This document shows, piece after piece, positions 1-64,000 of a stretch of DNA of 64,000 nucleotides. Origin of the DNA: Candidatus Thorarchaeota archaeon (lineage in GTDB: Archaea > Asgardarchaeota > Thorarchaeia > Thorarchaeales > Thorarchaeaceae); assembly GCA_018335335.1 (NCBI GenBank), contig JAGXKG010000001.1, forward strand, positions 253,600-317,599, given 5' to 3'. How positions within the stretch are numbered: the first letter of the stretch is position 1; each line of letters opens with the position of its first letter. The position numbers and the translations under genes are program-made. The notes beneath the pieces are model-generated. The model was not told where the DNA came from. It ran no database searches and saw only the letters and a list, made by a program, of their open reading frames with translations.

Positions 1-138
1 AGAGACCTTAGAATGTTAGCAAGGGCATGTCAACAGGTTGCAGCAGAGAATCTAAGGAAATCGGGAGATCCAACCGTTACTATCAATATTGCAGAGGCTG
101 TGGCTGAAGCTTATTCTGAGATTCTCAAGGAGGTTAGG
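1..138 (+). CDS. 3' end of an upstream gene (partial, C-terminal ~45 aa ...GDPTVTININIAEAVAEAYSEILKEVR*)
   Basis: Open frame from window edge to TAA at 136-138; next gene's GGAGGT RBS overlaps its end. Confidence 0.3.
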
Positions 139-143
139 TAAAA

Positions 144-422
144 ATGAGTGTTCTTGGAAAATACCGAAAGAAAGAAGAAAAGGAAACAAAGGATGAGGAG
201 GAAGTAGACAGAGAAGAAACAAAGGACAACAGAGAATCTGTTCCCAATAGTGAAAGAAAGAGCCCAATAGTTTCCTTCTCAATTGGGGCGGATTTGAGAT
301 CTTGTCTTCAAGCTGTTAGAGAGGAGAATGCCATAAATTTGAGCATGTGGGTTGATAAACAACTAAGACTAGCGGTATCAGACAGATTTCCAAAAATTGC
401 TGGACAACATCTCAAGTCGTAG
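144..422 (+). CDS. Ribbon-helix-helix (CopG/Arc-like) DNA-binding protein with charged N-terminal tail
   Basis: 92 aa; C-terminal IVSFSIGADLRSCLQAVREENAINLSMWVDKQL fits beta-strand plus two helices of an RHH fold; GGAGGT 6 nt upstream of ATG. Confidence 0.45.
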   Translation: MSVLGKYRKKEEKETKDEEEVDREETKDNRESVPNSERKSPIVSFSIGADLRSCLQAVREENAINLSMWVDKQLRLAVSDRFPKIAGQHLKS

Positions 423-465
423 TGTTGTGATACTTGTAATACGATAATTGCCAGTACCAAAAGTT

Positions 466-1854
466 CTAGCGATTGAGCAACCGGGTATATTCACTCATCT
501 TTGTACAACAAAGTACCGCCATATTTGGGTCGTCGTAGCAAGGGATTCGATTCATCTCTAAGAGATCCTTCCCAGGCTTTCCGATTTCTCCAGCAAGCCA
601 GACCCCAACAACGGGTTTGTCAGTATTGGCTATTCGTATGCCTTCAAGGGTACCGGCCGCGTGTTCTGTCTGCGTCATACCGGCAAAGGTGGGAACACCA
701 CAAATGACTAGAAGAATATCAATGGCAGAATCTTCCAGTAACAACCTAGTTGCTAGTTTGTATTCTCTTCGACCACCGCTTGCAACAACATCCACAGGAT
801 TATCCACACTGGCCATCGGAGATAGCAGCTTCGATAGTTCTTTCCGCGTTGAAGTACTAAGAGGGGGGATGTTAAGTCCAAGGCGGAAGGCTGAATCAGC
901 CGCAAGTACAGCAGCGCCTCCTGTATTACTAATAATACCAATATTACAATTTTTAGGGATGGGTTGATAATCAAAGATTTTTGCAATCTCAAACAGACTG
1001 TCGAAAGTTGGAGCAGTAACACAACCAGACTGACGAATCATACCTTCAAAGACCTGAGGAGAACCTGCTAAAGACCCGGTGTGAGATAGTGTTGCGCGAC
1101 TGCCAGGGTCGCTCATACCACCCTTCAATACAACTACTGGCTTTCTTCTGGATGCTGAACGAAGGGCTTCATAGAATGAGCGTCCCTCCTCTACTCCCTC
1201 AACGTATATCGTTATGACTTTTGTTTGGGAATCTTGTGCCAAGTAGCCGAGAAGATCAGTAAATCCAATATTTGTTGCATTTCCAATACTCACGAATTTG
1301 CTCATTCCAATCCGTTTGGCTTTTGTCGTGTAAATTAGCATACCACCCAAAGCACCACTTTGGGAAATTAGAGCAATGTTCCCTCGTTCAGGCATCATAG
1401 TAAAGGTGCCGTTGAATAGACGCGAATTGGACACACCTACACAGTTGGGACCAATGAAATGCACGTCTGCTTCTCTTGCAGCCTCTTGCAATTCCTGTTC
1501 TAGTTGAGCTCCTCTTTTTCCGGTTTCGCTAAACCCACCGGATATGATAACGGCATTCCTGGCACCGGCCGCTCTTACTTCATGCATTAACTGGGGACAG
1601 TACTTTGCTGCTACAGCAATAATGACCAAATCAACATCTTCTGGAATCTCTTCTAGATTCGGATAAGCGGTAATACCCAAGACCTTCTCTCTACTCCTTG
1701 TGACGGGATACACCTCTACCTCTGAGGCCAAAAGATTCGAAAGAATTGAGTTTCCTAGCTTTCTGTAATCAGCCGAAGCTCCAACAAGAGCAACACTTTG
1801 GGGATTAAAGAAATCATCAATCTCATCGTACGTCAAATTGGGCTCCATCTTCAT
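466..1854 (-). CDS. Acetyl-CoA synthetase (ADP-forming) alpha subunit / CoA-binding NDP-forming acyl-CoA synthetase
   Basis: 462 aa; CoA-binding N-terminus (VALVGAS), phosphohistidine loop SHTGSLAGS, succinyl-CoA-synthetase-like flavodoxin domain; TATA-like TTATAAAA ~25 nt upstream. Confidence 0.85.
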   Translation of the reverse strand: MKMEPNLTYDEIDDFFNPQSVALVGASADYRKLGNSILSNLLASEVEVYPVTRSREKVLGITAYPNLEEIPEDVDLVIIAVAAKYCPQLMHEVRAAGARNAVIISGGFSETGKRGAQLEQELQEAAREADVHFIGPNCVGVSNSRLFNGTFTMMPERGNIALISQSGALGGMLIYTTKAKRIGMSKFVSIGNATNIGFTDLLGYLAQDSQTKVITIYVEGVEEGRSFYEALRSASRRKPVVVLKGGMSDPGSRATLSHTGSLAGSPQVFEGMIRQSGCVTAPTFDSLFEIAKIFDYQPIPKNCNIGIISNTGGAAVLAADSAFRLGLNIPPLSTSTRKELSKLLSPMASVDNPVDVVASGGRREYKLATRLLLEDSAIDILLVICGVPTFAGMTQTEHAAGTLEGIRIANTDKPVVGVWLAGEIGKPGKDLLEMNRIPCYDDPNMAVLCCTKMSEYTRLLNR

Positions 1855-1904
1855 ATCGAAATCTCATTTGTTTGATGTTTTATAACTACCTGACTTTTAG
1901 TAAT

Positions 1905-1916
1905 ACTTGTAATACC
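1905..1916. promoter_or_regulatory. TACTTGTAATAC 12-mer (one of three copies: 431-442, 1905-1916, 10093-10104)
   Basis: Exact 12-mer three times, all in noncoding DNA; this copy sits ~20 nt upstream of the TATA-like box of the acetyl-CoA synthetase gene (minus strand). Confidence 0.35.
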
Positions 1917-2156
1917 ATACAGATTTACGCTAGGAGAATTCCTTCACTAATTGTTACAACTTCCTATGATTCTGACAATCTTCGTTCAGCATTGATTTTA
2001 GTTGAGGGAGAAACCCAGGTCATTTTACGTAGAGATTCCTTATAGATTGAACACAGCGTTCCAAAATTGTAGGAGTATTTATCCTACAAGAAATGGAGGC
2101 TATTACCAAAGCAGATCGTTCGTCATAGAAATTCGATAGTGCAGTTATTAGAGGAG

Positions 2157-2690
2157 TCAAAACGCGTGGGGAATCTTCTGATGGACTATTATGGAATCAT
2201 TTGAGCGGACAATAACATCTGAATTAACTGATTCGATGAACTCTCTGTATCTTCGACTGGTTTCTTCCTTTCTGTAAGCCAAAAGGCCAACGTTAGTGGC
2301 GTTTTTTTTTTCAACGGGTATTGCGAGTTGGTTTCCAAGAGCATTAAGGGTCGCAATATTTTGATCAATAAGCGCCTCATGTAAAGGATGATATTTCTTG
2401 TTACTACGACGTGATAATCCGGATTCTTCGCTCAAATAGTCGGTTTCAATGTCAGGATAGCCTCTACTGATTTGTCGTATTACAGATAATACATCACTGA
2501 AATCTTCGTTGGAAATGAATCTTCCCGTAATCCCCAAATCAACGAGTTGTCGCCTATAGATTTCAGCATACCATAGTGGGATAATATCGAAAGAACCAGA
2601 AACCATCCATGAATCAACCTTGATCAGATTTGTTTGTCGAGGAGATTGTAATCTAATCAGTAATTCTCCATTTGACTCAACAAAACTCAC
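2157..2690 (-). CDS. Hypothetical protein (177 aa)
   Basis: Long ORF with protein-like composition; no recognisable motif; possibly the 3' part of a disrupted longer gene (see 2866-3111). Confidence 0.4.
   Translation of the reverse strand: MSFVESNGELLIRLQSPRQTNLIKVDSWMVSGSFDIIPLWYAEIYRRQLVDLGITGRFISNEDFSDVLSVIRQISRGYPDIETDYLSEESGLSRRSNKKYHPLHEALIDQNIATLNALGNQLAIPVEKKNATNVGLLAYRKEETSRRYREFIESVNSDVIVRSNDSIIVHQKIPHAF
2475..2493. repeat. 19-nt exact repeat TCGTATTACAGATAATACA (copy 1), palindromic GTATTA-CAGA-TAATAC
   Basis: Identical 19-mer also at 4450-4468; arms are exact reverse complements. Confidence 0.4.
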
Positions 2691-2865
2691 AGGACTGAAG
2701 AATAGTGTGTCCCCGTTATTGAATTGTTTCCTTGCTGTTTCTCGAGATATTCTACTGAATGTTCTGAATGCTGATGCATCGATTCACAGGCCCTCACCTG
2801 ATTGACCATTTTCTTCGTTGGAATATCAACTGGCTCAAGTCCAGACTAGTAGAATACAGAGAAGG

Positions 2866-3111
2866 TCACTTCTCTCTGTTTGAGGAGTTCCATTTCCATT
2901 TCTGGGTTCTCAATTCCGATACGACAAAGGTATGTCCAATTCTCTGCTTCCAAAAGAAAATCACAAGCAGTCGATCAACCCAATTTAATTTCGATTCCAG
3001 CGAGGAAATCCATTGCATCTCGTTCTCTTCGATCTGCATTGCTCGAACCAAGAAATCCTTCATCTTTCTGGAATGACCAGCTTCGATTTCCCTTTGAAGC
3101 ATTTCACGCAA
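2866..3111 (-). CDS. Hypothetical 81-aa ORF, possibly N-terminal fragment of a frameshifted gene continuing in 2157-2690
   Basis: Coiled, protein-like sequence; same strand and 175 nt upstream of the 177-aa ORF in a different frame; competing + strand ORFs overlap. Confidence 0.2.
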   Translation of the reverse strand: MREMLQREIEAGHSRKMKDFLVRAMQIEENEMQWISSLESKLNWVDRLLVIFFWKQRIGHTFVVSELRTQKWKWNSSNREK

Positions 3112-3691
3112 TTCGTGAAATCTATCTTCAGGATTCAGCCTCTTCCATATTTGATCTGATACCGTCTACAATAGAATGTTACTTCGATAAAGGAGGAAAC
3201 TGCCAGTCAAGAATCGTATTACAAATATTACGATAAGAATAATTAAGGAATGATTTGTCCTTTGTGTTTGTTGACAGAAATAAGCGGTTTTCAAAATAGT
3301 CGAAAACACCTCGTTCTAAGATTAGAACTATTTACCCTCTTTGTATACTATACCTTGAGTGTGTCAGATTGATGCGTGGTAACCTAACCGGATGCAGGTT
3401 AATCCCCCTTGACTCAACGCATACGATGTTGGCATTTCTATCTCCTCAACAAATCACATACCTCTAAGAAGTTCCAATAGCGAGATCGATGAGTCGGCGG
3501 ACAGAGTTCCGGCAATCCGGTGCCATCATTGATTTGACACACTCGAGCATTTTTTGTAAGTCAGTCGACTTCTGTAATCCAGCTAGTTAACATATGTTGT
3601 ATTCCCATGAGATTGGAGACATGAAAGAAAGTTGGTTTTCATCACCATGTTTCAACTGTAATACATCTAATACGTCAAGTAATTGGCATTA

Positions 3692-4225
3692 TTATGATGA
3701 GTTGGATTGTTTTCTAGAGAGAGTTGTTTTCATAGGCAAGGAGCTTGCCAGCTGATCTATAGCATTTTGGAGTGTCTTCTCAGTAGCTGTATAGCTTTCT
3801 AGCTCTTCATCTGAAATACTTCGTTTCCCTGCTAGCGTTTGCCTAATTCTCCGATAGTTACCGATTCTGGTTGCTACTTCCTCGAAAGGTCTGAAAATCG
3901 TATAATCAAAAAGACCGAGATAAGCTAGAAGAAGCATAGTGTATAGACACTCAGTAACGTTTCGTCGTGCTTGCTTCAATGTTCTATTGAAGGCCCCCCG
4001 TGTTACACCCATTCCTTTACTTCCTGAATTGGATCTCAAATTAGCCTTTTCATCGTAGGTAATGTGGTCACCGTACTTGTCTTCTACGACAATGTCGATG
4101 AGTAGTGTCTCCAGTTGTGTTTCTGTGAGACCAGATTTTGGCAACAATGATTTAAGGATGGGCTCCTTCAGCACCTGTCTTGCATTGCTAGCTAGGTTTC
4201 TCAATTCTCTTTTTTCTTTACTCAA
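3692..4225 (-). CDS. Hypothetical protein (177 aa)
   Basis: ORF only; basic termini, no identifiable domain. Confidence 0.4.
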   Translation of the reverse strand: MSKEKRELRNLASNARQVLKEPILKSLLPKSGLTETQLETLLIDIVVEDKYGDHITYDEKANLRSNSGSKGMGVTRGAFNRTLKQARRNVTECLYTMLLLAYLGLFDYTIFRPFEEVATRIGNYRRIRQTLAGKRSISDEELESYTATEKTLQNAIDQLASSLPMKTTLSRKQSNSS

Positions 4226-4449
4226 CTCAATTCAACCTCAATAGACCAGCTGGCATTCCTTCAAAGGTAGTCTTTTTATCACCGCTCATAAAGCCCCATT
4301 TCATATTTACGGCCTTATGAGAGATGATTGGTCGGGGAAATATCTGTGTGTTTCTACGGATACAGTTCCGTATACGGGATTCTTCCCGGTCTACTTAAGC
4401 TAATCGCTAAGAGAACGAAAACTATAGAATTCGAAATTGATAAAATGAT

Positions 4450-4468
4450 TCGTATTACAGATAATACA
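4450..4468. repeat. 19-nt exact repeat TCGTATTACAGATAATACA (copy 2)
   Basis: Identical to 2475-2493; intergenic. Confidence 0.4.
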
Positions 4469-4479
4469 ACCAACTGGAA

Positions 4480-4893
4480 TTAGAAGGCCCATTGTCTATC
4501 AGGGGGAATTGATACGAATCGAAGAATCACATTCCCCCGAACCTTATCAAAACGGTGAACACCAAAATAATACCCTTTCTCACCTTCTGTCCATTCCAGC
4601 TTTCGTCTTTTTGAATAATAATTGAACAGAGTTCTACATCTCTCACGTATAACTGAGAAGAGGTTCTTATACTGCCTGCGTTGAGATGGTCGTATGTCCC
4701 ACTGATCAAGAATGAACCGATTTGCAAGACTGTTGCTTGATATGAGAAGCGAATTCTTGCATTTCTTCGATTCATCTATTTTCTCCATAAGTGCTGTACG
4801 TAGGCATTGTGGTATAGATGCAAGAATTGATGGCGTTATCTTGGGTTTTCCTCTAGCAGTATGCATGTTGCTCTTTGTTCCACGACCAGTCAA
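4480..4893 (-). CDS. Hypothetical basic protein (137 aa)
   Basis: ORF only, Lys/Arg-rich; lies in an ~830-bp gene-poor stretch. Confidence 0.25.
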   Translation of the reverse strand: MTGRGTKSNMHTARGKPKITPSILASIPQCLRTALMEKIDESKKCKNSLLISSNSLANRFILDQWDIRPSQRRQYKNLFSVIRERCRTLFNYYSKRRKLEWTEGEKGYYFGVHRFDKVRGNVILRFVSIPPDRQWAF

Positions 4894-5061
4894 TGCGAAT
4901 CAGTAATGATATACGCATTGAGCCTTAAGAACATGTAAAACCAAAATTGTGGATATTCCACCACAAAATCATCAGAGACGAGATATTGTCTCGAATTCTA
5001 CTGCCACTCCATTGAATTAATATCATGAAAACTGATAAATTCAGCAGAGGTCCATTCAAGA

Positions 5062-7428
5062 TTGACAATAAGGGCTGAAATCCATGTTACTGGAATTGTA
5101 CAAGGAGTAGGATTTAGGCCATTCATTTACCGCGTAGCTAAGAGAGAATCTCTCAAAGGATATGTTTTGAATCTTGGAGATGCAGGAGTAAGGATAATAG
5201 CTGAAGGTAACCGCCAAAGCATTCTGAATCTAATTGATCACTTAAAGCATAATCCACCATCGATATCCCGGATCGAATCCCTTGAAATTGAATGGAAAGA
5301 AGCCGATGATGAATTCAGCGATTTCAAAATTGTGAAATCATCGGAAAGAAGAAGTGAAGATGCAGCTCCCGAAATTCCACCGGATATAGCTGTCTGTGAT
5401 AAGTGTATAAAAGAAATGCTAGATCCCTCGTCTCGTTGGTACCTTTATCCGTTTACAGCTTGTGCCGCTTGTGGACCCAGGTTCTCTACAATAACAGACC
5501 TGCCATACGATAGGCCAAATACGACTATGGATGAATTTTCGCTTTGTAATAAATGTAATACGGGATATACCAATCCACTGAATCGGCGATACCATGCACA
5601 AACCACAGCTTGCCCTAAATGTGGCCCCACATACAAACTGACAACTAATGAAAAAGAGATCGCACGTGGACATGAAGCGGTCTCTGAAACTGCGCACCTA
5701 CTAGCAAAGGGATCTATTGTTGCAATACAAGGAATTACGGGAACACATCTCGCTACAAAAACTACGGAATTAGAACCAATTAGGAAACTAAGAAGTAGAA
5801 AACAGAGGCCAAACCAACCTTTTGCAATTATGACAGAGAGCATAGAGAGAATGAAGCAATTCCTAGTCTTTTCAGAATATGAAGAGGAATTACTCATGTC
5901 GTGGAGACGGCCTATTGTATTGATTGAGAAGAAAGAAATGCCAATAAAGAATAATCACGGAGCAGTCAGCGGAATGCCGACCAAGTCTTTTGAGGAAATA
6001 GCTCCCGGATTGGACACAGTGGGGGTTATGTTGCCCTATGCTCCGCTACACCATCTACTCTTTCATTTCAGTCAAGAACCAGCATTCGTCATGACAAGTG
6101 CCAATCCAAGTGGGGTGCCAATGTACAAAGATCCAGAGACTATTCTATCACAGCTTACCAATATAGCTGATTACTTTCTAGTTCACGACCGGGAAATCCG
6201 TCAAAGAGCTGATGATTCTGTTTTGAAGGTCGTTCACAAGAAGAATGCGGTTTTCATAAGACGCTCACGGAGTTTTGTTCCAAATCCAATTACCTTGAAA
6301 CAACCAATCAAAGAAACAAAGATAGTTGGAGTCGGACCAGAAGAAAAGGCGACAGCATCCATTTTGAAATCAGGCAGTATCTATATGACCCAACATATAG
6401 GCGACACAAATCGGCTTGAAAGCTTGGAATTTCTCGACGAAGCCATTCAACACATGATGCACCTTCTCGGAATTGAAAACCTAGATGCTATCGCATGTGA
6501 CTTACATCCTCAATTCCTAAGCACTGAATATGCCGAAGAACAAGCTAGATTAAATGACATAGCTTTACACCGGGTACAACATCATCATGCCCATCTAGCC
6601 GCCATACTTGTTGATCACGAATTAGAACTTGATACCCGTATTGTGTGTATTACAGCCGATGGATATGGATACGGACCTGATGGAAGTGGATGGGGCGGGG
6701 AAATCCTGTTAGGCAACGCTTTAGACTGCACACGAGAATCCGGCTTAATGAAGCAAGTATATCCAGGAGGCGATCTTTCAGCCAAGTTCAGCACGAGAGC
6801 GCTCTTGAGTATACTTCATGATTCTATCCCGAGTGATGAAATCATTAAGTTAGTAGGAAATGCACGAATAAGCAAAAATGCTATAGCAACCGAAGATTCT
6901 ATCTCGATGCTTATCGATATGATAGAGAATGACATAAACACGTTGGCAAGTAGCAGTACAGGACGCGTGCTAGATGCAATTGCATCGGCGCTTGGAGTCT
7001 GTTCTGAGAACACTTACGATGGCGAGTGTCCAATGAAACTTGAAGCTCATGCAAAGGAGACGGATCTGCGAATTGAACCAGTGTACCTAAAGACAAGAGG
7101 AGGAAGAGAACTGGATACTACTGAATTCTTGAAATCAGTAGTTGAACTGAAGAAGAAAGGAATTAATTCGCGAGAAATCGCGTATGCTGCTCAATGGTCG
7201 CTCGGTGAAGCGCTTGCTGAATTAGCCGTAAGAACAGCAGACAATGAAAACATACAACGTATTGGATTCTCAGGAGGGGTTGCTCTAAACCGTATTCTTA
7301 CAAAAGCGATAGTATCACAAATAGAGTCTGTAGGGAAAACACCACTGATACATAACAAGGTTCCTCCAGGAGACGCAGGGATTTCGCTTGGGCAAGTTGC
7401 TGTTGCCGCCCTTCACGAAACAGAGTAG
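5062..7428 (+). CDS. hypF: [NiFe]-hydrogenase maturation carbamoyltransferase HypF
   Basis: 788 aa; N-terminal acylphosphatase domain (VQGVGFRPF), two CxxC-x18-CxxC zinc fingers, YrdC-like and Kae1/YgjD-like C-terminal domains; TTG start. Confidence 0.9.
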   Translation: MTIRAEIHVTGIVQGVGFRPFIYRVAKRESLKGYVLNLGDAGVRIIAEGNRQSILNLIDHLKHNPPSISRIESLEIEWKEADDEFSDFKIVKSSERRSEDAAPEIPPDIAVCDKCIKEMLDPSSRWYLYPFTACAACGPRFSTITDLPYDRPNTTMDEFSLCNKCNTGYTNPLNRRYHAQTTACPKCGPTYKLTTNEKEIARGHEAVSETAHLLAKGSIVAIQGITGTHLATKTTELEPIRKLRSRKQRPNQPFAIMTESIERMKQFLVFSEYEEELLMSWRRPIVLIEKKEMPIKNNHGAVSGMPTKSFEEIAPGLDTVGVMLPYAPLHHLLFHFSQEPAFVMTSANPSGVPMYKDPETILSQLTNIADYFLVHDREIRQRADDSVLKVVHKKNAVFIRRSRSFVPNPITLKQPIKETKIVGVGPEEKATASILKSGSIYMTQHIGDTNRLESLEFLDEAIQHMMHLLGIENLDAIACDLHPQFLSTEYAEEQARLNDIALHRVQHHHAHLAAILVDHELELDTRIVCITADGYGYGPDGSGWGGEILLGNALDCTRESGLMKQVYPGGDLSAKFSTRALLSILHDSIPSDEIIKLVGNARISKNAIATEDSISMLIDMIENDINTLASSSTGRVLDAIASALGVCSENTYDGECPMKLEAHAKETDLRIEPVYLKTRGGRELDTTEFLKSVVELKKKGINSREIAYAAQWSLGEALAELAVRTADNENIQRIGFSGGVALNRILTKAIVSQIESVGKTPLIHNKVPPGDAGISLGQVAVAALHETE

Positions 7429-7474
7429 ATATGCAGATGTGAAAGACGGGTCAATCCTTTGGAGCTAGAATCAG

Positions 7475-8089
7475 TTAGTTATTGCTCTCAGCTTTAGAGA
7501 ATCCTAATTCAATCGCCTTTACATTGATTTCTTCGAATTTGCCAGGGAATTTCTTGCGTACAACGTCAATTGCAGTCTCTTTCGTAATTGGGAGCAAATC
7601 AGTAGCTACTATAGCACCTAAAAGCACCATATTCATTGCCCGAGAACTTCCTGCTTCTTTTGCAAGATCCATCGCATTGATTTCAGTAATATTGGAAGTG
7701 AGCTTCTCTATATTCGAAGTTATTTCGTCAAGGGCAGGATACTCGGCCTTTCCCATTGATACCGAAACTGGATATTGAATGTGTGAACTCATCAACACAT
7801 GGCCGTTTTCTTTCATTCTAGTTATTTCTCGAAGAGTCTCTACTGGCTCAAAGCCAACTAAAATATCGGCAAGGCCTTCATCAACGATAGGACCTTTCGC
7901 CATTGGCCCAATCCTAACAGTACAAATTACATGTCCACCCCGCTGAGCCATTCCATGTATTTCTCCAACTCGTACATTATATGACTCCTTTAGGGCAGCT
8001 TTGGCCAACAGTTCTGCTAAGGTGAGAACGCCTTGTCCTCCGACTCCTGAAATCACTATATTTATTGTATTACGAGTATTACTAGACAT
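7475..8089 (-). CDS. iorB: Indolepyruvate:ferredoxin oxidoreductase beta subunit
   Basis: NIVISGVGGQGV...GMAQRGG 2-oxoacid:Fd oxidoreductase gamma-type fold; start trimmed to MSSNTRN ATG at 8089, 2 nt after the iorA stop. Confidence 0.85.
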   Translation of the reverse strand: MSSNTRNTINIVISGVGGQGVLTLAELLAKAALKESYNVRVGEIHGMAQRGGHVICTVRIGPMAKGPIVDEGLADILVGFEPVETLREITRMKENGHVLMSSHIQYPVSVSMGKAEYPALDEITSNIEKLTSNITEINAMDLAKEAGSSRAMNMVLLGAIVATDLLPITKETAIDVVRKKFPGKFEEINVKAIELGFSKAESNN

Positions 8090-8091
8090 CT

Positions 8092-9981
8092 TTATTCCTC
8101 CTGTATAATGGCTCCTACAGGACACACATCCACACAAGTGCCACAGAAGTTACAGAGATCTTCGTCAATGGCCGCCTTGCCTGTTTCGGTATCTAAATAC
8201 ATGGCAGGACAAGATAAACGATTGAGACATCTTTTACACCCTGTACAAAGCTCCTCATCAACATAATAGGGCGAAGGGTGTTCATTGTTTTTTCTTCGTT
8301 CTGCAGCTGTAAGAAGCGCACAGGGAGCCTTTGAAATCATCACAGCAGGTGCTTGATTTTCACGTATCCAATCTAACATCTTTCGGATATCTGCTACAAG
8401 ATCGGCTAATGGACCAAAAGGATCAACCGTTTGCACATATTGAACACCCAGACCCTCACAAACCTTTTCTATATCTAGAGAGGGAACTTGTTCGCCCATA
8501 CCAGTTAAGCCCGTACCGGGATGGGGTTGATGCCCTGTCATAGCGGTCGTTCTATTATCTAGCACAACAAGAGCTATTGGGTGTTGATTATAGACAGCAT
8601 TTGCAATACCCGGCAGTCCAGAAGCAAAGAAGGTACTGTCACCAATGGAAGCAACAACATCCTGATCGGTTACGCGAGCAATTCCACAAGCGGTAGTAAT
8701 TGAAGAACCCATATCAAAAAGGATGTCAGCTGTCTCCAAGGGAGGAGAAATACTCAACGTGTAACAGCCAATGTCTGAAGGGTAGATCGCTTTTCCTCGA
8801 GTGGCAGTTCGAATTGCGTAGTAAGTTGCTCGATGAGGACAACCGGGGCACAAAAGAGGAGGGCGAGGAGGGAGTTCCGGTAACCCCTCTTTCATATCTT
8901 CAATTTCTCGCCAGTCAACAGGTGGCTCTCGATTCATAATTCTTGAGAGGACATTCATTACAATCTTGGGACTATATTCGTATACCTCAGGGAAGTAACC
9001 CTGTTCCTTTCCAAGGATGGTTACATCAATCTCCTCCAATTGAGCTATTCTTCGGGCATGGGTTTCCAGAAAAGGTTGAAGCTCCTCAACGATAATTATT
9101 CGTTCATGTCGACTGAGAAGCTGCTTAATCTTTTCGTCTGGAACAGGATGTGACATTCCAATCTTTAGTATTTCAGCATCGAGCTCCATTGTTGATAGTG
9201 CTTCGAGAACATAGTTATACGAGACTCCACTAGTAAGGATACCGAGATCTCCTGAACCTTCAAAGAAATTCAGTTCAGAGGAGTTGGAAATTTCTCGGGC
9301 TTTTTCTATTTGTTCAAGAAGCCATGGATGTCGTTTCCTTGCCACAGCCGGAACCGGAACAAAACGGAAGGGATCCTTTTCGAATGAAACCGTTTCAGGA
9401 CGTTCCATAATCTTGTCGTAGATGATTGGAGCGCGTGTATGATTGACACGAGTTGTCGTACGAAGAAGAAAAGGTAATTCAAGACGTTCAGAGTATTCAT
9501 ACGCCTTATGAAGCATCTCTTTTGCTTCAATAGGATCAGCGGGTTCAAGCATTGGCACATTTCCCATTAAAGCGTAGTATCGGGAATCATTCTCATTCTG
9601 GGAACTCCACATACTTGGATCATCAGCTACAACAATAACCATACCAGCCCTGACACCCACATATGCCAAGGAGAAAAATGGGTCAGCCGCAACATTGAGT
9701 CCTGGTCCTTTACAAACCATCATGGATCGAGATCCAGAAATAGCCGCAGCACCTGCAACTTCCATAGCTACCTTCTCATTTGAACTAAACTCAAAATAGA
9801 AGTCTTCAAGGTGTGGTGCCATTCTAGCAAGGTTGTTGCCAATTTCACTACTTGGGGTTCCAGGATACAATGCTACAAGACGAACACCAGATTCGAGTAC
9901 GCCTCTTGCAATGGCTTCGTTAGCCAATAATAGAACTTCCTTACCAGATGCATCTTCTAAGAGAGTATCGACTTTTGTCAA
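8092..9981 (-). CDS. iorA: Indolepyruvate:ferredoxin oxidoreductase alpha subunit
   Basis: 629 aa; TPP-binding domain; CPGCPH motif; C-terminal 2x[4Fe-4S] motifs (CTGCKRC...CP, CNFCGTCVDVCP). Confidence 0.9.
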   Translation of the reverse strand: MTKVDTLLEDASGKEVLLLANEAIARGVLESGVRLVALYPGTPSSEIGNNLARMAPHLEDFYFEFSSNEKVAMEVAGAAAISGSRSMMVCKGPGLNVAADPFFSLAYVGVRAGMVIVVADDPSMWSSQNENDSRYYALMGNVPMLEPADPIEAKEMLHKAYEYSERLELPFLLRTTTRVNHTRAPIIYDKIMERPETVSFEKDPFRFVPVPAVARKRHPWLLEQIEKAREISNSSELNFFEGSGDLGILTSGVSYNYVLEALSTMELDAEILKIGMSHPVPDEKIKQLLSRHERIIIVEELQPFLETHARRIAQLEEIDVTILGKEQGYFPEVYEYSPKIVMNVLSRIMNREPPVDWREIEDMKEGLPELPPRPPLLCPGCPHRATYYAIRTATRGKAIYPSDIGCYTLSISPPLETADILFDMGSSITTACGIARVTDQDVVASIGDSTFFASGLPGIANAVYNQHPIALVVLDNRTTAMTGHQPHPGTGLTGMGEQVPSLDIEKVCEGLGVQYVQTVDPFGPLADLVADIRKMLDWIRENQAPAVMISKAPCALLTAAERRKNNEHPSPYYVDEELCTGCKRCLNRLSCPAMYLDTETGKAAIDEDLCNFCGTCVDVCPVGAIIQEE

Positions 9982-10112
9982 TTATTTGCCTCCGATCCAG
10001 TCCAAGGCTAGTTCAAGTTCAGGAGAAATTAAGTTACGCTATCAGTCTTGTGGTGAACGAGCGGAGTTGTTACACGTGTTCTATTATTGTACTACTTGTA
10101 ATACATGACTAA

Positions 10113-10136
10113 CTCCCCTCTATTTCCACTGGAAAT
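10113..10136 (-). promoter_or_regulatory. Origin recognition box (ORB)-like element, reverse orientation, followed by AT-rich stretch
   Basis: Reverse strand reads TTCCAGTGGAAATAGAGGGGAG, matching archaeal ORB core TCCAGTGGAAAC plus G-tract; >75% AT with duplicated AAAAAATGGAGA at 10137-10260. Confidence 0.5.
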
Positions 10137-10747
10137 AAAAAATGGAGAAGCTCAAAAGACATTTGTATATACATTAAAAAAATGGAGATAAAATAAATAT
10201 GAACTAGCCTATATATATATCTTTCCATAGACCTTCTTATTTCTTCATATTTATTCTACACGAAATCAGGGGGTCATATGATCAATTGGAACACGTGTAA
10301 CAAATTATGCAATTCTTTCACCTTTGAACTTCTTGGACTACCTCAAAAATACGAAATTGTACTACGTCTTGGAATTCAGTGAAAAGATCTAAGCATTCTT
10401 GATAACATACTTCTGGAATCAATATGGCAGAATCATTCACTCTGTTTGCATCTTCACATGTATCTAGAAGACCGGGTTTTCTACGTTCTTTATATCCTTC
10501 TGTTGTCTTCCATTTGTATTTGTAACCATACAGCTGCTTTGTGAATGAAACCCGTTTGGAATTTGCCTCCTTTGAGCTATTACAGTCATACAAAAACAAA
10601 AACGATTTCACATATGACACCACAGATAGTGGAACACATGTTCTAAATTTCAAGCTCTGTATTATACTTTTGAGAGGAAAATGTTAAATCGATGTGTCTC
10701 GCGACTTTCAGTATCGACCAACAGATTCATTGAAAGCTGGTGAATAC

Positions 10748-12061
10748 ATGGTTACTTTCGCTATTCGCAAGGAAGAGAAAGCTTTCGAAGCTAGAACGCC
10801 TTTGGTACCTGAACATCTAGGCAAGCTAATTATCGATGAAGGCATTGACTTCATCGTTGAACCTAGTAATCAACGAGCTTTCAATGACAAAGAATACGAA
10901 GATGTTGGAGCCACTCTTTCCAGTGTCAAAGGTAGCAACGCATCGGTTGTTCTTGGACTTAAAGAGATGCCCAATTCCGTTTTTGAACCTAGGAAAGTCT
11001 ATGTTTTCTTTAGTCATACAATCAAAGGCCAGGAGCATAATATGCCTATGCTCAGACAAATAATGAATACTGGTGCAACACTTCTTGACTATGAGCTAAT
11101 TGTTAATGATGAAGGATCGCGGCTGGTATATTTTGGTAACTGGGCTGGTATGGCCGGAATCTCCGATACACTAAGGCTTCTAGGCCGAAGACTTGAATAC
11201 GAGCAAATCGATCCTAATCCATTCCTAGGGTTGAAGCCGACTCTCGATTGTAATGGACTCAAGGGGCTACGAAACGAGTTCAAAAAACTGGGCCGAAGAA
11301 TAAACGAACTAGGTCTTCCTCAATCCACTCTTCCTTTTGTAGTAGGCTTTGCTGGATATGGAAATGTTTCTTCAGGAGCACAGAAGCTCTTTGACATTCT
11401 TCCACACAAGACTGTGAACCCTGAAGATTTGGGCAATTTGGAGCCGCTTGAAGATACCCTGTACAAGTGTGTTTTCAAGGAAGAACATATGTTCAGACCT
11501 CTCGATAAAAGCGCCGATTTTGACTTACAGGATTATTACAAGAAAGGTTCCAAAGCCTATCAAGCTAGATTCCACCGTTATGTCCCGCATATTACTGTGC
11601 TAATGAATTGTATCTATTGGAGTCCTAAGTATCCTCGACTTCTAACCAAGGACTTCATCACGGATCATTGGGACGAAAGCCATCGCACACTCAGGATTGT
11701 TGGAGATATATCCTGTGACATAAATGGAGCAATAGAATTCACTGAAACCTCTACAAAACCAAACAAACCTGCTTTCACATATATTGTCAAAGAGGATAGA
11801 ATTCTTCATGGTGTGAAAGGGGAAGGCCCTGTCGTGGTGGCTGTGGACAATCTTCCTGCTGAACTACCCAAGGAATCTTCGTATTCCTTTAGCCAAACTC
11901 TGCTTCCCTTCATTCCCCCTCTTGCTTCAGCTGATTATTCCTCGTCCTATGCAGAGCTTCAACTTCCCCGTGAGCTCAAGGACGCTATTATTGTCTACAA
12001 AGGCGATTTAACAAACGAATTTGAATATTTGAAAGAGCATCTAACGGAGGAAAAGACATGA
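10748..12061 (+). CDS. Lysine-ketoglutarate reductase (saccharopine dehydrogenase, L-lysine-forming), AASS N-terminal-domain homolog
   Basis: Strong collinear similarity to the LKR half of eukaryotic alpha-aminoadipic semialdehyde synthase (RTPLVPEHL, VYVFFSHTIKGQEHNMPML, VYFGNWAGMAGI); start moved to internal ATG (MVTFAIRKEE) by homology. Confidence 0.85.
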   Translation: MVTFAIRKEEKAFEARTPLVPEHLGKLIIDEGIDFIVEPSNQRAFNDKEYEDVGATLSSVKGSNASVVLGLKEMPNSVFEPRKVYVFFSHTIKGQEHNMPMLRQIMNTGATLLDYELIVNDEGSRLVYFGNWAGMAGISDTLRLLGRRLEYEQIDPNPFLGLKPTLDCNGLKGLRNEFKKLGRRINELGLPQSTLPFVVGFAGYGNVSSGAQKLFDILPHKTVNPEDLGNLEPLEDTLYKCVFKEEHMFRPLDKSADFDLQDYYKKGSKAYQARFHRYVPHITVLMNCIYWSPKYPRLLTKDFITDHWDESHRTLRIVGDISCDINGAIEFTETSTKPNKPAFTYIVKEDRILHGVKGEGPVVVAVDNLPAELPKESSYSFSQTLLPFIPPLASADYSSSYAELQLPRELKDAIIVYKGDLTNEFEYLKEHLTEEKT

Positions 12062-13374
12062 AAGAAATCTTATGTTTGGGAGCAGGCCTTGTTGCGAAAC
12101 CATATGTTGACTATTTGTGCGGCCATGGTTACAATGTAGTTGTAGCTAGCAGAACAAAAGCAAAAGCCGAGAAACTAGTTAGTACATATGACAATGCCGA
12201 GGCGAGTCAATTCAATATCAAAACAGATCATGAACTATTAGAAACCATGGTTTCAAGTGCTGATCTCGTTTGTTCGCTTTTGCCCTATACCTTCCACGTA
12301 CAAGCCGCGAAAGTTGCAATTGAGTATGAGACTCCATTCTGTACTACTTCTTACATTTCTGATGAGATGTGGGCTTTGGATGAGGATGCTAAAGAAGCTA
12401 GCATTATTCTGTTGAATGAATGTGGTGTGGATCCTGGTATAGATCACATGAGTGCCAAAAGAATCATTGACGAAATTCACACCCGGGGTGGCGAGATTGA
12501 GAGTTTCACTTCATATACCGGTGGGCTTCCTGCACCTGATGATAATGACAATCCATTTGGTTACAAGCTTTCTTGGAGCCCAAGAGGCGTACTCTTGGCA
12601 GGAACTAATGATGCTCATTTTCTCCGCGACGGTGAACAAGTTGAGATTCCTGCCTCCGAGCTTTTCGGGAACTGTGAAGAAATGGAGATTCCAGGTTTAG
12701 GTACCTTTGAAGGTTATCCGAATCGAGATAGTATCTCGTACATTGACATATATTCCATACCTGAGACAAAGACAATGATTCGCGGGACTCTTCGCTATCC
12801 CGGTTGGTGTAGAACTCTCAAGGCAATTACTGATTTGGGCCTTCTCAGTCTCGAAGAACAAGATTTCGATGGGATGACCTATTATGGCTTAGTCAGTGAT
12901 TTGACCGGTTCACCTCAGAATAATTTGAGAACCGCTGTTAGCGAACTTGTCAACTTAGAACCGAATGATTCTGTACTGGACAGACTGGAATGGCTTGGTC
13001 TGTTTGATGAAAAGACCATCCCCAAAGATACCAAGACCCCCCTAGATGCGTTATGTAACCTATTCGAGCAAAAGCTACAGTACGGTCCAAATGAGCGTGA
13101 CATGATAGTTATGCGCCATCAGTTTATTGTCAACTATGACAACAAGAAGGAAGAAATCACCTCTACATTAATTGACTATGGCCATCCTGGCGGTGATTCT
13201 TCTATGTCGAGAACTGTTGCATTGCCGGTTGCTATCGCCAGTCATATGATTTTGGAAAACGAAATCAATTTGGAAGGGGTATTCCGTCCCACTCTACCTG
13301 ACATATACGAACCAATCCTGAATGAACTGGAAAAGCATGACATCGAATTTGAAGAACACAGGAAACCAATATAG
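12058..13374 (+). CDS. Saccharopine dehydrogenase (L-glutamate-forming), AASS C-terminal-domain homolog
   Basis: 438 aa; Rossmann N-terminus ILCLGAGLVAKP; collinear with the SDH half of eukaryotic AASS/LYS9 (GVDPGIDHM, GGLPAPDDNDNPFGYKLSWSPRGVL, EGYPNRDS, GTLRYPGW, YGPNERDMIVMRH); ATGA overlap with upstream gene. Confidence 0.85.
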   Translation: MKEILCLGAGLVAKPYVDYLCGHGYNVVVASRTKAKAEKLVSTYDNAEASQFNIKTDHELLETMVSSADLVCSLLPYTFHVQAAKVAIEYETPFCTTSYISDEMWALDEDAKEASIILLNECGVDPGIDHMSAKRIIDEIHTRGGEIESFTSYTGGLPAPDDNDNPFGYKLSWSPRGVLLAGTNDAHFLRDGEQVEIPASELFGNCEEMEIPGLGTFEGYPNRDSISYIDIYSIPETKTMIRGTLRYPGWCRTLKAITDLGLLSLEEQDFDGMTYYGLVSDLTGSPQNNLRTAVSELVNLEPNDSVLDRLEWLGLFDEKTIPKDTKTPLDALCNLFEQKLQYGPNERDMIVMRHQFIVNYDNKKEEITSTLIDYGHPGGDSSMSRTVALPVAIASHMILENEINLEGVFRPTLPDIYEPILNELEKHDIEFEEHRKPI

Positions 13375-13402
13375 ATAGCACTCGCTTTACACTATCCTCA
13401 GT

Positions 13403-14023
13403 TCACTCTCTATGTATCTGGAATGTAGAAAGGATTCTCTCAGCTCGCTTGATATCGCTCTGAACTTGACTCAGTTCAGTCTTTAGTCTATATGTGTATC
13501 CAGTCCTGTTTCCATACCTTTCTAAATCTCCTTGTCCTTCATCCCAGATTCTTGCAAGGTATGTTGAGGCAGTGCTTTTTGGCATTTTTTCGCCAAAAGT
13601 AGTTTCATAGATTTCTGCGACATCCAATGATGAGAACTTTCCATGTTTAAAAGATGCATAGATAACCATCTGCATCTTTTCGAAGTTACTCATGGAATCG
13701 AAATGAATTTCATCTAGTATCGATTCTTGTACTGCTTCTTCTTCGCGAAATTCACAACCTGTGCTAGTCTCAAGAAACACTTGGAATTTCTCGAACATTT
13801 CATCCACAGAACCTCTGATCTGGAAGCTCGATTCTTCCCCTGTGGCTTCATCATGTACTAGAATCTTGAAATCAAAAGGATTCTCGGTAAGTTTCAAGAT
13901 TTTCTTGAATCTATTAAGAGCTTCATCCGGCTGAACATATTTGCATTCGAAAATTTCCCTTGAACCTGGACCAGAGCTGTATGTGAACTCATATACATAG
14001 GGTGTTCGATCACTCTTGTCCAA
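13403..14023 (-). CDS. Hypothetical protein with probable C-terminal winged-helix
   Basis: 206 aa; C-terminal STASTYLARIWDEG...RTGYTYRLK resembles a wHTH recognition helix plus wing; borders the ORB/iteron region. Confidence 0.45.
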   Translation of the reverse strand: MDKSDRTPYVYEFTYSSGPGSREIFECKYVQPDEALNRFKKILKLTENPFDFKILVHDEATGEESSFQIRGSVDEMFEKFQVFLETSTGCEFREEEAVQESILDEIHFDSMSNFEKMQMVIYASFKHGKFSSLDVAEIYETTFGEKMPKSTASTYLARIWDEGQGDLERYGNRTGYTYRLKTELSQVQSDIKRAERILSTFQIHRE

Positions 14024-14059
14024 GTTAATCCCACAATTTCATTTTTGTTGGTGTAGCTC

Positions 14060-14510
14060 CAGTTAAGAAGCCATTCACATCTTTACAATTAGCTCTGCAA
14101 ATAAGTGTAAGTATGTGAATCGTATATACCTCGATAGTAGCTTTATAATGCAACATATTACCAAAAAACCTTCTGTCTCAATTGAAAACAACAAAAACAG
14201 CCTAATAAACCCTTTTAGAACAAAAATACCCCTCATAAATTCCCAAAGTCAATTTAAAGAATTTTCTCCAATCTCTTCCTTGTTCACTTTGCTATCAGAT
14301 TTGTGAATGGTTGAAAAGATGCTTCATAAGTCTCGTATTCAATCTCCAGTGGAAACGAAGGGGTGGCCTTATTCACATGGGTAAACAGAGTTATGAACTC
14401 TTCATTTTGATATTAGAAGTATTTCCGCTTCGTTCACAAAAACGTATTCACATTCTTGGCGCCATTCACACTAGAGCAATGTGAATATGTGTAGATACTG
14501 TGAAATGTAA
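14060..14510. repeat. Iteron-like array of TTCACA(T)/(A)TGTGAA boxes in a 519-bp intergenic region
   Basis: About 9 copies of the hexamer in both orientations in ~450 bp (about 0.25 expected by chance), including GCCATTCACA twice and ATTCACA...TGTGAAT inverted pairs. Confidence 0.45.
14345..14364 (+). promoter_or_regulatory. ORB-like element (TCCAGTGGAAACGAAGGGGT)
   Basis: Near-exact match to archaeal ORB consensus (TCCAGTGGAAAC core plus GGGG tract). Confidence 0.5.
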
Positions 14511-14542
14511 ATATATTCTCGCCCTAATGCCGCTGTTGTGTG

Positions 14543-16360
14543 TTATAGTACTGTTACAGATTTGGCTAAGTTACGAGGTTTATCTGGATCATACCCCTTT
14601 CTTGTAGCCATGTAGTAGCTAAATAGCTGCAAAGGTATCACAAAAGGCATCACTGAAAACTCAGGCTCAATGCCTTGTGGAACTTGGAAAACGTGATCGG
14701 AAAGGTCCTTCAATTCTTCATCTCCTTTTTCAATCACTGAGATGATAGAAGCTCCTCTTGCTTTCATTTCCATGATATTCCCAACAAGCCTTTCCCTTGT
14801 TTGGTCTTTGGGGGCAACAAAAATGACCGGATATCCTTCTTCAACCAATGCTATTGGACCATGTTTCGATTCGCCTGCACTATAGGCTTCTGCGTGATTA
14901 TATGCAATTTCCTTCAGCTTAAGTGCGCCTTCTCTAGCTGTTGCTATAGATATACCACGCCCTAAGAATAGGAGACTTGGAGCATCATAATAGACTCCCG
15001 CTATGCTCCTTGCTTTTTCTTCTTCCGTAGCTATTACTGTAGATATTACATCGGGAATTTTTTCAAGAGATCTTTCCTTTCTCTCAATCAGTTTCTCACT
15101 TGAACCAGAGAAACGACCTAGCTCAATAGCAATCTGGGCCAACGCGGTTAATTGGACCATGAATGTCTTTGTAGCGGCCACTCCAATTTCCGGCCCTGCT
15201 TGCGTAATTATTGTATGATCCGCGACCCTCGTGATTGAGCTACCTACTACATTGGTCACTGCTATCACAGTTGAACCAAACTTCTTTGCATACTTGGCTG
15301 CGCTAACCGTATCAGTAGTTTCACCTGACTGAGTAATTGCCAATACTAGATCATCTTCAGACAAGGTATCATATATCGTGTCTTCAAAATCGCTTGCTAG
15401 CTCAAAAACCGGGACGATTTCTGACATCGATGCAAACATATGCTTACAGGCCATTCCTGCATGACCTGAAGTTCCCATCGCTATTACATAGATTCGCTCA
15501 GAATTGACAATCATTTCTCCCGCCTTCTCAATGGTTTCCTTGCGAATTCTGAGAGTGTTACGTACAGCGTCCGGCTGCTCATGAATTTCCTTCAGCATAA
15601 AATGTGGAAAACCCGCTTTCTCCGCTTGGTCCGCAGTCCAGCTGATTTTCACGGCATCCCTTTCAACTTCAGAACCATCAGAGAGTTTTTCGAGTTTTAT
15701 CTCCTCTGGAGTGATTATGGCAATTTCTCCATCCAATAAAAGAATCATATCTCTTGTCATAGGAAGAAAAGCTGGAATATCGGACGAGACATATGATGCG
15801 TCTTTTCCCTTCCCAATCACGAGTGGGTTTCCATCTCGTGTACAAACTATACGATCTGGTTCGTCTACTCTCATAGCTACTATCGCATATGTACCATTTA
15901 TTCTGGTCGTGACTTGAGCAACGGCTTCTTTCAAATCATAGCCCTGTTCAAGTAAATCTTCAATCATGTGAGGGATAACTTCTGTGTCTGTTTCCGATTT
16001 GAATTTATGGTTTTTCTTCAATTCTTTCCTTAATTTCATGAAGTTATCTATTACACCATTATGTACAACAGCAACTCTGTTATCACAATCAAAATGTGGG
16101 TGTGCGTTTAAAAGAGATGGAACCCCATGAGTCGCCCATCTGGTATGCCCTATTCCCATTCTTCCTGGTAAATCATCCAGATTCAGTCGTTTATGAACCT
16201 CGTCAATTTTTCCCTTGTCCTTCTTAGTGTGAAGCTTTCCTTCGTAGATGGTTGTTAAGCCTACTGAATCATACCCTCTATACTCCAGACGTTTCAATGC
16301 CTGATGAAGAAAAGGTGCAACTTCTCCACGTTTTTGGACGACACCTACTATACCACACAC
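14543..16360 (-). CDS. glmS: Glutamine--fructose-6-phosphate aminotransferase
   Basis: 605 aa; N-terminal MCGIVG class-II amidotransferase nucleophile; two SIS domains. Confidence 0.9.
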   Translation of the reverse strand: MCGIVGVVQKRGEVAPFLHQALKRLEYRGYDSVGLTTIYEGKLHTKKDKGKIDEVHKRLNLDDLPGRMGIGHTRWATHGVPSLLNAHPHFDCDNRVAVVHNGVIDNFMKLRKELKKNHKFKSETDTEVIPHMIEDLLEQGYDLKEAVAQVTTRINGTYAIVAMRVDEPDRIVCTRDGNPLVIGKGKDASYVSSDIPAFLPMTRDMILLLDGEIAIITPEEIKLEKLSDGSEVERDAVKISWTADQAEKAGFPHFMLKEIHEQPDAVRNTLRIRKETIEKAGEMIVNSERIYVIAMGTSGHAGMACKHMFASMSEIVPVFELASDFEDTIYDTLSEDDLVLAITQSGETTDTVSAAKYAKKFGSTVIAVTNVVGSSITRVADHTIITQAGPEIGVAATKTFMVQLTALAQIAIELGRFSGSSEKLIERKERSLEKIPDVISTVIATEEEKARSIAGVYYDAPSLLFLGRGISIATAREGALKLKEIAYNHAEAYSAGESKHGPIALVEEGYPVIFVAPKDQTRERLVGNIMEMKARGASIISVIEKGDEELKDLSDHVFQVPQGIEPEFSVMPFVIPLQLFSYYMATRKGYDPDKPRNLAKSVTVL

Positions 16361-16446
16361 GCTGAAATTCTCCTGATATCTTGTTGTTCAACTTCAAATA
16401 CTGAAGCCAGTGCGTATAAGAAGCTTCAATCCGGAAAAGATGTCTA

Positions 16447-16794
16447 TTAACCAGTAAGTTCTATTTCAATGTATACCGAATCCGGTATCTTTACACGCAT
16501 GATTTGTCTAATGGCTCTTTCGTCCGCATCAATATCAATCAAGCGTTTGTGGATTCTCATCTCCCATTTGTCCCAAGATTGAGAACCTTGTCCACACGGA
16601 GTCTTTCGCGTTGGAACAACCATTCTTCTAGTAGGTAAGGGAATGGGACCAGCCATGCGGACACCTGTCTTGCGGGTGATGCGCTTAATCTGACTGCATA
16701 CATCATCTAGATGTTCAGTACTCGTACTTGACAACCTTATTCTTGCTCTTTGTGACATTTGGAATCGCACCCGCTTGGTAGGTGTCTTTTCCAA
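16447..16794 (-). CDS. rps10: 30S ribosomal protein S10 (uS10)
   Basis: 115 aa; ARIRLSSTS...[24 protein letters not shown] typical uS10; not in the usual tuf operon context. Confidence 0.9.
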
Positions 16795-16909
16795 CCTTTT
16801 TCAATCTGGATAAAAAGCTTGTCTTATGCATGGTCATTTCAAATAAAAGAAAAGAGTAAAAGCTATTATTTGGTTCTCCTGTCTAAGAAAATACCGGTAG
16901 GCTAGTCTC

Positions 16910-17701
16910 TTGAATGACCTAATAATTGTGAAGCTCGGCGGTTCAGTGATTACCAACAAAGGCGAATCACCCCCATCTGTCAACAACGATCGGATACATC
17001 GAATAGCACGCGAACTCGCCAATCACAATGGCCCTATGATAGCTGTGTTAGGTGGTGGGGCCCATGGTCATCAACCAGCCAGTCGCTATGGATTTGGCAA
17101 CCCTAAAACTCCAAGGCAAAAACGTTTGGCCGGTCTTCCCAAAATCCGGAACAATATGTCAATTCTTTCTTCGGAAGTAGTTGGCTCTTTGCAAGATTCG
17201 GGTCTGCCAGCTGTTGCCTTTCCACCTTTTACCTTTGCTCGTCTTAGGAATAACCACATCCAGCATTTCCCCTGTTCGTTCATAGAAAAGGCATTGAATT
17301 CCGATTTCCTCGTCGTCACTCATGGGGATGTATGTTTTGATGAAAAATTAGGAGCTTCCATATTGAGTGGAGATACGATTGTAGTATATTTGGCCAACAG
17401 ACTCAATCCAACGGGAGTTTACATCGGAACAGATGTTGATGGCGTCCATTATGAAAATCCTGATACTAATCCCAAGGCAAAAGTAATACCTGTAATACAA
17501 TCCAATGACATTGAAAAGGCCTTATCCAGCACTGGCCCATCTTCATCTGTGGATGTTACTGGTGGGATGGACAACAAAGTTAGGGAATTACTCACCATAA
17601 ATCAAAGAACAAAAATTGCCATATTCAATCTGAATATTGCTGGACGACTGTCTACTCTTCTAAAAGGTAAGACACCAATCTGTACACTCATTCAACCATG
17701 A
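16910..17701 (+). CDS. Isopentenyl phosphate kinase (amino-acid kinase family)
   Basis: 263 aa; KLGGS, VLGGGAHGH, THGD, LSGDTIVVYLAN, GTDVDGV, VDVTGGM motifs matching archaeal IPK. Confidence 0.85.
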   Translation: MNDLIIVKLGGSVITNKGESPPSVNNDRIHRIARELANHNGPMIAVLGGGAHGHQPASRYGFGNPKTPRQKRLAGLPKIRNNMSILSSEVVGSLQDSGLPAVAFPPFTFARLRNNHIQHFPCSFIEKALNSDFLVVTHGDVCFDEKLGASILSGDTIVVYLANRLNPTGVYIGTDVDGVHYENPDTNPKAKVIPVIQSNDIEKALSSTGPSSSVDVTGGMDNKVRELLTINQRTKIAIFNLNIAGRLSTLLKGKTPICTLIQP

Positions 17702-20700
17702 ACAAACTGCCTAAATTGGAAGAGATCCCTTCTTTCCAATACCTAATTGCTACATTATCTGGTATAGCATCATCATCTTCTATGATACTAGAATCTCCCA
17801 AGATACATACAACCTCATGTGTTTGACATTCATCACAAGCTGTTTCCGAAATTGAATTGGATATGCGTTTCATTCTGTTTTTTCCAGGTAATACCGCATA
17901 AGATTTGTCTCCTACACAAAAATCGAAAGGATAATGGTCCGACACAATCTCCCTTCCCCTTCTTTTCAATTCCTGCACAATAGCTTCCAAAGCTATTAAC
18001 TTGATACTTTGAAACTTCTTCGCTCCAAGCACCCAAAGACCTGGCTCCAAATTGTGTAAATTCGACTCCTTGCTCAATCTAAACAGATGACACTCCCCTG
18101 TCTCGATCATCTGGGAAAGGATTCGCATTCCTTCGCCTTTTTCCAATGGAATCGATCTTGCCCTTTTCGACTGAATGGCTGTTGTACTAATGAAACTGAG
18201 AAAATCCCCCCACTCAATTGCACCTCCAGAAACAGAAAGAAATTCCCTCAATAACCCAAACCAAATTCTTCTACCAACGCTTGTTCCCGATTTCTTGGTT
18301 GCCCCGTTGAACTGCTCCAAAGCCGACTCAATTTCGTGGCTCTTTTCCTTAGGCTCTTTCTCACCTATTTGAGAACCAGTGCACGTACTAAGCATTCTAT
18401 CAATTGAGCTCTGAAACGCAGGCACAATGGTTACCAAGTCGAATCCATCGATTTTTTCAATTCTTTCGCGAACTTTCGCTGCTGCAATGCTTCCTCTAAC
18501 TATAACATACAGCTCTTCAATTGTATTCCCCATTTTTTTCATACTTTCTTTGATTACATTGATTATTGTTTCAATAGATGGTATTCTAATCCGTTCAGGT
18601 ACTATCAAAATAGCGTTACTTCCCACAATAAAATTGGGTGTGGTTTCCGAACCATCATCTTCGAATCTTCGTATCTCATCCGACTTCTCAAGTATGTACT
18701 GCGATATTGCTGCTTCTATCGATTCGTTGGCGTTCCCCGGCACAGAGAATACAAAGCCTCCCTTAACGACAGGAATTGCTTCCCTCTGGATTATTGAGAG
18801 TGATATGAGCTCCTCGATTAGCTGCTCCCGTGTCATATCAATGTGGTCATAGTTGAGGTTCACCAACAACTCCTCCAATTGTTCTTTTGTTACAAAATCA
18901 CGAGATGCAAGATATCCGGTTACTAATCCAGATATTTCTCCTATGACATGTTCTCTTCCTTTTGATGTTCTTCCCCTTTCCACACAAACTCTCTCTTCCC
19001 CATCATGAGATACCATCATGGGAGTGTCATTGCATTCAACCCCCTCAATTATCTCTTCATCAACTCGATTGCGAATATGTGACGTAGATTCTTCCAGCCC
19101 ATATTCCGGCATCAACGTTTTGATTTCGAAGACACTCACATCTGGTAATTTGATCAAAGCATTGCCTACGGTGAGTGACTGCAAATACTCCTCCTGTCTA
19201 TCATCTAGAGAAAGATATCTTCTAGCAACCCCACTATCATACGGTAATCTAAAGGTAATTTTCGTGGAGGTATTGGCCAAAATATTCGATGATATATTGG
19301 GTCTTGTTGAAACCACCACGACACCCTGTCCAGTCGCTCTTTGAAGCATGACCATGGACTCTCCCGTTGTGACATCTGCGGCTGAACTTCTCGTGTAACT
19401 CTCGGGTACCAAATTGTAGGCCTCTTCAAGAACTACAATATGTCGAAGCCCTTCGGTTATACCTCTCTGCATGGCAGAATCAAAGACTCTTTTCACAATA
19501 ACGTTGTACAAGAGCCTCGCTGCATCCATGCCCCCAATCCGTGCTACATAGCTCAAGTCTACAATAACTCTTTCATCAAGTAGTGTTGAAATTTCCAACG
19601 TCTTTTTCCCAGGCCCAAAAACTGTAGCTAAGGGTTCCCTGAATAAGATTTGAAGCCGATTTAGCAATGCATCTCTAGTCATTTCGGAAATGTGGCCTTT
19701 AGTACCCGCAGCAAAAATCATTCGTTCAAGGGATGCCACTGTTTTCTCTTCCTCTTCTAGAACTACTTTTTCCACAGATTCTCGTAGAAGTCTTTCCATG
19801 GCGGGTGAAAGCTCTGCTGAAACACCCCTCTCGTTCAATAACTCTCTGATTATGGCGAAAGTGATATGTGCGTGTCTTTCGGGACTATCTCCTTCTGGCG
19901 CAAAAAGGTTGAGAACGAAATTATTTTCGGCACCAGGAATCAAAACATCAACGGACCCAAACCCTACCTCTCGAAGATCCGAATATTCAGAACCCTTTAC
20001 ATCGAATACTAACCATGGAATTTCCGTTTTGGCACTTAGCTCTGCAATGAGTCTCTTCACCAATGTGGTTTTCCCTGTACCTGTTGCCCCCATCACTGCT
20101 ATATGCTCTCTGAGCCAATCTTTCTTCAATCCAACCTCACTAAGACACCGAGAATTGAATACTGCCCGTCCGATTACTAACTCGTTGTTGATAGTCTCCT
20201 TTTCCGGAATAGAAAAGAATGGTACAGCCTTTCCTGTCACTACTGGCAGTTGCTGGGACGGTGTGTTGAAGTAACCAACAAGTCTCTCCAAATGTATTTT
20301 GGAGCTTTTCACAGGCCGCCTGTTCAATACTCGATAGCCGTTTCTACCTCCTAATTTTACCGATTCAAGTGAAAGATTCCCTTTTTCACCCCATATCGAT
20401 ATTAGAAGCCCCCTAACGCCTTCTTCAGCAAGCCTTAACTCAATTTGCGAGTTAGCTTGTATTGTTACGTAGATACTTGCTTCAAACCATGCATCAACAT
20501 CTCCAATTTCCTTGTACTCCTCCAGCAACCTCTCTTTCATAGCATGGTCAGAGAGTGACTCCCTCTTTTCACGCTCCTTTCTGCGAATCTTCTTCCAGTG
20601 TTTTTCCAATGCCCTTTTCTCTCTTCCAGGATTTGCGGGCTTAAATGCACAAGTCAGACTAGCATTGTAACCTTGTCTTAGAAGCCCTACTAGAAAAGTT

Positions 20701-21416
20701 CCTATCTGTGTCGCTTCTTCGTTAGGATTGATGCTCGGATTTCCAGCAACAACAATGATTTTCCTATGCGTTCCATCCCGGCTAGTTTTTTCTTGCCGCC
20801 TTGTTTCTAGATTCGGTTCACGCATGGTTTCAATAGCTTCTCTTAGTTCTCCCTCCCTCAATCTTTCTACCTCAACCGTATTGAGCGTGCTACGTAAGAT
20901 AGCTTCACATCTAGTAGATTCAATTTGGAGCTGTTGTCGCAAGCTTGTGACTGAATCTCCCCGTGCTGTTATGAATAGTCGGATGAAAGGCTCTTGGTTG
21001 ATAGTACCTACTTCATATGCCATAGACGTATAATCATCCATACCTTCACGAAGAGCAAGAAGTGCTGACACGACATACTTATGCTCTCCATTTTCGTTAA
21101 TCTTAACTGATCCAGTAACCGAATTGAGTTGAAGAACACAAGTTGCGACAATAGACCTATCCAGCTGTACAACAAGAATATCATTCTCTATCAACATCGA
21201 TATCTTCTGTGATTTGATTTTGGAACCTATTACGATACCTCCAGTAATCGGGGGAAATAGAAGAAGAAGACCTTCGACCAAGGCTCTCATAGGTACAGCT
21301 AATGGCGGCGCAACCCCTGTGATTGGCAAGACATAGGCCATTACAAAATAGAATATTGAAAATGCGGTTGAACTTGGCCATGCAATTCGTATGCACTTTA
21401 GAAACTTGACATCCAT
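17688..21416 (-). CDS. Giant membrane-anchored HerA/VirB4-like (DUF87) P-loop ATPase
   Basis: 1242 aa; two N-terminal hydrophobic helices; central Walker A IAVMGATGTGKTT and Walker B-like HIVVLEEAYNL as in HerA/VirB4/TrbE ATPases; ~450-aa C-terminal extension of unknown function. Confidence 0.6.
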   Translation of the reverse strand: MDVKFLKCIRIAWPSSTAFSIFYFVMAYVLPITGVAPPLAVPMRALVEGLLLLFPPITGGIVIGSKIKSQKISMLIENDILVVQLDRSIVATCVLQLNSVTGSVKINENGEHKYVVSALLALREGMDDYTSMAYEVGTINQEPFIRLFITARGDSVTSLRQQLQIESTRCEAILRSTLNTVEVERLREGELREAIETMREPNLETRRQEKTSRDGTHRKIIVVAGNPSINPNEEATQIGTFLVGLLRQGYNASLTCAFKPANPGREKRALEKHWKKIRRKEREKRESLSDHAMKERLLEEYKEIGDVDAWFEASIYVTIQANSQIELRLAEEGVRGLLISIWGEKGNLSLESVKLGGRNGYRVLNRRPVKSSKIHLERLVGYFNTPSQQLPVVTGKAVPFFSIPEKETINNELVIGRAVFNSRCLSEVGLKKDWLREHIAVMGATGTGKTTLVKRLIAELSAKTEIPWLVFDVKGSEYSDLREVGFGSVDVLIPGAENNFVLNLFAPEGDSPERHAHITFAIIRELLNERGVSAELSPAMERLLRESVEKVVLEEEEKTVASLERMIFAAGTKGHISEMTRDALLNRLQILFREPLATVFGPGKKTLEISTLLDERVIVDLSYVARIGGMDAARLLYNVIVKRVFDSAMQRGITEGLRHIVVLEEAYNLVPESYTRSSAADVTTGESMVMLQRATGQGVVVVSTRPNISSNILANTSTKITFRLPYDSGVARRYLSLDDRQEEYLQSLTVGNALIKLPDVSVFEIKTLMPEYGLEESTSHIRNRVDEEIIEGVECNDTPMMVSHDGEERVCVERGRTSKGREHVIGEISGLVTGYLASRDFVTKEQLEELLVNLNYDHIDMTREQLIEELISLSIIQREAIPVVKGGFVFSVPGNANESIEAAISQYILEKSDEIRRFEDDGSETTPNFIVGSNAILIVPERIRIPSIETIINVIKESMKKMGNTIEELYVIVRGSIAAAKVRERIEKIDGFDLVTIVPAFQSSIDRMLSTCTGSQIGEKEPKEKSHEIESALEQFNGATKKSGTSVGRRIWFGLLREFLSVSGGAIEWGDFLSFISTTAIQSKRARSIPLEKGEGMRILSQMIETGECHLFRLSKESNLHNLEPGLWVLGAKKFQSIKLIALEAIVQELKRRGREIVSDHYPFDFCVGDKSYAVLPGKNRMKRISNSISETACDECQTHEVVCILGDSSIIEDDDAIPDNVAIRYWKEGISSNLGSLFMVE

Positions 21417-21657
21417 GTATCAAGACACCCCACAGGCTTTCAAGTGTGTTTGCACTTCTTTCTCTCTCCGTTCTTGGTTCGAAGCTACATCTATCAGGTA
21501 ACCTGTTGAGATGTACCGTACTATGTAATATGAAGTCACCAAATAATCATGATATCAACATCTTTGCGCTAATTCCGTTTCCAGAAAAAGCATCTGCCCC
21601 TCGTTGTACGAGGTTAATAGAGCAGTGTCACAATATGAGTTGGGTTAGAATCTGGAA

Positions 21658-23658
21658 ATGTTGAGCAGTACATCTCAAGAAATCAGGATAAGTTTTGATT
21701 CAGTAGAATCAAGATTCGTTATGATAGTAGCTGTATTACTTTTCATCTTGCTGTCATACAATTCAGTTCCCGTCGCAGGAAGTGAAACTCCCTCTTTTGC
21801 TCGTGGCGAGAAGGTTACTATTGAATGCTACCTTCTTCAAAATGGAACGTACGGCGATCCAGTTCCTAACCAAAAGGTAGAATTCTTTGACCAATCGTAT
21901 GACACCTATATTGATTCATCAATAACCGACGAAAACGGTTTTGCATCTGTTCAATGGCAAATTCCGATTACCCATCCTTTGGGTGATACAATCCTTAACA
22001 TAACTTTCCGAGGGAACGAATCCTTGGCCCTTTCTCCATCAGTACAATGGACTGTTATTACTATACTATCATCTACTAATATCACACCAACCATTCATGA
22101 CACAAGTCTACATCCCTCTGATGTTCTCAATGTGTCTGTGAGACTGACTGACGACACTCGAACCCCTTTAAATTCTCAACTAATCAAGTTTTTGAGCGAT
22201 GGACAAACAATTCAATCTGGTTTCACGGATAATAATGGCTCATTCCAACTCCTTTTACAATGCAATCTATCCTGGGCTAATTTTGGTTACAATACAATCA
22301 ACATAATGTACAACGGAAATTCTACTCAATATCTTCAATCAAGTCATTCAAGTATTGGTTTTAATTTAGAGAAGAAGGCAACGAAACTCGCCATCTCAGA
22401 GAATAACACACTCTATAGCAAACTTAACGATACCCATCGTTTTTCTGTTACTCTATCATCAGGAGAAGAATTAGTAAGAAATGCAAGTATTGAGATTAGG
22501 ATTGACAATGAATATTATGACACCATATTCACTACAAGATTGGGTACAGCATTCGTAGATATCCAATTCAACGAGTCATTCACTCTAGGCCCTCATACAA
22601 TGAACGTACACTATCATGGCAGTGAACGTTATGAAGCATCGACTCTATTTCAAAAGATCATACTATCAAGCCCCTGTTTCATAGATGTTGCTGAGGAAAA
22701 AACTCTGACTGTAAATCTCCGTAATAGACTAACGGTAGAGTTACGCGACACTCTTAATCGTCCAATTCGAAGCGGGAATGTAACCATAACTGATACAATT
22801 TCAAGAAAGAATGTTTCTGGAATTCGGCAAGAAAACGGAATATATTCTTTTACTATTCTTTTGAGAAAAAAACTTGGGAGCCGAGAACTTCTGCTTCGCA
22901 TCTATGATATGCCCTACTTATCGAATCATACATATTCTTTCCAAGTTTATGTGTGGTCCAAGCCCGAATTCGAATTTCTATATTGTAGTACAATAGGATA
23001 TGCAGTACCTGGACAGACTATATCTCTCCTAATCTCATTAACTGATTTTTATGGTCCTATCGTCCACACTGAAGTTCAGATTCTGGTGAATAACAAGGAG
23101 TACGGAAAATCTCATAGTGATGGAAATGGTGAACTCTCTACCAGCATCACTATACCAAAAAAAGAAGGTCATCACTCCATTGCTTTGCATTATGGAGGAA
23201 ACAAATCTGCCTTCGTTCTAAATAGAACCCGAATTTTCAGAATTAACGCATCCCATAGCATCCCAGTTGTTCCATGGTCTATTTCAACCCGATTGATCCC
23301 CATGGAGAAGCGAATTTCTGTCAACATGATGCTGCTTGCCCTTAATGGCTCCAAAATTGAGGGTTTAAAGACTACTTACAACTGGCTAAATCAGAGTTAT
23401 CGCGCCAGAACATCAAAAAGCGGCTCATTGGAGTTTTATCTTAGGCTTCCTAATCATCCTGGTACTTATACTCTAGAATACCATATAGATTCAACTAGAG
23501 GAACAAAAGACTACGATGGTTTTCTCGAAATTGAAATAACGCTAATCGATATTAATGGTTCGAGTGTTTTTGGTTTGTTTCCTTTCACCTTATCCATAGC
23601 CTTCTCATTTTCATTAGTCTTGTTGCCGTCTCTCAGAAAAAGATATCTCTTAGGATAG
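21658..23658 (+). CDS. Secreted/surface glycoprotein with C-terminal transmembrane anchor
   Basis: 666 aa; N-terminal signal-like hydrophobic segment; >30 N-x-S/T sequons; C-terminal hydrophobic segment FGLFPFTLSIAFSFSLVLLP followed by basic tail RKRYLLG. Confidence 0.55.
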   Translation: MLSSTSQEIRISFDSVESRFVMIVAVLLFILLSYNSVPVAGSETPSFARGEKVTIECYLLQNGTYGDPVPNQKVEFFDQSYDTYIDSSITDENGFASVQWQIPITHPLGDTILNITFRGNESLALSPSVQWTVITILSSTNITPTIHDTSLHPSDVLNVSVRLTDDTRTPLNSQLIKFLSDGQTIQSGFTDNNGSFQLLLQCNLSWANFGYNTINIMYNGNSTQYLQSSHSSIGFNLEKKATKLAISENNTLYSKLNDTHRFSVTLSSGEELVRNASIEIRIDNEYYDTIFTTRLGTAFVDIQFNESFTLGPHTMNVHYHGSERYEASTLFQKIILSSPCFIDVAEEKTLTVNLRNRLTVELRDTLNRPIRSGNVTITDTISRKNVSGIRQENGIYSFTILLRKKLGSRELLLRIYDMPYLSNHTYSFQVYVWSKPEFEFLYCSTIGYAVPGQTISLLISLTDFYGPIVHTEVQILVNNKEYGKSHSDGNGELSTSITIPKKEGHHSIALHYGGNKSAFVLNRTRIFRINASHSIPVVPWSISTRLIPMEKRISVNMMLLALNGSKIEGLKTTYNWLNQSYRARTSKSGSLEFYLRLPNHPGTYTLEYHIDSTRGTKDYDGFLEIEITLIDINGSSVFGLFPFTLSIAFSFSLVLLPSLRKRYLLG

Positions 23659-23665
23659 GAATAAT

Positions 23666-23775
23666 TGGTGCTCCGGCCGGGACTTGAACCCGGGTCGGAG
23701 GATCGAGAGTCCCCCATGCTGGGCCGGACTACATTCGGTGGACTTAAGGCAAAGACCTTAGACTTCTACCGGAGC
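23666..23775 (-). tRNA. tRNA-Glu (anticodon CUC) with ~32-nt insertion near position 9/10; CCA encoded
   Basis: Acceptor GCUCCGG/CCGGAGC, anticodon arm GGGGA-CUCUCGA-UCCUC, T-arm CCGGG-UUCAAGU-CCCGG; D-arm AUGUAGUCCGGCCCAGCAU matches archaeal tRNA-Glu; extra AGAAGUCUAAGG...CCACCGA between acceptor and D-arm. Confidence 0.7.
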
Positions 23776-23976
23776 TTCTTAGCACCAGCTCGGAGCGGGA
23801 CAGCACCATTTTGAGCTCAAATAAGCCTTTCTCAACGGCATTTGGTTTTCATAGTCGATTCTTAATAACCACTGCTCTAATACTCCCATTTGTGACATCT
23901 GCAAAGAATCTTTGTATTTACAAGGAGGAAGTGGAAAAATGGTGGAGAGATACCTTCAGTCAAACCCATCAAATTG

Positions 23977-24204
23977 TTAGGGATTCAACAGATTTGATAA
24001 ATTACTCCAACTGTCTTCCAATAATCCAAGCAGATCTGAGATGACATCTTGAGCCCATCCAGTAGCTTGAAGTATAACTGCAATTACGATAGAAACGGTA
24101 ACTACTGCTATTCCCAACAATAGACTCTCTTCAACAAGCGGGCCACCTGTAGTATCTTGCAGAGGGTTGCTTCTTCCTGTCATTATCAACATTCTCAATA
24201 GCAA
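23977..24204 (-). CDS. Small membrane protein, possible Flp/class-III-signal pilin-like
   Basis: 75 aa; ...TTGG-PLVEES-LLLGIAVVTVSIVIAVIL: Gly followed by acidic residues then a ~22-aa hydrophobic helix, like Flp-pilin G/xxxxEY...hydrophobic; directly downstream of a TadA/FlaI-type ATPase. Confidence 0.3.
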   Translation of the reverse strand: MLLRMLIMTGRSNPLQDTTGGPLVEESLLLGIAVVTVSIVIAVILQATGWAQDVISDLLGLLEDSWSNLSNLLNP

Positions 24205-24379
24205 GTTGTTAATGTGCTATTTTAACCCAACAGAGACGGATTATTCTATCCATATTTCAAAATTATGATTTTCTTGAAAATAGTCAATTTTCTTCGGTTC
24301 CACAATTCACCAATGAGAGTGTGTCTCAACATCGACCGTGATCAAGAATCTCCCCCGCAACCGAAACATAGATTCTTCT

Positions 24380-26050
24380 TTATAGCTCTCCGAGGATTCG
24401 TGGCCAATCATCATGATATCCGCTTATTAACACTTCAAGATTCTCTTCAATTGAAACCTCATTGTTCTTAGAAATATCGTTTTCATCTGGTTTGAGAATG
24501 TTAGTGTGATTTAATTTTCCATTCTTCTCATAGAGAATGGTCAAACCGTCAAAAACGATCAAACCATTTTTTCTTATACGTTGAATCTTCGCCACCTCTG
24601 CAACATATCGTTCCGAAACACCTGGCTCTCTCTGTTTCATTGTAATTACCAAATCCATCATTGCAATCTCGTGTTCACTAATTCCATGTGAATCTCTCCA
24701 ACGCGATATCAAACATGATGAGTTTCTACTATGGCAGGTTTGGATTGTTCGTAGCCCGGCCGCTATTGCTTGAAAAAGAGCTGAACTATGCTCGGCTGTC
24801 TGAATTTCTCCAAGAATCATGTAATCTGGAGAGCGATGTAGGCATTTGACGATTTCATTGGTCTTGCTCAGCCCTGCTTTACCCTCATCATAAGGTGGAA
24901 CCCTGAATCTTGTCTGTTTATGATTCGCCCATAGACGACTTTCAATTACATCCTCAATATACAGTTTCCGCCAGTGGGGAGGAGTCATCATATCAAGGGC
25001 ATTTAGCAGAGTAGTTTTTCCACTGCCTGGCTCACCAGTAATTGTTATGTTTGCTCTTCCACGTATAGCTGATATCAGAAAAGCAGCAATTCCTATTGTT
25101 AGGGTTCCATTCTTCAAGAGATCTACAACGGTAAACGGATTTGAGCGTGCACGCCTAATTTCTAGGGTTAGTCCATCTGGGCTTAATGGAGGAATAGCAG
25201 CGGATACCCGCAAGAGTACATCGGCAAGTCCAATTTCGGTCTTCAATGATGGATTGTTATGATCGAGATGGAAGTTACTCTCAGCGCGTACCAAAGTCAT
25301 GAAACGATTGACATCCTCATTGCTAAAGGTAACTTCGGTATCACAACGTCCTAGTCGACAATGATCGAAATAGATATGGGCCCCTGGTCTACTCAAGAAT
25401 ATCTCCTCAACCTCCTCATCAAACAGTAGGGGGAAGATAGGTGCGAGAATAGATTTGCGATGAGCAACGATGTGTGATATTCGTGTTTTCGTGTCGTCAT
25501 TCATTTCAGGAATAATCTCAGAAAGATTTTCAAGGATGATCTCCTTTTCGCTAGTTAACCGTTCATTCAAACCTCCCCTTACAAAGGGGCTATCCCTTTC
25601 TATTTGAGGAAACTCCATACAAACCTCCTCAAACAAGGAATGTTCGAGCGGCGTTCTTAGCATTGGTATTGCATGATGAACTGGTACATTGCTATGATTA
25701 TCTCTAACGAAATATACTAGATACGCTCCTACTCGATATACATCCACAATTTCTGATGAAGAAAGACACATGCTTTCGCCCAAATATGCGGGATCCCATT
25801 CCTTTGTTAACCAAGGTGGCCCTTTCACTTGTTTCGTATTCGAAGGCGCAAGATGAATATACCCCCTCTCAGTTTCAAGTATCACTAAACGAGCATCACA
25901 TTCTTTCTGTTCTTTCCATTGCTGGATTCTCTGACATTTTCCATTTCTGTGACTTTCACATTCAACACAACGGGTTTCAGGACATTCTAGTAGCTCTACA
26001 TCCTGCCTGTTTCTTACCATTCTCTTCTTGCCAACTGTTTCCGAACCCAT
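24380..26050 (-). CDS. Secretion-superfamily ATPase (FlaI/PilB/VirB11/TadA family) with N-terminal Cys-rich zinc-ribbon
   Basis: 556 aa; Walker A TGEPGSGKTTLLNAL, Asp box IEDVIE, RSPDYMILGEIQTAE (= RxxPDxIxxGEiR), His-box-like TCHSRN; N-terminal CPETRCVECESHRNGKC. Confidence 0.75.
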   Translation of the reverse strand: MGSETVGKKRMVRNRQDVELLECPETRCVECESHRNGKCQRIQQWKEQKECDARLVILETERGYIHLAPSNTKQVKGPPWLTKEWDPAYLGESMCLSSSEIVDVYRVGAYLVYFVRDNHSNVPVHHAIPMLRTPLEHSLFEEVCMEFPQIERDSPFVRGGLNERLTSEKEIILENLSEIIPEMNDDTKTRISHIVAHRKSILAPIFPLLFDEEVEEIFLSRPGAHIYFDHCRLGRCDTEVTFSNEDVNRFMTLVRAESNFHLDHNNPSLKTEIGLADVLLRVSAAIPPLSPDGLTLEIRRARSNPFTVVDLLKNGTLTIGIAAFLISAIRGRANITITGEPGSGKTTLLNALDMMTPPHWRKLYIEDVIESRLWANHKQTRFRVPPYDEGKAGLSKTNEIVKCLHRSPDYMILGEIQTAEHSSALFQAIAAGLRTIQTCHSRNSSCLISRWRDSHGISEHEIAMMDLVITMKQREPGVSERYVAEVAKIQRIRKNGLIVFDGLTILYEKNGKLNHTNILKPDENDISKNNEVSIEENLEVLISGYHDDWPRILGEL

Positions 26051-26210
26051 TACTTTTCACATCAAGATACAAATCAATATTAGCTACTTCTCGCGTTCCG
26101 AAATTGAGTCACAGATGATCCCAGTTCCACCCCTCGGTTTTTTGCTACCAATTTAAGCCCCCTGTCGAATTAAGAAATTAGTTTTGAGTTAGAATTAGTG
26201 ATTGGAGTTT

Positions 26211-27236
26211 CTACTGACTTGTTATCCTAATACATTTCTTGATTACTCCGAAATGATCCCGAATACTATATTCTGCTACATCGGTTGCTTCAGAAGTGAG
26301 TTTCTGTGTAAGTGCTGATTGTTTTCCTGCTTTGACAGATATGACTCTGTCAGCGGCATAGGCTGCGGACACAGCAAAAATAAATGGATTTCTGCCACCT
26401 CTTCTTGAGGATGGAAATCCCCTTAAAATCGTCATTAGAATTTCCCTCAACTTGTTTTCGTATTCCTTTAATTCCCAGCCTCTTGATTGAACCCTCTCAA
26501 CTACTTCTGAATTATTCATCAACATAGATAGTATTCTAGGCACATATTCCCTCGGCTTCCGAATCCTTGGAACATAGCCGGTTGCTGACCGAAGATTAAT
26601 CGCTTCCCTGACTATGGTCCGAACACTGACTCTGTGACCACATTTATCGAAGGTTTCTGCTATCTCCTCGAGTGTTATGGGCGCCTCTTCTTTGAATTCT
26701 CTAACGGCCATGAGAAGACAAACTGCAATCAAAATGATATTGTTAGTCATCTTGTCTTCTGCTTCGTTCACCAGTTTCTTGTACAAGTAGGCGGTTCGAT
26801 TTCGAACCTGTTCGCTTATCATCAGGAGCTTAGAAACGCGATTGAGCGTTCTCAGTGCTCGATACTTAGCTTCATCGTCCCCTATTCTGATTCTAGTGCT
26901 ATATACACTCTTCAAACGTTGGAATTTCTTCTGGACTTTTCCTGATAATGCACTTCCTTTAGAATCACGGAAATACTTGTCTCTGTGAAATCCAATATAG
27001 CTTCCCAATCCATCTACTATATGCATTCTATTTCCTAACGATACATACATCGCCGCATCGGGGCTATCATCTGACTTCTGTTGCCCCATCTGATAAGTCG
27101 GATCTACGTATTCTCTTGATACTACTAGTCCACAGTCTAGACAGACGATATACCCCTCACTTGTTGCGAGAGCACCAGAACAATCGGGACAGGTACCAAG
27201 AAGCTCTCGATATGAATCAGCGGAATTGTCTGTCAA
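26211..27236 (-). CDS. tfb: Transcription initiation factor IIB (TFB)
   Basis: 341 aa; N-terminal Zn ribbon CPDCSG...CLDCG, B-reader, two cyclin-like repeats. Confidence 0.9.
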   Translation of the reverse strand: MTDNSADSYRELLGTCPDCSGALATSEGYIVCLDCGLVVSREYVDPTYQMGQQKSDDSPDAAMYVSLGNRMHIVDGLGSYIGFHRDKYFRDSKGSALSGKVQKKFQRLKSVYSTRIRIGDDEAKYRALRTLNRVSKLLMISEQVRNRTAYLYKKLVNEAEDKMTNNIILIAVCLLMAVREFKEEAPITLEEIAETFDKCGHRVSVRTIVREAINLRSATGYVPRIRKPREYVPRILSMLMNNSEVVERVQSRGWELKEYENKLREILMTILRGFPSSRRGGRNPFIFAVSAAYAADRVISVKAGKQSALTQKLTSEATDVAEYSIRDHFGVIKKCIRITSQ

Positions 27237-27502
27237 CGCGTTATACCCGATTATATCCTGTGTAGTCTATTCCCTTTTGGATTTCACAACTTCTTTGTAT
27301 GGAGAAGACAATAGATTATACATTCAATCATATCTCTACTTACCAACTACCAGTCAGATACGGCCTACTGGGAATGGGGGCAACCCGAAACTATTCTCCA
27401 AAAAATCCTGATCCTACGAAAGACACGAGCTACCAAGGTTATTCTAGTGAAAAAACAAAGCCGCTTCAAATGTTCTCGATTTGTCTTCTTTCCCCTAACT
27501 CC

Positions 27503-27895
27503 TTACGAAATAGCAATATAGAACTCTTCTGATTCAAATGATCGTCTCTCAGTTGAAGAAGCTCCCTTAATACTAATCACCATTCTTAATCCTCCAATAG
27601 AACCTACCACCCTTAGATCCTCATTGCCTTTCATTTTGAAAATCGTGCCTTTGGCATAGATACTGGACTGGCTCCCCCTCTTTGTTTCTCTTGGCGAGAT
27701 GTGCACATCTACGGGTTCTTCTGAATCTAGTGTCTCACAAAGCACCTCTGGCAACTCAAGAGTGAGTTTTGCTTCCCCTTCACGTGAAGAAATCTCCAAA
27801 AGCCTTAGATTCTTTGTTTCAGTTTCTTCCATTGATTCAATTTTGGCATTTTCAAGTTTAACAACCATATCCAGAGCTCTCCATAATAGAGACAA
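27503..27895 (-). CDS. Hypothetical acidic protein (130 aa)
   Basis: ORF only; acidic, mixed alpha/beta-looking; no motif recognised. Confidence 0.35.
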   Translation of the reverse strand: MSLLWRALDMVVKLENAKIESMEETETKNLRLLEISSREGEAKLTLELPEVLCETLDSEEPVDVHISPRETKRGSQSSIYAKGTIFKMKGNEDLRVVGSIGGLRMVISIKGASSTERRSFESEEFYIAIS

Positions 27896-27983
27896 ATAAT
27901 CCTCGTTTGGGTCTGAATTAAACTTGTCGTTAGCAGCTTGTGGTCTTTTTTAGAGAGCATACAAACCAATTACAGGTGAAACA

Positions 27984-30656
27984 ATGCGAGTCAAGCTCCT
28001 GCTATCCGTTCAAATATCATGTCTTGTCCTTCTAGCTTTCGTTATGCCAGTTTCAGCCTTCTATTTTCAACTTGATTACTTCCAGACAGATCAGCTGGTT
28101 TATGAAGTGGGAGAAACCATTGAAATGGCCGCCAAGCTTACTGCAGATTTTGGAAGTGATGGTTGGTGTTATGTTTCATTTACTGTGTCTGAAGATTCAC
28201 GACAAATCTACGAAGACGCCTATTTCATTCCTCCTTCTCCCGAACCAAGAGTTCTTCAGTCTTCTTTTGTATTAACGTCCAATACCGTTTCACCAGGTAT
28301 GAATGGCAGTACTGGACATGCGATGTTTGATGTTGAAATGTATGACAAGTACACTCATGGTGAAAGTGAAACCATTCAAATCAACTTTACAAGAGGCGAG
28401 CTATTGGCTTCACCAATCAATCCACTCGAATTCGAATATGGATTGAATCATACATTTGTATTCAAATTAGGATCTAGATACAATCAGGACGTGTTTGAGG
28501 ATGACGTTCCCGTTATGGCAAATCTATATGACTCTGGCAATCGATGTGTTGGCAACTGGTTACCGTCAGTAAATGCCACCGGCCATATCCATTTCGACCT
28601 CAATAATGCAAGTCTTCCGACAGGGGATTACAACTTACGTCTAGAAACTAATGGTACTGATTCATTTGTTCCTTTCTCTAATTCATTTATTGTGTCTATT
28701 TTACCTGCAAACTCCTCACTTACTGTTCTATCTGCAGACTCATCTGTATACTGTCTATCTTCTGACGGAACACATTCCGATTCTGCAAATATAGTTGTTC
28801 AACATCTTAATGGAGAAAACAACCCAATCACTGATAGCTCACTTACATGGTCAACCGCCTTTTCAAGCGGAACAATGAACTCCCTACAGGATGGCAAATA
28901 TAACTGTTCCATTCCCTTTGAAGTTGCTCCTGGTAACTATAGCATCATTATTCATGCAACCAATCCAAGCTATACGTCTGTAAATGTGAGCTTGATAATC
29001 GAAGCTGAAACTCGCCCTATTGACTTTAATATTTCACTAAAAGATAAGGCGCTGGCAGGAAAAAGTGTTGAATTCATCTTATCTGTCCAGGATTTGTTGG
29101 CTAATGAAAACGTGGCAAACCATCCTCTTTTCTTAGAGCTAATGAACAACAACTACTCCATATCTACACCTTTGTTATATACAAACGAATCCGGGATTTT
29201 GTGTTACAACTTCTCGATTCCCCAAGAAATGTGGGGTTCAAGCTCTCTTTTCATCATCTCTAATGAATCAGCATTCTATACTAACAACAACTTCTCCCAT
29301 AGTTTCACTATCTATTATCTTCCCATCATTATAACACAAAATGTGACACAGGCTTTTTTGGATAGCGAAATAGCAATGAATACAACAGTCTTAAATCCAC
29401 TCTATATGCCCGTTTCCGAAATTCAGATTGTAGTAACCGATTGTCGAAACAATACTTTGACGACGGCTTTCACTGACCTCGAAGGCATAGCTAACCTCAG
29501 CTGGAGAGTGAACTCATCCTACTCAACTGGCCCATATGATTTTTGCTTTCACTTAGCATCTTCCCCCGCCAAGTATTCTGAAGAACGAATGTACTGGCAT
29601 ACAATCAATCTCTACCACCCACTAGTTTTCAATTTACAGAATCATTCTCTAGAAACTCTTAGGAACTCAACTTTGACCTTCTCCTTTCAAGTAGATTCTG
29701 AGAATACATATTCTACTTCCGTCGACATTCTACTAACCAACTATGATATCCGTTGCAATCTATCAATCGAAATCTCTACGAGTTCAGCGAAAAATGCAAG
29801 CTTGAAAATACCCACCAATATTTCTTTAGGCCCACACCAAATCAGTTATGAATCGCTCAACACAAGCTACAAGTTCAGAAATCCTTCCTATTTCACTTTG
29901 ATAGTAATAGAAAAAATGAATGCAAGCTGTTCGGATTTTCAAGCTACGTATAACAATGAACTATCATTTGACCTGCTAACGGTTGATTGGGATAATACAA
30001 GCATATCTACAGTGTATGTTACTGCAGAAATTGGAGGGGTACGGATTGCAACCAACATCTTGGCAAACCTGACTCAAACTCCCAACGTTCAAATCAGCTT
30101 GCCTTTGCGTCTTCCTCCGGGACAGCATCAGCTTTTGTTAAATGTTTGTCACCCTTATCGAGTCAATCAGACTATATCTACACAGATAGTCATATGGATG
30201 GAGACACGTATTACAATTACTACACTCGAAGTTCAAGAATTATATGCATCATCTCCTGCTATAACTCAGGATACTCTACGCAATATCTCAGATGGATCTA
30301 TCACGCGCCCTCCACCAATCTTTCTCAATGGCTCCACATCAACTACCCCTTCAGTTGCCCGAGACACCTCTCGACTCAATTGTCCTAAGCTCAGCTCAGG
30401 AACCAATAGTTGTTCTACTGTGGATGCAAAATCCAAAACCTCATCATCCGGGAATGGCCAGACTGTTCTAAGCCTCAGAGATTTTAATGAAGATTGTTCA
30501 TGGTTTTCTGCAATTACTTGTTCTACTGTTCTTGAAGTACACCCAAATGAGATTATGCCCCATTCCGCTTTCTCAGGACCTGTGACGACCGTGTCTTTCA
30601 GAAAATGGGAGTTATTCCTGATTTTCGTAGTTATTCGCCGAACCAACTCATCATGA
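27984..30656 (+). CDS. Large secreted surface glycoprotein (3' end uncertain; real gene probably ends before ~30266)
   Basis: 890-aa ORF; signal peptide MRVKLLLSVQISCLVLLAFVMPVSA; very dense N-x-S/T sequons; last ~130 codons are low-complexity and antisense to korA, so likely read-through. Confidence 0.5.
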   Translation: MRVKLLLSVQISCLVLLAFVMPVSAFYFQLDYFQTDQLVYEVGETIEMAAKLTADFGSDGWCYVSFTVSEDSRQIYEDAYFIPPSPEPRVLQSSFVLTSNTVSPGMNGSTGHAMFDVEMYDKYTHGESETIQINFTRGELLASPINPLEFEYGLNHTFVFKLGSRYNQDVFEDDVPVMANLYDSGNRCVGNWLPSVNATGHIHFDLNNASLPTGDYNLRLETNGTDSFVPFSNSFIVSILPANSSLTVLSADSSVYCLSSDGTHSDSANIVVQHLNGENNPITDSSLTWSTAFSSGTMNSLQDGKYNCSIPFEVAPGNYSIIIHATNPSYTSVNVSLIIEAETRPIDFNISLKDKALAGKSVEFILSVQDLLANENVANHPLFLELMNNNYSISTPLLYTNESGILCYNFSIPQEMWGSSSLFIISNESAFYTNNNFSHSFTIYYLPIIITQNVTQAFLDSEIAMNTTVLNPLYMPVSEIQIVVTDCRNNTLTTAFTDLEGIANLSWRVNSSYSTGPYDFCFHLASSPAKYSEERMYWHTINLYHPLVFNLQNHSLETLRNSTLTFSFQVDSENTYSTSVDILLTNYDIRCNLSIEISTSSAKNASLKIPTNISLGPHQISYESLNTSYKFRNPSYFTLIVIEKMNASCSDFQATYNNELSFDLLTVDWDNTSISTVYVTAEIGGVRIATNILANLTQTPNVQISLPLRLPPGQHQLLLNVCHPYRVNQTISTQIVIWMETRITITTLEVQELYASSPAITQDTLRNISDGSITRPPPIFLNGSTSTTPSVARDTSRLNCPKLSSGTNSCSTVDAKSKTSSSGNGQTVLSLRDFNEDCSWFSAITCSTVLEVHPNEIMPHSAFSGPVTTVSFRKWELFLIFVVIRRTNSS

Positions 30657-31501
30657 ACTTCCGGGTCTGCAGTTTCCCTGAATCCTTTTCTATCGTGAGT
30701 TGATCCAGTTATTAGCAATTTGTGCCCATCCCCAAATCTTGGCATAATCGAATGTCCTGTGTTGTCTACTGTTCCGAATGGTAAGTCACCTTCCTTGGCC
30801 AGTTTTCGTGATACAGTCCTATCTATTGTATCATCAATTTGCACCCTCTCTCTGGAATGTGCGACCACTTCGTCAGCCAAGATAATTACTGGATGTCTTA
30901 GTTTTTCGGCAATTTCAAATCCTCTGATTGTAAGATTATACATTTCTTGCGCAGAATTAGGAGCTAGGACAACACTTTCGTGATCTCCATGTGTGCCCCA
31001 CCTAGATTGCATCAAATCTCCTTGAGCTGCCTTGGTAGCTTGACCCGTACTGGGACCTGTTCTCTGAACGTTTACTATAACACATGGTGTCTCAGTCATA
31101 ATTGCATATCCGAGATTCTCCTGCATCAAACTGAAACCGGGCCCTGAGGTGGCAGTCATCGACATTTTTCCACCCCATGAAGCCCCTATAATCGCTGAGA
31201 TGGCGCCCATCTCGTCTTCCATTTGAAGATATACGCCATCTTCTTCAGGGAGTCTTTCCGACATTACCTCTGCAATTTCAGACGCGGGGGTTATCGGATA
31301 TCCCGAAAAGAAGCGACAACCTGCAGCGAGAGCCCCTTCAGCACAGGCTTTGTTACCTTGCCAAAAATTTACTGAAAGGTTCTTAGAAGACATTGATGTG
31401 ACACTCAGAAAATGGTTTGATGCGAGAACTAGATAAGGCTTCACATGGTGGCCATCTATTGATTCTTTCCTAGGCACGGATTCATCTTCTTGGATATCCA
31501 A
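30266..31501 (-). CDS. korA: 2-oxoacid:ferredoxin oxidoreductase alpha subunit (KorA/PorA type), no adjacent beta subunit
   Basis: GNKACAEGALAAGCRFFSGYPITPASEI N-terminus, QRTGPSTGQATK, C-terminal domain III; true start probably internal Met (MSSKNLS...). Confidence 0.8.
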   Translation of the reverse strand: MDIQEDESVPRKESIDGHHVKPYLVLASNHFLSVTSMSSKNLSVNFWQGNKACAEGALAAGCRFFSGYPITPASEIAEVMSERLPEEDGVYLQMEDEMGAISAIIGASWGGKMSMTATSGPGFSLMQENLGYAIMTETPCVIVNVQRTGPSTGQATKAAQGDLMQSRWGTHGDHESVVLAPNSAQEMYNLTIRGFEIAEKLRHPVIILADEVVAHSRERVQIDDTIDRTVSRKLAKEGDLPFGTVDNTGHSIMPRFGDGHKLLITGSTHDRKGFRETADPEVHDELVRRITTKIRNNSHFLKDTVVTGPEKAEWGIISFGCTSRTVEQVIAENHEQSSLKSLRLRTVWPFPDDEVLDFASTVEQLLVPELSLGQLSREVSRATEGVVDVEPLRKIGGGRVIDPSEILRRVS

Positions 31502-31554
31502 TCATTAGTGTCTTTCGATATGCTTTTATCACAATCCCGAATTCTGCTATTTTG

Positions 31555-31655
31555 GCGGCCGTGGTCTAGCATGGTTAGGACTGAAGCTTCCCAAGCTTCC
31601 GACCCGAGACGGGAATGCAATTTCCGCGGGAATTCAAATCCCGGCGGCCGCACCA
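31555..31655 (+). tRNA. tRNA with 23-24-nt insertion in variable/T region; best reading tRNA-Gly (CCC); CCA encoded
   Basis: Canonical 5' half: acceptor GCGGCCG/CGGCCGC, U8, D-arm GUCU-AGCAUGGUUA-GGAC, anticodon arm GAAGC-UUCCCAA-GCUUC; 3' T-loop UUCAAAUCCCGG present; an extra segment with direct repeat CGGGAAU and a second hairpin (CGGGA-AUGCAAU-UUCCG, GCA) lies between. Confidence 0.6.
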
Positions 31656-31844
31656 TTTTCGTTTTTCGTCATCTTTAAGGGAACACCCTCTACAGATTAC
31701 TAGGCGAGTGATGACTGTTATGACCCCAATGAGTCTTCTTGACGATGATATGGATCTTGAGTGAGGAACTCGCCACTAATACTTTCGGTCACCTCCTATA
31801 TCAGTATTCGATTAAACGTATAAACCGCAAAATGCTTTTAAGTA

Positions 31845-33068
31845 TTGAACCTTCAAAATTCTTTGAATGTAATGCCAGTAGATTTTGTTGAAGATGAACT
31901 TGGTAGACATACAGTATTCAAGTCGGAGCAATATCTATCAATAGATTATGTACCAGAGACCTTGCCTCATCGAGAGAATGAGCTTAGGACACTAGCTCGG
32001 AGCTTCAAAACCCTGATAACCTCACCTGGGAAAACAAGCCACAAATTCATAATTGAAGGTCCTGTTGGTACTGGTAAAACCGCCGTTACAAAACGCTTTG
32101 CGGAGCAAATGCTTCGTGCTGCGAGAAGAAGAAACATTCATCTCCACAAAATACATGTAAATTGCAGAGTAAACAAGAGCAAATACTTGGTCTATCTGCG
32201 AATCCTCAAGGAATTCAAACCCAAATTCCCTCGGAGAGGGCATTCCCCCGAGGAGCTTCTTCAACTGATAATGGATGTTCTTGATTCTGAAGATAGGTAC
32301 CTTCTGCTTATCCTTGACGAGCTTGACTATTTCATAACACAAAAGGGTGGAAGCATAGTCTACGATTTAACGCGTTTGAATGACAATCGCCTCAATTCTC
32401 CCCAAAGGCTTTCAATGATTGGCATCGGGCGGGACATACCTCTAGATGAATCCGCATTCGATTCTAGTACATTGAGTACTTTGCAGCGCAATATTCTACG
32501 GTTTGAGAAATATAACTCAGAAGCACTTTACGACATCGTTAGTCAGCGGTCAGAAATGGCCTTCAAAGACAATACTGTAATGGAAGAAACCCTTCAGGTT
32601 ATTTCTGACATAGCTTCTGAACGTGGTGATGCCAGATACGCCATAGAGATTCTTTGGCGTGCTGGAAAACAGGCTGATACAGAGCGTTCTGATGTTGTGA
32701 TACCGGATTTTGCACGAAAGGCTAAAGCTGATACACACCCGGAGCTAAGAATGGAGGTTTTCTCAACTCTGCCACTACAGAATAAGCTTCTATTGTTGGC
32801 TGCAGCACGCCAGTTGAAAGAAGTACGAAGTGCATATGTAACAATGGGTGAAGTTGAAGAGATGTATCGAACTATTTGTGAAGAATATGATGAAGCCCCC
32901 CGTGCGCATACTCAGATTTGGGAATGGGTTCAGGATTTGAATGCACATGGCGTGATTGACACAAAACGATCCGGTGAAGGACAACGTGGGCAGACAACAC
33001 TCATTGGTCTCTCAGATGTGCCTGCAGGAATGCTGGAAGCATTTTTGCTCGACTTCTTGAATGAATAG
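31845..33068 (+). CDS. orc1/cdc6: Orc1/Cdc6 replication initiator
   Basis: 407 aa; AAA+ Walker A GPVGTGKT, Walker B LILDELD, sensor motifs, C-terminal winged helix. Confidence 0.9.
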   Translation: MNLQNSLNVMPVDFVEDELGRHTVFKSEQYLSIDYVPETLPHRENELRTLARSFKTLITSPGKTSHKFIIEGPVGTGKTAVTKRFAEQMLRAARRRNIHLHKIHVNCRVNKSKYLVYLRILKEFKPKFPRRGHSPEELLQLIMDVLDSEDRYLLLILDELDYFITQKGGSIVYDLTRLNDNRLNSPQRLSMIGIGRDIPLDESAFDSSTLSTLQRNILRFEKYNSEALYDIVSQRSEMAFKDNTVMEETLQVISDIASERGDARYAIEILWRAGKQADTERSDVVIPDFARKAKADTHPELRMEVFSTLPLQNKLLLLAAARQLKEVRSAYVTMGEVEEMYRTICEEYDEAPRAHTQIWEWVQDLNAHGVIDTKRSGEGQRGQTTLIGLSDVPAGMLEAFLLDFLNE

Positions 33069-33086
33069 GGGGCTTATGCTTCTACT

Positions 33087-33371
33087 ATGACTACCAATCA
33101 TGAATCCGACCTGCCAATTGAGGAGGTATTTTCATCCAAAGGTAGAATGAAAATCATCAAAGAACTTGCCCTTTCTCAGGAACTCAACATTTCAGAGCTC
33201 TGTAAGAGAGTTAGCTTGAACCATAGCACAACAAAATCTCATTTAGAAGCCCTTATGGATGCTGACCTAGTAGAAGAGAAGGTTTTCGGAAGAATCAAGA
33301 TTTATCGATATAGAATCGAAGATCTCCGAGCTCGCTCTATTAAGAATCTTATCGACCTCTGGCGGTCTTAG
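33087..33371 (+). CDS. Winged-helix transcriptional regulator (ArsR/TrmB-like)
   Basis: 94 aa; HTH region MKIIKELALSQELNISELCKRVSLNHSTTKSHLEAL. Confidence 0.6.
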   Translation: MTTNHESDLPIEEVFSSKGRMKIIKELALSQELNISELCKRVSLNHSTTKSHLEALMDADLVEEKVFGRIKIYRYRIEDLRARSIKNLIDLWRS

Positions 33372-33385
33372 TGGGTGAGTATTGA

Positions 33386-34195
33386 ATGAGCTCATACTTA
33401 GTTCGTGTTTTCTACCTCGGAAACCGTTATCATGGTTCACAAATACAACCTAATCTAGCAACCATTCAAGGGGAGCTCATTCGTGCCTTTTGTGATTGGA
33501 GTGGTGAAGAACATACAGCAAAAACAATACAGCTTGCCGGGAGAACAGATCGTGGTGTTCATAGTCTAGGCCAAATCGGCATTGTAAACACGAAGAAGAC
33601 CTTGGAACTTGAAGAAGTGAATAGAATCCTTCCTGATGATATAGTTCTCTGGGCAGCTTCTGAAGCGCCCCCGAACTTCAATGTACGTTATGACATTCTA
33701 CTTCGACATTACAGATACTATTGGTCATCCAGTGAACAACTTGATGTCACGAAAATGAAGAAAGCTGCTCAGCAGTTAGTGGGCACTCATGATTTTTCAC
33801 GTCTCTCCAAACCCGACCCAAATCGTACCAACATCTCCACCATCCTAAATATCGCTGTCACAAACCAAGATGACCTCTTCGTAACTGATATACACGGAAC
33901 CAATTTTTTGTGGAAAATGGTTCGGAAGATTGTTAGCTTATTAATCGAAATTGGAATGCATAAGATGAACCCTTCAATCATTGGAAAACTGTTATCAGGA
34001 CAGGGTATTTCGGGGGGAATCCATCCTGCGCCCCCAGAATGCCTTGTTCTGATGGAATCGGTGGTACCTCTCGAAATGAAATCGAATATCAGTGCTCTAT
34101 ATCGAATTCGCGGAAAGATTCGCGATTACCGAGACATGCTTCACCGCGTGACTAGAACTCTAAATGGCCTCAATGACGATTTGCCATTTTCCTAA
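33386..34195 (+). CDS. truA: tRNA pseudouridine(38-40) synthase TruA/Pus1 family
   Basis: 269 aa; catalytic GRTDRGVHS motif; overall TruA architecture. Confidence 0.85.
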   Translation: MSSYLVRVFYLGNRYHGSQIQPNLATIQGELIRAFCDWSGEEHTAKTIQLAGRTDRGVHSLGQIGIVNTKKTLELEEVNRILPDDIVLWAASEAPPNFNVRYDILLRHYRYYWSSSEQLDVTKMKKAAQQLVGTHDFSRLSKPDPNRTNISTILNIAVTNQDDLFVTDIHGTNFLWKMVRKIVSLLIEIGMHKMNPSIIGKLLSGQGISGGIHPAPPECLVLMESVVPLEMKSNISALYRIRGKIRDYRDMLHRVTRTLNGLNDDLPFS

Positions 34196-35393
34196 TGCTG
34201 GTACTTTTCACATTCAGCCATTCTGAGAATTCCTTCGTTAACTTTGGATTCCGTTTAAGAATCGTACTTATGGTTTCTCCATGAGTTTTCATTACTCTGC
34301 TTGTAGAGACTCTTGATAGATTCGATATCCGGGAAAGAATATCTGAGTATTTCTTCTGGCTTCTGTTACCTTTCCAGACCATAAGTGGCCAAGAGGGTCT
34401 TGAATATTCCACGCGGCGAAATGGGGTTTCCGTTCGACTTGTTGCCATTCCTGCTGAAAGAAAATCATACACATAGGACAATAGTTTCCACTCTTGATCT
34501 CTCATTATTCTTCCTAAGAACAGGTCTGCATTAGAAACCGCATCTAGTCCTGCCTCAAGTTCATGATTCTTTCTAAGATGGAGATGAAGATTCTCTTCAA
34601 GCCAAAGCAGTAAATCGTCATAACTAGCATCTCCTTGAGATACAACTCGTCTTGCTGATTTTGTATCAGTACTCATGAATAGCCGTCTTAGTGTATCCTC
34701 CACATCCCTTCTTACATTTCTCGGAGAAACATCATTCATTCCAACTATTGATCCTGCCTTCATCACAGTTTCAAGATCTGAAATCGCAGCACGAAGATCT
34801 CCTTCAGAATTTTCCAAGATTCTTTTGATTGTTCCTTTGTTTATCTTTCCTTCGTGTGCAGAGGCTATACGGTCAAGGACTACTAACATATCTTCCGGCT
34901 CAATAGGCTTGAAATGCAAGACAAGGGATTTCTTCCTCAGTCTTTTCAGCTTCCGACTCTTGGGATCGTTCGCGGTCATAACTATAGGATGGACAGACAA
35001 ATCAAGGATCTTCTTAATTGCCCCAATACCCCCTCTGTCGCTAGTACCAGAAAGCCCATCAACCTCGTCGAGCAAAAGAAGTCTTCGTCTTCCATCAATA
35101 GTTTGTTGGGTAGCTGCTCTCCACACCTGCTTCTCTATGCTGGATTTGTTTCTCTTATCGCTGGCATTGAACTCTACTAATTCCATGTTAAGGTCATTGG
35201 CTAACGCTCCCACTGCAGCTGTCTTGCCCACACCAGGTGGTCCTATTAGTAGAGCCCCCCTTTTCCTAGGTATGTTGTTGCTCCATGACAGAATCCACCT
35301 TCTCAACTCTTGAATACTTCTAGTGTTACCAACTAGATTCTCAGTTGTTTTTGGCCTATGCATTTCTGGCCAAGGTAGACTTTCCCTACTCAT
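34170..35393 (-). CDS. rfcL: Replication factor C large subunit
   Basis: 407 aa; LLIGPPGVGKT Walker A, LLLDEVDG Walker B, arginine finger region, C-terminal extension. Confidence 0.85.
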   Translation of the reverse strand: MSRESLPWPEMHRPKTTENLVGNTRSIQELRRWILSWSNNIPRKRGALLIGPPGVGKTAAVGALANDLNMELVEFNASDKRNKSSIEKQVWRAATQQTIDGRRRLLLLDEVDGLSGTSDRGGIGAIKKILDLSVHPIVMTANDPKSRKLKRLRKKSLVLHFKPIEPEDMLVVLDRIASAHEGKINKGTIKRILENSEGDLRAAISDLETVMKAGSIVGMNDVSPRNVRRDVEDTLRRLFMSTDTKSARRVVSQGDASYDDLLLWLEENLHLHLRKNHELEAGLDAVSNADLFLGRIMRDQEWKLLSYVYDFLSAGMATSRTETPFRRVEYSRPSWPLMVWKGNRSQKKYSDILSRISNLSRVSTSRVMKTHGETISTILKRNPKLTKEFSEWLNVKSTSIRKMANRH

Positions 35394-36348
35394 CCGTACT
35401 ATTCTCCAATCCTATGTATGCTAATAAAGCTGCGAGTTGAATTTCGCCGCTGGATCCTTCCGAAATACGAAACTCCGCCTCTGCTGCTTTCTCTAATGTT
35501 GACATCGTCCTCTTTTTGGACATATCTAGACCAAGAAGTTCTCGATGAATCTGTCTAACCAAATCTATGGGTGATACACCATTCTGATAAATCAGGCTCT
35601 TCATAGAGGCAATTGCTTCTTCATATTTTCCCTCTGACGAGGATTTGAGAAGACCACGAACTTCCTTTGGACTAGCACGACCAGATATGCTGTAAACAAC
35701 AGGGCCAGTGACTTTCTCGCCAGTAGAAGAAGCTGCTTGTAAGAGATTGATCGCAGCACGCATGTCTCCATTTGCCAGATACAATATGGCCTTTATCCCT
35801 TCTTCTTCAGTACTTACATTCTCCGCATCTGCGATGTATTCCAATCTTTCTGTGATGGCTTCGTCATCTAATGGTGAAAATTTGAAAACCGCACACCTAG
35901 ACTGAATGGGTGGTATTATTCTGCTTGAATAGTTGCAAATCAAAATCATTCTGCATGAACTAGCGTATGATTCCATTGTACGTCTAAGTGCATGTTGTGC
36001 ATCTCCTGTGAGATGATCTGCTTCATCCAGAACTAGAATCTTGAAGGGTGCATCACCCGAAGGTATTGATCTTGCAAAGCTTTTGATTTGGTTTCTTACT
36101 ACATCGATTCCTCTTTCATCGCTTGCATTCAGTTCCATGAAATTGCGTCCAAAGGTATCTCCGAATAGGTCTCTAGCCATTGCCATGCCTGCTGTAGTTT
36201 TACTAGTCCCAGGCGGTCCCGCAAAAAGGCAATGGGGTACAGCCCCATTTTCCACGAATCGCATTAGTCTTTGTACAACTGTTTCTTGTCCTATGATTTC
36301 TGAAAGCGTTTTTGGGCGGTACTTCTCGGTCCAGAGATCCAGTTCCAT
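35386..36348 (-). CDS. rfcS: Replication factor C small subunit
   Basis: 320 aa; CLFAGPPGTSKTT, VLDEADHLT, SRC motif (QSRCAVFKF); no intein. Confidence 0.9.
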   Translation of the reverse strand: MELDLWTEKYRPKTLSEIIGQETVVQRLMRFVENGAVPHCLFAGPPGTSKTTAGMAMARDLFGDTFGRNFMELNASDERGIDVVRNQIKSFARSIPSGDAPFKILVLDEADHLTGDAQHALRRTMESYASSCRMILICNYSSRIIPPIQSRCAVFKFSPLDDEAITERLEYIADAENVSTEEEGIKAILYLANGDMRAAINLLQAASSTGEKVTGPVVYSISGRASPKEVRGLLKSSSEGKYEEAIASMKSLIYQNGVSPIDLVRQIHRELLGLDMSKKRTMSTLEKAAEAEFRISEGSSGEIQLAALLAYIGLENSTDE

Positions 36349-36533
36349 TACTATGTTGTCTCCTTATTTGTGAAACCAAATTCATAGATGTTAAATCTAT
36401 ACTAACTTGTATTGGAGTATTCTCTCCTGTTCCTGAATTCTAGAGTTGCTTTTTGGTCTATTGTTCTGCCAATACAGATTCACCCAATATGGGTGTTGGT
36501 TCCACCCATACCTGTGGTTTGTTTGCCCAACTT

Positions 36534-36559
36534 AAAGGCATCGTGAGAACGATGCCTTT
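36534..36559. promoter_or_regulatory. Perfect 10-bp-stem hairpin AAAGGCATCG-TGAGAA-CGATGCCTTT in divergent rfcS/GINS-like promoter region
   Basis: Perfect inverted repeat; no downstream T-tract, so not a typical archaeal terminator. Confidence 0.3.
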
Positions 36560-36624
36560 ATCCATCTATACGACGGGAATCCTTTTGTCTCTCTGGGTAC
36601 TCTCACTACCAGGAAAATGGAGGT

Positions 36625-37200
36625 TTGTATTTGATATCTGAAAATGATACTACTCGAAAGATGGTGCAAAGATACTTGATGCTTTTTCTCAACGCGAAGC
36701 GTAAGTGTATCTTCCGCCAAGATTTCGACGAACTGACAATTGGAGATTGGACGATTGGTCCTTTTAGGGCCGGTGAAGAAGCCCGCCTTCCCAATTGGAT
36801 TATTGAGAAACTCGTCTCAGATGATATTGTTGATATCGCGCCAGAGGATGCATTGGAATCCCTTAGGCGTCTACAAAATCAATATCGCGCTGAAGATAGG
36901 CATCCTCACAAGCTCCAGTCATTTCATCCGAACCTCTATGCGGCACTTGAACGCAAGATGACACGCCTCCAAAGCGACAAAACATCACTGGACCCACGAA
37001 GTTTTGATGAAATCGAGAAAATGCAGCGTATGATTCCATCATTAGTGGAGACAAGACTCTCAAAGATAATCCGAGTAGCCAAATCTGGGGCTTATCAGGA
37101 TAAGCGGGAATACATGACTATGGAAGAAAGGTGGCTTTGTGAAGAATTGGCTGAATTAATATCCTCCTGGAGAACTGCTGTTCGAGAGTGGGGCGCCTAA
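36625..37200 (+). CDS. Candidate GINS subunit (Gins51/Gins23-like), by context
   Basis: 191-aa helical protein 95 nt upstream of mcm between rfcS and mcm; archaeal gins genes are commonly linked to mcm; no strong motif. Confidence 0.35.
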   Translation: MYLISENDTTRKMVQRYLMLFLNAKRKCIFRQDFDELTIGDWTIGPFRAGEEARLPNWIIEKLVSDDIVDIAPEDALESLRRLQNQYRAEDRHPHKLQSFHPNLYAALERKMTRLQSDKTSLDPRSFDEIEKMQRMIPSLVETRLSKIIRVAKSGAYQDKREYMTMEERWLCEELAELISSWRTAVREWGA

Positions 37201-37295
37201 CACGGGTGCTTAAATACACAAACGCGAGACTAGCAAAATGCGGAGTAGTTGTAAGTCCTTGCCGCACATCTTACTATTATCTATCGAGGTGAGAA

Positions 37296-39368
37296 TTGAT
37301 GGCAACATCCAAAGATGGTATCCAAGAGCGCTTCGAAGAGTTTCTACGAACATACAAGAATGAACACGGGAACTTGGTATACTGGCGCCAGATTCAACAG
37401 ATGTCCATCAATGACGAAACGAGTCTAAGTATTGACTTTGAGGACCTCTCAACTTTCGATAATGTGTTCATGGTCGAAGCTGCCGAGAACCCTACTTCCT
37501 TCTTAGAAAAAGCGAACAACGCACTCAAATCGGTTTTAAGAGTGGAGGACCCGGATTATGTACAAAGACTCCCTGAAGGAACAATACGCGCGAGAGTTGT
37601 AAACTATCCCGAGCACGTTGCTCTTAGGGCTTTGCGATCTAAACATATTGGTCGCCTCATACAGATAAGTGGTCTTATGATGCGTGCGAGTGAAGTCAAG
37701 CCGCTTCTTGTAGATGCTGTGTTCAAATGTAGGATATGTGAGGAGGAAATTTCGCAAAGACAAGAAGATGGACGCTATACAGAGCCCCCTATTTGCCCAA
37801 TTTGTGGAAAAAAAACCTCGATGAGATTACTTCCGAAGAAATCCAGTTTCATGGATTGGCAAAAAGTCCGGGTTCAAGAATCCCCCGAGGAACTACCACC
37901 AGGGCAAATGCCACGGTCGGTAGATGTTGTTCTTGAAGGTGATATCGTGGATTTATCGCGCCCCGGGGATTTGGTGCGGATAACGGGAATTCTTCAGACT
38001 TCTCCCGACTTTTCCAGACGTCGAGGCCGTCTGGCAACATTCAATGTCCACATTGATGCTGTTGGTATCGAAATTGCAGAAAAAGAATATGAACAAGTAG
38101 ATATCACTGAAGAAGATGAAAGGCGAATCAGGGAATTGGCTGAGGATCCCTATGTTCACGAGAGAATCTATGCCTCAATCGCTCCTTCTATCCATGGCCA
38201 TGAACGCATCAAAGAATCAATAGCCCTGCTCCTATTTGGCGGCGTTAGTAAGACCCTGCCTGACGGAACACGATTACGAGGCAAATCAAATATTCTGATG
38301 ATTGGTGACCCGGGTACTGGCAAGAGCCAGATATTGAAATTTGTTTCAAGCTTGGCGTCACGAAGTCTTTATACATCAGGAAAGGGTACAAGCGCAGCTG
38401 GACTCACGGCTGCTGTTGTTCATGATACTGATACTGGTGCTATGACGTTGGAAGCAGGAGCATTGGTACTAGCAGATCAAGGCATTGCTTGTATTGATGA
38501 GTTTGACAAAATGGACCCGAATGATAGAACTGCAATTCACGAGGCGATGGAGCAGCACACCGTAAGTATCGCTAAAGCTGGCATCGTTGCCACTCTGAAT
38601 GCTCGAACCTCAATACTGGCTGCTGCAAATCCTTCCCTTGGTAGATATGAGCCCCAGCGTTCGGTTCAAGACAACATCAAGTTACCATTCACCATCCTTT
38701 CGAGGTTCGACTTGTTGTGGATTCTTATAGACCGCGTAGAAGCAGAAAAGGATCGTGAGCTTGCGCAGTTCATCTTGGGAATGCACCAACTCAAGCAAAC
38801 AAAAAGTCAAGAAGGCGTACCTCCCATCGATCCGGAGTTTCTTCGCAAATACATTGGCTATGCAAATAGATATGTAATTCCGAGATTGACTGCTGAGGCT
38901 GCGGAGGTCATTGAAGATTTTTACGTTGGTCTTCGAAAGGGCGCAGAAGGTGGAGGCCAACCGGTTCCAATTACAGCACGCCAGCTGGAATCACTTGTTC
39001 GCCTAGCCGAGGCCAGAGCAAGAATGGGCTTGAGGTCCGAAGTAACAAAAGAAGACGCTCAAGCCGCTGTGCGACTCATGGAGGAATCCCTTCGCATGGT
39101 AGCTCTGGATGGAACGGGCAGAATTGACATTGATAAACTTGTTTCAACGATGAGTGCCGCACAGCGGAGCTCTTCTGATAAGATTCTTGATGCTATGAAA
39201 GAATTGGAAACTGAAGATTCATCAACTGTTAGCGAAGAAGCGCTACTTCAGAGAGTCTCAGATATGGGTGTTTCACGGGAACGAGCGGTTGAAGTAATAG
39301 AGAAACTTCTCGCTGAGGGGCTTATCTATAGCCCCAGCGAAGGCAAGATTGAGCGAATAAAGGGCTGA
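37296..39368 (+). CDS. mcm: MCM replicative helicase
   Basis: 690 aa; Zn finger C-x2-C...C-x2-C, Walker A GDPGTGKSQ, Walker B IDEFDKM, arginine finger, C-terminal wH; no intein. Confidence 0.95.
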   Translation: MMATSKDGIQERFEEFLRTYKNEHGNLVYWRQIQQMSINDETSLSIDFEDLSTFDNVFMVEAAENPTSFLEKANNALKSVLRVEDPDYVQRLPEGTIRARVVNYPEHVALRALRSKHIGRLIQISGLMMRASEVKPLLVDAVFKCRICEEEISQRQEDGRYTEPPICPICGKKTSMRLLPKKSSFMDWQKVRVQESPEELPPGQMPRSVDVVLEGDIVDLSRPGDLVRITGILQTSPDFSRRRGRLATFNVHIDAVGIEIAEKEYEQVDITEEDERRIRELAEDPYVHERIYASIAPSIHGHERIKESIALLLFGGVSKTLPDGTRLRGKSNILMIGDPGTGKSQILKFVSSLASRSLYTSGKGTSAAGLTAAVVHDTDTGAMTLEAGALVLADQGIACIDEFDKMDPNDRTAIHEAMEQHTVSIAKAGIVATLNARTSILAAANPSLGRYEPQRSVQDNIKLPFTILSRFDLLWILIDRVEAEKDRELAQFILGMHQLKQTKSQEGVPPIDPEFLRKYIGYANRYVIPRLTAEAAEVIEDFYVGLRKGAEGGGQPVPITARQLESLVRLAEARARMGLRSEVTKEDAQAAVRLMEESLRMVALDGTGRIDIDKLVSTMSAAQRSSSDKILDAMKELETEDSSTVSEEALLQRVSDMGVSRERAVEVIEKLLAEGLIYSPSEGKIERIKG

Positions 39369-39412
39369 ACTAGTCGCTTCAAATAAGGACGTTTCCAAAG
39401 GACAAGCCGGCG

Positions 39413-40468
39413 TCAGAATATTAAATCTTCTAGACGATTCCTAACATTACCAACCAATGACTTCGTGTAATCGATGGCTTTTTCCTTCTCTAGGTACCTT
39501 TCTTCCCGCGGTTTCTGCTCCAAATCAAGGAGCTCTCGAACCAAGTTACACGATCCTTCTCCAAGAACACCGAGCTCATAACCGCCTTCTAGGAAGTAAA
39601 CAATTTTGCCCCCTGTGTACTTTAGAGCAAGTTTAGCAAGTCTTGAGTTGATACGAGCAATTCCTGACATGGTTAATCCCAAATTGGTCAGTCTGTCGCT
39701 ATAATGACAGTCGAAGCCTGCTGAAACTAGCACAAACTCTGGATGATATACATCAAATAGGTCGTCAATCATCCTTTCAAAGACAAGTGAATAAGACTGG
39801 TCTCCGCTTCCAGGATACATTGGGAAATTCACATTGTACCCTTTTCCTTTATTGATTCCAAGATCTTCACAGGAACCGGTTCCAGGAAAGAGTGTTCTAC
39901 CGTCTTGATGAATGCCAATGTACAGAACTCTCTCATCCGAGTAGAAGGCGTTCTGCGTGCCGTTACCATGATGTGCATCATAATCCAGTATCAGAACTCT
40001 ATCGAGTTCCTTTTCATTGACTAGATAGCTTGCAGCTACTGCTATATTGTTTATATAACAGAAACCCATAGCTCGTGAATATTCGGCATGATGCCCCGGT
40101 GGTCTACAGACTACATATGCATTATCGTACAATCCCCCAAGTACCCCTTCTACTGCATCTATTCCTCCGCCTGCAGATAGTAATGCTGCTTCATAGGTAT
40201 ATTCATTGGCCGAAGTATCAAGTGTGAACCATCCTTCCCCTTGTTTCGATTTGTACTTGATATCCTTAATATACTCTTTATCGTGTATGGTGTATACCGA
40301 TTCCAACCGTGCTTTTGAGGGTGTGACAATCTGAGCCATGTCATCTTTCAATAATGATTCTCGTTCTAGGCTCTCAATTATCGTTTTCACACGTTCAGGT
40401 CTCTCTGGGTGCCCCGGACTTAGCATATGCTTTTCATATGACGGGTGATAGAAAATGCCTGTAGACAT
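39413..40468 (-). CDS. Histone-deacetylase-family Zn-dependent deacetylase (AcuC/acetylpolyamine amidohydrolase-like)
   Basis: 351 aa; GFCYINN, DYDAHHGNGTQ metal-binding signature. Confidence 0.8.
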   Translation of the reverse strand: MSTGIFYHPSYEKHMLSPGHPERPERVKTIIESLERESLLKDDMAQIVTPSKARLESVYTIHDKEYIKDIKYKSKQGEGWFTLDTSANEYTYEAALLSAGGGIDAVEGVLGGLYDNAYVVCRPPGHHAEYSRAMGFCYINNIAVAASYLVNEKELDRVLILDYDAHHGNGTQNAFYSDERVLYIGIHQDGRTLFPGTGSCEDLGINKGKGYNVNFPMYPGSGDQSYSLVFERMIDDLFDVYHPEFVLVSAGFDCHYSDRLTNLGLTMSGIARINSRLAKLALKYTGGKIVYFLEGGYELGVLGEGSCNLVRELLDLEQKPREERYLEKEKAIDYTKSLVGNVRNRLEDLIF

Positions 40469-40646
40469 AGCAAGAATTCCCTATGAACTCTTGTATTTCT
40501 TGTCTTATGAATTACTCACATTTGAGAATGATTCTAAGAATTCTACTGTTTGAACATAAGTTCTATCTAATGCAAGCTTGCGAAACACCTTTGTTCAATA
40601 AGTAATCTTTATCTTATCCTCTATTCACCGCAAGAACCACACTGAA

Positions 40647-40751
40647 GGGTCGGTAGTCTAGCTTGGTATCTACCTGAGACTATCAGGTAGCCAAACTGAT
40701 TCATGCTTGGGGTGCATGAGACCGCGTGTTCAAGTCACGCCCGGCCCACCA
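40647..40751 (+). tRNA. tRNA-Pro (anticodon GGG) with ~26-29-nt insertion in the D-arm region; CCA encoded
   Basis: Acceptor GGGUCGG/CCGGCCC; canonical 3' half CAUGC-UUGGGGU-GCAUG, var AGACC, T-arm GCGUG-UUCAAGU-CACGC; 5' part has 48 nt where ~19 expected; AUCA-GGUAGCCAAAC-UGAU can form the D-arm after removing GUCUAGCUUGGUAUCUACCUGAGACU. Confidence 0.7.
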
Positions 40752-40761
40752 TACCTTCTTC

Positions 40762-41340
40762 CTATCTATTCTCCCTACTGGATTCTACTTCCCATAGAGT
40801 GTCGTATATCGGACCGGATGAGGTTAATGTGCTCTTCTTCATCCTAACAGAATCAATAATCATTTCACCAATTGTAACTTCTGATAGACTATCGATACAG
40901 CTTACGATGTTGCGCTTGTTTTTTACATGACGCACGCGCGCTATCGTTGCATGAGGTGTATATTCCCTGCGTTCAGGTTTATATCCCAATTTCCGAATTC
41001 TGTCATCTATTTTCTTTTTCAGCTTCTTGAATCTCTCCGCGTTATTTGAAACTCCAATCCAGATAATTCTTGGGCGGCGAAGAGCCGGAAACACGCCAAC
41101 CCCCTCCAATCTAATTCTAAAGGGTTGAAAGCTCAAATCCTTCAGACTTTCTTCGATTTCGTCAAGTCTTACAGGTTCCGTATCGCCAAAGAATTTCAGC
41201 GTAAAATGGACATTCTCTTGTGATATTAGCTTCATCTTAGCAGCATCTTGGTCAAGCTTTGATTGAACTCTATTTATCCTTGAAAGCAGATCTTTATCCT
41301 CGATGTCTATACTGAGAAAGGCTCTTACCGAATCACTCAA
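40762..41340 (-). CDS. thpR: RNA 2',3'-cyclic phosphodiesterase / 2'-5' RNA ligase (LigT, 2H family)
   Basis: 192 aa; two H-x-T-x motifs (HFTLKF, HATIAR). Confidence 0.75.
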   Translation of the reverse strand: MSDSVRAFLSIDIEDKDLLSRINRVQSKLDQDAAKMKLISQENVHFTLKFFGDTEPVRLDEIEESLKDLSFQPFRIRLEGVGVFPALRRPRIIWIGVSNNAERFKKLKKKIDDRIRKLGYKPERREYTPHATIARVRHVKNKRNIVSCIDSLSEVTIGEMIIDSVRMKKSTLTSSGPIYDTLWEVESSRENR

Positions 41341-41587
41341 CTCACTTCACCAGGTACCCGAAAAGTGGCTTGGGGGTAATAGTGTTTTTGAACCATGAGG
41401 ATTTACTCAAAACTTCGGATTTTCTTCCATTCTTGGGATACATTCGTCCCAGTGAACCTACATCGTATTGCTCTGCGGACATACCTCATTCTTAAAACCC
41501 ATTAGGAACATACCGAATCAAAAAGTAACATTCACTCCTTTGAACTAATTCCCCTCTGATGATTACACTCGTGGAGACAAAACACCA

Positions 41588-42133
41588 ATGGATTTGATTT
41601 TGATTACGGGTATGCCCGGTTCTGGAAAGACCGAGGTTGCTGATGAATTCGGCAAGGCCGGAGTCCCTGTTATTGTAATGGGTGATGTTATTAGAACAGA
41701 GACCCGACGTCGCGGGTTGGAACCTGATTCGATTAATACAAAAAGTGTAATGCTCGATATGCGTCAGGAAAATGGTCCCGGAGCTGTCGCAAAAAGGTGT
41801 GTTTCCAAACTCGATGGCTTAGAGTCTAATATTGCTGCAATCGAAGGTTGCAGAAGTCTTTCAGAGGTTGAAGTATTTGAGGAATACGCTGAATCTGTTA
41901 AGATTCTTTGTGTCCATGCTTCACCCTCTACAAGATTCAAGAGATTACAGAATCGTGGCAGAAAGGACGCTCCACTAGATTGGGAGTCTTTCAAGGAACG
42001 GGACTTACGAGAGATTTCCGTGGGGCTTGGAGGGGTGATTGCATTAAGTGATATAATGTTGGTAAATGAAGGAACAATTGATGAAATTCGCAATTCCACA
42101 AAAAAACAAGTTGAGGTGCTCAAATCAAGTTGA
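41588..42133 (+). CDS. UPF0200-family P-loop nucleotide kinase
   Basis: 181 aa; ILITGMPGSGKTEVA...PVIVMGDVIRTETRRRGLEP pattern of archaeal UPF0200/adenylate-kinase-like proteins. Confidence 0.6.
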   Translation: MDLILITGMPGSGKTEVADEFGKAGVPVIVMGDVIRTETRRRGLEPDSINTKSVMLDMRQENGPGAVAKRCVSKLDGLESNIAAIEGCRSLSEVEVFEEYAESVKILCVHASPSTRFKRLQNRGRKDAPLDWESFKERDLREISVGLGGVIALSDIMLVNEGTIDEIRNSTKKQVEVLKSS

Positions 42134-42555
42134 AACTAAGAGTTGAATGTCCAGTTTATCCAACAGAAGAGATTGAGCGTGTAGAAGCTGCGGTGAAAAA
42201 TCTTTTTGGACACCATTCATTCGAAATCATCTCAGAGAATCACGAGAAAAGATTGCTATTCGTTTCGGAGGAACGCAGTACTGTTGATTTAATTCGGGAT
42301 TTGATTTATGATTTACAGATTCTTGACGTTGTACGTGCTAGGTTAATTCGCAATCTCGAATCTCTGGAAACCGACATATTTCTAGACAAACAAGCTGCGT
42401 ACTCGGGTCGACTAAGAGTAATTGATCAACTCCAACACAACCCCTCGCTAGGTTCAATACGACTTCATATGTCGTTTGTTAGCCGAAGTGAATTCGACGA
42501 TTTCCTGCGGTGGTTTTCTCCGAGGACAGAAGGAGGCGAGATAGTCCGTGCTTAG
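42130..42555 (+). CDS. Conserved archaeal protein co-located with UPF0200 kinase (UPF0201-like)
   Basis: 141 aa; ATGA-type overlap with upstream kinase gene; UPF0200/UPF0201 genes are typically adjacent in archaea. Confidence 0.4.
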   Translation: MKLRVECPVYPTEEIERVEAAVKNLFGHHSFEIISENHEKRLLFVSEERSTVDLIRDLIYDLQILDVVRARLIRNLESLETDIFLDKQAAYSGRLRVIDQLQHNPSLGSIRLHMSFVSRSEFDDFLRWFSPRTEGGEIVRA

Positions 42556-43583
42556 TTCTTCAACACGACTATTTCTCTTGTCAGACTCCGATGAACTCTG
42601 ATACTGACTTTTCTTTCAATTGTAAACCCCCTCTCTTCCGCAAGATTCCCCAGTTTCAACTCGCTGGAACTACATATACAGGCCCTTCCCTCTTTGCCCA
42701 GAATCTCGGGTATCTGTTCTAATAACGCAGAAAGAAGGTCTTTGGCTCTTGAACCGTATGTAGAGCTCGCCTGACCGTATGGTGGATCTGTAACAACGCC
42801 ATTGCAATGAGTCAAGGGCATGCGTTGAGCGTCGCTTTGAATTAAATTAAATTCCCCTCCTTTCAGACTTGAGAGATTATTCTTGGCTCCCTGCAAACGT
42901 AACCATTCTACATCCATACCAATGACCTTGCAACCTATTCTTGATGCTTCAAACAGTATTCCCCCAACACCACAATATGGGTCAAAAACCAAATCGTCTC
43001 TCTCTAGCTTGGCCAGATTACACATCACCATTGCTACTAAGGCATTCATAACTGAAGGATGAAACGATGGAAGCCTTTGTGACTGCTTCTTAATAAGATG
43101 GGAACGTAGACTAGATTCAATCGATTTGCAGACAAACATTACATCTCTCATCACAAAGAGACGGAATTCCACATCGGGATTCTCCAGAGACACGCTTGCT
43201 CCTGTGACCCTTTGTATTATGCTACCAAGAGCGATAGTTATCCTTCTTCTCACTTCGCTGCTATCATCCGAATCTAGGGACTGCGTTCTTATGCGAAATG
43301 ATTCCTCGTGTTCAATCATAGATTCTATCTTCGACTCGGAAATCTGCCCAATTTCTTTAACTGCCGTTTTTACCTCTGCAATGACTATTCCACTATACTT
43401 GAGCATTGCAGCTCTTTTTCGAAGGAACTTGGTATGATCCTCCTTAGTTTCAAAAATACCCAATCTGCCAAACCAGGAAATATCGGGATCTACACCCCGT
43501 AGTTCTAGTAATGCTTCCGTCTCATTCACTCCTAGAGTTCGATTCTCCCCGCTCAGAAACACAAAGAATTCTGGCAATTGCAC
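42552..43583 (-). CDS. tRNA (guanine10-N2)-methyltransferase Trm-G10/Trm11 family (THUMP + class-I MTase)
   Basis: 343 aa; N-terminal THUMP-like region; SAM motif I VFDPYCGVGGILFEASRIG; DPPYG motif IV. Confidence 0.7.
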   Translation of the reverse strand: MQLPEFFVFLSGENRTLGVNETEALLELRGVDPDISWFGRLGIFETKEDHTKFLRKRAAMLKYSGIVIAEVKTAVKEIGQISESKIESMIEHEESFRIRTQSLDSDDSSEVRRRITIALGSIIQRVTGASVSLENPDVEFRLFVMRDVMFVCKSIESSLRSHLIKKQSQRLPSFHPSVMNALVAMVMCNLAKLERDDLVFDPYCGVGGILFEASRIGCKVIGMDVEWLRLQGAKNNLSSLKGGEFNLIQSDAQRMPLTHCNGVVTDPPYGQASSTYGSRAKDLLSALLEQIPEILGKEGRACICSSSELKLGNLAEERGFTIERKVSIRVHRSLTREIVVLKN

Positions 43584-43586
43584 ACC

Positions 43587-44357
43587 TTACCATCCTGGAC
43601 TGTAGTCTTCTCCTCCTGCGAATATCCGCTGCATTTCCCCATACAGCTGCTCCATACCGGTCATCATTTTTCCAGAAACAGGAATGACGCTTGTCCCCCT
43701 CTGTGTATCATCAAGGAGTCTTAATATCGATCTAGAGTATTGACGAACCAGCCCCTGTGTGGTGGCATCAACCGCATCTTCCAATATGAACTGATTGCTT
43801 GACCATTCTACTATTCGATCAACTTCTTCCTTCGTAAGAATATCTGGTTTGCTAAGTATGCTCAACTGAGGAAGACCGAAGCGGATGTTAATAGATACAC
43901 CAAGCAACATAGAAGACAAGTAACCCCTTGGAGTACGAGCAATATTCGAGTCTAACAGATAGAGCGAGAGACCGATATCTTGACCTTTCAGACTGGAAAC
44001 CATCAGCGGGCCAGAATTGCGATATGCGAAAAGCTCCATCTGACCTGGGCAGTCTACAATAACATAGTTCCTTCCCATGGCCAGTATCTCCTGTCTAATC
44101 TCTTCGATTTGATTCACGGCCATATCGATTGACGCCACAAGACCCCCATTTGGCCCCAAGTTGAATTTGTCCATCAACTCCCAGTAATCCACATACTCGC
44201 GAATATCGACATCACTGGTGTACGGTGGGGATTCAACGCCTGGATCAAGATTTACGACCGTCACACTCATTTCAGAAGACGTTAGCCATTTTTCCATGGA
44301 TGCTGCTAACAGAGACTTTCCCGATCCCGCCGTGCCGACAATAAATGTCCAGAACAT
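43587..44357 (-). CDS. GPN-loop GTPase
   Basis: Walker A VGTAGSGKS, eponymous GPNGG loop; start trimmed to internal ATG (MFWTFIVG). Confidence 0.8.
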   Translation of the reverse strand: MFWTFIVGTAGSGKSLLAASMEKWLTSSEMSVTVVNLDPGVESPPYTSDVDIREYVDYWELMDKFNLGPNGGLVASIDMAVNQIEEIRQEILAMGRNYVIVDCPGQMELFAYRNSGPLMVSSLKGQDIGLSLYLLDSNIARTPRGYLSSMLLGVSINIRFGLPQLSILSKPDILTKEEVDRIVEWSSNQFILEDAVDATTQGLVRQYSRSILRLLDDTQRGTSVIPVSGKMMTGMEQLYGEMQRIFAGGEDYSPGW

Positions 44358-44465
44358 CAATAAAACCAAGATGACGAACCTCTGATCCCTCTTTGAGTTC
44401 TTCGGTTGACAAAAACCTCTTTCTACTGCAAAAGTCTTATGTGAATACACCTTCTGTTAGATATC

Positions 44466-45209
44466 ATGGAACTGGGAGACTCACTGCATCGCTTGGCTGA
44501 AGCAATGGCCGGGGAAATATGTCTAGCTGAAAATAATCCTGGTGCAGTAATGAAACGTTGGCGGGAGAAATTTCAAATCTCCCAGAAAACCCTCGCGGAG
44601 CATCTAGATGTTTCCCCGTCGGTTATTAGTGACTATGAAAGTGGACGGCGAAAATCCCCTCGTGTTGATACCATACGTAGATTCGTTGAGGGCCTCATAG
44701 AAATCGATGCAGAAAATGGTAGCCGGATTGCTGCGGCTTTTGAAAAGCTCCTAGCCCCCGAAATTGCTTCTGATGCTCTTCTTGATAGTCGTGAATTTGG
44801 ATTCCCGATACCCGCCAGATTATTAGTGAATCAATTGGATTGCAAGATTCTGACTCATGGTAATCTGCTTGATCGTGATATATATGGGTACACAGCTTTG
44901 GATAGTGTAAAGGCAATTGTCAATCTTACTCCTAAACAGTTACTACGTTTGTATGGTGGTACTACACAAAGAGCGGCGATTCTTACCAATGTATCTACTG
45001 GGAGATCCCCGATGGTGGCCATAAAGGCAAGCCAAATAGGGACGTCGGTAGCAGTAAAACCTGCAGTTGTTGTGATTCAAGGAGTAGAAGAATTGGACCC
45101 ATTAGCGGTCAGAATTGCTGATAACATTCATGTTCCCTTGTGTATATCTGAGCTAGAAACAACGGAGGTTCTCATAAGGAGCATTAGGTCATTTGAGCCC
45201 AAGATATAG
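44466..45209 (+). CDS. HTH XRE-family regulator with C-terminal conserved domain
   Basis: 247 aa; Cro/C1-type HTH QISQKTLAEHLDVSPSVISDYESG. Confidence 0.55.
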   Translation: MELGDSLHRLAEAMAGEICLAENNPGAVMKRWREKFQISQKTLAEHLDVSPSVISDYESGRRKSPRVDTIRRFVEGLIEIDAENGSRIAAAFEKLLAPEIASDALLDSREFGFPIPARLLVNQLDCKILTHGNLLDRDIYGYTALDSVKAIVNLTPKQLLRLYGGTTQRAAILTNVSTGRSPMVAIKASQIGTSVAVKPAVVVIQGVEELDPLAVRIADNIHVPLCISELETTEVLIRSIRSFEPKI

Positions 45210-45224
45210 GAGGTATTTCTCTAA

Positions 45225-46520
45225 TTGGACTTTGATATCGACATCAATGATCCCGTTCATGGTTTCATTAGTCTTACAGATACTGAAGCTGAAATCATCG
45301 ACACTGTTGCTTTTCAACGGCTCAGATTTGTAAAACAGCTTTCGGGAGGTCATTTTGTATATCCTACTGCAGAGCATACACGATTCAGTCATTCATTAGG
45401 GGTAATGTACATAGCAGGCCTCATCGGTAAAAGAATTATCAGTCAGATGGAGCTTCCTGAGGATACACTTCAAGAAATCAGGATAGCTGCACTTCTTCAT
45501 GATTTGGGCCATGGCCCCTTTAGCCATGTATTCGAAGAAGTACTTGGTGAGAAGCGCGAGTTGAACCATGAAGATGTTACAGAATGGTTAATAGAAAAGA
45601 GTGAAATTGGGGACATCCTAGATGACAGTACTGCTTCAAAAGAACGGATTTGTGATTTAGTTCGCGGCCGAGCAACCAACAAGATAGATGCAGTTCTTAG
45701 CGCCATTGTTGCGGGTCAAGTAGATTCTGACAAGATGGATTATCTAATTCGAGACTCTTTCTATTGTGGAGTGAATTATGGGCTTGTCGATATCTACCGA
45801 CTGGCTAATAGCATCTTTGTTTCTGAGAATGGTATGATTGAATTTGATTTGGCTGCCAGAGGTGCCTTGGAGTCATTCCTAGTAGCAAGATATGAGATGT
45901 TCCTAAATGTATATTATCACAAAACTGTTCGAAGCGTCGAAATTATGCTTATCCAAATGATGAAGGCTGCAGACCGTATTCTCAACCTAACCGGTTTCTC
46001 CACTCCTGATGAATTCTTGCGGCTTCATGACTATTCTATAGTATCTCAAGTTCGTCGTATTGATGAAAACGCTTCCCCCTCAGCTCGAGAGGCCTCAAAA
46101 ATCGTAAATCTCCTAGACAATCGTATTTTGTATAAATCCGCATTTGAGAAAGTTTTGCATACAAAAGACCATTTTGTTTCCAAGATTCTAACAAAACCAA
46201 AAGTTCGAGGAAGCATAGAGCAAGAAATCGCTTCAAATGCTGATATTCCACCTTCCCGGGTAATCGTAGATGTACCCACATTACCTTCAGTACCTTACAA
46301 TCCTCACCAATTGGATCCCATGGAAGTGGGTATCTTCGAATTGATAGATGGAAAACGGCATTCTCGTAATCTGTCCGACTATTCGAATATTGCAGAGATG
46401 ATGAAGGTATATCTTGATGTAATCCGTGTATATACCACAGATGAACATAGAAGAGAAGTAGGGCAAGCTGCTAGGGAGATCTTTCAAGAAGTGCCGGATG
46501 CTGCTCTGATTCACATGTAG
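45225..46520 (+). CDS. HD-domain phosphohydrolase (dNTP triphosphohydrolase-like)
   Basis: 431 aa; HD signature FSHSLGV...LLHDLGHGPFSH, downstream D...D. Confidence 0.7.
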   Translation: MDFDIDINDPVHGFISLTDTEAEIIDTVAFQRLRFVKQLSGGHFVYPTAEHTRFSHSLGVMYIAGLIGKRIISQMELPEDTLQEIRIAALLHDLGHGPFSHVFEEVLGEKRELNHEDVTEWLIEKSEIGDILDDSTASKERICDLVRGRATNKIDAVLSAIVAGQVDSDKMDYLIRDSFYCGVNYGLVDIYRLANSIFVSENGMIEFDLAARGALESFLVARYEMFLNVYYHKTVRSVEIMLIQMMKAADRILNLTGFSTPDEFLRLHDYSIVSQVRRIDENASPSAREASKIVNLLDNRILYKSAFEKVLHTKDHFVSKILTKPKVRGSIEQEIASNADIPPSRVIVDVPTLPSVPYNPHQLDPMEVGIFELIDGKRHSRNLSDYSNIAEMMKVYLDVIRVYTTDEHRREVGQAAREIFQEVPDAALIHM

Positions 46521-46687
46521 CTACAACTCCCTACAGATTAGTTAGTATCTGTTTTCTTGTTGTGGTTCTATTTTGGGCGTCCCTTGGCAAATGATAGTAT
46601 TTCGGATCAATCTCTTATGCTGTTGGAGCTTAAATACTTCCGTGGGAGAATCTACTTTGAACTATGCACTAGTTCGGAGCCCATATT

Positions 46688-47632
46688 GTGACTGACGAAC
46701 TCAACGATTCACTACAGGATATTCGCTCGATTACTGGTGTGGAAAATGTCGTGCTTATCCAGAAAGATGGCTTACCAGTAGCGAGTGCTGGCATTTGGTT
46801 TAGCAAGGATGAGGTGTTCGCAGTAGCTTCCGCAGCGTGTGGGATATTTGGTGTCGTTAAACTAGTGCACCGGGATTTCAAGTACCTATTGATGGAATCA
46901 GATACTTCCAAAGTTTTCCTAGCTGCCCTCCCTCGGACTCCCAATTACTTCTTGACCATTACGACTGCACCCAGAGTTAATTTAGCTGCTCTATTTATTG
47001 AAATGCGTAGTACCCTCTCTCGCATATCATACATCTTGAATGAGCAAATGGGTGATTCTCTTCCTCCTTTGAGGTCTTTTAGCTCAGAGGAAACTAGACA
47101 TGTACTTCGAGGATTTTCGGTTGCTGAAGGACGGAAAGATACGCAACAGATTAGCCGAGAAGTCATTTCCTTGACAAGGAAGCAGACTTCTGAGCTAAGA
47201 ACTATTCTTGCACAAGTACATGACAACATATCAGATGTTCAATCCACTTTCCTTGCACTGAGTGGAGGTGTTCGGATATCGCTTGATGGTTTCACAAGCG
47301 ATCGGCTTGCTGCGATGTCTTTCGCCCTGCACGATACTTCAGAACAGGTCATTCGTACCTTGAGAAACAGTAAACTCCATACAGTCCTTTGTGAAACAAA
47401 CAATCGGCGTCATTTCATTTACGATGTTCCCCATGGTGTCTTCAGCCTCTGGGTTTCAAAAGAAAGCCAAAAGCTGGGTCTTATGCGACTTCTTCTTAAG
47501 CATTACATTGCAGAACTCAGACGAACTCTGAAATCTGCTTCTGTTTCTAGTCCTTCGCTACCTGATGACTTGCGTGATTTGCTTTTCTCCAAAAGGCCGG
47601 ATAGCGAATTAACGGTGGCGAGGCGAGACTAA
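46688..47632 (+). CDS. Tandem Roadblock/LC7 (MglB-like) domain protein
   Basis: 314 aa; GTG start; N-terminal IRSITGVENVVLIQKDGLPVAS...FAVASAACG fits Roadblock fold; second Roadblock-like repeat near residues 190-290. Confidence 0.6.
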   Translation: MTDELNDSLQDIRSITGVENVVLIQKDGLPVASAGIWFSKDEVFAVASAACGIFGVVKLVHRDFKYLLMESDTSKVFLAALPRTPNYFLTITTAPRVNLAALFIEMRSTLSRISYILNEQMGDSLPPLRSFSSEETRHVLRGFSVAEGRKDTQQISREVISLTRKQTSELRTILAQVHDNISDVQSTFLALSGGVRISLDGFTSDRLAAMSFALHDTSEQVIRTLRNSKLHTVLCETNNRRHFIYDVPHGVFSLWVSKESQKLGLMRLLLKHYIAELRRTLKSASVSSPSLPDDLRDLLFSKRPDSELTVARRD

Positions 47633-48549
47633 TGACTTATTCTGTGATGCAACTAATCGAGATTCTCGATGAGAAGTTTCCCCATGTACTCAATACTATT
47701 ATCAATAGAAATCCCCTCTTGGTAAGTGGTCCAGATACCGAATTGCTTGACGATTTAGTATCAAGTCTAGCGTTTCTTTGCCCACAACGTCATCAGATGG
47801 TCTTCTGGCGGCACTTCACTACCCAAGACGAACTTCAGGCTGTTTGGACGGAGGAAAAACATAATACTCACGTAGACAGGAGCGTTTTCTGTTGTTTTTC
47901 CTGCAATATTAGCTTAATGATTGAACGCATATCCAATTTCTCAAGTTGGATTATCGCAGTTCCTACGTCAAATTCGGTTACTGAATCACACGCCAAGAAC
48001 GCAGCCTCAGTTATTAAGGAGAAAGCCTTGAAGCATTGTGGTAACATCGGGACCCTCTTGGTGAAATCCCCCTCTGTTATGTCCTTCTCACTTGCGAGGC
48101 CCCCCAAAGGGAATTTGGAGCTCGAAAGGAGTATTGTGAAGAAAATAACCATCAAAAGGAGTCAATCTCTTGAACGAATTCGTAGATTGCTTAGCAAGTC
48201 TCTTCGTGACTTGAATGTGTCCGATGATATAATGCGAATTGTCTTGGAATTGGAGGATGAGGCGGAGAAACTGACAATTGATGTATTTGATGAGGAGGTA
48301 AACAAGTACATTCATGCTGCACGACGAGCAGCTACAATACTTTCTAGGGTTAGACTTGCTAGGGAGCTAGGTGCTCCTACAACTCTTACTTACAGAAGCC
48401 TTTGTGAGGCAATTGGTTGGGAAGAGGGTGATATAGATTCACTTCTACAACTAATATGTGCAGAGTGGCATGAAGACTTCACTGATTGTGTAAGAAACGG
48501 GAGATTCTCTGGTCTCGGTGCTTGGGTCGATAGCATGTGGGGCGGATAA
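47632..48549 (+). CDS. Hypothetical protein co-operonic with Roadblock and small GTPase (candidate GAP/GEF/partner)
   Basis: 305 aa; start overlaps upstream stop (ATGA); no recognised motif. Confidence 0.45.
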   Translation: MTYSVMQLIEILDEKFPHVLNTIINRNPLLVSGPDTELLDDLVSSLAFLCPQRHQMVFWRHFTTQDELQAVWTEEKHNTHVDRSVFCCFSCNISLMIERISNFSSWIIAVPTSNSVTESHAKNAASVIKEKALKHCGNIGTLLVKSPSVMSFSLARPPKGNLELERSIVKKITIKRSQSLERIRRLLSKSLRDLNVSDDIMRIVLELEDEAEKLTIDVFDEEVNKYIHAARRAATILSRVRLARELGAPTTLTYRSLCEAIGWEEGDIDSLLQLICAEWHEDFTDCVRNGRFSGLGAWVDSMWGG

Positions 48550-48579
48550 GCGCAAAACAATAGATATGGTGATACATAA

Positions 48580-49158
48580 GTGATTGTTGATTATAGCTCA
48601 AAAACGATATCTTTGAAGATAGTCTTCTATGGCCCTGCCATGAGTGGTAAAACGACAGCAATCCGTTGGCTCTTCTCTTCATTTGATTATATTGATGAAC
48701 TCGCATCAATAGAGAATACAGTTGGTCGTACCATGTTCTGCGATTACGGTTCCATACCATTTCTTTTGGATAATGATTGGAAAATTGACACTCATATATG
48801 GTCTGCTACAGGGCAAGATTTCTACAGGTCTACAAGAGAAACCGTGCTCGTGGGGACAGACGGTCTTATCTTCATTGCAGATTCACAAAAGCATCTACTA
48901 GATACAAATCTGGAAAGTTGGCATGAACTGAACTCTATGTTCAATCTGGAAAACAAATCGCTTCCCATTGTAATCTGTTTGAATAAGCAAGATTTGCCAG
49001 ATACTGTGCATGAGAGAAAATTTCGAAAAGAGCTTGGTATCCCCCACTCAGTTGAGATATTACATAGTGTTGCACTTGATGGAACAAATATTATGCAGGC
49101 TTTCAGAATGATTTTTGACAGTGCTATGCGTTCAAGTTTACTGGCTTCACCTAGTTAG
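48580..49158 (+). CDS. Ras-superfamily small GTPase (MglA/Arf/Rag-like)
   Basis: 192 aa; G1 GPAMSGKTT, switch-II WSATGQD, G4 NKQD, G5 SVALD. Confidence 0.75.
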   Translation: MIVDYSSKTISLKIVFYGPAMSGKTTAIRWLFSSFDYIDELASIENTVGRTMFCDYGSIPFLLDNDWKIDTHIWSATGQDFYRSTRETVLVGTDGLIFIADSQKHLLDTNLESWHELNSMFNLENKSLPIVICLNKQDLPDTVHERKFRKELGIPHSVEILHSVALDGTNIMQAFRMIFDSAMRSSLLASPS

Positions 49159-49274
49159 AGTTGCAAATCTTGTCTGGGTTAATCCCCTACTAACGAATAA
49201 CTTAAACAGCATCAGGAGTTTGCGAGTGTCAAACCGGGAAGCTACATTCCTGCCCTGAATGTGAGGATATTCAT

Positions 49275-50951
49275 TTGAGTGATCAAAGATTTGAAACACG
49301 TTTCGTATTCGTAACAGGTGGAGTACTATCGGGAATTGGTAAAGGTGTCACAATTGCATCGTTGGCGAAGCTGTTTCAGTTCAGAGACTACAATATTCGA
49401 ATAATCAAAATCGACCCATATCTCAATATTGATCCTGGCACGCTAAATCCAATTGAACATGGCGAGGTCTTTGTTACTGACGAACCCTGGATATTTAATC
49501 CAGCTGGTGATTTTGAATTCAAAATATCTGAAATCGACTTGGATTTTGGCACCTATGAACGATTTACAGGTATGCAGGTTCACCCTTCACAGAACATAAC
49601 TTCTGGACAGATTTATACTTCGGTGATTCTAGGTGAGCGAAAGGGCAGTTTTTTAGGTCGTACTGTTCAAATTATTCCCCATGTAACTGACCAAATCCAA
49701 TCGCGAATATGGGATGTAGTTAGGAAGAAACCGGTGCCTGATGTTCTGCTTGTGGAAATCGGCGGGACTGTTGGTGACATTGAAGCGATGCCATTTCTAG
49801 AAGCGGTCAGGCAACTGGCTATTGACGTTGGTAGAAATCGAGTTGCTTTTGTCCATGTCACTCTTGTTCCATTTCTTCAATCTACTGGGGAATTCAAGAC
49901 AAAACCTACCCAGCACAGTGTGCGAACCCTTCAAGGATTAGGTCTACAAGCAGACGTGATAGTTTGCAGGGCAGAAAGTGAGTTAGGCGAGCCCGAGAAG
50001 AGCAAAATTGCACTATTCTGTAATGTGTCTGAAGACCGGGTGATTTCGAATCCCGATATCCCTGTAATCTATCGATTGCCATTATTCTTTGAGGAACAAA
50101 ATCTTGGAAACATTCTCATAGACCATCTAGGTATGGAACACAAGGACCCTGAAACAGACATGTGGAGAGAAATGGTACGATCCTTCGAAATGCCAACCAA
50201 GAAGGTCGTAATTGGTATGCCTGGGAAGTACACCACACTTAGTGACTCATACAAGAGCATAAATGTCGCACTATCACATGCAGCTGCTGCTCTTGGTGCT
50301 AAGGTTGAAAGGAAGTGGATTGAGACGGAAGATTGCTCTTGCAAAGAATCTATTGAATCAGATTTGGATTCGGTAGATGGAGTTCTCTTGACTCCTGGAT
50401 TTGGTGACCGCGGTGTTGAAGGCATGATATATGCTGCTACAGTATCACTTGAATCGAAGATTCCATTTCTGGGGATTTGTTATGGAGCTCAATTGGGTAC
50501 AGTCGCTTTTGCCCGGGAAGTGATGGGCTGGGACGGTGCCCATACTACGGAGGTAGACGAAGCAAGTCTCTATCCTGTTATAGATCTCTTGGATGAACAA
50601 AAATCAATTGAAAGTAAAGGCGGAACGATGCGTCTTGGAGGCCAAGAGGTGCGGATTGTTGAGGGCACTCACCTTCACGAAGTATACAACACATCAAGAA
50701 CGCGAGAGCGTTTTAGACACCGATTTCATCTCATTGAGCGATATGTGAATAAAATGAAAAGCAAGGGTTTAGAGGTTTCTGCTTATGATAGAACTGGTCA
50801 AATAATCAACGCTGTAGAGATAGATGACCATCCTTTCTGGATTGGTGTTCAGTATCATCCGGAGTTTAAATCTCGCCCCGATGAACCGCACCCACTATAC
50901 GTTCAGTTCATTAAGGCCGCGCTAGAACAAAGGAAAAAGAGAGGCAAGTAG
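49275..50951 (+). CDS. pyrG: CTP synthase
   Basis: 558 aa; N-terminal synthetase domain [14 protein letters not shown]; C-terminal GATase (GICYG, HPEF); TTG start. Confidence 0.95.
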
Positions 50952-50953
50952 CT

Positions 50954-52114
50954 ATGGATGAATCCCTTGATCGCGCTTTATCTGATTTAGTCGAGGAGAT
51001 AGAGCAGATCGAGAAAACCCGCAGAGCCTTCGGAGAGGTCATGAATCAGATAAAGAATGATATTGATTTAGCCAGTTTTCCTTCGGTTTCTGCTCGTCTC
51101 CCTGAGACGGTTCTAATCAATACTGTGAAACCAACTAGTCTTTCAGGACTCAAGGTTGCAGGTGTTGATGGTGGGTTAGTTCGAAAACGGTTTCGTTCAA
51201 TGGATCTTCTTTTCACTCGAGGAATTGGTGTAGTATTTGGGTTTGGATTCGAAGAAGGCCCAAATGTTGAATTCTTTCCCCAGCCATTTCCAAATCCAGA
51301 AGTTAGGCCTCTCACGCAAAAGATATCAACTTCAGAACTGGATCAAATTGCCTCACTCGAGCGTATAAGAAGTGAGCTACGGGTTGCCATTGGTCTAATT
51401 GAAGAGTATCATGCAGATCTTATTCTTATGGATGGCTCCCTCGTTTTTCATCCTCGAGACCGCCCAAACCGTAAATCCATGGCTTATTCAAAATTCCAAG
51501 AAGTTGCTGCGCTTTATCGTCAGCTCTTCCATAAGAGTAGTAAGAAGCGAACAATTCTACTGGGAATCGTTAAAGATAGTAGATCAACACGGATTGTAAA
51601 GACTCTTGGAGAAATCCTTCCTCATCTTCTCAAAGATCCTGCTCTCTTTGAGCTCATGGAAGGAGTAGACTACAGATGGTTGCTTAAAATCTCAAGAGAT
51701 TGTGACCTCCTTGATACGTTTCTCGAAGAAGGAGAACGCACTTTTGCCTTTCCGCTATCAGCAGAAATAGCGAACGAAAGGAAAGATAACAATCACGCCT
51801 TATCCTCTTGGACTTCTTCGATTTGGGTCACGTATTTGAAAGCAGCAAGGAATGACTTGCCTATCCGAGTTGAGATTCTTCTGAATGAAAATGATGATTT
51901 GAAGAAGATGGAAAAAGCACTATCTGCTATTTTGCCGCTTTCGTGGCAGCATCCTGAATATGGTGTACCCACACCTATCCTAGAGGCCGATGCCCGAGCA
52001 AGAATAAGCAAATCGGAAACTGATTTGATAGTTGACCGTCTCATTGCGCTATCGGGCCTTGCCTACTCTACACTCAACAAACGCCGCTCTCGAAATCCCT
52101 TTGGAGGTTCATAA
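50954..52114 (+). CDS. nurA: NurA 5'-3' nuclease
   Basis: 386 aa; VAGVDGG N-terminal catalytic motif region, RNase-H-like fold signature; immediately upstream of herA. Confidence 0.65.
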   Translation: MDESLDRALSDLVEEIEQIEKTRRAFGEVMNQIKNDIDLASFPSVSARLPETVLINTVKPTSLSGLKVAGVDGGLVRKRFRSMDLLFTRGIGVVFGFGFEEGPNVEFFPQPFPNPEVRPLTQKISTSELDQIASLERIRSELRVAIGLIEEYHADLILMDGSLVFHPRDRPNRKSMAYSKFQEVAALYRQLFHKSSKKRTILLGIVKDSRSTRIVKTLGEILPHLLKDPALFELMEGVDYRWLLKISRDCDLLDTFLEEGERTFAFPLSAEIANERKDNNHALSSWTSSIWVTYLKAARNDLPIRVEILLNENDDLKKMEKALSAILPLSWQHPEYGVPTPILEADARARISKSETDLIVDRLIALSGLAYSTLNKRRSRNPFGGS

Positions 52115-52115
52115 G

Positions 52116-53627
52116 ATGGAATATGCTCCCATAGAAACAAAACTTGGAACCGTTGTTTGTACAAACAATGGCCCTAGTGTTAATGCTTTTGATTTTGTTC
52201 TTGAGGACGAAACACCATCGGTGCGGCGGGGCGAATTCGTATCTTCTGTTGTGCAGGAAGGCGTGACGGTAATTGCTCGTGTACACGATTTGGTACGAAC
52301 AAATCGTTATTTCGAACATGCTGAGGCTGTGCGAGAATATCAATCACGCGGCCAATCGCTCCGCTCCATGTTTCCAACTGATCGCTGGCAATATACAATA
52401 GCTCAGACACAGGTAATCGGATTCTGGGCTGATAACCGGGCAATTCGTCCGTATTCAGCAGTTCCTCCCGGAGCCTCGGTCACAAGAGTAGATGAAGAAA
52501 TATTGAACGCCTTTCTTAAATTGGACAAAGAAAACGGTCTTAATCTCGGAACACTTGGGCATCATGATCTCAAATTCGTACCATCGATGAACCGCCTTTT
52601 ATCAAAACATCTTGCAATCTTGGCAATGAGCGGGGCCGGGAAGTCGTATTTTGTTTCAGTTCTGTTAGAGGAGATACTCTCACGAACCAAAGAAGAAGGA
52701 AGACTTGCTGTTGTAGTTGTTGATGTACATGGTGAATATACGTATCTGAAGGAAATGAAGGGAGATGATCTTGGCAAACCTGATTTAGATCTCGACATTG
52801 AGCATATTCGAGCATCTCACTTCCAAATCCCGGTTATTTCGCTTAGTGCTGATGCTATTGGGGCTCTTGTTGCGGGAATGAGCTCTGTTCAACGTCGCGA
52901 ACTGCGCAAAGTCATTTCTAGGATGCGGAGTCATTCGAAATCCGGGTACACACTCAGCGATGTCATTACCACCGTACGAGAAGACGATAATATCAATACG
53001 AATACCAAGGACGCTCTCATCGGATGGCTGCTCAATCTAGATGATACCGCCCTTTTTGGCAAAGAACCCACTCCCAGAATTGAGAAAGCAATCCGCCCTG
53101 GTAAACTCCTACTAGTCGACTTGAGTGACTTCGTGAGCCTGAAAAAGAAGCAAATCCTCGTATCCTATTTGGCTAATGAGCTTCTCTATCTTAGACGGTC
53201 CGGAAGAATACCACCGTTTCTCCTTGTCTTGGAAGAAGCCCACCAGTTCTGCCCAGAGAGTCGAAGAGAAATTGCTATACCAAAGGATCGCATAGAGACT
53301 ATCGCCAGGGAGGGACGAAAATTCTTTGCCTTGCTTTGCCTGATTTCTCAGCGACCTGTAAAACTGTCAACCACGGTTCTAAGTCAGTGTACAAATCAGG
53401 CAATATTCCGCTGCACTAATCCTTATGACTTACAGCATATTGGGCGTAGCAGCGAGGGGATAGATCAATCGTCCCTCGACGCGATAACCTCTCTGGAAGT
53501 TGGAGAATCTCTCATGGTAGGAGAGGTTGTGAGTGTTCCAACGTTTGTGAAGATAAGACATCGTCGCTTCGAACCGAAAGGAAAAATTACCAACCTTCTA
53601 GATGCTGTACGCGAAGCAGAGCGCTAA
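52116..53627 (+). CDS. herA: HerA bipolar DNA helicase
   Basis: 503 aa from MEYAPIETK (GGAGGT RBS 8 nt upstream; ATG 1 nt after nurA stop); Walker A MSGAGKSYF, Walker B LLVLEEAHQF. Confidence 0.85.
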   Translation: MEYAPIETKLGTVVCTNNGPSVNAFDFVLEDETPSVRRGEFVSSVVQEGVTVIARVHDLVRTNRYFEHAEAVREYQSRGQSLRSMFPTDRWQYTIAQTQVIGFWADNRAIRPYSAVPPGASVTRVDEEILNAFLKLDKENGLNLGTLGHHDLKFVPSMNRLLSKHLAILAMSGAGKSYFVSVLLEEILSRTKEEGRLAVVVVDVHGEYTYLKEMKGDDLGKPDLDLDIEHIRASHFQIPVISLSADAIGALVAGMSSVQRRELRKVISRMRSHSKSGYTLSDVITTVREDDNINTNTKDALIGWLLNLDDTALFGKEPTPRIEKAIRPGKLLLVDLSDFVSLKKKQILVSYLANELLYLRRSGRIPPFLLVLEEAHQFCPESRREIAIPKDRIETIAREGRKFFALLCLISQRPVKLSTTVLSQCTNQAIFRCTNPYDLQHIGRSSEGIDQSSLDAITSLEVGESLMVGEVVSVPTFVKIRHRRFEPKGKITNLLDAVREAER

Positions 53628-53657
53628 CGCTGAAACTTCTTGAGACCCCTTCTACTG

Positions 53658-53942
53658 TCAGGGTGTCAAGTCCATGACGATTTCATCAACCGCGGTCCAT
53701 GAGATTTTCTTTAATCCATGTTGACCGGGCTCGTGGCGGCAATCTAAAAGACCGGCTTCTTGAAGGATTTTTATCTGTGCACTTGCATTGGCCTCAGTAC
53801 CGCCAAGATGTTTTGCAACCCGGGTAACATCTTGTTCTTTCTGTAAGAGGAATTGCAGTATTTCTAGGCGTGTGCCTGAAGAAAGTGCGCTTGCTATTCT
53901 TAGGATGTCGTCGTCGTTGGCTATTTCTAGTGTTTCTGGCAC
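53658..53942 (-). CDS. ArsR/SmtB-family transcriptional regulator
   Basis: 94 aa; TRLEILQFLLQKEQDVTRVAKHLGGTEANASAQIKILQEAGLL HTH. Confidence 0.6.
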   Translation of the reverse strand: MPETLEIANDDDILRIASALSSGTRLEILQFLLQKEQDVTRVAKHLGGTEANASAQIKILQEAGLLDCRHEPGQHGLKKISWTAVDEIVMDLTP

Positions 53943-54079
53943 TTATCGCACCTCACGTGAATCTGGCCAGTTGTTCAAGCATGTCTTTATTATAGTTGTT
54001 GTTTGCAAATGGTTTGGTATCGAGTACACCTATGAAGCCATGTTAAGCCTTTATAGCGAACAATCAAGGATTAGTTTGA

Positions 54080-56104
54080 GTGCGACCCTCCATGGATAAT
54101 GAAAGCGAGTTCATCATGGGCTTTGATATCCTTCCATTTCATAGTCCTCGCTCTCGAACTCCTGCGAAATATGCTTGCGTCATCATGCGAGAAGGGGCAG
54201 TACTCAATGAATATGACGAGATATCTCGCCGCTCACTGCTAAATCTGGTTAATGAAATCAGTCCCAAATGGCTTTGTACAGATAACATCTTCGAGATTAT
54301 CCCTGATAGCAAGTCGGTGATACATCTAATAGAAGATCTCCCCCCTACGACCAAATTGATTCAAGTTACGGGGGTCCCTCCCCGCCAAGTATCATTGGCA
54401 CGCTTAGCTAGGCGGCATGATCTCCCTTTCTCCGGGAAACCATCTCCATTGGAAGCGGCTAGGATTGCTGCCCAACTGGCATCTCAGGGTGTTGGATACA
54501 GCTTAGAGTGTTTCAGTGCACAGACAGAAATTCAGGTTGTGAGAGGTCGTCGACCAGGGCGGGGCGGACAGAGTGCAAATCGATTCAGACGAAGAGTACA
54601 ATCGATGATTCAACAAATGACGAGGGAGATTGAGTCTAAACTCAAGAGAGCTGAAATCGAGTACGATATCAGCATAAGAAAGGCTGATTTCGGGTATGCT
54701 AGTTCAAGGATAGTTGCCTATGCACCATTACACATTGTCCGTGGTATTGTGGATTTAAAGCGCAGTGGCGATTTCAAAGTACTCGTAGAACCAATTCGGA
54801 AACAAACGGAATTCGTGCCTCTAGAACCAACGCAGGCTCCCAGAAAAACAAAAACTCAGTATTTTATTCTTGGTATCGATCCCGGTACGACAGCTGCAAT
54901 CTGTCTACTGACATTACACGGAAAGGTTCATTTCCTTGAAAGCAAGAAGGCTCTAACGCGTGCTGATATCATCAGGATGGCCTATTCCAAAGGCACCCCC
55001 GTGATGGTTGCGAGTGATGTAACCCCTGTTCCCAATATGGTAAAGAAAATTTCAAGCACAGTGAACGCTGATCTATTCACACCGAATAGCAATATCCCTG
55101 TTGCAGAAAAGAACGAAATAGCACGTGAGTTTGGTGATGGTGTTAACATCAGCAATGCCCATGAGAGAGACGCTCTAACAGCGGCTGTATATGCATATCG
55201 AAGTATTGTTCCGAAGTTGCGACAAATCGATCGCAAAGTTAGAGAAGAGCGTCTGGATGTAGACCGAGACCGTCTAAAAGCGATGGTTATTCGCGGCAGC
55301 CCCATGAACGAGGCGATTGCACGGCTCACAAAAGAAGCCGAAGAGGCGACCCCTTCGGAACCAAAAGAAGTCGAAGAGATGCCGGAAGAGACAATCGAGT
55401 CTCTCAGGGCGCGCTATAACGAACTCAAAGATGAAAATGAAATCCTTGAACAAAAGATTGAAGATTTGAATCGGTTAGTAGACTACCTTCGATTCAAAGA
55501 GAACGAATTATCTCACAGCCTCGAAATCATCAGTAAACAGAACTATTGGAAAGTCAAACGAGATCGAAAAGTGGCCAAGAAGAATTCCGAGATTAAGCGA
55601 TCACGAGAGAGGATTCACAGTCTCGAGGATCAGATTGAGGATCTTGAGAACCTCCTATCTAAGCTACGAGGAGTTAAACGTCTTGAAATGCGCGGAGATA
55701 TGCTTACGGTTAAGAGGATTGAAAAATTTACACAGGAAAGCATTCAGAGATATATGCGGGAAGTAGCCCCCCTAAAGAAGGGGGATGTTGTTCTCTTTGA
55801 TGATGCTTCTGGTGCAGGACCGCAAACAGCTCATATCTTAGCAGAGAAGGGGATTCGGGCAGTGATTGTAGATACGTCGTTATCTCATTTAGCCGAGAAT
55901 GAATTAATCAAAGCTGAAATCCCTGTTATTAGGGCGGATGAAGTTAAGCTGAGACGAATTGATGAATTTGCGTTTATTGACCGTGGTAGATTTGAAAAGA
56001 ATATGTCGAATTTCAAAGAGGAAGTCCACGAGAAAGCCCGACAGAAACGCGAAGATCAACTTGTGGAAATGGTAGAACGATATCGCCGTGAATCATCCCA
56101 TTAA
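54080..56104 (+). CDS. DUF460/COG2433-like protein: RNase-H-fold (YqgF/RuvC-like) domain plus long coiled-coil
   Basis: 674 aa; YFILGIDPGTTAAICLL resembles YqgF/RuvC GxDxGT; central ~150-aa heptad-rich coiled-coil; KH-like C-terminus. Confidence 0.45.
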   Translation: MRPSMDNESEFIMGFDILPFHSPRSRTPAKYACVIMREGAVLNEYDEISRRSLLNLVNEISPKWLCTDNIFEIIPDSKSVIHLIEDLPPTTKLIQVTGVPPRQVSLARLARRHDLPFSGKPSPLEAARIAAQLASQGVGYSLECFSAQTEIQVVRGRRPGRGGQSANRFRRRVQSMIQQMTREIESKLKRAEIEYDISIRKADFGYASSRIVAYAPLHIVRGIVDLKRSGDFKVLVEPIRKQTEFVPLEPTQAPRKTKTQYFILGIDPGTTAAICLLTLHGKVHFLESKKALTRADIIRMAYSKGTPVMVASDVTPVPNMVKKISSTVNADLFTPNSNIPVAEKNEIAREFGDGVNISNAHERDALTAAVYAYRSIVPKLRQIDRKVREERLDVDRDRLKAMVIRGSPMNEAIARLTKEAEEATPSEPKEVEEMPEETIESLRARYNELKDENEILEQKIEDLNRLVDYLRFKENELSHSLEIISKQNYWKVKRDRKVAKKNSEIKRSRERIHSLEDQIEDLENLLSKLRGVKRLEMRGDMLTVKRIEKFTQESIQRYMREVAPLKKGDVVLFDDASGAGPQTAHILAEKGIRAVIVDTSLSHLAENELIKAEIPVIRADEVKLRRIDEFAFIDRGRFEKNMSNFKEEVHEKARQKREDQLVEMVERYRRESSH

Positions 56105-56112
56105 TCTGGTCT

Positions 56113-56343
56113 TCATTCATTCAACTGAATCCATAGTATATTGTTACCACGTATTAACACTTGGCCATACTTCGCTTTGACTACCTCCCCCTCAAGTTCC
56201 TCGGCCGATGTGAGTGTCATATTCATGTATGGATCACATGTGTTGAGGCGCCCTCTGAATATTCGTTCATCTTTCAACTTCACAGAGATAATCGTATTCA
56301 TGGACTGCTGTAGAATCCTTATTGGTTTCTCCTTTTGGGGCAC
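56113..56343 (-). CDS. Sm-like archaeal protein (SmAP/LSm)
   Basis: 76 aa; Sm1/Sm2 pattern (VKLKDERIFRGRLNTCDPYMNMTL ... VLIRGNNI). Confidence 0.85.
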   Translation of the reverse strand: MPQKEKPIRILQQSMNTIISVKLKDERIFRGRLNTCDPYMNMTLTSAEELEGEVVKAKYGQVLIRGNNILWIQLNE

Positions 56344-56457
56344 CGATTTTCTCCTCGTTGCAGTGGCTCAATGAGGATGATATAAATGCTTGCACATTTC
56401 GACACTGCTCAATCTTTAAGATTGCCAAGGTGTTAGTGAAACTTAAGAGATGATTCA

Positions 56458-57453
56458 ATGCCGATATTATGTCTTGGTTTAGAAGGTACAGCACATTCAT
56501 TCGGTGCAGGAGTTGTCTCTAGTGATGGAAGAGTCTTATCAAATGAGTGGGATATGCTTACTCCTGAGAAAGGGGGGATTCACCCCCGAAAAGCCAGTAG
56601 GCATCATTCTCGTCTGGGTCCCCAGTTGATTAGCAAAGCCTTGAAAAAGGCGGGAAAACGACCTGACGACATCGACATAATTGCTTTCTCAAGGGGGCCT
56701 GGCTTGGGTCCTTGCTTAAGAACAACAGCAACAATGGCTAGAACACTTGCTCTCAGTCTTAATGTGCCTCTTGTAGGTGTGAATCACTGCGTTGCTCACA
56801 TTGAGATTGGCTGTCTGGAATCTGGTTTCGAAGACCCCGTTACCGTCTATGTTTCCGGCGGTAATACTCAAATTATTGCTTTTGCTGGTGGTAGGTATAG
56901 AACCTTTGGCGAAACTCTTGATATAGCACTGGGCAATATGCTTGATACTCTTGGCCGTGAGATGGGCATGAAGTTTCCTGCTGGTCCAACCATCGAGGCC
57001 TATGCGAGGGAAGGAACATCCTACTATAATCTTCCTTATTCCGTGAAGGGGATGGACGTAAGCTATTCCGGCATGTTGACAGCAGCAACTCGGCTTCATA
57101 CTGAAAATGTTGCCATGGATAATATCTGTTTCAGTGTTCAAGAAACGGCTTTTGGAATGATTGCGGAAATTGCTGAGAGAGCCATCGCACATACTAAGAA
57201 AGATGAGCTTCTGCTCACCGGTGGTGTCGCTAGGAATGAGCGTCTCACATCAATTCTTAGGGGCGTTTCAGAGCGGCATGAAATCGGTTTCCATAGGGTC
57301 TCCAAATCGCTAGCTGGAGATCAGGGGGCCATGATTGCTTGGACTGGTATAGTGCAATATCTTGCTGGAGATATACTCAATGTAGAAGATTCTACGGTAC
57401 TCCCTCGGTGGCGAACAGATGAGCAAGACATAGTGTGGAATAACGCGGAGTAA
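56458..57453 (+). CDS. kae1: tRNA N6-adenosine threonylcarbamoyltransferase Kae1 (KEOPS)
   Basis: 331 aa; LCLGLEGTAHSFGAGVV, HCVAHIE, metal-binding His pair. Confidence 0.9.
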   Translation: MPILCLGLEGTAHSFGAGVVSSDGRVLSNEWDMLTPEKGGIHPRKASRHHSRLGPQLISKALKKAGKRPDDIDIIAFSRGPGLGPCLRTTATMARTLALSLNVPLVGVNHCVAHIEIGCLESGFEDPVTVYVSGGNTQIIAFAGGRYRTFGETLDIALGNMLDTLGREMGMKFPAGPTIEAYAREGTSYYNLPYSVKGMDVSYSGMLTAATRLHTENVAMDNICFSVQETAFGMIAEIAERAIAHTKKDELLLTGGVARNERLTSILRGVSERHEIGFHRVSKSLAGDQGAMIAWTGIVQYLAGDILNVEDSTVLPRWRTDEQDIVWNNAE

Positions 57454-58083
57454 ATGACGATGGAAATGATAGCTCAAGGGGCGGAATCCTGTGTCTATAG
57501 AATCAAAAAATGGGGCAAGACACTTGCGATGAAATCCCGCCCCGAGAAAGGGTATCTTCTACCTGAGATTGACAAATCTATCCGCTCCAGAAGAACATCC
57601 AGAGAATGCAAAATGTTGACCTATGTTCGCCAATTAGGTGTGCCCACACCAGCTGTTTACTCGATAGACAAGGCAAATCATAGCATAATAATGGATTACA
57701 TTGAAGGAAAACAGCTCAAGGAACTCGTAGCAAATTTGCCGAAGAGAAAGTTGGTAGTGCTGTGCAGAGAATTTGGACACTACATCGGAATAATGCACAG
57801 TGCAAATGTGGTTCATGGAGATCCAACAACCAGCAATGTAATCATGGATTCAGCCTCTAAAATGTGGTTCATTGATTTCGGTTTAGCGGAGAAAAATGCC
57901 ACTATTGAAATGAAGGGGGTGGATCTCCATCTTATTCGCCGAGCGCTTGAAACAACCCATTGGGATTGTCAGAATCTTATGTTCGAAGCCGTCTTGGAGG
58001 GCTACACTCAGACTGTAGGTTCCCAATCTACCGAAATTCTCTCACGGATGAATAGCATTAGGGAACGCGGAAGATATCATTGA
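57454..58083 (+). CDS. bud32: Bud32 atypical kinase (KEOPS)
   Basis: 209 aa; GAESCVY glycine loop, catalytic HGDPTTSNVIM, DFGLA; start overlaps the kae1 stop. Confidence 0.85.
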   Translation: MTMEMIAQGAESCVYRIKKWGKTLAMKSRPEKGYLLPEIDKSIRSRRTSRECKMLTYVRQLGVPTPAVYSIDKANHSIIMDYIEGKQLKELVANLPKRKLVVLCREFGHYIGIMHSANVVHGDPTTSNVIMDSASKMWFIDFGLAEKNATIEMKGVDLHLIRRALETTHWDCQNLMFEAVLEGYTQTVGSQSTEILSRMNSIRERGRYH

Positions 58084-58184
58084 TTCTTCTATTTCCGACA
58101 CTTCCTATCATAAATCTTATATCTCTTCCCAAGAAGGATTACCAGACCCGTTTTTGGGAATTGACTGACTCAGAGGAAATTATT

Positions 58185-58646
58185 ATGGCAAGAATGCATA
58201 CAAGGCGAAAAGGCCAATCTGGGAGTAAGCGCCCCTCTACTCTGCGCATTCCTGAATGGCTAGATGAAGAGAAGAACGCAGAATGGGTCGAAGACAAAAT
58301 TATCGAATTGGCTAAAGCTGGTAACTCTCCCTCTATGATTGGAGTGATTCTCAGAGATCAGTACGGAATCCCATTGGTGAAGGTTATAACCGGGAAGAAG
58401 ATTACCGAGATATTAGAACAGCACGATTTAACGCATGATGTTCCTGAGGATCTTTGGAATCTAATTGCGAAAGCAGCGTCAATTCACAGGCATCTTGAAG
58501 ATAATAAACGTGACAATGTAGCGAAACGCAATTTACAACTCACAGAAAGCAAGATTCATCGCCTCACAAAATACTACAAGAAGAAACGCGTTTTGCCTTC
58601 GGATTGGAAGTATTCTCCTGAAAAGGCAGCAGTTCTATTGCGCTAG
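58185..58646 (+). CDS. rps15: 30S ribosomal protein S15 (uS15)
   Basis: Start set at MARMHTRRKGQSGSKRP (typical archaeal S15 N-terminus). Confidence 0.9.
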   Translation: MARMHTRRKGQSGSKRPSTLRIPEWLDEEKNAEWVEDKIIELAKAGNSPSMIGVILRDQYGIPLVKVITGKKITEILEQHDLTHDVPEDLWNLIAKAASIHRHLEDNKRDNVAKRNLQLTESKIHRLTKYYKKKRVLPSDWKYSPEKAAVLLR

Positions 58647-58680
58647 CCTTATCACGACACATACAGTTAATTTATCTCAA

Positions 58681-60006
58681 ATGATTGACCAATCTGATGA
58701 TGCTTTCAGCGTAGAGCAATTAGACAGTTTGTGGGCGGACTTAGAGCTTAGTGGTAATGAAAAAACCCTCATCATTACTTCCCCTCGACCCGAGTCCCTC
58801 TTCGCAGCCTCTCTAATCTGCAGAGCTTACTTGACGAATCATACTCCCTTCACATTGACCTATGCTGATCCGGTTTCAGAGATTGATTGGATTGAAAACA
58901 TATCCCAGGCACAAGGTTCCCCTCTTACGATTGCGGTGGGAATGGAAATCCATGGCCCAGTAGAGGATTCTCCAAATCGATGTATTTTCTTGGGCTGTGA
59001 CTTGCCATCAGAGTCTTCAAAGCGATTTTTGGGCTCTCTTGCTTCACTCTCAAACATCTCTTTTGCTTTTGCCGACAGGATTGTTTCGCTTGACCGTTGG
59101 CATAGGCATCTTGCTGCTTCTGTAGTGTTAGCACAGAAATGGAGGAATTTTACCCCTTCTCCTGAAAGCGAAAACATCATTCATAGAGCGCTAGAAACAG
59201 GCATACTGGAACAAAGAAGAGGATTGCGGCTTTTTGGCATCAATCATCTCTCCACAAAAGATGTCCTATTTCATAGCATATATCCGTATTTAAAGGGATT
59301 AAGCGGTGTTGAGGATGCATGTGAAAAGCTAGTTAAGGATGCAAACGTCCCGCTTTCAAAACGAACTCTGCCTATGATGTCTCTTTCTAATGATGAGAAA
59401 GAGAGGATAAGCCAGATTGTTATTCATGATTCATCAAATGCTGCCATCGACACCATGTTTGGTGAAGACTATGTTTTTCTACATGAAAGCAAAGAAACAC
59501 CTGCCCGGTTCTTTTCTTCAATGCTTCCACTTTTGAGAACCTGCTGGAAACTTCTTGAGTTAGGAACTGCTGCTTCAGTTTGTATCGGTGACCGTTCACG
59601 TCTACTCCATTCTCTTATCAAATCCCATATTGAACATTGCAAAGGTACAACTAGTGGTTTTCACACACTAACAAAGCGTGCTGACGAAGGAAACTTCCAA
59701 ACTTCAGATAACTCTGTAATCATTTCGGATTTGGGGGTAAAACCGAGCGTCTTACCCGATGTTGGACGTATTGCCTTCGATACTGGTTTATTTGAACCAC
59801 AGCGTCTTCTGTTGCTAGAGTCCAATCATCATACGGAGGTAGTATGGAATAGTGGAACCCATACAATTAACGAGATTCTCACGACATTAGAAAACGGAGA
59901 ATCACGGATCAAGTCTACATCTCCATATTCCCTTCGTTTATTCGATGGAGGGAAGTCCTCGGAAATAGCTGAGATGATACATGATGGAATTAAAAATACG
60001 TCTTGA
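58681..60006 (+). CDS. Hypothetical protein; possibly a degenerate RecJ/Cdc45 (DHH-family) homolog, by context
   Basis: 441 aa immediately downstream of rps15, the conserved position of archaeal recJ/cdc45-like genes; no intact DHH motif found. Confidence 0.3.
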   Translation: MIDQSDDAFSVEQLDSLWADLELSGNEKTLIITSPRPESLFAASLICRAYLTNHTPFTLTYADPVSEIDWIENISQAQGSPLTIAVGMEIHGPVEDSPNRCIFLGCDLPSESSKRFLGSLASLSNISFAFADRIVSLDRWHRHLAASVVLAQKWRNFTPSPESENIIHRALETGILEQRRGLRLFGINHLSTKDVLFHSIYPYLKGLSGVEDACEKLVKDANVPLSKRTLPMMSLSNDEKERISQIVIHDSSNAAIDTMFGEDYVFLHESKETPARFFSSMLPLLRTCWKLLELGTAASVCIGDRSRLLHSLIKSHIEHCKGTTSGFHTLTKRADEGNFQTSDNSVIISDLGVKPSVLPDVGRIAFDTGLFEPQRLLLLESNHHTEVVWNSGTHTINEILTTLENGESRIKSTSPYSLRLFDGGKSSEIAEMIHDGIKNTS

Positions 60007-60235
60007 GTTTACTAGTCCGGATGCTGCTGAGCGGATTCTCGATGCTGTTAGTCCAGATAACGAGCCGCTCCCCCCAGGTCTAATTATCGACTCGAGACAG
60101 GTGGACGATTCTCTACAATTCTGGATTGATTGTACGCGGAGTATTGACAGTTTACGACATACCTTTGAAGACTTGATGGGTGCTGTAGACCTCTCCTTGA
60201 GAACAACAGAACAATTGAATTCACGAAACCCATAG
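59981..60235 (+). CDS. Pcc1-like KEOPS subunit candidate
   Basis: 84 aa; LKIRLEFTSPDAAERILDAVSPD matches Pcc1 beta-alpha pattern; near kae1/bud32. Confidence 0.4.
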   Translation: MMELKIRLEFTSPDAAERILDAVSPDNEPLPPGLIIDSRQVDDSLQFWIDCTRSIDSLRHTFEDLMGAVDLSLRTTEQLNSRNP

Positions 60236-60239
60236 CATT

Positions 60240-61715
60240 TTACTCTTTCTTCTTGTTTTTCTTCTTCATACCTTCGTATATTGCCTTGGCTTTTCTCTCT
60301 ACTGTATCCGCCATTCTCTCCGTAATGAAACCTCTTTCAACAGCTCGCTTGAGGAGATGTTGATCAATTATCCTCGCTTCCTCATTAATCGGGTTTACAA
60401 TATCAATTTCTAAATCTATGTAGCGAACACGACTTGGGTTGTCGCTATTACTTGGATATACTTCTATGGCCGTATTTAGATTCACATAGGCCCCCTTCAG
60501 TCTTCCATCACGTGAATAGTACTTAGTAATTAACGTCTGTGCTCCAGGTACTACCTTGGTGACAGCGTAGTCCCCTTCCGTACAAGAGACATCCACATCT
60601 TCCGAACGCTTCCGATTCAGCTTAAGTTTCCGATTTGTATATCTGAACTTGCGGCGTATTGTTAGACTGCCTGTATTGACCTCTGTTACTAGCCCACGGG
60701 ATAGAACAATATTCCGTCCGTCGAGTTTAACGTGTTCGATGTTAATGGGGTCATTCACCCTAGGCATATCTCGCGATACTACTCTTTCCAGCTTGGATGT
60801 CATGTATTCCCTTTCTTCAGGTCTTTCTTCAATAATCAATTCCGCGAAGTCTACTAGGGGGCTGTAGTTGGCACTTTTGTAGAAATGATGGTGTTTCATA
60901 GTTGATCTAATCTTACCGCGTGTCTCATCAAGGGCCTTTTTCACTTCGGCGGGGAATTCTATGTCCGCATTACTTGTCCCTTCAAACAAACGCCCGGGAT
61001 CATTTATCTTTTCAAAATCGGCGTATATCTTCTGTGACACATCCAGAAGATCGTCAACACCGTCTCTAAGCTCTTTCTCTGTTAGTTTTGCCGCCGCTGT
61101 CCTCCAAAGGATACCCCAGCCTTCTGTATGCTGTCGAAGCTTCTTGCCAAGGGCTGTCAAATATTGGCGTTTACTCTCATCTTTGATTTTGGTGCTGATT
61201 CTTACAACCGGCTCAGGAAGTAGCACGGCGACTTTTCCAGGTATTGTGATGTTAGTACTCAGCACAGGGGATTTTCTACCATAATCGTGAGCTCGAACTT
61301 GGACCATTCTGTAGGAATCTGGTTTTGCCCCCTTTTCTGGCAAAAGTCCATATATTTTACCCAGATCTACTTTCATTTGTCCAGTTCGCTTGTCTTTTCC
61401 TATGACCTTGCCTTTGTATATCGAACTCTTGGCAACCCTCGGTGTACGCGTGATTATCCAACCAAGTCTCCTGCGAAGTATCTCTGCAAGTTTGCTTAGC
61501 AGAGACTCGTATGCTATCGCGACAATTCCTTGTAAATCACTTCTATCCCAAATATCGATATCGGGAATTGCATCTCTAAAAGGTAATCCAAAACGCCGGG
61601 CTACATCAGGAGATGGCTGCACTATTTCAAAGTGATTTTGCAGAAGGATTTGAGCCAGTGACTGCGAGTATATACCTCTGATTCTGACTTTGATATTAGA
61701 TGCCTCTGATTCCAT
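60240..61715 (-). CDS. FAU-1/RNase E-G-like ribonuclease (DUF402 family)
   Basis: Start trimmed to internal Met (MESEASNIKVRIRGIYSQSLAQILL, archaeal FAU-1 N-terminal signature); Lys-rich C-terminus. Confidence 0.6.
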   Translation of the reverse strand: MESEASNIKVRIRGIYSQSLAQILLQNHFEIVQPSPDVARRFGLPFRDAIPDIDIWDRSDLQGIVAIAYESLLSKLAEILRRRLGWIITRTPRVAKSSIYKGKVIGKDKRTGQMKVDLGKIYGLLPEKGAKPDSYRMVQVRAHDYGRKSPVLSTNITIPGKVAVLLPEPVVRISTKIKDESKRQYLTALGKKLRQHTEGWGILWRTAAAKLTEKELRDGVDDLLDVSQKIYADFEKINDPGRLFEGTSNADIEFPAEVKKALDETRGKIRSTMKHHHFYKSANYSPLVDFAELIIEERPEEREYMTSKLERVVSRDMPRVNDPINIEHVKLDGRNIVLSRGLVTEVNTGSLTIRRKFRYTNRKLKLNRKRSEDVDVSCTEGDYAVTKVVPGAQTLITKYYSRDGRLKGAYVNLNTAIEVYPSNSDNPSRVRYIDLEIDIVNPINEEARIIDQHLLKRAVERGFITERMADTVERKAKAIYEGMKKKNKKKE

Positions 61716-61801
61716 ATTGTAACACTTACCTGACGAGGCGCCGGCGGCACTATGACGTTGCAGATACCCTGCAACACAGATTACTGTGGATTCTAGTAGG
61801 A

Positions 61802-62140
61802 TTAGTCTCGAATCGGTTCGAGCAGACTTGAGACATGCCATATTTTGGTGCGGGCATGGTTAGGACAATTAGGATCTTGACTCGGCTCATCGAGAACTGA
61901 GATTGCATTCTGTGCCTTTGCGGCAGGAGAATCCGTCTCGTCTTCAAGTATAGCAATAGCTTCGTTGGCTGCACGTCTTATATTTCGTGGAACCGAGGAA
62001 TCTTCTGATATCTGCTTAAGTAGGTGAATAGACTGATCAATGCTTTTCTCTGTTTCGGGGTCCAATGGACTCACCTCTGAAATTATCATGGCGCACGTAC
62101 CGAGTGCGAACAACAAAATCATGTGACTGGCCGTCAGCAT
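61802..62140 (-). CDS. UPF0147-family conserved archaeal protein
   Basis: SSVPRNIRRAANEAIAIL...NMP-like NCPNHARTKIWHVSSLLE pattern typical of UPF0147. Confidence 0.5.
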   Translation of the reverse strand: MLTASHMILLFALGTCAMIISEVSPLDPETEKSIDQSIHLLKQISEDSSVPRNIRRAANEAIAILEDETDSPAAKAQNAISVLDEPSQDPNCPNHARTKIWHVSSLLEPIRD

Positions 62141-62194
62141 ATCAACATTTCTGTATGAATACTCTGTTGCTGAAGTATAGAACTACTATGGGGA

Positions 62195-62611
62195 TTGCCT
62201 TATATTCAAAGCAAACCAATCCCTTGTTGTGAAATGATGTCAAATCGAGATGGACCCGCTGTTCGAAAGATGGCTGAATTGCTACGGAAGGGTGCAAGCA
62301 TGCTTGCAGAACCATGTCCTAATTGTGGTTCACCTTTACTGAAAATGGGTGATAAAATCTACTGTGCTAGCTGTGAACAACAAATCGCTGAACAAAGCAG
62401 TGAACAGCCTACTGTATCTCAATCTGTTGATTCCTCTGATTCACCTAATATTCTCGTCAACTTGCATAACGTTCTTGTTGGAAAATTGAAGCTTATTGGA
62501 GAAAGTATCGAAGAACATCAGACGGTTGAATCATTGACCCAACTGGTTACTCTTCTTCTTCGCGTCTTGGAAGCCTTGGAAATAATTGAAACGGCTATGC
62601 AAAGGAGATAG
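62195..62611 (+). CDS. Zn-ribbon protein (UPF0148/Sjogren autoantigen-1-like)
   Basis: 138 aa; MAELLRKGASMLAEPCPNCGSPLL...YCASC zinc ribbon. Confidence 0.45.
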   Translation: MPYIQSKPIPCCEMMSNRDGPAVRKMAELLRKGASMLAEPCPNCGSPLLKMGDKIYCASCEQQIAEQSSEQPTVSQSVDSSDSPNILVNLHNVLVGKLKLIGESIEEHQTVESLTQLVTLLLRVLEALEIIETAMQRR

Positions 62612-62657
62612 ATTTTTCCCCTTCAGGATAATTTTCCTGTTATCCAATACAGTTTGC

Positions 62658-63296
62658 CTATTCCTCTTTCCTACGAAGTCTTTCTCGTCTCTCTTTGACT
62701 TCCTTGGGGCCTTTGAGTACCTTACTCTTGCGAATATTGCATTGCCTGATCGGTATTATTGTCTTGACCGCCCCGTAAACCTCGGATGCCAATTCGCCCA
62801 TTACGATTAGTTGTACAAGCTCTTCGAAAGTATGCTCCTTGGCGTGGCTTCGGATTATTCGTTCAATTGTCTTCCGCATTGCATGTTTGTGACTACTCTT
62901 TGCCCGGGTCATTGTGAATACAATTACTGATATCCGCATCAAATAATCGTCTTTTGTAAGAATTGGCCCAATCCAATCGATTCTTGATGTTCCCCTCTTA
63001 ACCAGTCCCCTGAGATAATCCGAACTCCATTTATGCCCACGAAACGTCGTACGGGCCTGTTTTCCCTTCACTTCGAAAACTTTGAATCGGAGCTTGACAT
63101 GAATCTGATCGAAATCCCCTGTTAAGTCATAAAGAGTCGGAGTAACGGTGCGACCTATTACTAAATCGGGATTGCTTGCCGGTGTACTTCCGACGCTCTT
63201 GTTGTCGAAATAATCTGGCGCAATGAGCTCATACCAGTCCTTTTGCCGCCACTTGTCCCTTGTTCTTCCGGCTGACTTTTTACCCTTGGATGACAT
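62658..63296 (-). CDS. rps3ae: 30S ribosomal protein S3Ae (eS1)
   Basis: 212 aa; KDWYELIAPDYF...VIGRTV hallmark of S3Ae. Confidence 0.9.
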   Translation of the reverse strand: MSSKGKKSAGRTRDKWRQKDWYELIAPDYFDNKSVGSTPASNPDLVIGRTVTPTLYDLTGDFDQIHVKLRFKVFEVKGKQARTTFRGHKWSSDYLRGLVKRGTSRIDWIGPILTKDDYLMRISVIVFTMTRAKSSHKHAMRKTIERIIRSHAKEHTFEELVQLIVMGELASEVYGAVKTIIPIRQCNIRKSKVLKGPKEVKERRERLRRKEE

Positions 63297-63552
63297 CTTG
63301 ATATCGCACCCTCTGTTATAGGATGTTTGAGTGCTCGGAGAATCTCATTCTAATGTATTGATTCTCAACTAACAATCTAGCGGACATTCTGTGGTCCTCA
63401 TAAAAACGTTATGACATGTCCTTCTTGTGGAGTTTCGAGCTTCTTCCCAAGAGTCTATTGGCTCACTATTCCTCGATATGGTGCTGCGAGGTAGTTTTGA
63501 TATGGTCCCCTCTTTCAAAACGGTTATATTTTGTCCAAATTATCTGCAGTCA

Positions 63553-63640
63553 GCGGAGGTTACCAAGCCAGGCCAAAGGTGCGGGACTTAGGATCCCGTC
63601 TCGTAGGAGTCCGCGAGTTCAAATCTCGCCCTCCGCACCA
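63553..63640 (+). tRNA. tRNA-Leu (anticodon UAG), class II, no intron, CCA encoded
   Basis: Acceptor GCGGAGG/CCUCCGC, D-arm GUUACCAAGCCAGGCCAAAGGUG, anticodon loop CUUAGGA, long variable arm UCUCGUAGGAGUC, T-arm GCGAG-UUCAAAU-CUCGC. Confidence 0.85.
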
Positions 63641-64000
63641 CTTTTCATCATCCAGTATAAGCTGCTATTCTCTAGAAAGAGTCATAGAGACGAAATGATA
63701 CCTTTCAGCCATCTGGGGCATCTTGTGCTTGAGTGTCCTTCACCCAAGTTACCAAGATAATTGGATAATAACATAATCAAGATGCCGCTTTTTGAGAAAG
63801 CAATTAGTGAAGGAATTATTGATTATGCCTACAAATTCTGCACAGCAGCATTCTCAGGTACGGAGGTTGCTGAATATTTGGGGGGTCCATTGAAGGCCCC
63901 ACTCAAAGGACATAGCAATTTGTTGTCCTTTTTTTGAAGATGGTTATTCGATACTATCATTCTGATTAGCAATAATGTCCAAATCTCCAACTATCATGGC

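Follow-up and report, generated by a model that had tools for sequence, protein, structure and literature searches.

The window, by which we mean the whole stretch of 64,000 nucleotides analysed here, carries in succession hypF, iorB, iorA, a small gene, an LKR-like gene, a saccharopine dehydrogenase gene, the gene of a 206-aa protein, glmS and the gene of ribosomal protein S10, and this order, from hypF to ribosomal protein S10, is common to seven related loci. These loci, all of them with a unit of origin recognition boxes (ORBs) upstream of iorA, represent six further lineages with iorA 74–93% identical (L006/L007, 93%; L008/L009, 88%; L010, L011, L012, L083/L084 and L085, 74–76%), and iorA homologues in this range of identity are annotated as Candidatus Thorarchaeota, so that the window belongs to an Asgard archaeon known from metagenomes. 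The eight lineages compared are mutually related, with well-diverged synonymous and noncoding sites, and about 20–64 kb of sequence was covered in each. When genome contigs were searched with the saccharopine dehydrogenase protein, Bacteroidota alone were returned, at 36–40% identity, and no Thorarchaeota, which were evidently missed by this pattern-based scan. The features on which the following argument turns are listed below.

8092-9981, - strand: iorA
10067-10081: inverted-repeat arm on the iorA side, TTGTTACACGTGTTC, 15 nt, of the GAACACGTGTTC palindrome family
10113-10134, - strand: ORB-a, a full origin recognition box, TTCCAGTGGAAATAGAGGGGAG, found by exact pattern match, by the matrix and in the relatives
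10135-10253: AT-rich spacer of 119 bp, 77% AT, a putative DNA unwinding element (DUE)
10137-10148, - strand: TCTCCATTTTTT motif, copy 1, a direct repeat
10177-10188, - strand: TCTCCATTTTTT motif again, 40 nt from the first copy, with a conserved ATCTCCATTT block
10254-10275, + strand: ORB-b, a degenerate inverted partner, TTCTACACGAAATCAGGGGGTC, found by the matrix (score 19.2) and in the relatives
10289-10303: inverted-repeat arm on the small-gene side, GAACACGTGTAACAA, 15 nt
10318-10611, - strand: conserved gene of 97 aa
10632-10643: GAACACATGTTC, the third copy of the palindrome, within the divergent promoter shared by the small gene and the LKR-like gene, conserved in all loci
14073-14486: clustered ATTCACA / TGTGAAT inverted pairs that surround the lone ORB and lie within the regulatory region of the gene for the 206-aa winged-helix protein
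14344-14365, + strand: lone third ORB, CTCCAGTGGAAACGAAGGGGTG, with the top matrix score in the window (36.7)
31872-33068, + strand: orc1/cdc6 initiator gene, the presumed trans-acting partner, with Pfam Cdc6_C, Cdc6_lid and AAA domains

The sequence-only reading had placed a candidate origin in a divergent noncoding region of some 700 bp between iorA and the LKR-like gene, a description that has to be amended, given that 10318-10611 on the - strand encodes a conserved protein of 97 residues and the noncoding stretch is thereby reduced to 9982-10317 (336 bp), upstream of iorA and downstream of the small gene, both of which lie on the - strand. The 97-aa protein is 43–47% identical to its orthologues in L010-L012, with 27 invariant columns; it has 13 representatives among 1.84 billion proteins and found no match in Pfam, NCBIfam or the PDB sequences. 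Its AlphaFold model (pLDDT 88.8) has Cas2 as the best fold match, with a TM score of 0.54/0.61, and the protein is thus predicted to adopt a Cas2-like ferredoxin fold. A role of this protein as binder of the palindromes described below was considered and dropped, its predicted Cas2-like fold being no obvious DNA-binding fold.

For the ORBs themselves, a weight matrix with a maximum score of 38.3 was built from the relatives alone, without the window sequence, and the window therefore serves as an independent test. Three matches were found in it, at 14344-14365 on the + strand (36.7), 10113-10134 on the - strand (32.5) and 10254-10275 on the + strand (19.2), while the fourth-best match scored 8.8 and the maximum over 30 Markov-shuffled windows was 17.4. 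In agreement with this, the pattern TCCAGTGGAAANNNNGGGG, with its 15 specified bases, has exactly two matches in the 64 kb, at 10115-10133 (-) and 14345-14363 (+), against a chance expectation of about 6e-5 (an arithmetic estimate from base composition). The reverse-strand sequence that had been given for the first of these boxes was right, its span of 10113-10136 being slightly too long, as the 22-mer ends at 10134; what did not survive is the picture of a single ORB, for the search for additional copies that had been proposed brought up both an inverted partner at 10254-10275 and a second site at 14.3 kb. ORB-a and the lone ORB lie near the published archaeal consensus CTTCCAGTGGAAACGAAAGGGGT (PMC4153887 Table 2), with its TCCAGTGGAAA dyad and G-string. 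The dyad of ORB-a is turned towards the AT-rich spacer and its G-string outward to the iorA side, and the matrix match at 10254-10275 places an inverted, degenerate partner at the far end of the AT-rich stretch, which keeps half of the dyad and a G-string directed away from the spacer. Two inverted ORBs thus enclose the putative unwinding region, the second of them weak in the window, and this degeneracy of ORB-b in the window's own clade counts against reading the locus as an origin.

To judge how common such boxes are, we keep in mind the scan of 844 kb around 70 cdc6 homologues from metagenomes (Thorarchaeota cdc6 at 72–78% identity together with more distant archaea at 39–53%), in which the matrix found no comparable match, only a borderline one of 18.4, and no ORB within 10 kb of cdc6 in any of the 70 loci. 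ORBs are therefore rare and, in this lineage, absent from the neighborhood of cdc6, and since ORB-like words are not widespread, the objection that the sequence-only reading had raised against its own proposal, namely a similar density of such words throughout the genome, falls away.

The spacer between the paired boxes stands out in composition as well as in predicted stability. Its AT content had been put above 75%, and 10135-10254 indeed reaches 77.5%, the highest of any 120-mer in the 64 kb (the runner-up has 71.7%), and no 100-mer of the window is less stable than 10158-10257, whose nearest-neighbor dG of -106.2 lies about 4.8 sd from the window average of -132.3 (sd 5.5), as expected of an AT-rich, unstable DUE; the second-lowest value is -114.7. 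The duplication noticed earlier in this stretch is also there, AAAAAATGGAGA occurring at 10137-10148 and again at 10177-10188; the first copy of the corresponding TCTCCATTTTTT motif lies 2 nt inside ORB-a, with its CTCCATTT core some 6–8 nt from the ORB dyad, and a CTCCAT(T) block is kept in the alignment of the eight lineages. In general, two TCTCCATT motifs lie about 40 nt apart with the first a few nt inside an ORB, and L011 carries this pair of motifs at the opposite ORB.

The same architecture recurs in all of the relatives. Exactly three ORBs with a score of at least 14 were found per ~22 kb in each of the eight lineages, and all eight have an inverted ORB pair upstream of iorA with the G-strings outward and a spacer of 117–123 bp that is 70–77% AT, the related loci carrying, at the syntenic place, TCTCCATT motifs inside the ORB pair and a GAACACGTGTTC palindrome outside each ORB. 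ORB-a was found in every related locus, while the site of ORB-b is occupied by strong ORBs (scores of 29–32) in L010, L011, L012, L084 and L085. Which ORB of the pair is the stronger varies by lineage: both exceed 29 in these five, while the window, L006 and L008 have a weak ORB on the side of the small gene. Mean column identity of the eight-way intergenic alignment is 52%, with conserved islands at the two ORBs, the palindrome outside each of them, an ATATA block, the two CTCCAT(TT) motifs of the spacer, a ACCACAAGACTGATA block and the ribosome-binding site of iorA; judged from the alignment, this pattern is one of phylogenetic footprinting of a composite element and not of residual similarity. 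An Rfam search of 9900-14600 gave no known RNA family even at E<=1, and the conserved blocks in that interval are therefore not a known RNA gene.

Outside the ORBs lies a perfect inverted repeat of 15 nt, an element that the sequence-only reading did not mention. Its arms at 10067-10081 and 10289-10303 are 100% complementary, share the core ACACGTGT and bracket the entire ORB unit. In most lineages the element takes the form of the palindrome TAGAACACGTGTTCTA, with one copy outside each ORB and one in the divergent promoter of the small gene and the LKR-like gene, besides an additional copy in L011, L084 and L085, and at up to one mismatch it is confined to the ORB locus, both in each 22-kb locus and in the window. 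The copy on the small-gene side starts 23–25 nt outside the ORB in seven of the eight lineages, and that on the iorA side lies 13–56 nt outside the ORB in all of them. Three mirrored substitutions set the window's clade apart, in the outer half of each of the two arms around the ORB pair, the promoter copy being unchanged, so that the arms are still exact inverted repeats of each other and no longer self-palindromes; this suggests either a joint action of the arms or their homogenization by template switching. The iorA-side copy may double as an operator of iorA.

A repeat of this kind raises the question of a mobile origin, and the 237-bp unit, with its perfect terminal-like inverted repeat around an interior of 207 nt, could be taken for a miniature transposable element (MITE) or for a captured plasmid or viral origin in place of a host origin, all the more so as archaeal origins have been proposed to derive from captured extrachromosomal elements (PMC4010727). 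We consider this scarcely credible: eight lineages with diverged noncoding DNA have the unit at the syntenic position, flanked by the small gene and iorA, the repeat is absent elsewhere in the 64 kb and in ~153 kb of the relatives except for the nearby promoter copy, no integrase, Rep or transposase gene was found near the unit, and the arms in most lineages are self-palindromic, operator-like sites and not element termini. The dispersed copies and variable presence of a MITE are not seen here, the unit being single-copy in the DNA covered and at the same site in all eight lineages, and the MITE reading of the 15-nt repeat was rejected by synteny and copy number.

Strand composition was then the property by which the earlier proposal was to be checked, and the outcome depends on how the skew is taken. 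Plotted cumulatively and without correction, the GC skew of the window is lowest near 44 kb and has no feature at 10 kb; this curve was, however, rejected as an origin test given that it tracks gene orientation, and a gene-strand-corrected GC3 skew was used instead, in which the skew at third-codon positions is split into a coding-strand term and a strand-independent term r, expressed in the orientation of the window, and which does switch at the ORB pair. Left of the pair, r is 0.00, -0.04, +0.10, +0.06, +0.04, +0.05, +0.15 and +0.12 in the eight lineages, and right of it, with the lineages ordered alike, -0.18, -0.13, -0.17, -0.13, 0.00, -0.11, -0.16 and -0.21. The step thus goes in one direction in all eight, with a change of sign in six (seven with an extended left flank) and a negative r over the first ~4.2 kb right of the pair in all eight; an identical-sequence contig, read in window orientation, continues the window by 10 kb on the left and there gives an r of +0.08. 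The step is asymmetric, which tells against an origin: it is strong on the cdc6 side, whereas on the iorA side the window and L006 have an r that is weak or close to zero. No switch occurs at cdc6, where in 15 of 19 Thorarchaeota loci r is below zero both upstream and downstream of the gene, with a smaller magnitude downstream, and the skew switch therefore maps to the ORB pair. The orientation of the genes around the pair, for its part, shows no co-orientation with outgoing forks and counts against an origin.

The polarity of this switch needs some care. The + strand passes from G-rich to C-rich across the ORB pair, so that the leading strand would be C-rich if the pair is the origin, the reverse of what is seen in bacteria and at the oriC of P. 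abyssi, which obeys the bacterial convention of a G-rich leading strand (PMC4164010), and the same as the inverted polarity of experimentally mapped haloarchaeal origins (PMC1868953). The sign alone therefore does not separate an origin from a terminus, and by the bacterial convention the locus might be a replication terminus or another fork-related landmark, with a G-rich leading strand and ORBs that do not initiate; the 206-aa protein even has a weak fold match to the replication terminator protein (RTP) of B. subtilis, although this is a generic winged-helix match, one among dozens of equal PadR/MarR matches. With inverted ORBs around a DUE being the defining architecture of an origin, and with proven haloarchaeal origins that have the inverted skew polarity, we regard a terminus as very improbable. 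No sequence-specific terminus is known in archaea, which also counts against it.

The orc1/cdc6 gene at 31872-33068 was correctly seen as the sole one of the window and as lying some 21 kb away, the distance from the ORB pair being 21.6 kb. Its product matches NCBIfam NF001623 with 372 bits (cut-off 311), and the ATG start at 31872 gave an exact match where the TTG start of the ORF finder gave none. In contig SMTZ1_10000031 (SMTZ1-45), with cdc6 at 88599-89789 and iorA at 113281-115182, the distance between origin and cdc6 is about 23 kb and the relative orientation is that of the window; this loose linkage is thus conserved. An orc1/cdc6 gene adjoining the origin is the usual archaeal rule and not a universal one, and an adjacent gene of this kind (or a whiP/primase gene) is the sole sequence-level hallmark of an archaeal origin that the locus lacks. 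The earlier proposal of an origin made of ORB and DUE and unlinked to its initiator gene is thus borne out, as far as sequence comparison goes, by the inverted ORBs, the conserved unit, the skew switch and the conserved separation.

The lone ORB lies 4.07 kb from ORB-b, in the same orientation, upstream of the conserved 206-aa gene (13403-14023). Across the eight lineages its sequence is nearly invariant and its distance to the pair stays within 4.05–4.13 kb. It is surrounded by inverted pairs of the form ATTCACA-N9..13-TGTGAAT (a second site over 14024-14542), GTGAAT occurring in 7 copies within 414 bp (14073-14486) versus 57 in the whole 64 kb, and these ATTCACA / TGTGAAT blocks are invariant in the eight lineages. 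The C-terminal half of the 206-aa protein is predicted, with low confidence (pLDDT 64.7), to be a PadR/MarR-like winged helix. As the switch in skew coincides with the ORB pair and not with this box, we read the lone ORB, by analogy, as a putative auxiliary Orc1 site in the autoregulatory region of a transcription factor and not as a second origin.

Such a setting invites a purely transcriptional explanation for all three boxes, in which an Orc1/Cdc6 family protein acts as regulator, the ORBs are its operators at iorAB and at the 206-aa gene, and the AT-rich stretch is a promoter where no replication starts. ORB-a lies ~130 nt upstream of the iorA start, a TATATATA block is present in the spacer, operator-like repeats surround the lone ORB at 14344, which belongs to the regulatory region of a gene, Methanomassiliicoccales are reported to have lone ORBs remote from any origin, and Orc1 paralogues can regulate transcription (Orc1-2, Sulfolobus; PMC6061795, PMC9738581). 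Operators would nevertheless leave unexplained the strand-independent skew switch at the pair, the strict inverted geometry of 117–123 bp with outward G-strings, and the instability of the spacer, greater than anywhere else in the 64 kb, and the 844 kb of Thorarchaeota and related DNA, with its hundreds of promoters, has no ORBs; we hold this explanation to be improbable.

Most likely, then, 10067-10303 is a Thorarchaeota oriC of the standard archaeal Orc1/Cdc6 type, a conclusion in which we have good confidence and which is drawn from comparison of sequences. In known archaeal Orc1-ORB complexes the winged helix sits at the dyad and the AAA+ ISM on the G-string side, with the DNA bent and underwound, and known archaeal origins load MCM where AT-rich DNA lies between inverted ORBs. 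By the same scheme, monomers of Orc1/Cdc6 would bind both inverted ORBs and face each other across the 119-bp spacer, with the winged helix contacting the inner TCCAGTGGAAA dyad and the AAA+ domain the outer G-string; their binding would bend and underwind the DNA until the spacer with its 77% AT melts, whereupon MCM would be loaded at the melted spacer and forks would depart bidirectionally.

The TAGAACACGTGTTCTA palindromes, the two TCTCCATT motifs and the lone ORB probably modulate this origin or couple it to the expression of neighboring genes. A more specific proposal, which we put forward as speculative and rather doubtful, is a control layer particular to Thorarchaeota that couples the initiation of replication to metabolic state: a putative dimeric factor would occupy the TAGAACACGTGTTCTA palindromes on either side of the ORB pair and be present at the promoters of the flanking genes of amino-acid catabolism (iorAB, LKR/SDH) as well, and Orc1 occupancy would be linked to the gene of the winged-helix regulator through the lone ORB at a distance of 4.1 kb, with the initiator gene itself some 21 kb off.

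Asgard archaea are the closest known relatives of eukaryotes, and the way in which their origins are specified is of corresponding interest. The origins of Odinarchaeum (PMC9246712) and of Atabeyarchaeia and Freyarchaeia (PMC11291895) have been guessed from GC-skew curves; a literature search of limited coverage found no account of any Asgard origin at the level of ORBs, and two recent reviews of Asgard replication do not treat cis elements. The window offers a sequence-defined candidate for an Asgard origin, for which a matching Orc1 gene, within these 64 kb, and eight lineages for comparison are at hand, and it indicates that at least the Thorarchaeota lineage studied here keeps the classical, sequence-specific specification of archaeal origins. 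The inverted polarity of haloarchaeal type matters, besides, for every call of an Asgard origin that is based on skew minima.

Among known systems, the locus is closest to the oriC1-type origins, and in its sequence features it qualifies as one of them. Its ORBs, like those of Sulfolobus oriC1, Pyrococcus oriC and haloarchaeal oriC1, lie near the pan-archaeal consensus; like the minimal oriC1 of Haloarcula hispanica, it has two inverted ORBs around an AT-rich region with the G-strings at the outer ends; and its skew switch has the same sign as that of haloarchaeal origins. In contrast with these, the pair is not beside orc1/cdc6 and one of its ORBs is degenerate in the window's clade, and whereas the oriC1-type examples are proven origins, the present candidate is known from its sequence. 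H. hispanica oriC1 also has an extra repeat beside its ORBs, a G-rich inverted repeat acting as an enhancer and placed inside, while the repeats of the window are 18-bp palindromes centered on CACGTG and placed outside the ORBs. Boxes that lie kilobases or farther from an origin are likewise found in the ORB-rich titration region of H. hispanica, downstream of oriC2-cdc6E, and as isolated ORBs in Methanomassiliicoccales, with the difference from the former that here it is one highly conserved ORB among ATTCACA/TGTGAAT pairs and not a dense cluster. Sulfolobus oriC2, with its mORB, C3 and C2 sites, resembles the locus in having ORB-type sites beside a DUE with sites of a different class close by, here the palindrome at its nearly fixed distance from ORB-b; those extra sites are bound by known Orc1 paralogues, whereas the window holds no second orc1 gene. 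The lineage-specific accessory elements of the Thorarchaeota could be a new regulatory variant.

The two palindromes that flank the candidate replication origin (10067-10081 and 10289-10303), on either side of its inverted pair of origin recognition boxes (ORBs), carry three mirrored substitutions in their outer halves in the window clade (the window, L006 and L008) when compared with the more distant loci L010-L012, L084 and L085. These window-clade arms are still perfect inverted repeats of one another, having lost their self-palindromy, and unlike them the promoter copy of the palindrome (10632-10643) is unaltered in the same clade. On the iorA side, the block CACCACAAGACTGATAGCG (10037-10055, read on the iorA strand) is kept in all lineages about 55-75 nt 5' of the iorA start and is a possible transcription start or leader element of iorA.

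There is also a second intergenic region with a lone ORB, lying next to the gene of a conserved protein:

14024-14542: intergenic region with a lone, near-invariant ORB at 14344-14365
13403-14023, reverse strand: gene of a conserved 206-aa Thorarchaeota protein

Around this lone ORB, at least seven GTGAAT/ATTCAC motifs are set as inverted pairs of the form ATTCACA-N9..13-TGTGAAT, with one invariant form, TGTGAATGGCGCC, and the layout of ORB plus pairs is kept in all eight lineages that share the gene order, the window included. The 206-aa protein has no match in Pfam or NCBIfam, and its low-confidence predicted structure (pLDDT 64.7) shows in the C-terminal half a winged helix of the PadR/MarR/RosR kind and, after it, a long helix. 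The TGTGAAT pairs 5' of its own gene are candidate binding sites for this protein.

The strand-independent GC3 skew, that is, the third-codon-position GC skew separated from its coding-strand term, is very strong across 14500-31600, at about -0.24 for the genes of either strand, and it fades to about -0.05 past cdc6 in the window; the same decay is found at the relatives' cdc6 loci. It may reflect fork directionality decreasing with distance from the origin.

Three further genes lie in the window:

17688-21416, reverse strand: gene of a 1242-aa protein with a HerA/DUF87 and TrwB-like ATPase core
10318-10611, reverse strand: gene of a 97-aa protein
31555-31652, forward strand: intron-containing tRNA with encoded CCA, just 5' of cdc6 (Rfam, 36.2 bits)

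The first of these, a few kb away from the origin region, adjoins amino-acid kinase and S10 genes in the relatives too.

The 97-aa gene, overlooked in the sequence-only reading, always has the LKR-like gene on one side and the origin on the other, and its protein family is tiny, with 13 representatives among 1.84 billion proteins. The confident predicted structure (pLDDT 88.8) is a ferredoxin-like fold nearest to Cas2, which it resembles in fold, while the CRISPR context of Cas2 is absent here. As for the tRNA, Rfam matched it on a small region given alone, and neither ARAGORN nor Rfam run on the whole window detected it; its intron is in keeping with a report that tRNA introns abound in Asgard genomes (PMC11291895).

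Follow-up and report, generated by a model that had tools for sequence, protein, structure and literature searches.

All characterized lysine-ketoglutarate reductases (LKRs) of the type found in alpha-aminoadipic semialdehyde synthase (AASS) are catabolic, i.e., those of animals, those of plants (PMC7253579, PMC9490328) and the product of the lkr gene SPO3307 of Ruegeria pomeroyi (PMC4334477). Monofunctional bacterial lkr and sdh genes were described by Serrano et al. (2012, FEBS Lett) and Neshich et al. (2013, ISME J), as far as these studies are quoted in PMC9490328, PMC7253579 and PMC4334477, and the unfused lkr of R. pomeroyi was verified by experiment (PMC4334477). Unfused genes are thus already known from bacteria, and the pair described here, which is located in a 64,000-nt stretch of a Thorarchaeota contig (the window), adds an Asgard case. 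It is probable that the two proteins of the lkr-sdh operon are translationally coupled and catalyze, as separate enzymes with a catabolic role, the first two steps of the saccharopine pathway, and that the operon is a prokaryotic module that was inherited vertically within the Thor clade.

The lkr and sdh genes overlap by four nucleotides

The features of the locus are summarized in Table 1. As the original prediction had stated, the two proteins are encoded by two separate genes with a short overlap. The two open reading frames are not fused, each has its own start and stop codon, and both are full length relative to their homologues. The sequence around the overlap is ACATGAAAG, in which the ATG of sdh occupies positions 12058-12060 and the TGA of lkr positions 12059-12061. 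This arrangement is consistent with a translational coupling of the two genes, and the GGAGG motif inside lkr would fit such a coupling. The overlap itself was not conserved. The 78%-identical relative L001 had a gap of 2 nt instead, and the gap between the tblastn matches to lkr and sdh was 9-22 nt at other Thor loci, while the identical 4-nt overlap was seen again in a bacterial contig (L086).

Two in-frame start codons of lkr were considered. The ATG is likely to be the true start rather than the upstream GTG, because the Thor homologues have lengths of 433-435 aa. A candidate TATA-like box, TATTATAC, lies about 27 nt upstream of the GTG and about 80 nt upstream of the ATG.

Table 1. Positions of genes and putative signals at the lkr-sdh locus (numbering of the window).
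Feature	Position	Strand	Basis
Candidate archaeal TATA-like box upstream of lkr, TATTATAC	10660..10667	+	Sequence reading, tentative
In-frame alternative GTG start of lkr	10694 (ORF 10694..12061)	+	
GGTGA, Shine-Dalgarno-like, 4 nt upstream of the lkr ATG	10739..10743	+	Sequence reading; favours ATG 10748
lkr, AASS-type lysine-ketoglutarate reductase (saccharopine dehydrogenase, L-lysine-forming), monofunctional, 437 aa	10748..12061	+	Pfam, structure match, residues
GGAGG, Shine-Dalgarno-like, within the 3' end of lkr, 7 nt upstream of the sdh ATG	12046..12050	+	Sequence
ATGA, 4-nt overlap of sdh start and lkr stop	12058..12061	+	Sequence
sdh, saccharopine dehydrogenase (L-glutamate-forming), LYS9/AASS-SDH type, 438 aa	12058..13374	+	Pfam, structure matches
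Conserved Asgard-restricted 206-aa protein, convergent on sdh	13403..14023	-	Synteny association only

LKR and SDH are homologous to the two halves of AASS

The LKR contains the Pfam domain AlaDh_PNT_N (E 2e-20) and a weak match to AlaDh_PNT_C, and it has the extended N plus C architecture of about 430-450 aa that is typical of the AASS-type LKRs. Its residues 4-429 are colinear with residues 8-445 of the LKR domain of human AASS (8e8u, E 1e-62). Seven residues of yeast LYS1, i.e., R18, K77, E78, H96, K99, E122 and R131, correspond to R16, K72, E73, H90, K93, E116 and R125 of the window protein, and all seven are invariant across alignment A2. They include the acid-base pair (K72/H90) and the arginines that bind the carboxylates (R16/R125). 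The Ala-Gly nicotinamide motif (PMC9490328) is also invariant in this alignment; it is A133-G134 in the window protein and A154-G155 in the human enzyme. Two other identities were rejected. Yeast LYS1 (373 aa) aligns only with residues 2-142 (E 2e-22), which rules out a short LYS1-type enzyme of about 370 aa that could be aligned over its full length. An alanine dehydrogenase or PNT alpha subunit was rejected as well, as the NCBIfam model for alanine dehydrogenase, TIGR00518, reached 19.8 bits versus a cut-off of 391.85. Based on these features, the protein is most likely the enzyme that forms saccharopine from lysine, 2-oxoglutarate and NADPH (EC 1.5.1.8).

The SDH contains Sacchrp_dh_NADP (E 1e-20) and Sacchrp_dh_C (E 5e-89) domains, and it was matched from end to end by yeast LYS9 (E 7e-97), the saccharopine reductase of Magnaporthe (E 3e-96) and the SDH domain of human AASS (E 4.5e-84). 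For both proteins, such scores lie well outside the range of chance. A generic saccharopine dehydrogenase-like identity (CANSDH-like or PH1688-type) was discarded, as proteins of the PH1688 type reached just E 2e-16. Both proteins are therefore orthologue-level relatives of the two AASS halves, and the predicted affinity to AASS rather than to alanine dehydrogenase, PNT or generic SDH was borne out. The "striking identity" that had been noted was not: by BLASTP, the eukaryotic fusion proteins were 35-39% identical to the LKR and 33-43% identical to the SDH, which is solid homology only.

The cofactor motif after beta-2 of the SDH reads VVVASRTKAKA and was aligned with VTVACRT of the fungal, NADP+-dependent enzymes and with ITVGSDMK of the human enzyme. 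The ASRT of the window protein thus resembles the fungal ACRT (NADP), unlike the human GSDM (NAD), and A[ST]RT is found there in the majority of the prokaryotic homologues. As far as a motif can tell, this suggests that the SDH uses NADP(H).

The module is widespread in prokaryotes

The original prediction had regarded the pair as eukaryote-type and as rare in archaea, and neither view could be upheld. A scan of the GTDB species genomes with an alignment of 12 sequences as query confirmed at least 595 LKR-encoding stretches, and Thermoplasmatota, Methanomassiliicoccales and many phyla of bacteria are represented among those listed. Most of the family is prokaryotic (2486 clusters at 50% identity, E<1e-3), and the LKRs of archaea outside the Thor clade and of bacteria were 41-49% identical to the window protein, compared with the lower values of the eukaryotic fusion proteins given above. 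Among the best 80 of these at least 595 loci, sdh followed directly 3' of lkr on the same strand in 70, and it did so in all Thor loci. When the open reading frames of about 85 neighbourhoods were clustered, sdh was the only gene conserved together with lkr. The lkr-sdh pair is a widespread prokaryotic module, and the window pair is an ordinary metabolic operon, because the module is common across bacteria and archaea and shows no special link to the eukaryotic version.

Gene order and composition argue for vertical inheritance in the Thor clade

The nearest relatives of the window carry the labels Thorarchaeota or Promethearchaeia. In the Thor-type contigs the genes follow one another in the conserved order ACD, HypF, IorBA, lkr-sdh, 206-aa ORF and GlmS, at 59-78% identity. 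None of the neighbours conserved in Thor (IorAB, ACD alpha, isopentenyl phosphate kinase and GlmS) is specific for lysine; the isopentenyl phosphate kinase is the gene that appeared as a nearby "amino-acid kinase". A role of the adjoining 2-oxoacid:ferredoxin oxidoreductase in the conversion of 2-oxoadipate was dropped, because IorA scored 740 bits against the cut-off of 651 for indolepyruvate:ferredoxin oxidoreductase and IorB was at the cut-off.

All Thor-type loci share the position of the 206-aa ORF. Its product has 304 homologues with 64-94% identity, and no Pfam match was obtained for it. In the AF2 model (pLDDT 65) the C-terminal part is a winged HTH, for which Foldseek retrieved regulators of the PadR, MarR and RosR types (E 3e-3 to 1e-2); a winged-helix regulator is therefore possible, judged from this model.

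The GC contents of lkr and sdh were 0.426 and 0.430, and thus very similar to the window mean of 0.432±0.019. Also GC3 and codon usage were indistinguishable from those of the flanking archaeal genes. The conserved synteny and the normal composition argue for an old, vertical inheritance of lkr-sdh within the Thor clade. It is extremely improbable that the pair was acquired recently by horizontal transfer, be it from a eukaryote or from a bacterium, or that it is a contamination of the assembly. The family has indeed moved between domains, as shown by the grouping of Thermoplasmatota with Terriglobia at 100% in the neighbour-joining (NJ) tree, but the composition of the two genes, the preservation of the gene order down to 59-61% identity and the monophyly of the Thor clade at 100% all speak against a recent event, so that the proposed check for horizontal transfer ended in the rejection of a recent transfer.

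The Thor proteins are not specific sisters of eukaryotic AASS

Trees were calculated for LKR, SDH and the concatenate by NJ only, with 200 bootstraps and with a sampling that was biased towards the window protein. The eukaryotes formed one clade (100%), and the Thor proteins formed another clade, which was placed inside the prokaryotic bush among bacteria and Thermoplasmatota. LYS9 clustered with the SDH domains of eukaryotic AASS rather than with the SDH of the window. The fused AASS was found in Discoba, Amoebozoa, Holozoa, chytrids and in plant-length forms, and the fusion is therefore ancient.

The location of the pair in an Asgard archaeon, together with the age of the fusion, could point to a direct ancestor of eukaryotic AASS, which would have come down from the archaeal host by vertical inheritance and undergone fusion before LECA. 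In that case the lysine-catabolic enzyme of eukaryotic mitochondria or cytosol would descend from the archaeal host, and the link could have been missed by NJ, because the deep branches were poorly resolved and Heimdall/Hodarchaeales-type Asgards were not identifiable in the tree sample. The trees make this descent very unlikely. In each of the three analyses (LKR, SDH and concatenate), a bipartition of Thor and eukaryotes was recovered in 0 of 200 replicates; the Thor clade was nested among bacteria and Thermoplasmatota; when 83 prokaryotic representatives were ordered by distance to the eukaryotes, the Thor LKRs took only places 13 to 47; and in the concatenated tree a fusion protein of Chloroflexota was nearest to the eukaryotic branch. 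The special link between Asgards and eukaryotes that had been implied was thus not recovered. The window pair is the unfused counterpart of eukaryotic AASS, not its specific sister. The two-gene module that encodes both AASS halves is common in prokaryotes, so that finding it in an Asgard genome is no reason to assume a eukaryotic signature. The present view of how lysine metabolism evolved is unchanged by this pair.

Predicted reactions and direction of the pathway

In the probable, catabolic reading LKR would condense L-lysine and 2-oxoglutarate with NAD(P)H to saccharopine, and SDH would convert saccharopine to glutamate and 2-aminoadipate 6-semialdehyde, which would be in equilibrium with piperideine-6-carboxylate. 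The net effect would be the transfer of the epsilon-amino group of lysine to 2-oxoglutarate without PLP. If both enzymes used NADP(H), as the motif suggests for the SDH half, there would be no net redox change. Thor-type and Loki-type Asgards have been inferred to degrade amino acids, and the pair would thereby extend this repertoire by a PLP-independent epsilon-deamination of lysine. A full-text search found no literature that treats such a route in these groups.

At a few other loci the genomic context is related to lysine. The contig L085, from a Loki-type Asgard, has its LKR and SDH genes within a lysine-fermentation cluster (KamA, KamD/E, Kdd-like and Kce/BKACE), KamA was found near lkr in two bacterial loci, and a fusion gene of Chloroflexota adjoins a gene for a class-I lysyl-tRNA synthetase. 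The downstream aminoadipate-semialdehyde dehydrogenase for which the original prediction had proposed to look was absent: there was no Aldedh-family ORF in the 64-kb window, and neither a semialdehyde dehydrogenase nor another downstream lysine-catabolic gene was present in the window or in the flanks of ±6-10 kb of about 85 related loci.

The sequence by itself does not tell the direction, because the NADP-type motif of the SDH is that of the biosynthetic LYS9, and the SDH obtained a higher score with LYS9 than with human AASS. In reverse, the pair would catalyze the last two steps of the fungal-type alpha-aminoadipate pathway of lysine biosynthesis, from the semialdehyde and glutamate via saccharopine to lysine. 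Both reactions can run either way, the SDH resembles a fungal biosynthetic enzyme most closely and has its C/S-R-T motif, and catabolic genes are missing nearby. Nevertheless, this direction is unlikely. The LKR belongs to the long AASS type and not to the 373-aa LYS1 type of biosynthesis, a LYS2-like aminoadipate reductase was found neither in the window nor in the flanks, and the genes of L085 are embedded in lysine-fermentation genes. In addition, the higher LYS9 score is explained more simply by the slow evolution of LYS9 within the eukaryotic clade.

A role outside of energy metabolism was also considered, in which the main products of the enzymes would be compatible solutes (piperideine-6-carboxylate/pipecolate or aminoadipate), or their substrate would be a lysine analogue. 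In R. pomeroyi and plants, the saccharopine pathway has been connected with osmotic stress, pipecolate and aminoadipate (PMC4334477, PMC7253579, PMC6397837), a short pathway would fit the missing catabolic genes, and a gene similar to ornithine aminotransferase was located near the pair in five loci. This role is nonetheless improbable, as the window gives no hint of osmoadaptation, the residues for substrate binding in the LKR match those of lysine/2-oxoglutarate enzymes, and the context in L085 is fermentative. Degradation of lysine thus stays the probable function of the operon.

Comparison with known systems

The system of Ruegeria (Silicibacter) pomeroyi with lkr SPO3307 resembles the window pair in that AASS-type LKR and SDH are separate polypeptides of a prokaryote, and it is catabolic for lysine. 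In contrast to R. pomeroyi, the host of the window pair is an Asgard archaeon that is probably an anaerobe, and no AASADH partner is encoded near the pair. With eukaryotic AASS (human 8e8u and 5l78) the pair shares full-length homology of both halves, the catalytic residues and the Ala-Gly motif. However, AASS is one fused polypeptide with a linker and not two proteins, the identity is just 33-43%, the human SDH has S-D-M instead of the NADP-type S-R-T, and the eukaryotic AASS clade excludes the window pair in the NJ trees.

The fungal LYS9 enzymes (EC 1.5.1.10; 2axq, 1e5l) are the best matches of the window SDH among solved structures and have the NADP-type motif in common with it, and LYS1 (EC 1.5.1.7; 2q99, 3ugk) shares the catalytic Lys/His and Arg with the window LKR. 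In contrast, LYS1 and LYS9 are biosynthetic enzymes, and the short LYS1 can be aligned only with the N-terminal part of the LKR. The lkr-sdh operons of Thermoplasmatota and bacteria (such as L009, L013, L018, L021 and L027) consist of the same two-gene module, mostly with A[ST]RT, and their proteins are 41-49% (LKR) and 36-54% (SDH) identical to those of the window; they differ in that the operons lie in other neighbourhoods, in which the pair has no other conserved companion gene.

Identification of the lkr and sdh genes and their products

As had been predicted, lkr and sdh are two separate, overlapping genes. The junction is GGAGGAAAAGACATGAAAG, in which ATGA is common to the sdh start codon (12058-12060) and the lkr stop codon TGA (12059-12061). 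Because of this 4 nt overlap and a GGAGG motif 7 nt upstream of the sdh start codon, the sequence suggests translational coupling of both genes. The start of lkr is likely the ATG at 10748, which is preceded by GGTGA and fits the length of the Thor LKR homologues (433-435 aa), while the in-frame GTG at 10694 is a possible alternative.

The assignment of both products to the AASS families was also verified, and the refuting outcome named with the prediction, affinity to AlaDH/PNT-like and generic SDH proteins alone, did not occur. The lkr product has Pfam matches to AlaDh_PNT_N (E 2e-20) and, weakly, to AlaDh_PNT_C. Its closest solved structure is the lysine-oxoglutarate reductase domain of human AASS (E 1e-62, colinear over residues 4-429), and the alignment with yeast LYS1 is limited to its residues 2-142. 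An alanine dehydrogenase was rejected (NCBIfam model 19.8 bits vs. a cut-off of 392). K72 and H90 align with K77 and H96 of yeast LYS1, named as the acid-base pair in PMC9490328 (its ref. 18), R16 and R125 align with R18 and R131, and E73, E116 and K93 are also present. A133-G134 is the counterpart of human A154-G155, the Ala-Gly nicotinamide motif (PMC9490328). All these residues are invariant in an alignment of 12 diverse LKR homologues.

The sdh product contains Sacchrp_dh_NADP and Sacchrp_dh_C (E 5e-89). It matches from end to end LYS9 of yeast (E 7e-97), the saccharopine reductase of Magnaporthe (E 3e-96) and the SDH domain of human AASS (E 4.5e-84). The higher score with LYS9 does not imply a special kinship, because fungal LYS9 clusters with the eukaryotic SDH domains in the tree. 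The protein carries VVVASRT, the motif of the NADP-dependent fungal enzymes, whereas human AASS has ITVGSDM there; A[ST]RT is common to most prokaryotic SDH homologues.

Features of the window and of two other contigs
Feature	Position	Strand	Remarks
ADP-forming acetyl-CoA synthetase alpha-type (ACD-alpha)	466-1854	-	
IorB/IorA	7475-9981	-	divergent from lkr; IorA 740 bits vs. cut-off 651
Small ORF	10318-10653	-	listed as 111 aa; in the IorA-lkr interval
lkr	10748-12061	+	alternative start 10694
sdh	12058-13374	+	overlaps lkr by 4 nt
206-aa protein	13403-14023	-	convergent, just 3' of sdh in every case; without Pfam match
890-aa ORF	27984-30656	+	without Pfam match
POR-alpha-like	30266-31501	-	well supported; Pfam matches to residue 406 of 411
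Replication gene cluster	31501-39368		
Orc1/Cdc6	31845-33068		
Two RFC subunits	34170-36348	-	
GINS-like	36625-37200		
MCM	37296-39368		
Roadblock/LC7 (314 aa), 305-aa protein, Arf/Ras-like GTPase (192 aa)	46688-49158	+	tandem
L085 SDH	6638-7957	-	Loki-type Asgard, JGI 3300037245 contig, 1-17368
L085 LKR	8001-9368	+	divergent from SDH gene
L084 LKR-SDH fusion	8001-10607		bacterial; Logan SRR31724217 contig

Genomic context and inheritance

The window encodes Orc1/Cdc6, MCM, RFC, GINS, Kae1/Bud32, NurA/HerA and eukaryote-type ribosomal proteins, together with a Roadblock and Arf-like GTPase cluster, which is of the typical Asgard "eukaryotic signature" kind; its 305-aa protein had no family match. 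A candidate replication origin could lie in the intergenic region 5' of Orc1/Cdc6. The 890-aa ORF and the 3' end of the POR-alpha-like gene share about 390 nt; either the two genes converge with a long overlap, or the 890-aa ORF is partly spurious.

The best 120 LKR matches are 59-97% identical to the window protein, and the named ones are all Asgard MAGs (Thorarchaeota, Promethearchaeia/-ota or Hermodarchaeota labels). The order ACD-alpha, HypF, IorB-IorA, small ORF, lkr-sdh, 206-aa ORF, GlmS is kept in contigs with LKRs of 59-78% identity. GC contents are 0.426 (lkr) and 0.430 (sdh) vs. 0.432±0.019 for the window, and GC3 and codon usage are also typical. Relatives, gene order and composition thus indicate that lkr-sdh is old and vertically inherited within the Thor clade; a recent transfer, for which the original prediction had proposed tests, was rejected on synteny and composition.

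The small ORF had no family match, but Thor and Hermod contigs (L002, L087) have counterparts of 95-118 aa in this place. The 206-aa protein has 304 homologues, which are confined to Thor-type Asgard MAGs and are 64-94% identical, and it is therefore more conserved than LKR. Its AF2 model (pLDDT 65) has an N-terminal beta-beta-alpha-beta-beta-alpha unit and a C-terminal winged HTH. By Foldseek, this HTH resembles PadR/MarR/RosR regulators (E 3e-3 to 1e-2), and the protein may be a regulator.

Predicted function

LKR converts lysine and 2-oxoglutarate to saccharopine, and SDH converts saccharopine to aminoadipate semialdehyde and glutamate. From both family assignments, the window pair would catalyze these two steps in succession. 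If LKR also used NADP(H), the pair would be a redox-neutral, PLP-independent lysine epsilon-transaminase.

To our knowledge, AASS-type LKRs are catabolic in every case studied. Because of this and of the lysine-fermentation context of the Asgard contig L085, we infer a catabolic direction. On L085, BKACE (Kce), 4HBT, a Kdd-like dehydrogenase, KamA, a MutS_V-like gene, KamD and KamE surround the SDH and LKR genes, and the KamA, KamD/KamE, Kdd-like and Kce set makes up the classical lysine-fermentation cluster. Two lysine-degrading routes thus appear to be co-located at this single Asgard locus, the LKR of which shares a 90% cluster with an NCBI "Promethearchaeota archaeon" protein. KamA is also found near lkr in one Neomarinimicrobiota and one Aminicenantes locus. 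Two observations count against clear-cut catabolism: no aldehyde dehydrogenase gene, the proposed downstream AASADH included, was found near the window pair, and the neighbors conserved in Thor are not lysine-specific. IorB/IorA, which encode indolepyruvate:ferredoxin oxidoreductase, and the alpha-type gene of ADP-forming acetyl-CoA synthetase, whose synteny with lkr-sdh is kept across the Thor clade, belong to archaeal amino-acid fermentation.

A class-III aminotransferase gene (ornithine aminotransferase-like) lies no more than a few kb from lkr-sdh in five loci of two unrelated phyla, Thermoplasmatota (L009, L013, L023) and Cloacimonadota (L044, L082).

Distribution and relationship to eukaryotic AASS

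When 1.84 billion cluster representatives were searched exhaustively with HMMER, 2486 clusters matched LKR at E<1e-3, of which 530 reached E<1e-30. The best matches are unfused proteins of about 430 aa (38-49% identity to the window LKR), while LKR-SDH fusions make up 40 of the top 150 (37-41%), the named ones all being eukaryotic (Andalucia, Thecamoeba, Pigoraptor, chytrids, others). With one genome per GTDB species, at least 595 LKR-encoding stretches were confirmed. Of the best 80, 4 are in Thor genomes (60-63%) and 7 in archaea of the Thermoplasmatota, Methanomassiliicoccales or related groups (45-48%). The others come from many bacterial phyla (41-48%), among them Bacteroidota, Aminicenantes, Ignavibacteria, Chloroflexota, Acidobacteriota, Cloacimonadota and Neomarinimicrobiota. 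The claimed rarity of the pair in archaea could not be upheld. Because sdh directly follows lkr on the same strand in 70 of these best 80 loci, the unfused state is the normal one in prokaryotes. Clustering of the neighboring ORFs yielded no conserved partner gene besides SDH. The bacterial contig L086 has the identical 4 nt overlap. Experiments have verified a monofunctional bacterial lkr in Ruegeria pomeroyi (PMC4334477; Serrano 2012 and Neshich 2013, both cited in PMC9490328 and PMC7253579).

All trees were built by distance methods without an outgroup, with prokaryotes picked by similarity to the window protein. In the NJ tree of 136 LKR domains, one clade (83%) holds every fusion protein except one, and the Thor clade (100%) lies within an unresolved bush of unfused LKRs. 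With LKR and SDH concatenated (869 columns for 85 taxa, 200 bootstraps), support was 100% for the eukaryotes and likewise for Thor, which paired weakly with Haladaptatiplasma (44%). The other Thermoplasmatota cluster with Terriglobia (100%), and therefore lkr-sdh has been transferred between domains. The Thor+eukaryote bipartition had 0% in LKR, SDH and concatenate alike, and by mean distance to eukaryotes the Thor LKRs were placed 13th to 47th among 83 prokaryotic representatives. An Asgard origin of eukaryotic AASS is thus unsupported, though conceivable, and neither the label "eukaryote-type" nor a special evolutionary relevance could be upheld.

Chloroflexota (Anaerolineae, Phototrophicaceae) have LKR-SDH fusions of 864-881 aa with a near-zero linker (the L084 gene, proteins P0293-P0314); the L084 gene adjoins genes for a class-I lysyl-tRNA synthetase and a class-III aminotransferase. 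In the NJ analysis, the SDH half of the representative joined the eukaryotic branch (95%), but the LKR half did not (33%). The fusion could have arisen independently, long-branch attraction could be at work, or these proteins could point to the origin of AASS.

Taken together, the window pair is an Asgard representative of an already known prokaryotic lkr-sdh module.

Follow-up and report, generated by a model that had tools for sequence, protein, structure and literature searches.

The 519-bp intergenic region at positions 14024-14542 of the window (the whole 64-kb stretch of Thorarchaeota DNA that was analysed) is, on comparison of sequences, probably the control region of an origin-linked winged helix-turn-helix (wHTH) gene, joined to an outlying Orc1/Cdc6 site of the neighbouring origin. 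On one side the region was bordered by the stop codon of glmS, on the other by the TTG codon that starts the gene for a 206-aa protein (Table 1). Because glmS was on the minus strand and ended at 14543, the region lay on the 3' side of glmS and the 5' side of the 206-aa gene, which reversed the placement upstream of glmS made in an earlier reading of the letters alone (the sequence-only reading). The length of the region had also been called unusual; 519 bp did place it with the longest gaps, but the window had others of 721, 465, 455, and 452 bp. The orthologous region measured 431-545 bp in all of the Thorarchaeota loci fetched, including those without glmS as the upstream neighbour, and the GC content was typical for the genome.

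The element described previously as an almost exact ORB was found to be a genuine full origin recognition box, ORB-A. Its 20-mer was unique, as no further site with three or fewer mismatches was present in the 64-kb window, and none was expected in shuffles. The dyad contained the invariant TTCC ... GAA of the mini-ORB core (TTCCAnnGGAAA), and the G-string, which was invariant in seven loci, started 4 nt past the dyad, at the short fixed distance characteristic of an ORB. Read on the reverse strand, the core TTTCCACTGGAG was the same as that of the Pyrococcus furiosus ORB2 oligonucleotide, which is bound by Cdc6 in vitro (PMC1904270). ORB-A is a predicted binding site for Orc1/Cdc6. It was located 321 nt upstream of the TTG start, with the dyad side towards the wHTH gene and the G-string side towards glmS. 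The gene of the presumed ORB-binding initiator, followed by those of RFC and MCM, was 17.3 kb from ORB-A. No ORB was found 5' of orc1/cdc6 in the window, where the gap was taken up by a minus-strand gene and an intron-bearing tRNA-Gly.

Table 1. Features of the wHTH upstream region and the core origin candidate, in window coordinates. Operators are putative; "gene strand" is the strand of the wHTH gene.
Feature	Position	Strand	Description
orc1/cdc6	31845-33068	+	Pfam Cdc6_C, Cdc6_lid, AAA_22
glmS	14543-16360	-	ends at 14543
Box 1F	14499-14504	-	most distal copy; TTCACA on gene strand; mean identity 0.86
Distal operator (putative)	14458-14486		ATTCACA-N9-TGTGAAT; 2F 14480-14486; 3R 14464-14470; then GGCGCC 14458-14463
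Box 4R	14446-14452	+	TGTGAAT on gene strand; 6/7 columns invariant
Box 5R	14433-14438	+	TGTGAA on gene strand; genome-specific, mean identity 0.62, not conserved
Box 6R	14371-14377	+	ATTCACA on + strand, TGTGAAT on gene strand; 6/7 columns invariant
ORB-A	14345-14364	+	full origin recognition box TCCAGTGGAAACGAAGGGGT; one copy in window
ORB-A dyad	14345-14355	+	TCCAGTGGAAA
ORB-A G-string	14360-14363	+	GGGG
Middle operator (putative)	14282-14308		gene strand ATTCACA (7F, 14302-14308)-N13-AGTGAAC (8R, 14282-14288)
Promoter-proximal operator (putative)	14073-14120		ATTCACA 9F 14114-14120; TGTGAAT 10R 14073-14079
206-aa wHTH gene	13403-14023	-	TTG start, conserved
~95-111-aa gene	10318-10653	-	family without match; abuts core origin
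Core oriC candidate	10070-10300		in intergenic region 9982-10317; source of the first ORB of the sequence-only reading
First palindrome of core	10070-10081		TTACACGTGTTC
ORB-B	10114-10135
AT-rich stretch of core	10136-10254		about 120 bp
Degenerate inverted ORB	10255-10274
Second palindrome of core	10289-10300		GAACACGTGTAA

ORB-A was embedded in an array of about ten (A)TTCACA/TGTGAA(T) boxes of 6-7 bp, which comprised three inverted pairs plus single boxes in both orientations with an irregular spacing of 13-188 bp. When all hexamers were counted without bias, TGTGAA/TTCACA came out as the most enriched of the region. Nine copies were located at 14074-14504, compared with 57 in the remaining 63.5 kb; the number expected in 519 bp was 0.47 (Poisson P = 2e-9), and the 7-mer ATTCACA was observed seven times with 0.13 expected. 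The sequence-only reading was correct in its count of about nine copies, far above chance, but its expectation of about 0.25 was lower than the empirical value. The enrichment over background, which it had named as a check, held, and the inverted pair that it quoted, ATTCACACTAGAGCAATGTGAAT, was located at 14464-14486. Counted on the gene strand from the start codon, the distal boxes were at -481, -463, -447, -429, and -415, the box at -354 was beside the ORB (-341 to -322), and the two pairs nearer the gene were ATTCACA-N13-AGTGAAC at -285/-265 and ATTCACA/TGTGAAT at -97/-56.

An alignment of seven orthologous Thorarchaeota regions showed which of these elements were maintained. The ORB and the boxes were kept in place across eight orthologous Thorarchaeota loci, whereas the spacers diverged. 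In the seven-locus alignment, 16 of the 20 columns of ORB-A were invariant, and boxes 3R (with its GGCGCC), 4R, 6R, 7F, 8R, 9F, and 10R were invariant or nearly so; the other 426 columns had a mean identity of 63%, with 85 gapped columns and many indels. All 13 columns of TGTGAATGGCGCC in the distal operator, GGCGCC included, were invariant, and in locus L006 the F box of this operator was swapped for a box of the opposite orientation. Box 6R was separated by 6 nt from ORB-A on its G-string side and, together with a conserved degenerate TTTAC half-site, formed an imperfect palindrome abutting ORB-A. In the middle operator, box 7F was invariant in 7/7 columns and box 8R, the degenerate tenth box (GTTCACT), in 5/6. 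Boxes 9F and 10R flanked the block ACTCACACTTATTTG, and boxes and block were all conserved. A TATA-like TTATTT was present inside this block (AAATAA at 14101-14106 on the + strand), which suggests that 14073-14120 may contain the promoter of the wHTH gene. In L010, the corresponding proximal pair bracketed TTTAAATA, about 21 nt ahead of the ATG. The same box enrichment appeared in L001-L006 (of which L001-L003 are Thorarchaeota or Promethearchaeota MAGs), L008, and L010, with P = 1e-6 to 1e-11 in seven further loci. The locus was chromosomal and syntenic across genomes in which the orthologous wHTH proteins were just 60-70% identical.

The 206-aa gene, noticed earlier as a winged-helix-like flank, was confirmed in this description by structure prediction. 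In the AF2 model (pLDDT 79), a duplicated beta-beta-alpha domain at the N-terminus was followed by a winged helix-turn-helix and a C-terminal helix. The best Foldseek matches in the PDB were RosR, PadR, MecI, and BlaI (E about 5e-3), and weak matches were obtained to Cdt1 C-terminal domains (E about 1e-2). No Pfam or NCBIfam domain was found in the protein, and no Pfam domain was found in its Thorarchaeota homologues; homologues labelled Thorarchaeota were 65-94% identical to it. The best profile-to-PDB match was MecI (E = 0.08), and a distant homologue, P0135, matched Pfam Penicillinase_R with 28.1 bits, above the cut-off of 22.6. The window protein itself was not recognised as Penicillinase_R by its sequence; the features that it appeared to have in common with this type were the modelled winged-helix fold and the inverted-repeat putative operators bracketing a TATA-like element. 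The N-terminal domain modelled alone (pLDDT 83.5) gave only weak ERH-like Foldseek matches (E = 1e-2, TM about 0.5), which were not relied upon. The full-length form was found in Thorarchaeota only. Shorter homologues of 135-180 aa, with one beta-beta-alpha unit and a winged helix carrying the conserved helix STxSTYLxRL, were named in Odinarchaeia, Hodarchaeales, Jordarchaeia, and Geothermarchaeales (one cluster member labelled so), and the family as a whole was distributed over Thor-, Odin-, Jord-, and Hodarchaeal Asgard lineages. A profile search returned chiefly Thorarchaeota proteins again.

The other intergenic region with an ORB, at 9982-10317, had the architecture of a canonical origin. 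At least two inverted ORBs around an unwinding element, as required of an oriC, were present at 10070-10300, with a palindrome of the GAACACGTGTTC type on each side, and the lowest-GC 80 bp of the 64-kb window (21%) fell inside. This architecture was conserved in seven Thorarchaeota loci, and the layout in L010 was identical; L008 and the Jordarchaeia locus L015 had the ORB pair with a palindrome on a single side. Initiation is expected at this ORB / AT-rich / ORB core. Homologues of the ~95-aa gene next to it adjoined the core ORB pair in Thorarchaeota, L010, Jordarchaeia, and Odinarchaeia, and nothing significant was found for this family in Pfam, NCBIfam, or the PDB (Cas2 at E = 0.66 was disregarded).

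The region 14024-14542 is probably not an independent origin but the neighbour of this chromosomal origin. The earlier proposal of a second origin did not fit the number of ORBs, as only one conserved ORB was present and it had no conserved inverted partner; the sole candidate for a second, inverted ORB, TTTGGGAATTTATGAGGGGT (gene strand, 14227-14246), was not conserved and was rejected. The AT-richest 80 bp of the region (14185-14264, 27.5% GC) ranked about 14th in the window. Adjacency to orc1/cdc6, another mark of an oriC, was likewise missing in the window at a distance of 17.3 kb. The homologous region adjoined orc1 in L010, L012, L059, L115, and L136, and in L003, L008, and L015 the AT-richest stretch of the locus fell in the equivalent region upstream of the wHTH gene. 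The GC skew across the window was dominated by gene orientation. The alternative idea, that ORB-A was one member of an ORB pair 4.2 kb from the other, came closest. The link between the two ORB regions is real, since the other intergenic region has the architecture of a canonical origin, and ORB-A belongs to the origin region as an outlying third ORB. In L008, a basal Thorarchaeota locus, and in L010, ORB-A and the core were 1.1-1.7 kb apart. The order in L008 was wHTH gene, 93-aa gene, and core origin, and the absence there of the two dehydrogenase (metabolic) genes indicated that the 4.2 kb in the window is a derived insertion.

The association of gene, boxes, and ORB was not restricted to Thorarchaeota. 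In Odin-, Jord-, and unclassified lineages, short homologues of the wHTH gene were found next to orc1/cdc6 and ORBs. In L010, orc1/cdc6 (minus strand) was followed by a 485-bp intergenic region, the wHTH gene, a 97-aa gene, the core ORB / AT-rich / ORB with flanking palindromes, and then iorAB. In the Odinarchaeia locus L012, the wHTH gene and orc1 were divergently oriented, and an ORB pair was present 1.5 kb downstream; in L013, it was placed between a three-ORB upstream region and an ORB pair preceding orc1 and polD; and in L015, the order was core origin, 95-aa gene, an 802-bp region with one ORB, wHTH gene, orc1, and the polD small subunit. In L115, a single orc1-wHTH intergenic region contained the core ORB pair, then a box beside ORB-A, and then further boxes. 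Some 170 nt separated ORB-A there from the ORB / AT-rich / ORB core, a layout which shows it to be the third, outlying ORB of the origin region. The word enriched 5' of the wHTH gene was TGTGAA in Thorarchaeota and L010, TGTTAA in Jordarchaeia (14 copies, P = 1e-16), and TGTAAA in Odinarchaeia (five copies), and the recognition-helix residues differed in the latter two lineages too.

An unbiased test of the association was made by scanning metagenome contigs for the ORB 19-mer CCCCTTCGTTTCCANTGGA, which was found in more than 120 contigs with GC contents from 27% to 72%. A same-strand gene of the wHTH family was located 90-600 nt from the dyad side at 28 of the 98 sites with enough flank, and a divergent orc1/cdc6 was located on the other (C-string) side at 25 of 121 sites; six sites had both genes. 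A TGT[G/T]AA box within 24 nt of the ORB was present at 20 of 27 sites with the wHTH gene but at only one of 67 sites without it (Fisher P = 1e-13, or 8e-8 without duplicates, for sites that are phylogenetically non-independent), which showed that the boxes track the wHTH gene and not ORBs in general. The box density was 4.8 per site with the wHTH gene and 0.8 per site without it. The same grammar of box, ORB, and wHTH gene recurred in several archaeal lineages, often right beside orc1/cdc6.

Based on this co-occurrence, the wHTH protein is the presumed binder of the boxes. The boxes would be operators for dimers of the protein encoded next door, and the dimers would sit on the inverted pairs. 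Binding at the promoter-proximal pair, which brackets the TATA-like element (TTTAAATA in L010), would lead to autorepression of the wHTH gene, while the distal pairs and the extra N-terminal domain of the protein might build a higher-order complex. Orc1/Cdc6 on ORB-A would be side by side with a wHTH dimer at the adjoining box, and the state of the origin could in this way be linked to expression of the regulator and possibly to the local supply of Orc1. The predicted fold, closest to the autorepressors RosR, PadR, MecI, and BlaI, counts for the operator reading. Other observations argue against it. The recognition helix STxSTYLxRL was highly conserved while the boxes varied (TGTGAA, TGTTAA, TGTAAA), and ORB-A and the distal boxes preceded the presumed promoter by 250-400 nt, a long distance for the control of transcription in archaea.

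The main rival is that the region is a working part of the origin, either an accessory site for loading or titrating the initiator or a second initiation zone, where Orc1/Cdc6 at ORB-A, aided or blocked by the binder of the boxes, acts on replication. We regard it as unlikely, and it is compatible with the operator reading, so the two do not exclude each other. ORB-A was as well conserved as the core ORBs, and it was retained with the boxes in Thorarchaeota after the relocation of orc1 to a place 17 kb away, which means that these elements may serve replication and not transcription. The position of ORB-A in L115, like that of a third ORB, points in the same direction, as do the two to three ORBs in the wHTH upstream regions of L013 and L017; however, the ORB pairs of these two loci had their G-strings face to face, opposite to the geometry of the core. 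The AT-rich stretch on the dyad side of ORB-A was the minimum of the locus in L003, L008, and L015, which favours a role in the origin over the operator reading, but in the window it was ordinary for intergenic DNA at a rank of about 14th. Precedents for such a site exist in the ORB cluster in dp1 of Pyrococcus (PMC1904270) and in oriC2D of Haloarcula (PMC3936714). Against the rival stand the single ORB of Thorarchaeota, whose candidate partner at 14227-14246 was not conserved, and the Sulfolobus origin, the activity of which needs both ORBs flanking the unwinding element (PMC12141716).

It is distinctly improbable that the boxes are bound by a different factor, such as the ~95-aa protein or a general nucleoid protein similar to UBP of Sulfolobus, and that the wHTH protein acts elsewhere, for example on the GAACAYRTGTTC palindromes. 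The wHTH recognition helix was nearly invariant, as were these palindromes, while the boxes drifted; but both of the lineages with altered boxes also differed in residues of the recognition helix. The ~95-aa gene accompanied the module in four lineages, but a tblastn match to the ~95-aa protein of the window was obtained in just two of 120 loci. UBP provides the example of a small sequence-specific protein on an essential non-ORB origin motif (PMC12141716), and a UBP-like identity of the ~95-aa protein had no sequence support because of the lack of NCBIfam, Pfam, and PDB matches. Among ORBs that were otherwise identical, the boxes were found mainly at those with a wHTH gene, and they bracketed the TATA-like element of the wHTH gene itself.

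It is very improbable that the conserved blocks are part of a structured non-coding RNA, or of a long 5' UTR with structure, in which ATTCACA...TGTGAAT would form hairpins. The region is situated between genes on the same strand and could be transcribed, and RNAalifold did draw hairpins between box pairs. However, every stem was made of the same invariant heptamer, and the covariation term of +0.31 gave no support. Some boxes were single and unpaired, and the replacement of one arm by a box of the opposite orientation in L006 counts against a hairpin. No Rfam match was found for the whole window at the gathering threshold or for the region at E <= 1, and ORBs, one of which is enclosed here, are known as DNA elements. 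Two further readings, a cluster formed by chance and a leftover plasmid or viral iteron region (compare the earlier suggestion of plasmid-like iterons), were refuted as far as sequence comparison reaches and have a negligible probability: short AT-rich words can cluster in AT-rich spacers, and a resemblance to iterons had been noted in the sequence-only reading, but the local enrichment and that in the seven further loci, the conserved chromosomal synteny across Thorarchaeota, the GC content, the short boxes in both orientations with irregular spacing, the lack of tandem direct repeats of 17-22 bp in the region, and the lack of a Rep-like match for the neighbouring 206-aa protein in Pfam and NCBIfam all stand against them.

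Separated ORB sites and autoregulated winged-helix repressors are each known already. Thermococcales have a second ORB cluster, ORB3 with mini-ORBs inside dp1, about 1.5 kb from oriC, and in Pyrococcus, Cdc6/Orc1 binds this cluster both in vivo and in vitro (PMC1904270). It is similar to the Thorarchaeota site in having a conserved ORB site 1-2 kb from the core with one or more origin-associated genes between, and the same core TTTCCACTGGA. Unlike it, the Thermococcales cluster is located in a coding gene, has cdc6 between the clusters, and has no described second motif or partner, whereas the Thorarchaeota site is a single intergenic ORB within a box array and tied to a wHTH gene. Initiator sites outside the unwinding region also occur in oriC2D of Haloarcula hispanica, which has 11 ORBs in 722 bp without an accessory motif and titrates, and as the DnaA boxes of E. 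coli datA and the dnaA promoter; these sites control initiation or the supply of initiator by titration or autoregulation (PMC3936714). The Thorarchaeota locus differs from oriC2D in having one ORB and about ten boxes for a putative different protein. In Sulfolobus oriC1, three ORBs (ORB1-3) are arranged in a similar manner, an inverted pair around the unwinding element and a third further out, and a non-ORB motif, ucm, is bound by the small sequence-specific protein UBP (PMC12141716). UBP, however, is a beta-rich protein of 111 aa and no wHTH; it has hundreds of sites in the genome, and ucm is inside the unwinding element, while the Thorarchaeota boxes form an array outside the core and their presumed binder is encoded beside it.

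The autorepressors BlaI/MecI/CopY, PadR, and RosR likewise have a winged helix followed by a C-terminal helix, and their inverted-repeat operators overlap their own promoter, as is putatively the case here. The 206-aa protein is distinguished from them by its lack of a Pfam or NCBIfam match and by the extra duplicated beta-beta-alpha domain, and its locus by three putative operators plus single boxes, which extend over 430 bp and one of which is joined to an ORB. A non-Orc gene conserved beside an origin is also found in WhiP at oriC3 of Sulfolobus and in haloarchaeal oapABC, and WhiP, a winged-helix protein, acts as initiator at the origin next to its gene (PMC3607249, PMC12141716, PMC7002104). 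No detectable sequence relationship of these to the Thorarchaeota protein was found. In the literature searched, neither the coupling of a conserved box array, an ORB, and a dedicated wHTH gene at archaeal or Asgard origins nor a description of Asgard archaeal replication origins was found.

The locus and its neighbour at 10070-10300 together provide a sequence-level model of the Thorarchaeota origin region, in which a palindrome-flanked ORB / AT-rich / ORB core is accompanied by an outlying ORB joined to a putative wHTH operator array. The 206-aa protein and its short homologues might even be an unrecognised, widely conserved archaeal origin-associated factor that controls initiation beside Orc1/Cdc6 on a composite box-ORB element, a rather doubtful idea at present. 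Such a factor could be a co-factor that positions or blocks Orc1, or part of a site for titrating or resetting the initiator similar to datA/DARS. If this were true, it would offer a concrete handle on the regulation of origins in the closest archaeal relatives of eukaryotes. The recurrence of gene, boxes, and ORB across lineages gives directly testable predictions. If the protein is no more than a transcription factor that regulates itself from a promoter responsive to Orc1, the locus would still be a useful marker of origins in Asgard MAGs; if instead Orc1 is what it acts upon, archaeal initiation would gain a new regulator, and this in a lineage that bears on how the eukaryotic ORC/Cdc6/Cdt1 system arose.

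The core oriC candidate comprised ORB-B, an origin recognition box (ORB, a predicted Orc1/Cdc6 site), followed by an AT-rich stretch of ~120 bp with the GC minimum of the whole window and a degenerate inverted ORB. Judged from its sequence, this predicted layout is the canonical origin architecture. The palindrome/ORB/AT-rich/inverted-ORB arrangement was kept in seven Thorarchaeota loci and was the same in the homologous locus L010. In the loci of basal Thorarchaeota (L008) and Jordarchaeia (L015), the ORB pair was present with a single palindrome.

Features of the window and of homologous loci
Feature	Location	Strand	Remarks
Core oriC candidate	window 10070-10300		ORB-B, AT-rich stretch, degenerate inverted ORB, between GAACACGTGTTC-type palindromes
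~95-111-aa family gene	window 10318-10653	-	abuts core ORB pair
~95-111-aa family gene	L010 6526-6819		
~95-111-aa family gene	L015 (Jordarchaeia) 3911-4198		
~95-111-aa family gene	L012 (Odinarchaeia) 3698-3997		
tRNA-Gly(CCC) gene	window ~31555-31660	+	190 bp upstream of orc1/cdc6
Replication/repair gene cluster	window 31845-39368 and 50954-53627		

The replication and repair gene cluster, which contained orc1/cdc6, the large and small RFC subunits and MCM, with NurA and HerA further along, was located 17-40 kb from the origin candidate. The tRNA-Gly(CCC) gene, in which the CCA was encoded, was not detected by ARAGORN or Rfam. Its intron of ~24 nt (about 31604-31630) was non-canonically placed, and ARAGORN reported tRNA-Gly after in silico removal of 23-25 nt. 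An 890-aa ORF (27984-30656, +) overlapped by ~390 bp with a 411-aa ORF (30266-31501, -) resembling the 2-oxoacid:ferredoxin oxidoreductase alpha subunit, and one of these mechanical calls is probably too long. Every Thorarchaeota locus also retained a 1242-aa HerA/FtsK-like (DUF87) protein (17688-21416, - in the window) close to the origin module.

The regions upstream of the winged-helix (wHTH) gene were also inspected in other lineages. In L013 (5738-5847), whose lineage encodes reverse gyrase, this region contained a 61-bp tandem duplication with a GTGAAT box and an ORB (ACCCCTCGATTTCAACTGGAG) per unit, and a third ORB was opposed to the duplicated ORBs with the G-strings inward. In Hodarchaeales (L016), it spanned 1.5 kb (3507-5000) at 21% GC and contained a mini-ORB (ATATTCCACTGGAAAAATA) around position 4322. 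The gene immediately downstream of the wHTH homologue was HerA-like (DUF87), and orc1 was absent within 5 kb.

In Thorarchaeota, L010, Jordarchaeia and Odinarchaeia, the core ORB pair was always abutted by a gene of the ~95-111-aa family (consensus LYxYDC..NARRVxFTKELYGYxYxWKTK), which had no match in Pfam, NCBIfam or PDB. Its product is a further candidate for an origin-associated protein.

Follow-up and report, generated by a model that had tools for sequence, protein, structure and literature searches.

A conserved Thorarchaeota locus joins type IV pilus-like and type IV secretion-like genes, including a CedD-like ATPase and a TFIIB paralogue

We found that a locus of Thorarchaeota, contained in a 64-kb stretch of DNA that was analysed as a whole (hereafter the window), encodes a pilus-like and secretion-like gene set that is new for this lineage, in which it has no earlier description (Table 1). 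The preliminary description of this DNA had proposed a module comprising a membrane HerA/VirB4-like ATPase, a surface glycoprotein, an intron-bearing tRNA-Glu, a Flp-like pilin reading frame and a secretion-superfamily ATPase. ORF calls, domain searches and in silico splicing recovered all five features where they had been placed, and the results support a genuine gene set, linked in function, in which type IV pilus-like parts are combined with type IV secretion-like ones. Our preferred interpretation, which we put forward tentatively, is that the locus represents the Thorarchaeota form of an old, vertically inherited machine of Asgard and TACK archaea in which a Tad-like filament core is coupled to a CedD-like translocase. 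Homology, folds, synteny and co-occurrence across phyla are demonstrated below; that DNA would be the substrate, that a filament would form and that the parts would be physically coupled is what we infer.

Table 1. Features of the Thorarchaeota locus, in window coordinates.
Feature	Coordinates	Strand	Evidence
1242-aa membrane-anchored HerA/VirB4-superfamily ATPase, CedD-like	17688..21416	-	ORF call, family and fold searches
666-aa surface protein, divergent from the 1242-aa ATPase	21658..23658	+	Big_3_5 and Big_1 matches; sequon count
tRNA-Glu(CUC), encoded CCA, non-canonical intron of ~32 nt (~23734-23765)	23666..23775	-	ARAGORN after in silico splicing
68-aa Flp-like small membrane protein	23977..24183	-	374 clusters; alignment; profile matches
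556-aa T2SSE/TadA/FlaI-class type IV filament ATPase, N-terminal Cys4 motif	24380..26050	-	PF00437
341-aa divergent TFIIB/TFB paralogue, Zn ribbon and cyclin repeats	26211..27236	-	PRK00423
Rpb8/RpoG-like protein, ~121-130 aa, upstream of the TFIIB-like gene	27503..27895	-	RpoG
890-aa second sequon-rich surface protein	27984..30656	+	Sequon count; weak MG2 match

The 556-aa ATPase matches PF00437 (T2SSE) with 64.5 bits against a cutoff of 24.9, and its matches in the PDB are 2oap, FlaI and CpaF, which bears out its earlier assignment to the secretion ATPase superfamily. TadA is its best NCBIfam family (93.4 bits) and FlaI scores 82.6 bits, both values lying under the equivalog cutoffs; PF27713 (UCP018868) is precomputed on homologues of the protein. 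The unusual N-terminal zinc ribbon that had been noticed corresponds to a Cys4 motif, C-x4-C-x2-C-x7-C, kept in 94-97% of 111 Thorarchaeota homologues and present in 0/72 relatives from other lineages. The enzyme belongs to a subfamily of type IV filament (TFF) ATPases that is spread over Asgard and TACK archaea.

The 1242-aa ATPase begins, as had been described, with two long transmembrane (TM) helices (residues ~2-33 and ~44-69), which are followed by an N-terminal domain (~70-400), a DUF87/HerA ATPase core (~405-770) with intact Walker A (GATGTGKTT) and Walker B (VVLEEA) motifs, and a ~440-aa C-terminal extension (~820-1242) with winged-helix and restriction-endonuclease-like folds. Its fold is that of the VirB4, HerA and TrwB DNA translocases, and its proposed resemblance to VirB4 holds in fold along the full length of the protein: the top Foldseek matches are R388 TrwK/VirB4 (E 5e-19, ~850 alignment columns), at TM-scores of only 0.28-0.38. 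The best family is CedD (NCBIfam NF053655; 61.7 bits, E 5e-17), with a score ten times lower than the CedD/TedD equivalog cutoff of 600 bits and hence below membership. CedD is likewise the best NCBIfam match of a Heimdall-labelled protein (locus L040, 40 bits) and of a Borr protein (44 bits), and the DUF87 protein that is the positional orthologue in Thermoprotei reaches 253.9 bits (E 3e-75). In Sulfolobales, CedD is essential to DNA import (PMC11823120, PMC11868833). On the Thorarchaeota locus, which holds a single HerA-family gene, the models for CedB (24.4 bits, cutoff 700) and VirB4_CagE (21.5 bits, cutoff 643) remained under their cutoffs. The nearest word-index matches of the 1242-aa ATPase outside Thorarchaeota, P0105 and P0106, were uninformative: they have the P-loop domain alone in common with it, and their contexts, one conjugative-like and the other TIR/defence-like, are unrelated to this locus.

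The small reading frame, initially read as a 75-aa Flp-like pilin (23977-24204, minus strand), is a real gene with 374 database clusters at a minimum of 66% identity, and its start is likely the ATG at 24183, giving 68 aa rather than 75 aa. It is co-directional with the 556-aa ATPase gene and lies ~200 nt downstream of it. Across the alignment, GGPLVEESLLLG..ATGWAQ does not vary, whereas the 12-aa leader does; the protein has a G/GPLVEE motif, one hydrophobic helix and an amphipathic C-terminal helix. The motif reads [KR][GA]/[SG]PL[VIL]EE in other lineages and GG/NLVEY, which is the Flp G/xxxxEY pattern, in three loci labelled only Promethearchaeota or uncultured archaeon, one of which (L085, uncultured archaeon) has a weak Peptidase_A24-like gene (E 5e-4). 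The Flp-like character lies in the G/xxxxE motif and the hydrophobic helix. Homology to Flp was not established: Pfam Flp_Fap and a PDB profile search gave no match, and hhalign against two Phyllobacterium Flp proteins gave a probability of 4.8%. With a motif conserved across phyla, the protein is a candidate pilin, putatively a Flp-type filament subunit. Its mature part is conserved at 66% identity or more; exposed pilins are usually far less conserved than this.

Directly upstream of the 556-aa ATPase gene, on the same strand, lies the gene for the TFIIB-like protein (PRK00423, 60.5 bits, cutoff 384). The Rpb8-like protein encoded further upstream matches RpoG weakly (E 0.006), PF16992 being faint on its homologue in locus L003. 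TFIIB-like homologues stand beside the ATPase in 57/72 loci outside Thorarchaeota and in 8/8 Thor-type genome loci; Rpb8-like homologues, found by jackhmmer, occur upstream of TFB-like genes in 13 of the same 72. An association with TFIIB genes has likewise been reported for type IV pilus (T4P) loci (PMC4858521), and the paralogue is probably a dedicated regulator or partner. The 666-aa protein has an N-terminal hydrophobic signal/TM segment, some six Ig-like domains and, at the C-terminus, a TM anchor, and it carries 21 N-x-S/T sequons (8.9 ± 2.7 in shuffled sequences), in agreement with its first description as a divergent, sequon-rich and anchored surface protein. In every Thor-type locus, the rearranged L013 included, its gene and the DUF87 gene form a head-to-head pair, and its product is probably an adhesin or S-layer-like accessory. 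The 890-aa protein, with 34 sequons against 15.1 ± 3.4, is encoded at a position conserved among Thorarchaeota loci and is a possible accessory of the module, of uncertain membership.

The evidence for linkage among the genes of the set comes from beyond Thorarchaeota. Gene order and housekeeping flanks are kept in 16 of 17 related Thor-type loci (L001-L007, L011, L012 and eight Thor-type genome loci, L003 and L060 being one contig), the exception being L013, in which a single inversion separates the two gene pairs, and synteny persists to relatives with 38% identity in the 1242-aa ATPase. The syntenic block in Thorarchaeota spans ~24 kb and includes housekeeping genes, so that adjacency alone is weak evidence of a functional link. 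We compared the eight Thor-type genome loci with 72 loci of other lineages that have the same TFF ATPase subfamily. Gene order varies there from lineage to lineage, and the recurrence of the same partners despite these differences points to linkage beyond inherited synteny. The ATPase gene is followed in these lineages by genes for two half-size TadB/TadC-like platform proteins, T2SSF-like membrane genes occurring after it in 66/72 loci as opposed to 0/8 in the Thor-type set. A profile search located a homologue of the small protein near the ATPase in 45 of the 72, and a DUF87 ATPase lies within 10 kb of the TFF ATPase in only 16; in two Thermoprotei loci (L051 and L054) the small reading frame and the beginning of the DUF87 gene share 11 nt. 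PF00482 matches in both families of membrane proteins (14/36, best E 5.6e-8, and 10/33, best E 8.4e-5), together with an hhalign comparison of the two (72%, E 3.4e-5), indicate that these proteins are T2SSF-like.

The window itself encodes no polytopic membrane protein (more than two predicted TM helices), in accordance with the earlier remark that no FlaJ/TadBC-type platform gene is nearby. No platform protein (T2SSF), prepilin peptidase or VirB6/CedA-like channel was detected in the 64 kb or in any of the eight Thor-type genome loci (8/8), and consequently neither a canonical pilus nor a Ced machine is complete in the Thorarchaeota locus.

The statement in the preliminary description that the locus matches no described system is half true. 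It holds except that the RpoG-like/TFIIB-like/ATPase core fits the T4P-like "subclade 4D", which is the closest described system, and that the large ATPase is nearest to CedD. Makarova, Koonin and Albers (2016) described a single operon that encodes a divergent TadC, TFIIB, RPB8 and an ATPase whose N-terminus bears a Cys domain, and defined 4D by two components, the ATPase of arCOG05558 and a 4-5-TM protein, in Pyrobaculum and Thermoproteus only (PMC4858521); the same system is named "subsystem 4D" by Sivabalasarma and Albers (2026; bioRxiv 10.64898/2026.04.22.720090). In common with 4D of Thermoproteales, the secretion-family ATPase carries a small Cys-rich domain at its N-terminus (a Cys4 in Thorarchaeota and in none of the 72 other loci), its predicted operon also includes a TFIIB homologue and an RPB8/RpoG gene, canonical pilin genes are absent, and a non-pilus or repurposed function is suspected. 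Unlike 4D, our locus type occurs in Asgard as well as TACK lineages and includes two T2SSF-like proteins, a conserved Flp-like small reading frame and often a CedD-like ATPase, and the Thorarchaeota loci have no adjacent 4-5-TM divergent TadC-like platform protein.

With Ced/Ted of Thermoproteota, the locus shares a chromosomally fixed, vertically inherited, membrane-bound HerA/VirB4-family ATPase. Ced of Sulfolobales works with a type IV pilus (Ups) and the TFB paralogue TFB3. Unlike Ced/Ted, the Thorarchaeota locus has neither a CedA/TedA VirB6-like polytopic channel nor CedB; the pilus-type ATPase is encoded within the locus instead of by a distinct ups operon; the 68-aa protein, with its single TM helix, its amphipathic helix and a class-III-like motif, appears to differ from the two-helix, VirB2-like CedA1/TedC; and the large ATPase differs from CedD by its additional winged-helix/restriction-endonuclease-like tail as well as by its score. 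The likeness to bacterial Tad/Flp (type IVc) pili resides in TadA as best ATPase family, in the two half-size platform proteins of the relatives outside Thorarchaeota, and in a subunit whose mature form is ~55 aa long, whose motif is G/xxxxE[EY] and whose leader has DExG at its end. It is limited by the lack of significant sequence homology to Flp, of a platform and of a peptidase (TadV) in the Thorarchaeota locus, by the absence of a secretin and of further outer-membrane components, which archaea would not be expected to have, and by the association with a HerA/VirB4-type ATPase and with a TFIIB paralogue. Type IV secretion systems of bacteria likewise pair a VirB11-class hexameric ATPase with a VirB4-fold ATPase, here with two N-terminal TM helices reminiscent of VirB3-VirB4 fusions; in contrast to them, the locus stays far under the cutoffs of all VirB4, VirB11 and VirD4 family models, has no VirB6, VirB8 or VirB10 equivalents and no relaxase, and is not on a mobile element.

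The remnant of a conjugative or other mobile element integrated at the tRNA-Glu gene, which the preliminary description had considered, is highly improbable. In its favour, the cluster does enclose a tRNA gene, and conjugative elements typically encode VirB4-like and VirB11-like ATPases. Against this, the gene order turned out to be conserved core synteny with housekeeping flanks across the relatives, which the preliminary description itself had named as evidence against mobility. The supposed integration target fares no better: the 3′ half of the tRNA is single-copy, with no second copy in the window at up to 3 mismatches, and direct repeats are at chance level, leaving no att repeat. G+C content is flat across the window (0.39-0.44) and shows none of the compositional shift that had been suggested as a check, a scan of IMG/VR viral contigs with a VirB4-like profile found no relatives, and no integrase is present among the Pfam-annotated neighbours. 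Taken together, conserved order and housekeeping flanks, the missing att repeat, flat G+C and the lack of viral-contig relatives refute a mobile element. An anti-phage defence system based on HerA has an equally slight chance of being correct: PADLOC matches are confined to generic HerA and mad8 at no more than 54 bits, as generic P-loop similarity would give, PADLOC found no Sir2, DUF4297, NurA or Dnd partner among the neighbours, and the gene is single-copy, universal in the lineage and fixed in position, unlike defence islands.

Two further explanations weigh more heavily. The locus could unite two separate functions that are adjacent through old synteny, a somewhat unlikely alternative. 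The TFF ATPase, the small protein and the TFIIB-like and Rpb8-like proteins would then make up a repurposed system that builds no pilus and may be connected with transcription or the membrane, in line with the proposal of Makarova et al. for 4D, and the 1242-aa ATPase would be an FtsK-like chromosome translocase in segregation or division, a role that would suit its winged-helix tail and its nearness to Orc1/Cdc6. The neighbours of the locus are indeed Orc1/Cdc6, RFC, MCM and an RNA polymerase subunit gene, with a full-length Orc1/Cdc6 gene within 10 kb in 32 of 80 loci, and universal single-copy presence in such company fits a housekeeping role equally well. As in FtsK, TM helices are followed by a linker, a motor and a winged helix, 4D is seen in the literature as a repurposed remnant, platform genes are absent from Thorarchaeota loci, and the weakness of adjacency within a wholly syntenic block, together with the splitting of the gene pairs in L013, agrees with separate roles. 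Yet DUF87 recurs in an operon with the ATPase and the small reading frame in distant TACK lineages with different neighbours, reading frames overlap in the two Thermoprotei loci, and the nearest characterised family of the large ATPase is CedD, a DNA import protein, not FtsK. An ordinary adhesive Tad/Flp-like pilus, with DUF87 as an accessory assembly or secretion ATPase devoid of a DNA role, the Ig-like glycoproteins as adhesins or S-layer partners, and platform and peptidase encoded elsewhere in Thorarchaeota genomes, appears improbable. It would account for TadA, FlaI and CpaF as best ATPase families, for the TadB/TadC-like pair of the relatives, for the Flp-type motif and for the C-terminally anchored S-layer-like proteins, which often accompany archaeal T4P loci. 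It is at odds with the extremely strong conservation of the mature small protein, with the association with TFIIB and Rpb8, with the winged-helix/restriction-endonuclease-like tail and with the affinity to CedD.

If the locus is instead a filament core coupled to a translocase, as we tentatively prefer, the core would consist of the TFF ATPase, two half-size TadB/TadC-like platform proteins and the tiny Flp-like subunit, with the divergent TFIIB paralogue and the Rpb8-like gene encoded alongside. The TFF ATPase would power a short filament or pseudopilus of 68-aa subunits, either assembling or extracting it. The CedD-like ATPase, hexameric in this model and anchored to the membrane through its two TM helices, would bind DNA via its C-terminal domains and pump it across the membrane, and the Ig-like glycoprotein would mediate contact at the surface. 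The TFIIB paralogue would provide dedicated transcriptional control, in the way that TFB3 controls the ups and ced genes in Sulfolobales. The Thorarchaeota version is derived, with no platform genes in the locus, a Cys4 on the ATPase, a winged-helix/nuclease-like tail and an Ig-like glycoprotein paired with the translocase. The Asgard/TACK combination may be a machine for DNA uptake or DNA exchange. The boldest version of this idea, an ancestral DNA-import or exchange machine already present in the ancestor shared by TACK and Asgard archaea, with a Tad-like filament of a hitherto overlooked Flp-like micro-pilin, a CedD-like translocase and its own TFIIB, whose platform was lost in Thorarchaeota with the enlarged VirB4-like ATPase possibly substituting for it, we regard as unlikely. 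Were it true, the "community DNA repair" trio of Sulfolobales, Ups, Ced and TFB3, would have a much older integrated counterpart, kept beside replication genes in the closest archaeal relatives of eukaryotes, and the archaeal system most closely related to the bacterial Tad/Flp pilus would belong to this family.

According to recent surveys, Asgard archaea almost entirely lack type IV filament systems, and "subsystem 4D" is a pilin-less remnant confined to a few Thermoproteales. Our results suggest, on the contrary, that the ATPase family is widespread in Asgard and TACK lineages, that its conserved candidate subunit, 60-85 aa long with a Flp-type motif, is small enough to escape gene callers and pilin models, and that the family is repeatedly linked to a CedD relative and a private TFIIB paralogue. 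If the DNA-exchange interpretation is correct, the locus offers a testable candidate for DNA exchange in Asgard archaea and a starting point for tracing bacterial Tad pili to their archaeal origin; if it is not, a universal single-copy, membrane-bound HerA-family motor of Thorarchaeota would still have come to light.

The tRNA-Glu gene lies inside the locus, yet is part of neither the machine nor an att site. It escaped ARAGORN, with and without the intron option, and Rfam at the gathering threshold, and is called by ARAGORN as Glu(ctc) once ~32 nt are removed after ~position 10, which confirms the intron-bearing tRNA-Glu first proposed. Restoration of the call by splicing at this point indicates that the intron is non-canonical, situated in the region of the D-arm instead of the anticodon loop. 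In L001 and L003 the tRNA gene sits at the same place in the locus, and its intron is conserved in position but not in sequence.

All the features named in the preliminary description were found at the locus (table below), and its observations hold as a whole. The window is part of a Thorarchaeota (Asgard) metagenome-assembled genome; its 1242-, 556- and 68-aa products each match, at 100% identity, NCBI proteins labelled Candidatus Thorarchaeota. The surface protein with Ig repeats carries 21 N-glycosylation sequons, compared to 8.9 ± 2.7 in shuffled sequences. The Flp-like ORF, first described as 75 aa long, is a real gene and probably encodes a shorter product. No polytopic membrane protein is encoded anywhere in the 64-kb window, in agreement with the initial remark that no platform gene lies nearby. 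A C-x4-C-x2-C-x7-C motif in the T2SSE-family type IV filament (TFF) ATPase is kept in 94–97% of 111 Thorarchaeota (Thor) homologues and in none of 72 sampled non-Thor relatives; in precomputed annotation, nearly every member of this subfamily, e.g. the homologue P0109, is assigned PF27713 (UCP018868). Further along, the genes for a sequon-rich surface protein and a POR-like protein overlap tail to tail by ~390 nt (30266–30656), an overlap that reaches 435 nt in the related locus L060 and only 124 nt in L001; the final ~130 aa of the surface protein, devoid of a TM anchor, may be read-through.

Positions of the features discussed, in window coordinates
Feature	Position	Strand	Remark
Big (DUF87) ATPase, 1242 aa	17688-21416	-	two long N-terminal hydrophobic helices, DUF87/HerA ATPase core
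Ig-repeat protein, 666 aa	21658-23658	+	sequon-rich, C-terminal anchor
tRNA-Glu(CUC)	23666-23775	-	
12-nt element like tRNA-Glu 5' end	~23776-23830	-	GCTCCGAGCTGG
Small protein, 68 aa	23977-24183		374 database clusters at >=66% identity
TFF ATPase, 556 aa	24380-26050	-	T2SSE family
Surface protein, 890 aa	27984-30656	+	sequon-rich
POR-like ORF	30266-31501	-	
Orc1/Cdc6	31845-33068		
RFC	34170-36348		
MCM	37296-39368		

The tRNA-Glu(CUC) gene was reported to bear an intron. It escaped both ARAGORN and Rfam until ~32 nt following approximately position 10 were deleted, and the intron is therefore non-canonical and located in the D-arm region. Two other Thor loci keep its position but not its sequence. 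Unlike the intron sequence, a 12-nt element resembling the 5' end of the tRNA is conserved 10–15 nt upstream of the mature 5' end, reading GCTCCGGACTGG in L001 (7590–7625) and L003 (7660–7690); a TATA-like AAAGGCTTATTT box stands upstream of it.

Nine Thor loci (L001–L007, L011 and L012) were fetched using homologues of three proteins: the big ATPase (38–43% identity in the measured cases), the TFF ATPase and the small protein. All nine share the order Orc1/Cdc6, POR, surface protein, Rpb8-like, TFIIB-like, ATPase, small ORF and tRNA-Glu, followed by the Ig-like gene on the opposite strand, DUF87, isopentenyl phosphate kinase, ribosomal protein S10 and GlmS. The same order was observed in eight Thor-type loci from species-representative genomes, one of which, L060, lies on the same contig as L003. 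In L013 (Thor GCA_024276825.1), a single inversion flipped the Ig-like-to-GlmS block relative to the ATPase and small ORF, leaving the pairs ATPase/small ORF and Ig-like/DUF87 intact; the big ATPase of this locus is broken into ORFs of 574 and 662 aa (17201–19160) by a frameshift or an assembly error. The presence of a tRNA gene had raised the possibility of an integrated-element remnant. We rejected a mobile element because the gene order is conserved core synteny, the 3' half of tRNA-Glu occurs only once in the whole window, direct repeats within it are at chance level, its G+C content is flat (0.39–0.44) and the VirB4-like profile found no relative in IMG/VR. A defence system is also unlikely, since PADLOC returned generic HerA matches for the locus and zero partner genes.

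Because the entire 24-kb block is syntenic within Thor, adjacency there proves little about functional linkage, and we therefore compared loci from outside this group. In an exhaustive phmmer search, Thor ATPases collapse to ~5 representatives, beyond which extends a continuum of archaeal ATPases at ~40% identity. Profile A4, built for the 556-aa ATPase subfamily, yielded 80 loci from species-representative genomes: 8 of Thor type (4 labelled Thor) and 72 non-Thor. Other labels among the 80 are, for Asgard loci, Sif, Borr, Jord, Frey, Odin, Heimdall, Hod, Hermod or generically Promethearchaeota/Promethearchaeati (one named Atabeyarchaeia), and for TACK loci Bathy, Brock, Thermoprotei, Methanomethylicia, Nezha, Culexmicrobium and 'Nitrososphaerota'. 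Each locus was translated in six frames, and the ORFs were searched with profiles built in this analysis. The small protein (45/72), a divergent TFIIB-like protein (57/72), the DUF87 ATPase (16/72, E < 1e-5 to the Thor profile) and an Rpb8-like protein (13/72) all recur in non-Thor loci and are present in 8/8 Thor-type loci; full-length Orc1/Cdc6 occurs in 25/72 and 7/8, respectively, and a first T2SSF-like (platform family) membrane protein, usually followed by a second one, in 66/72 and 0/8.

Gene orders vary between the non-Thor lineages. TACK loci with DUF87 (e.g. L037, L041, L051, L054, L059, L065 and L066) read ATPase, T2SSF, T2SSF', small ORF, DUF87, with an 11-nt overlap between the small ORF and the DUF87 start in Thermoprotei L051 and L054. 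Five loci labelled Heimdall, Bathyarchaeia or Promethearchaeati (L040, L042, L043, L044 and L046) read small ORF, TFB-like, ATPase, T2SSF, T2SSF', with DUF87 ~7 kb further on the other strand, except in L044, whose contig stops too early; Jord and Frey loci have the small ORF and the ATPase in divergent orientation. Recurrence of the components across phyla in different arrangements provides good evidence that they are functionally linked. In 32 of the 80 loci (L016–L095), both Asgard and TACK, a full-length Orc1/Cdc6 gene is no more than 10 kb away from the ATPase; together with the Orc1/Cdc6, RFC and MCM genes neighbouring the locus in the window, this suggests a long-standing location close to a replication origin. 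As in Thor, no T2SSF gene adjoins the ATPase in L032 and L033 (Odin), where TFIIB-like, ATPase and small ORF stand in a row, nor in L035 (Atabeyarchaeia), where TFIIB-like adjoins the ATPase and the small ORF is ~9 kb upstream; the platform may therefore have been lost or relocated more than once.

Members of the two membrane-protein families match PF00482 in 14/36 and 10/33 cases (best E 5.6e-8 and 8.4e-5), and the families match each other in profile-profile comparison (72% probability, E 3.4e-5). By these comparisons both are T2SSF-like, forming a TadB/TadC-like pair. The small protein consists of a variable hydrophilic leader, an invariant GGPLVEESLLLG, a hydrophobic helix and an amphipathic tail, and its motif across lineages is [KR][GA]|[SG]PL[VIL]EE. 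GG|NLVEYALLIG, the Flp G/xxxxEY pattern, takes its place in three loci with no label beyond Promethearchaeota or uncultured archaeon; one of these loci, L085, has a weak Peptidase_A24-like gene (E 5e-4). The small protein matched neither Flp_Fap in Pfam nor any PDB entry, and hhalign gave only 4.8% against two annotated Flp pilins, aligning DExGG|PLVEE with DESGA|TAIEY; such statistics do not establish Flp homology.

For the big ATPase, the top Foldseek match is R388 TrwK/VirB4 (E 5e-19, ~850 alignment columns), with low TM-scores of 0.28–0.38. The best curated family for the Thor protein is CedD (61.7 bits), a membrane-bound HerA/FtsK-family ATPase that genetic work in S. acidocaldarius and Sa. 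islandicus has shown to be essential for DNA import (PMC11823120, PMC11868833). CedD is likewise the best family for the Heimdall-labelled L040 protein (40 bits), the Borr protein (44) and the Thermoprotei positional orthologue (253.9 bits, E 3e-75); none of these scores reaches the equivalog cutoff of 600.

Makarova, Koonin and Albers (2016) described as 'subclade 4D' the T4P-like systems of Pyrobaculum and Thermoproteus, which lack pilins and comprise an ATPase with an additional N-terminal Cys-rich domain, a 4–5-TM protein that is possibly a diverged TadC, a TFIIB homologue within the operon and an RPB8 gene alongside, and proposed a non-pilus, perhaps transcription-related function. A 2026 preprint takes the same view and describes TFF systems as largely absent from Asgard archaea. 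Neither publication refers to a small Flp-like ORF or to a partner of the HerA/VirB4/CedD type. Subclade 4D and the Thor locus have in common the Cys-rich ATPase and the TFIIB-like and Rpb8-like genes, but the Thor locus misses the membrane partner. The earlier reading of a system matching none described stands insofar as the combination is real and undescribed, but known relatives exist, and the locus is best classed as a subclade 4D-like core combined with a CedD-like translocase. Of all the results, the cross-phylum pattern is the most interesting and most deserves testing: an overlooked Flp-like micro-protein, a TadB/TadC-like pair, a CedD-like partner and a TFIIB paralogue.

Ups pili, the Ced system and TFB3 of Sulfolobales, like bacterial competence pili, suggest by analogy that the TFF ATPase would assemble or move a short filament or pseudopilus of the small subunit, and a CedD-like hexamer anchored by its two TM helices would bind DNA via a winged-helix tail and then translocate it; the Ig-like glycoprotein could act at the surface, and the TFIIB paralogue could provide dedicated transcriptional control. 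Against this mechanism, the Thor locus contains no platform, peptidase or VirB6/CedA-like channel, and exposed pilins are typically less conserved than the mature small protein. The gene set, which is universal, single-copy and located beside Orc1/Cdc6, RFC and MCM, would also fit a housekeeping role, e.g. chromosome handling. We have fair confidence in a functionally linked, vertically inherited module made up of the ATPase, the small protein and the CedD-like ATPase; that it would import DNA, as the analogy suggests, is held much less firmly, and toward the two statements combined we lean slightly more to doubt than to belief.

L085 also contains an extra ORF of ~140 aa (11523–11945) between the ATPase and a fused platform gene (~507 aa, 7–8 TM), with the Peptidase_A24-like gene ~3 kb downstream. 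Equivalents of 134–142 aa occur in L078, L082, L083, L086, L087, L090, L093 and L095, loci of this type being labelled only Promethearchaeota or uncultured archaeon. The ORF has an N-terminal NLLEKSLLLGFSIF hydrophobic segment and may encode a second pilin-like protein.
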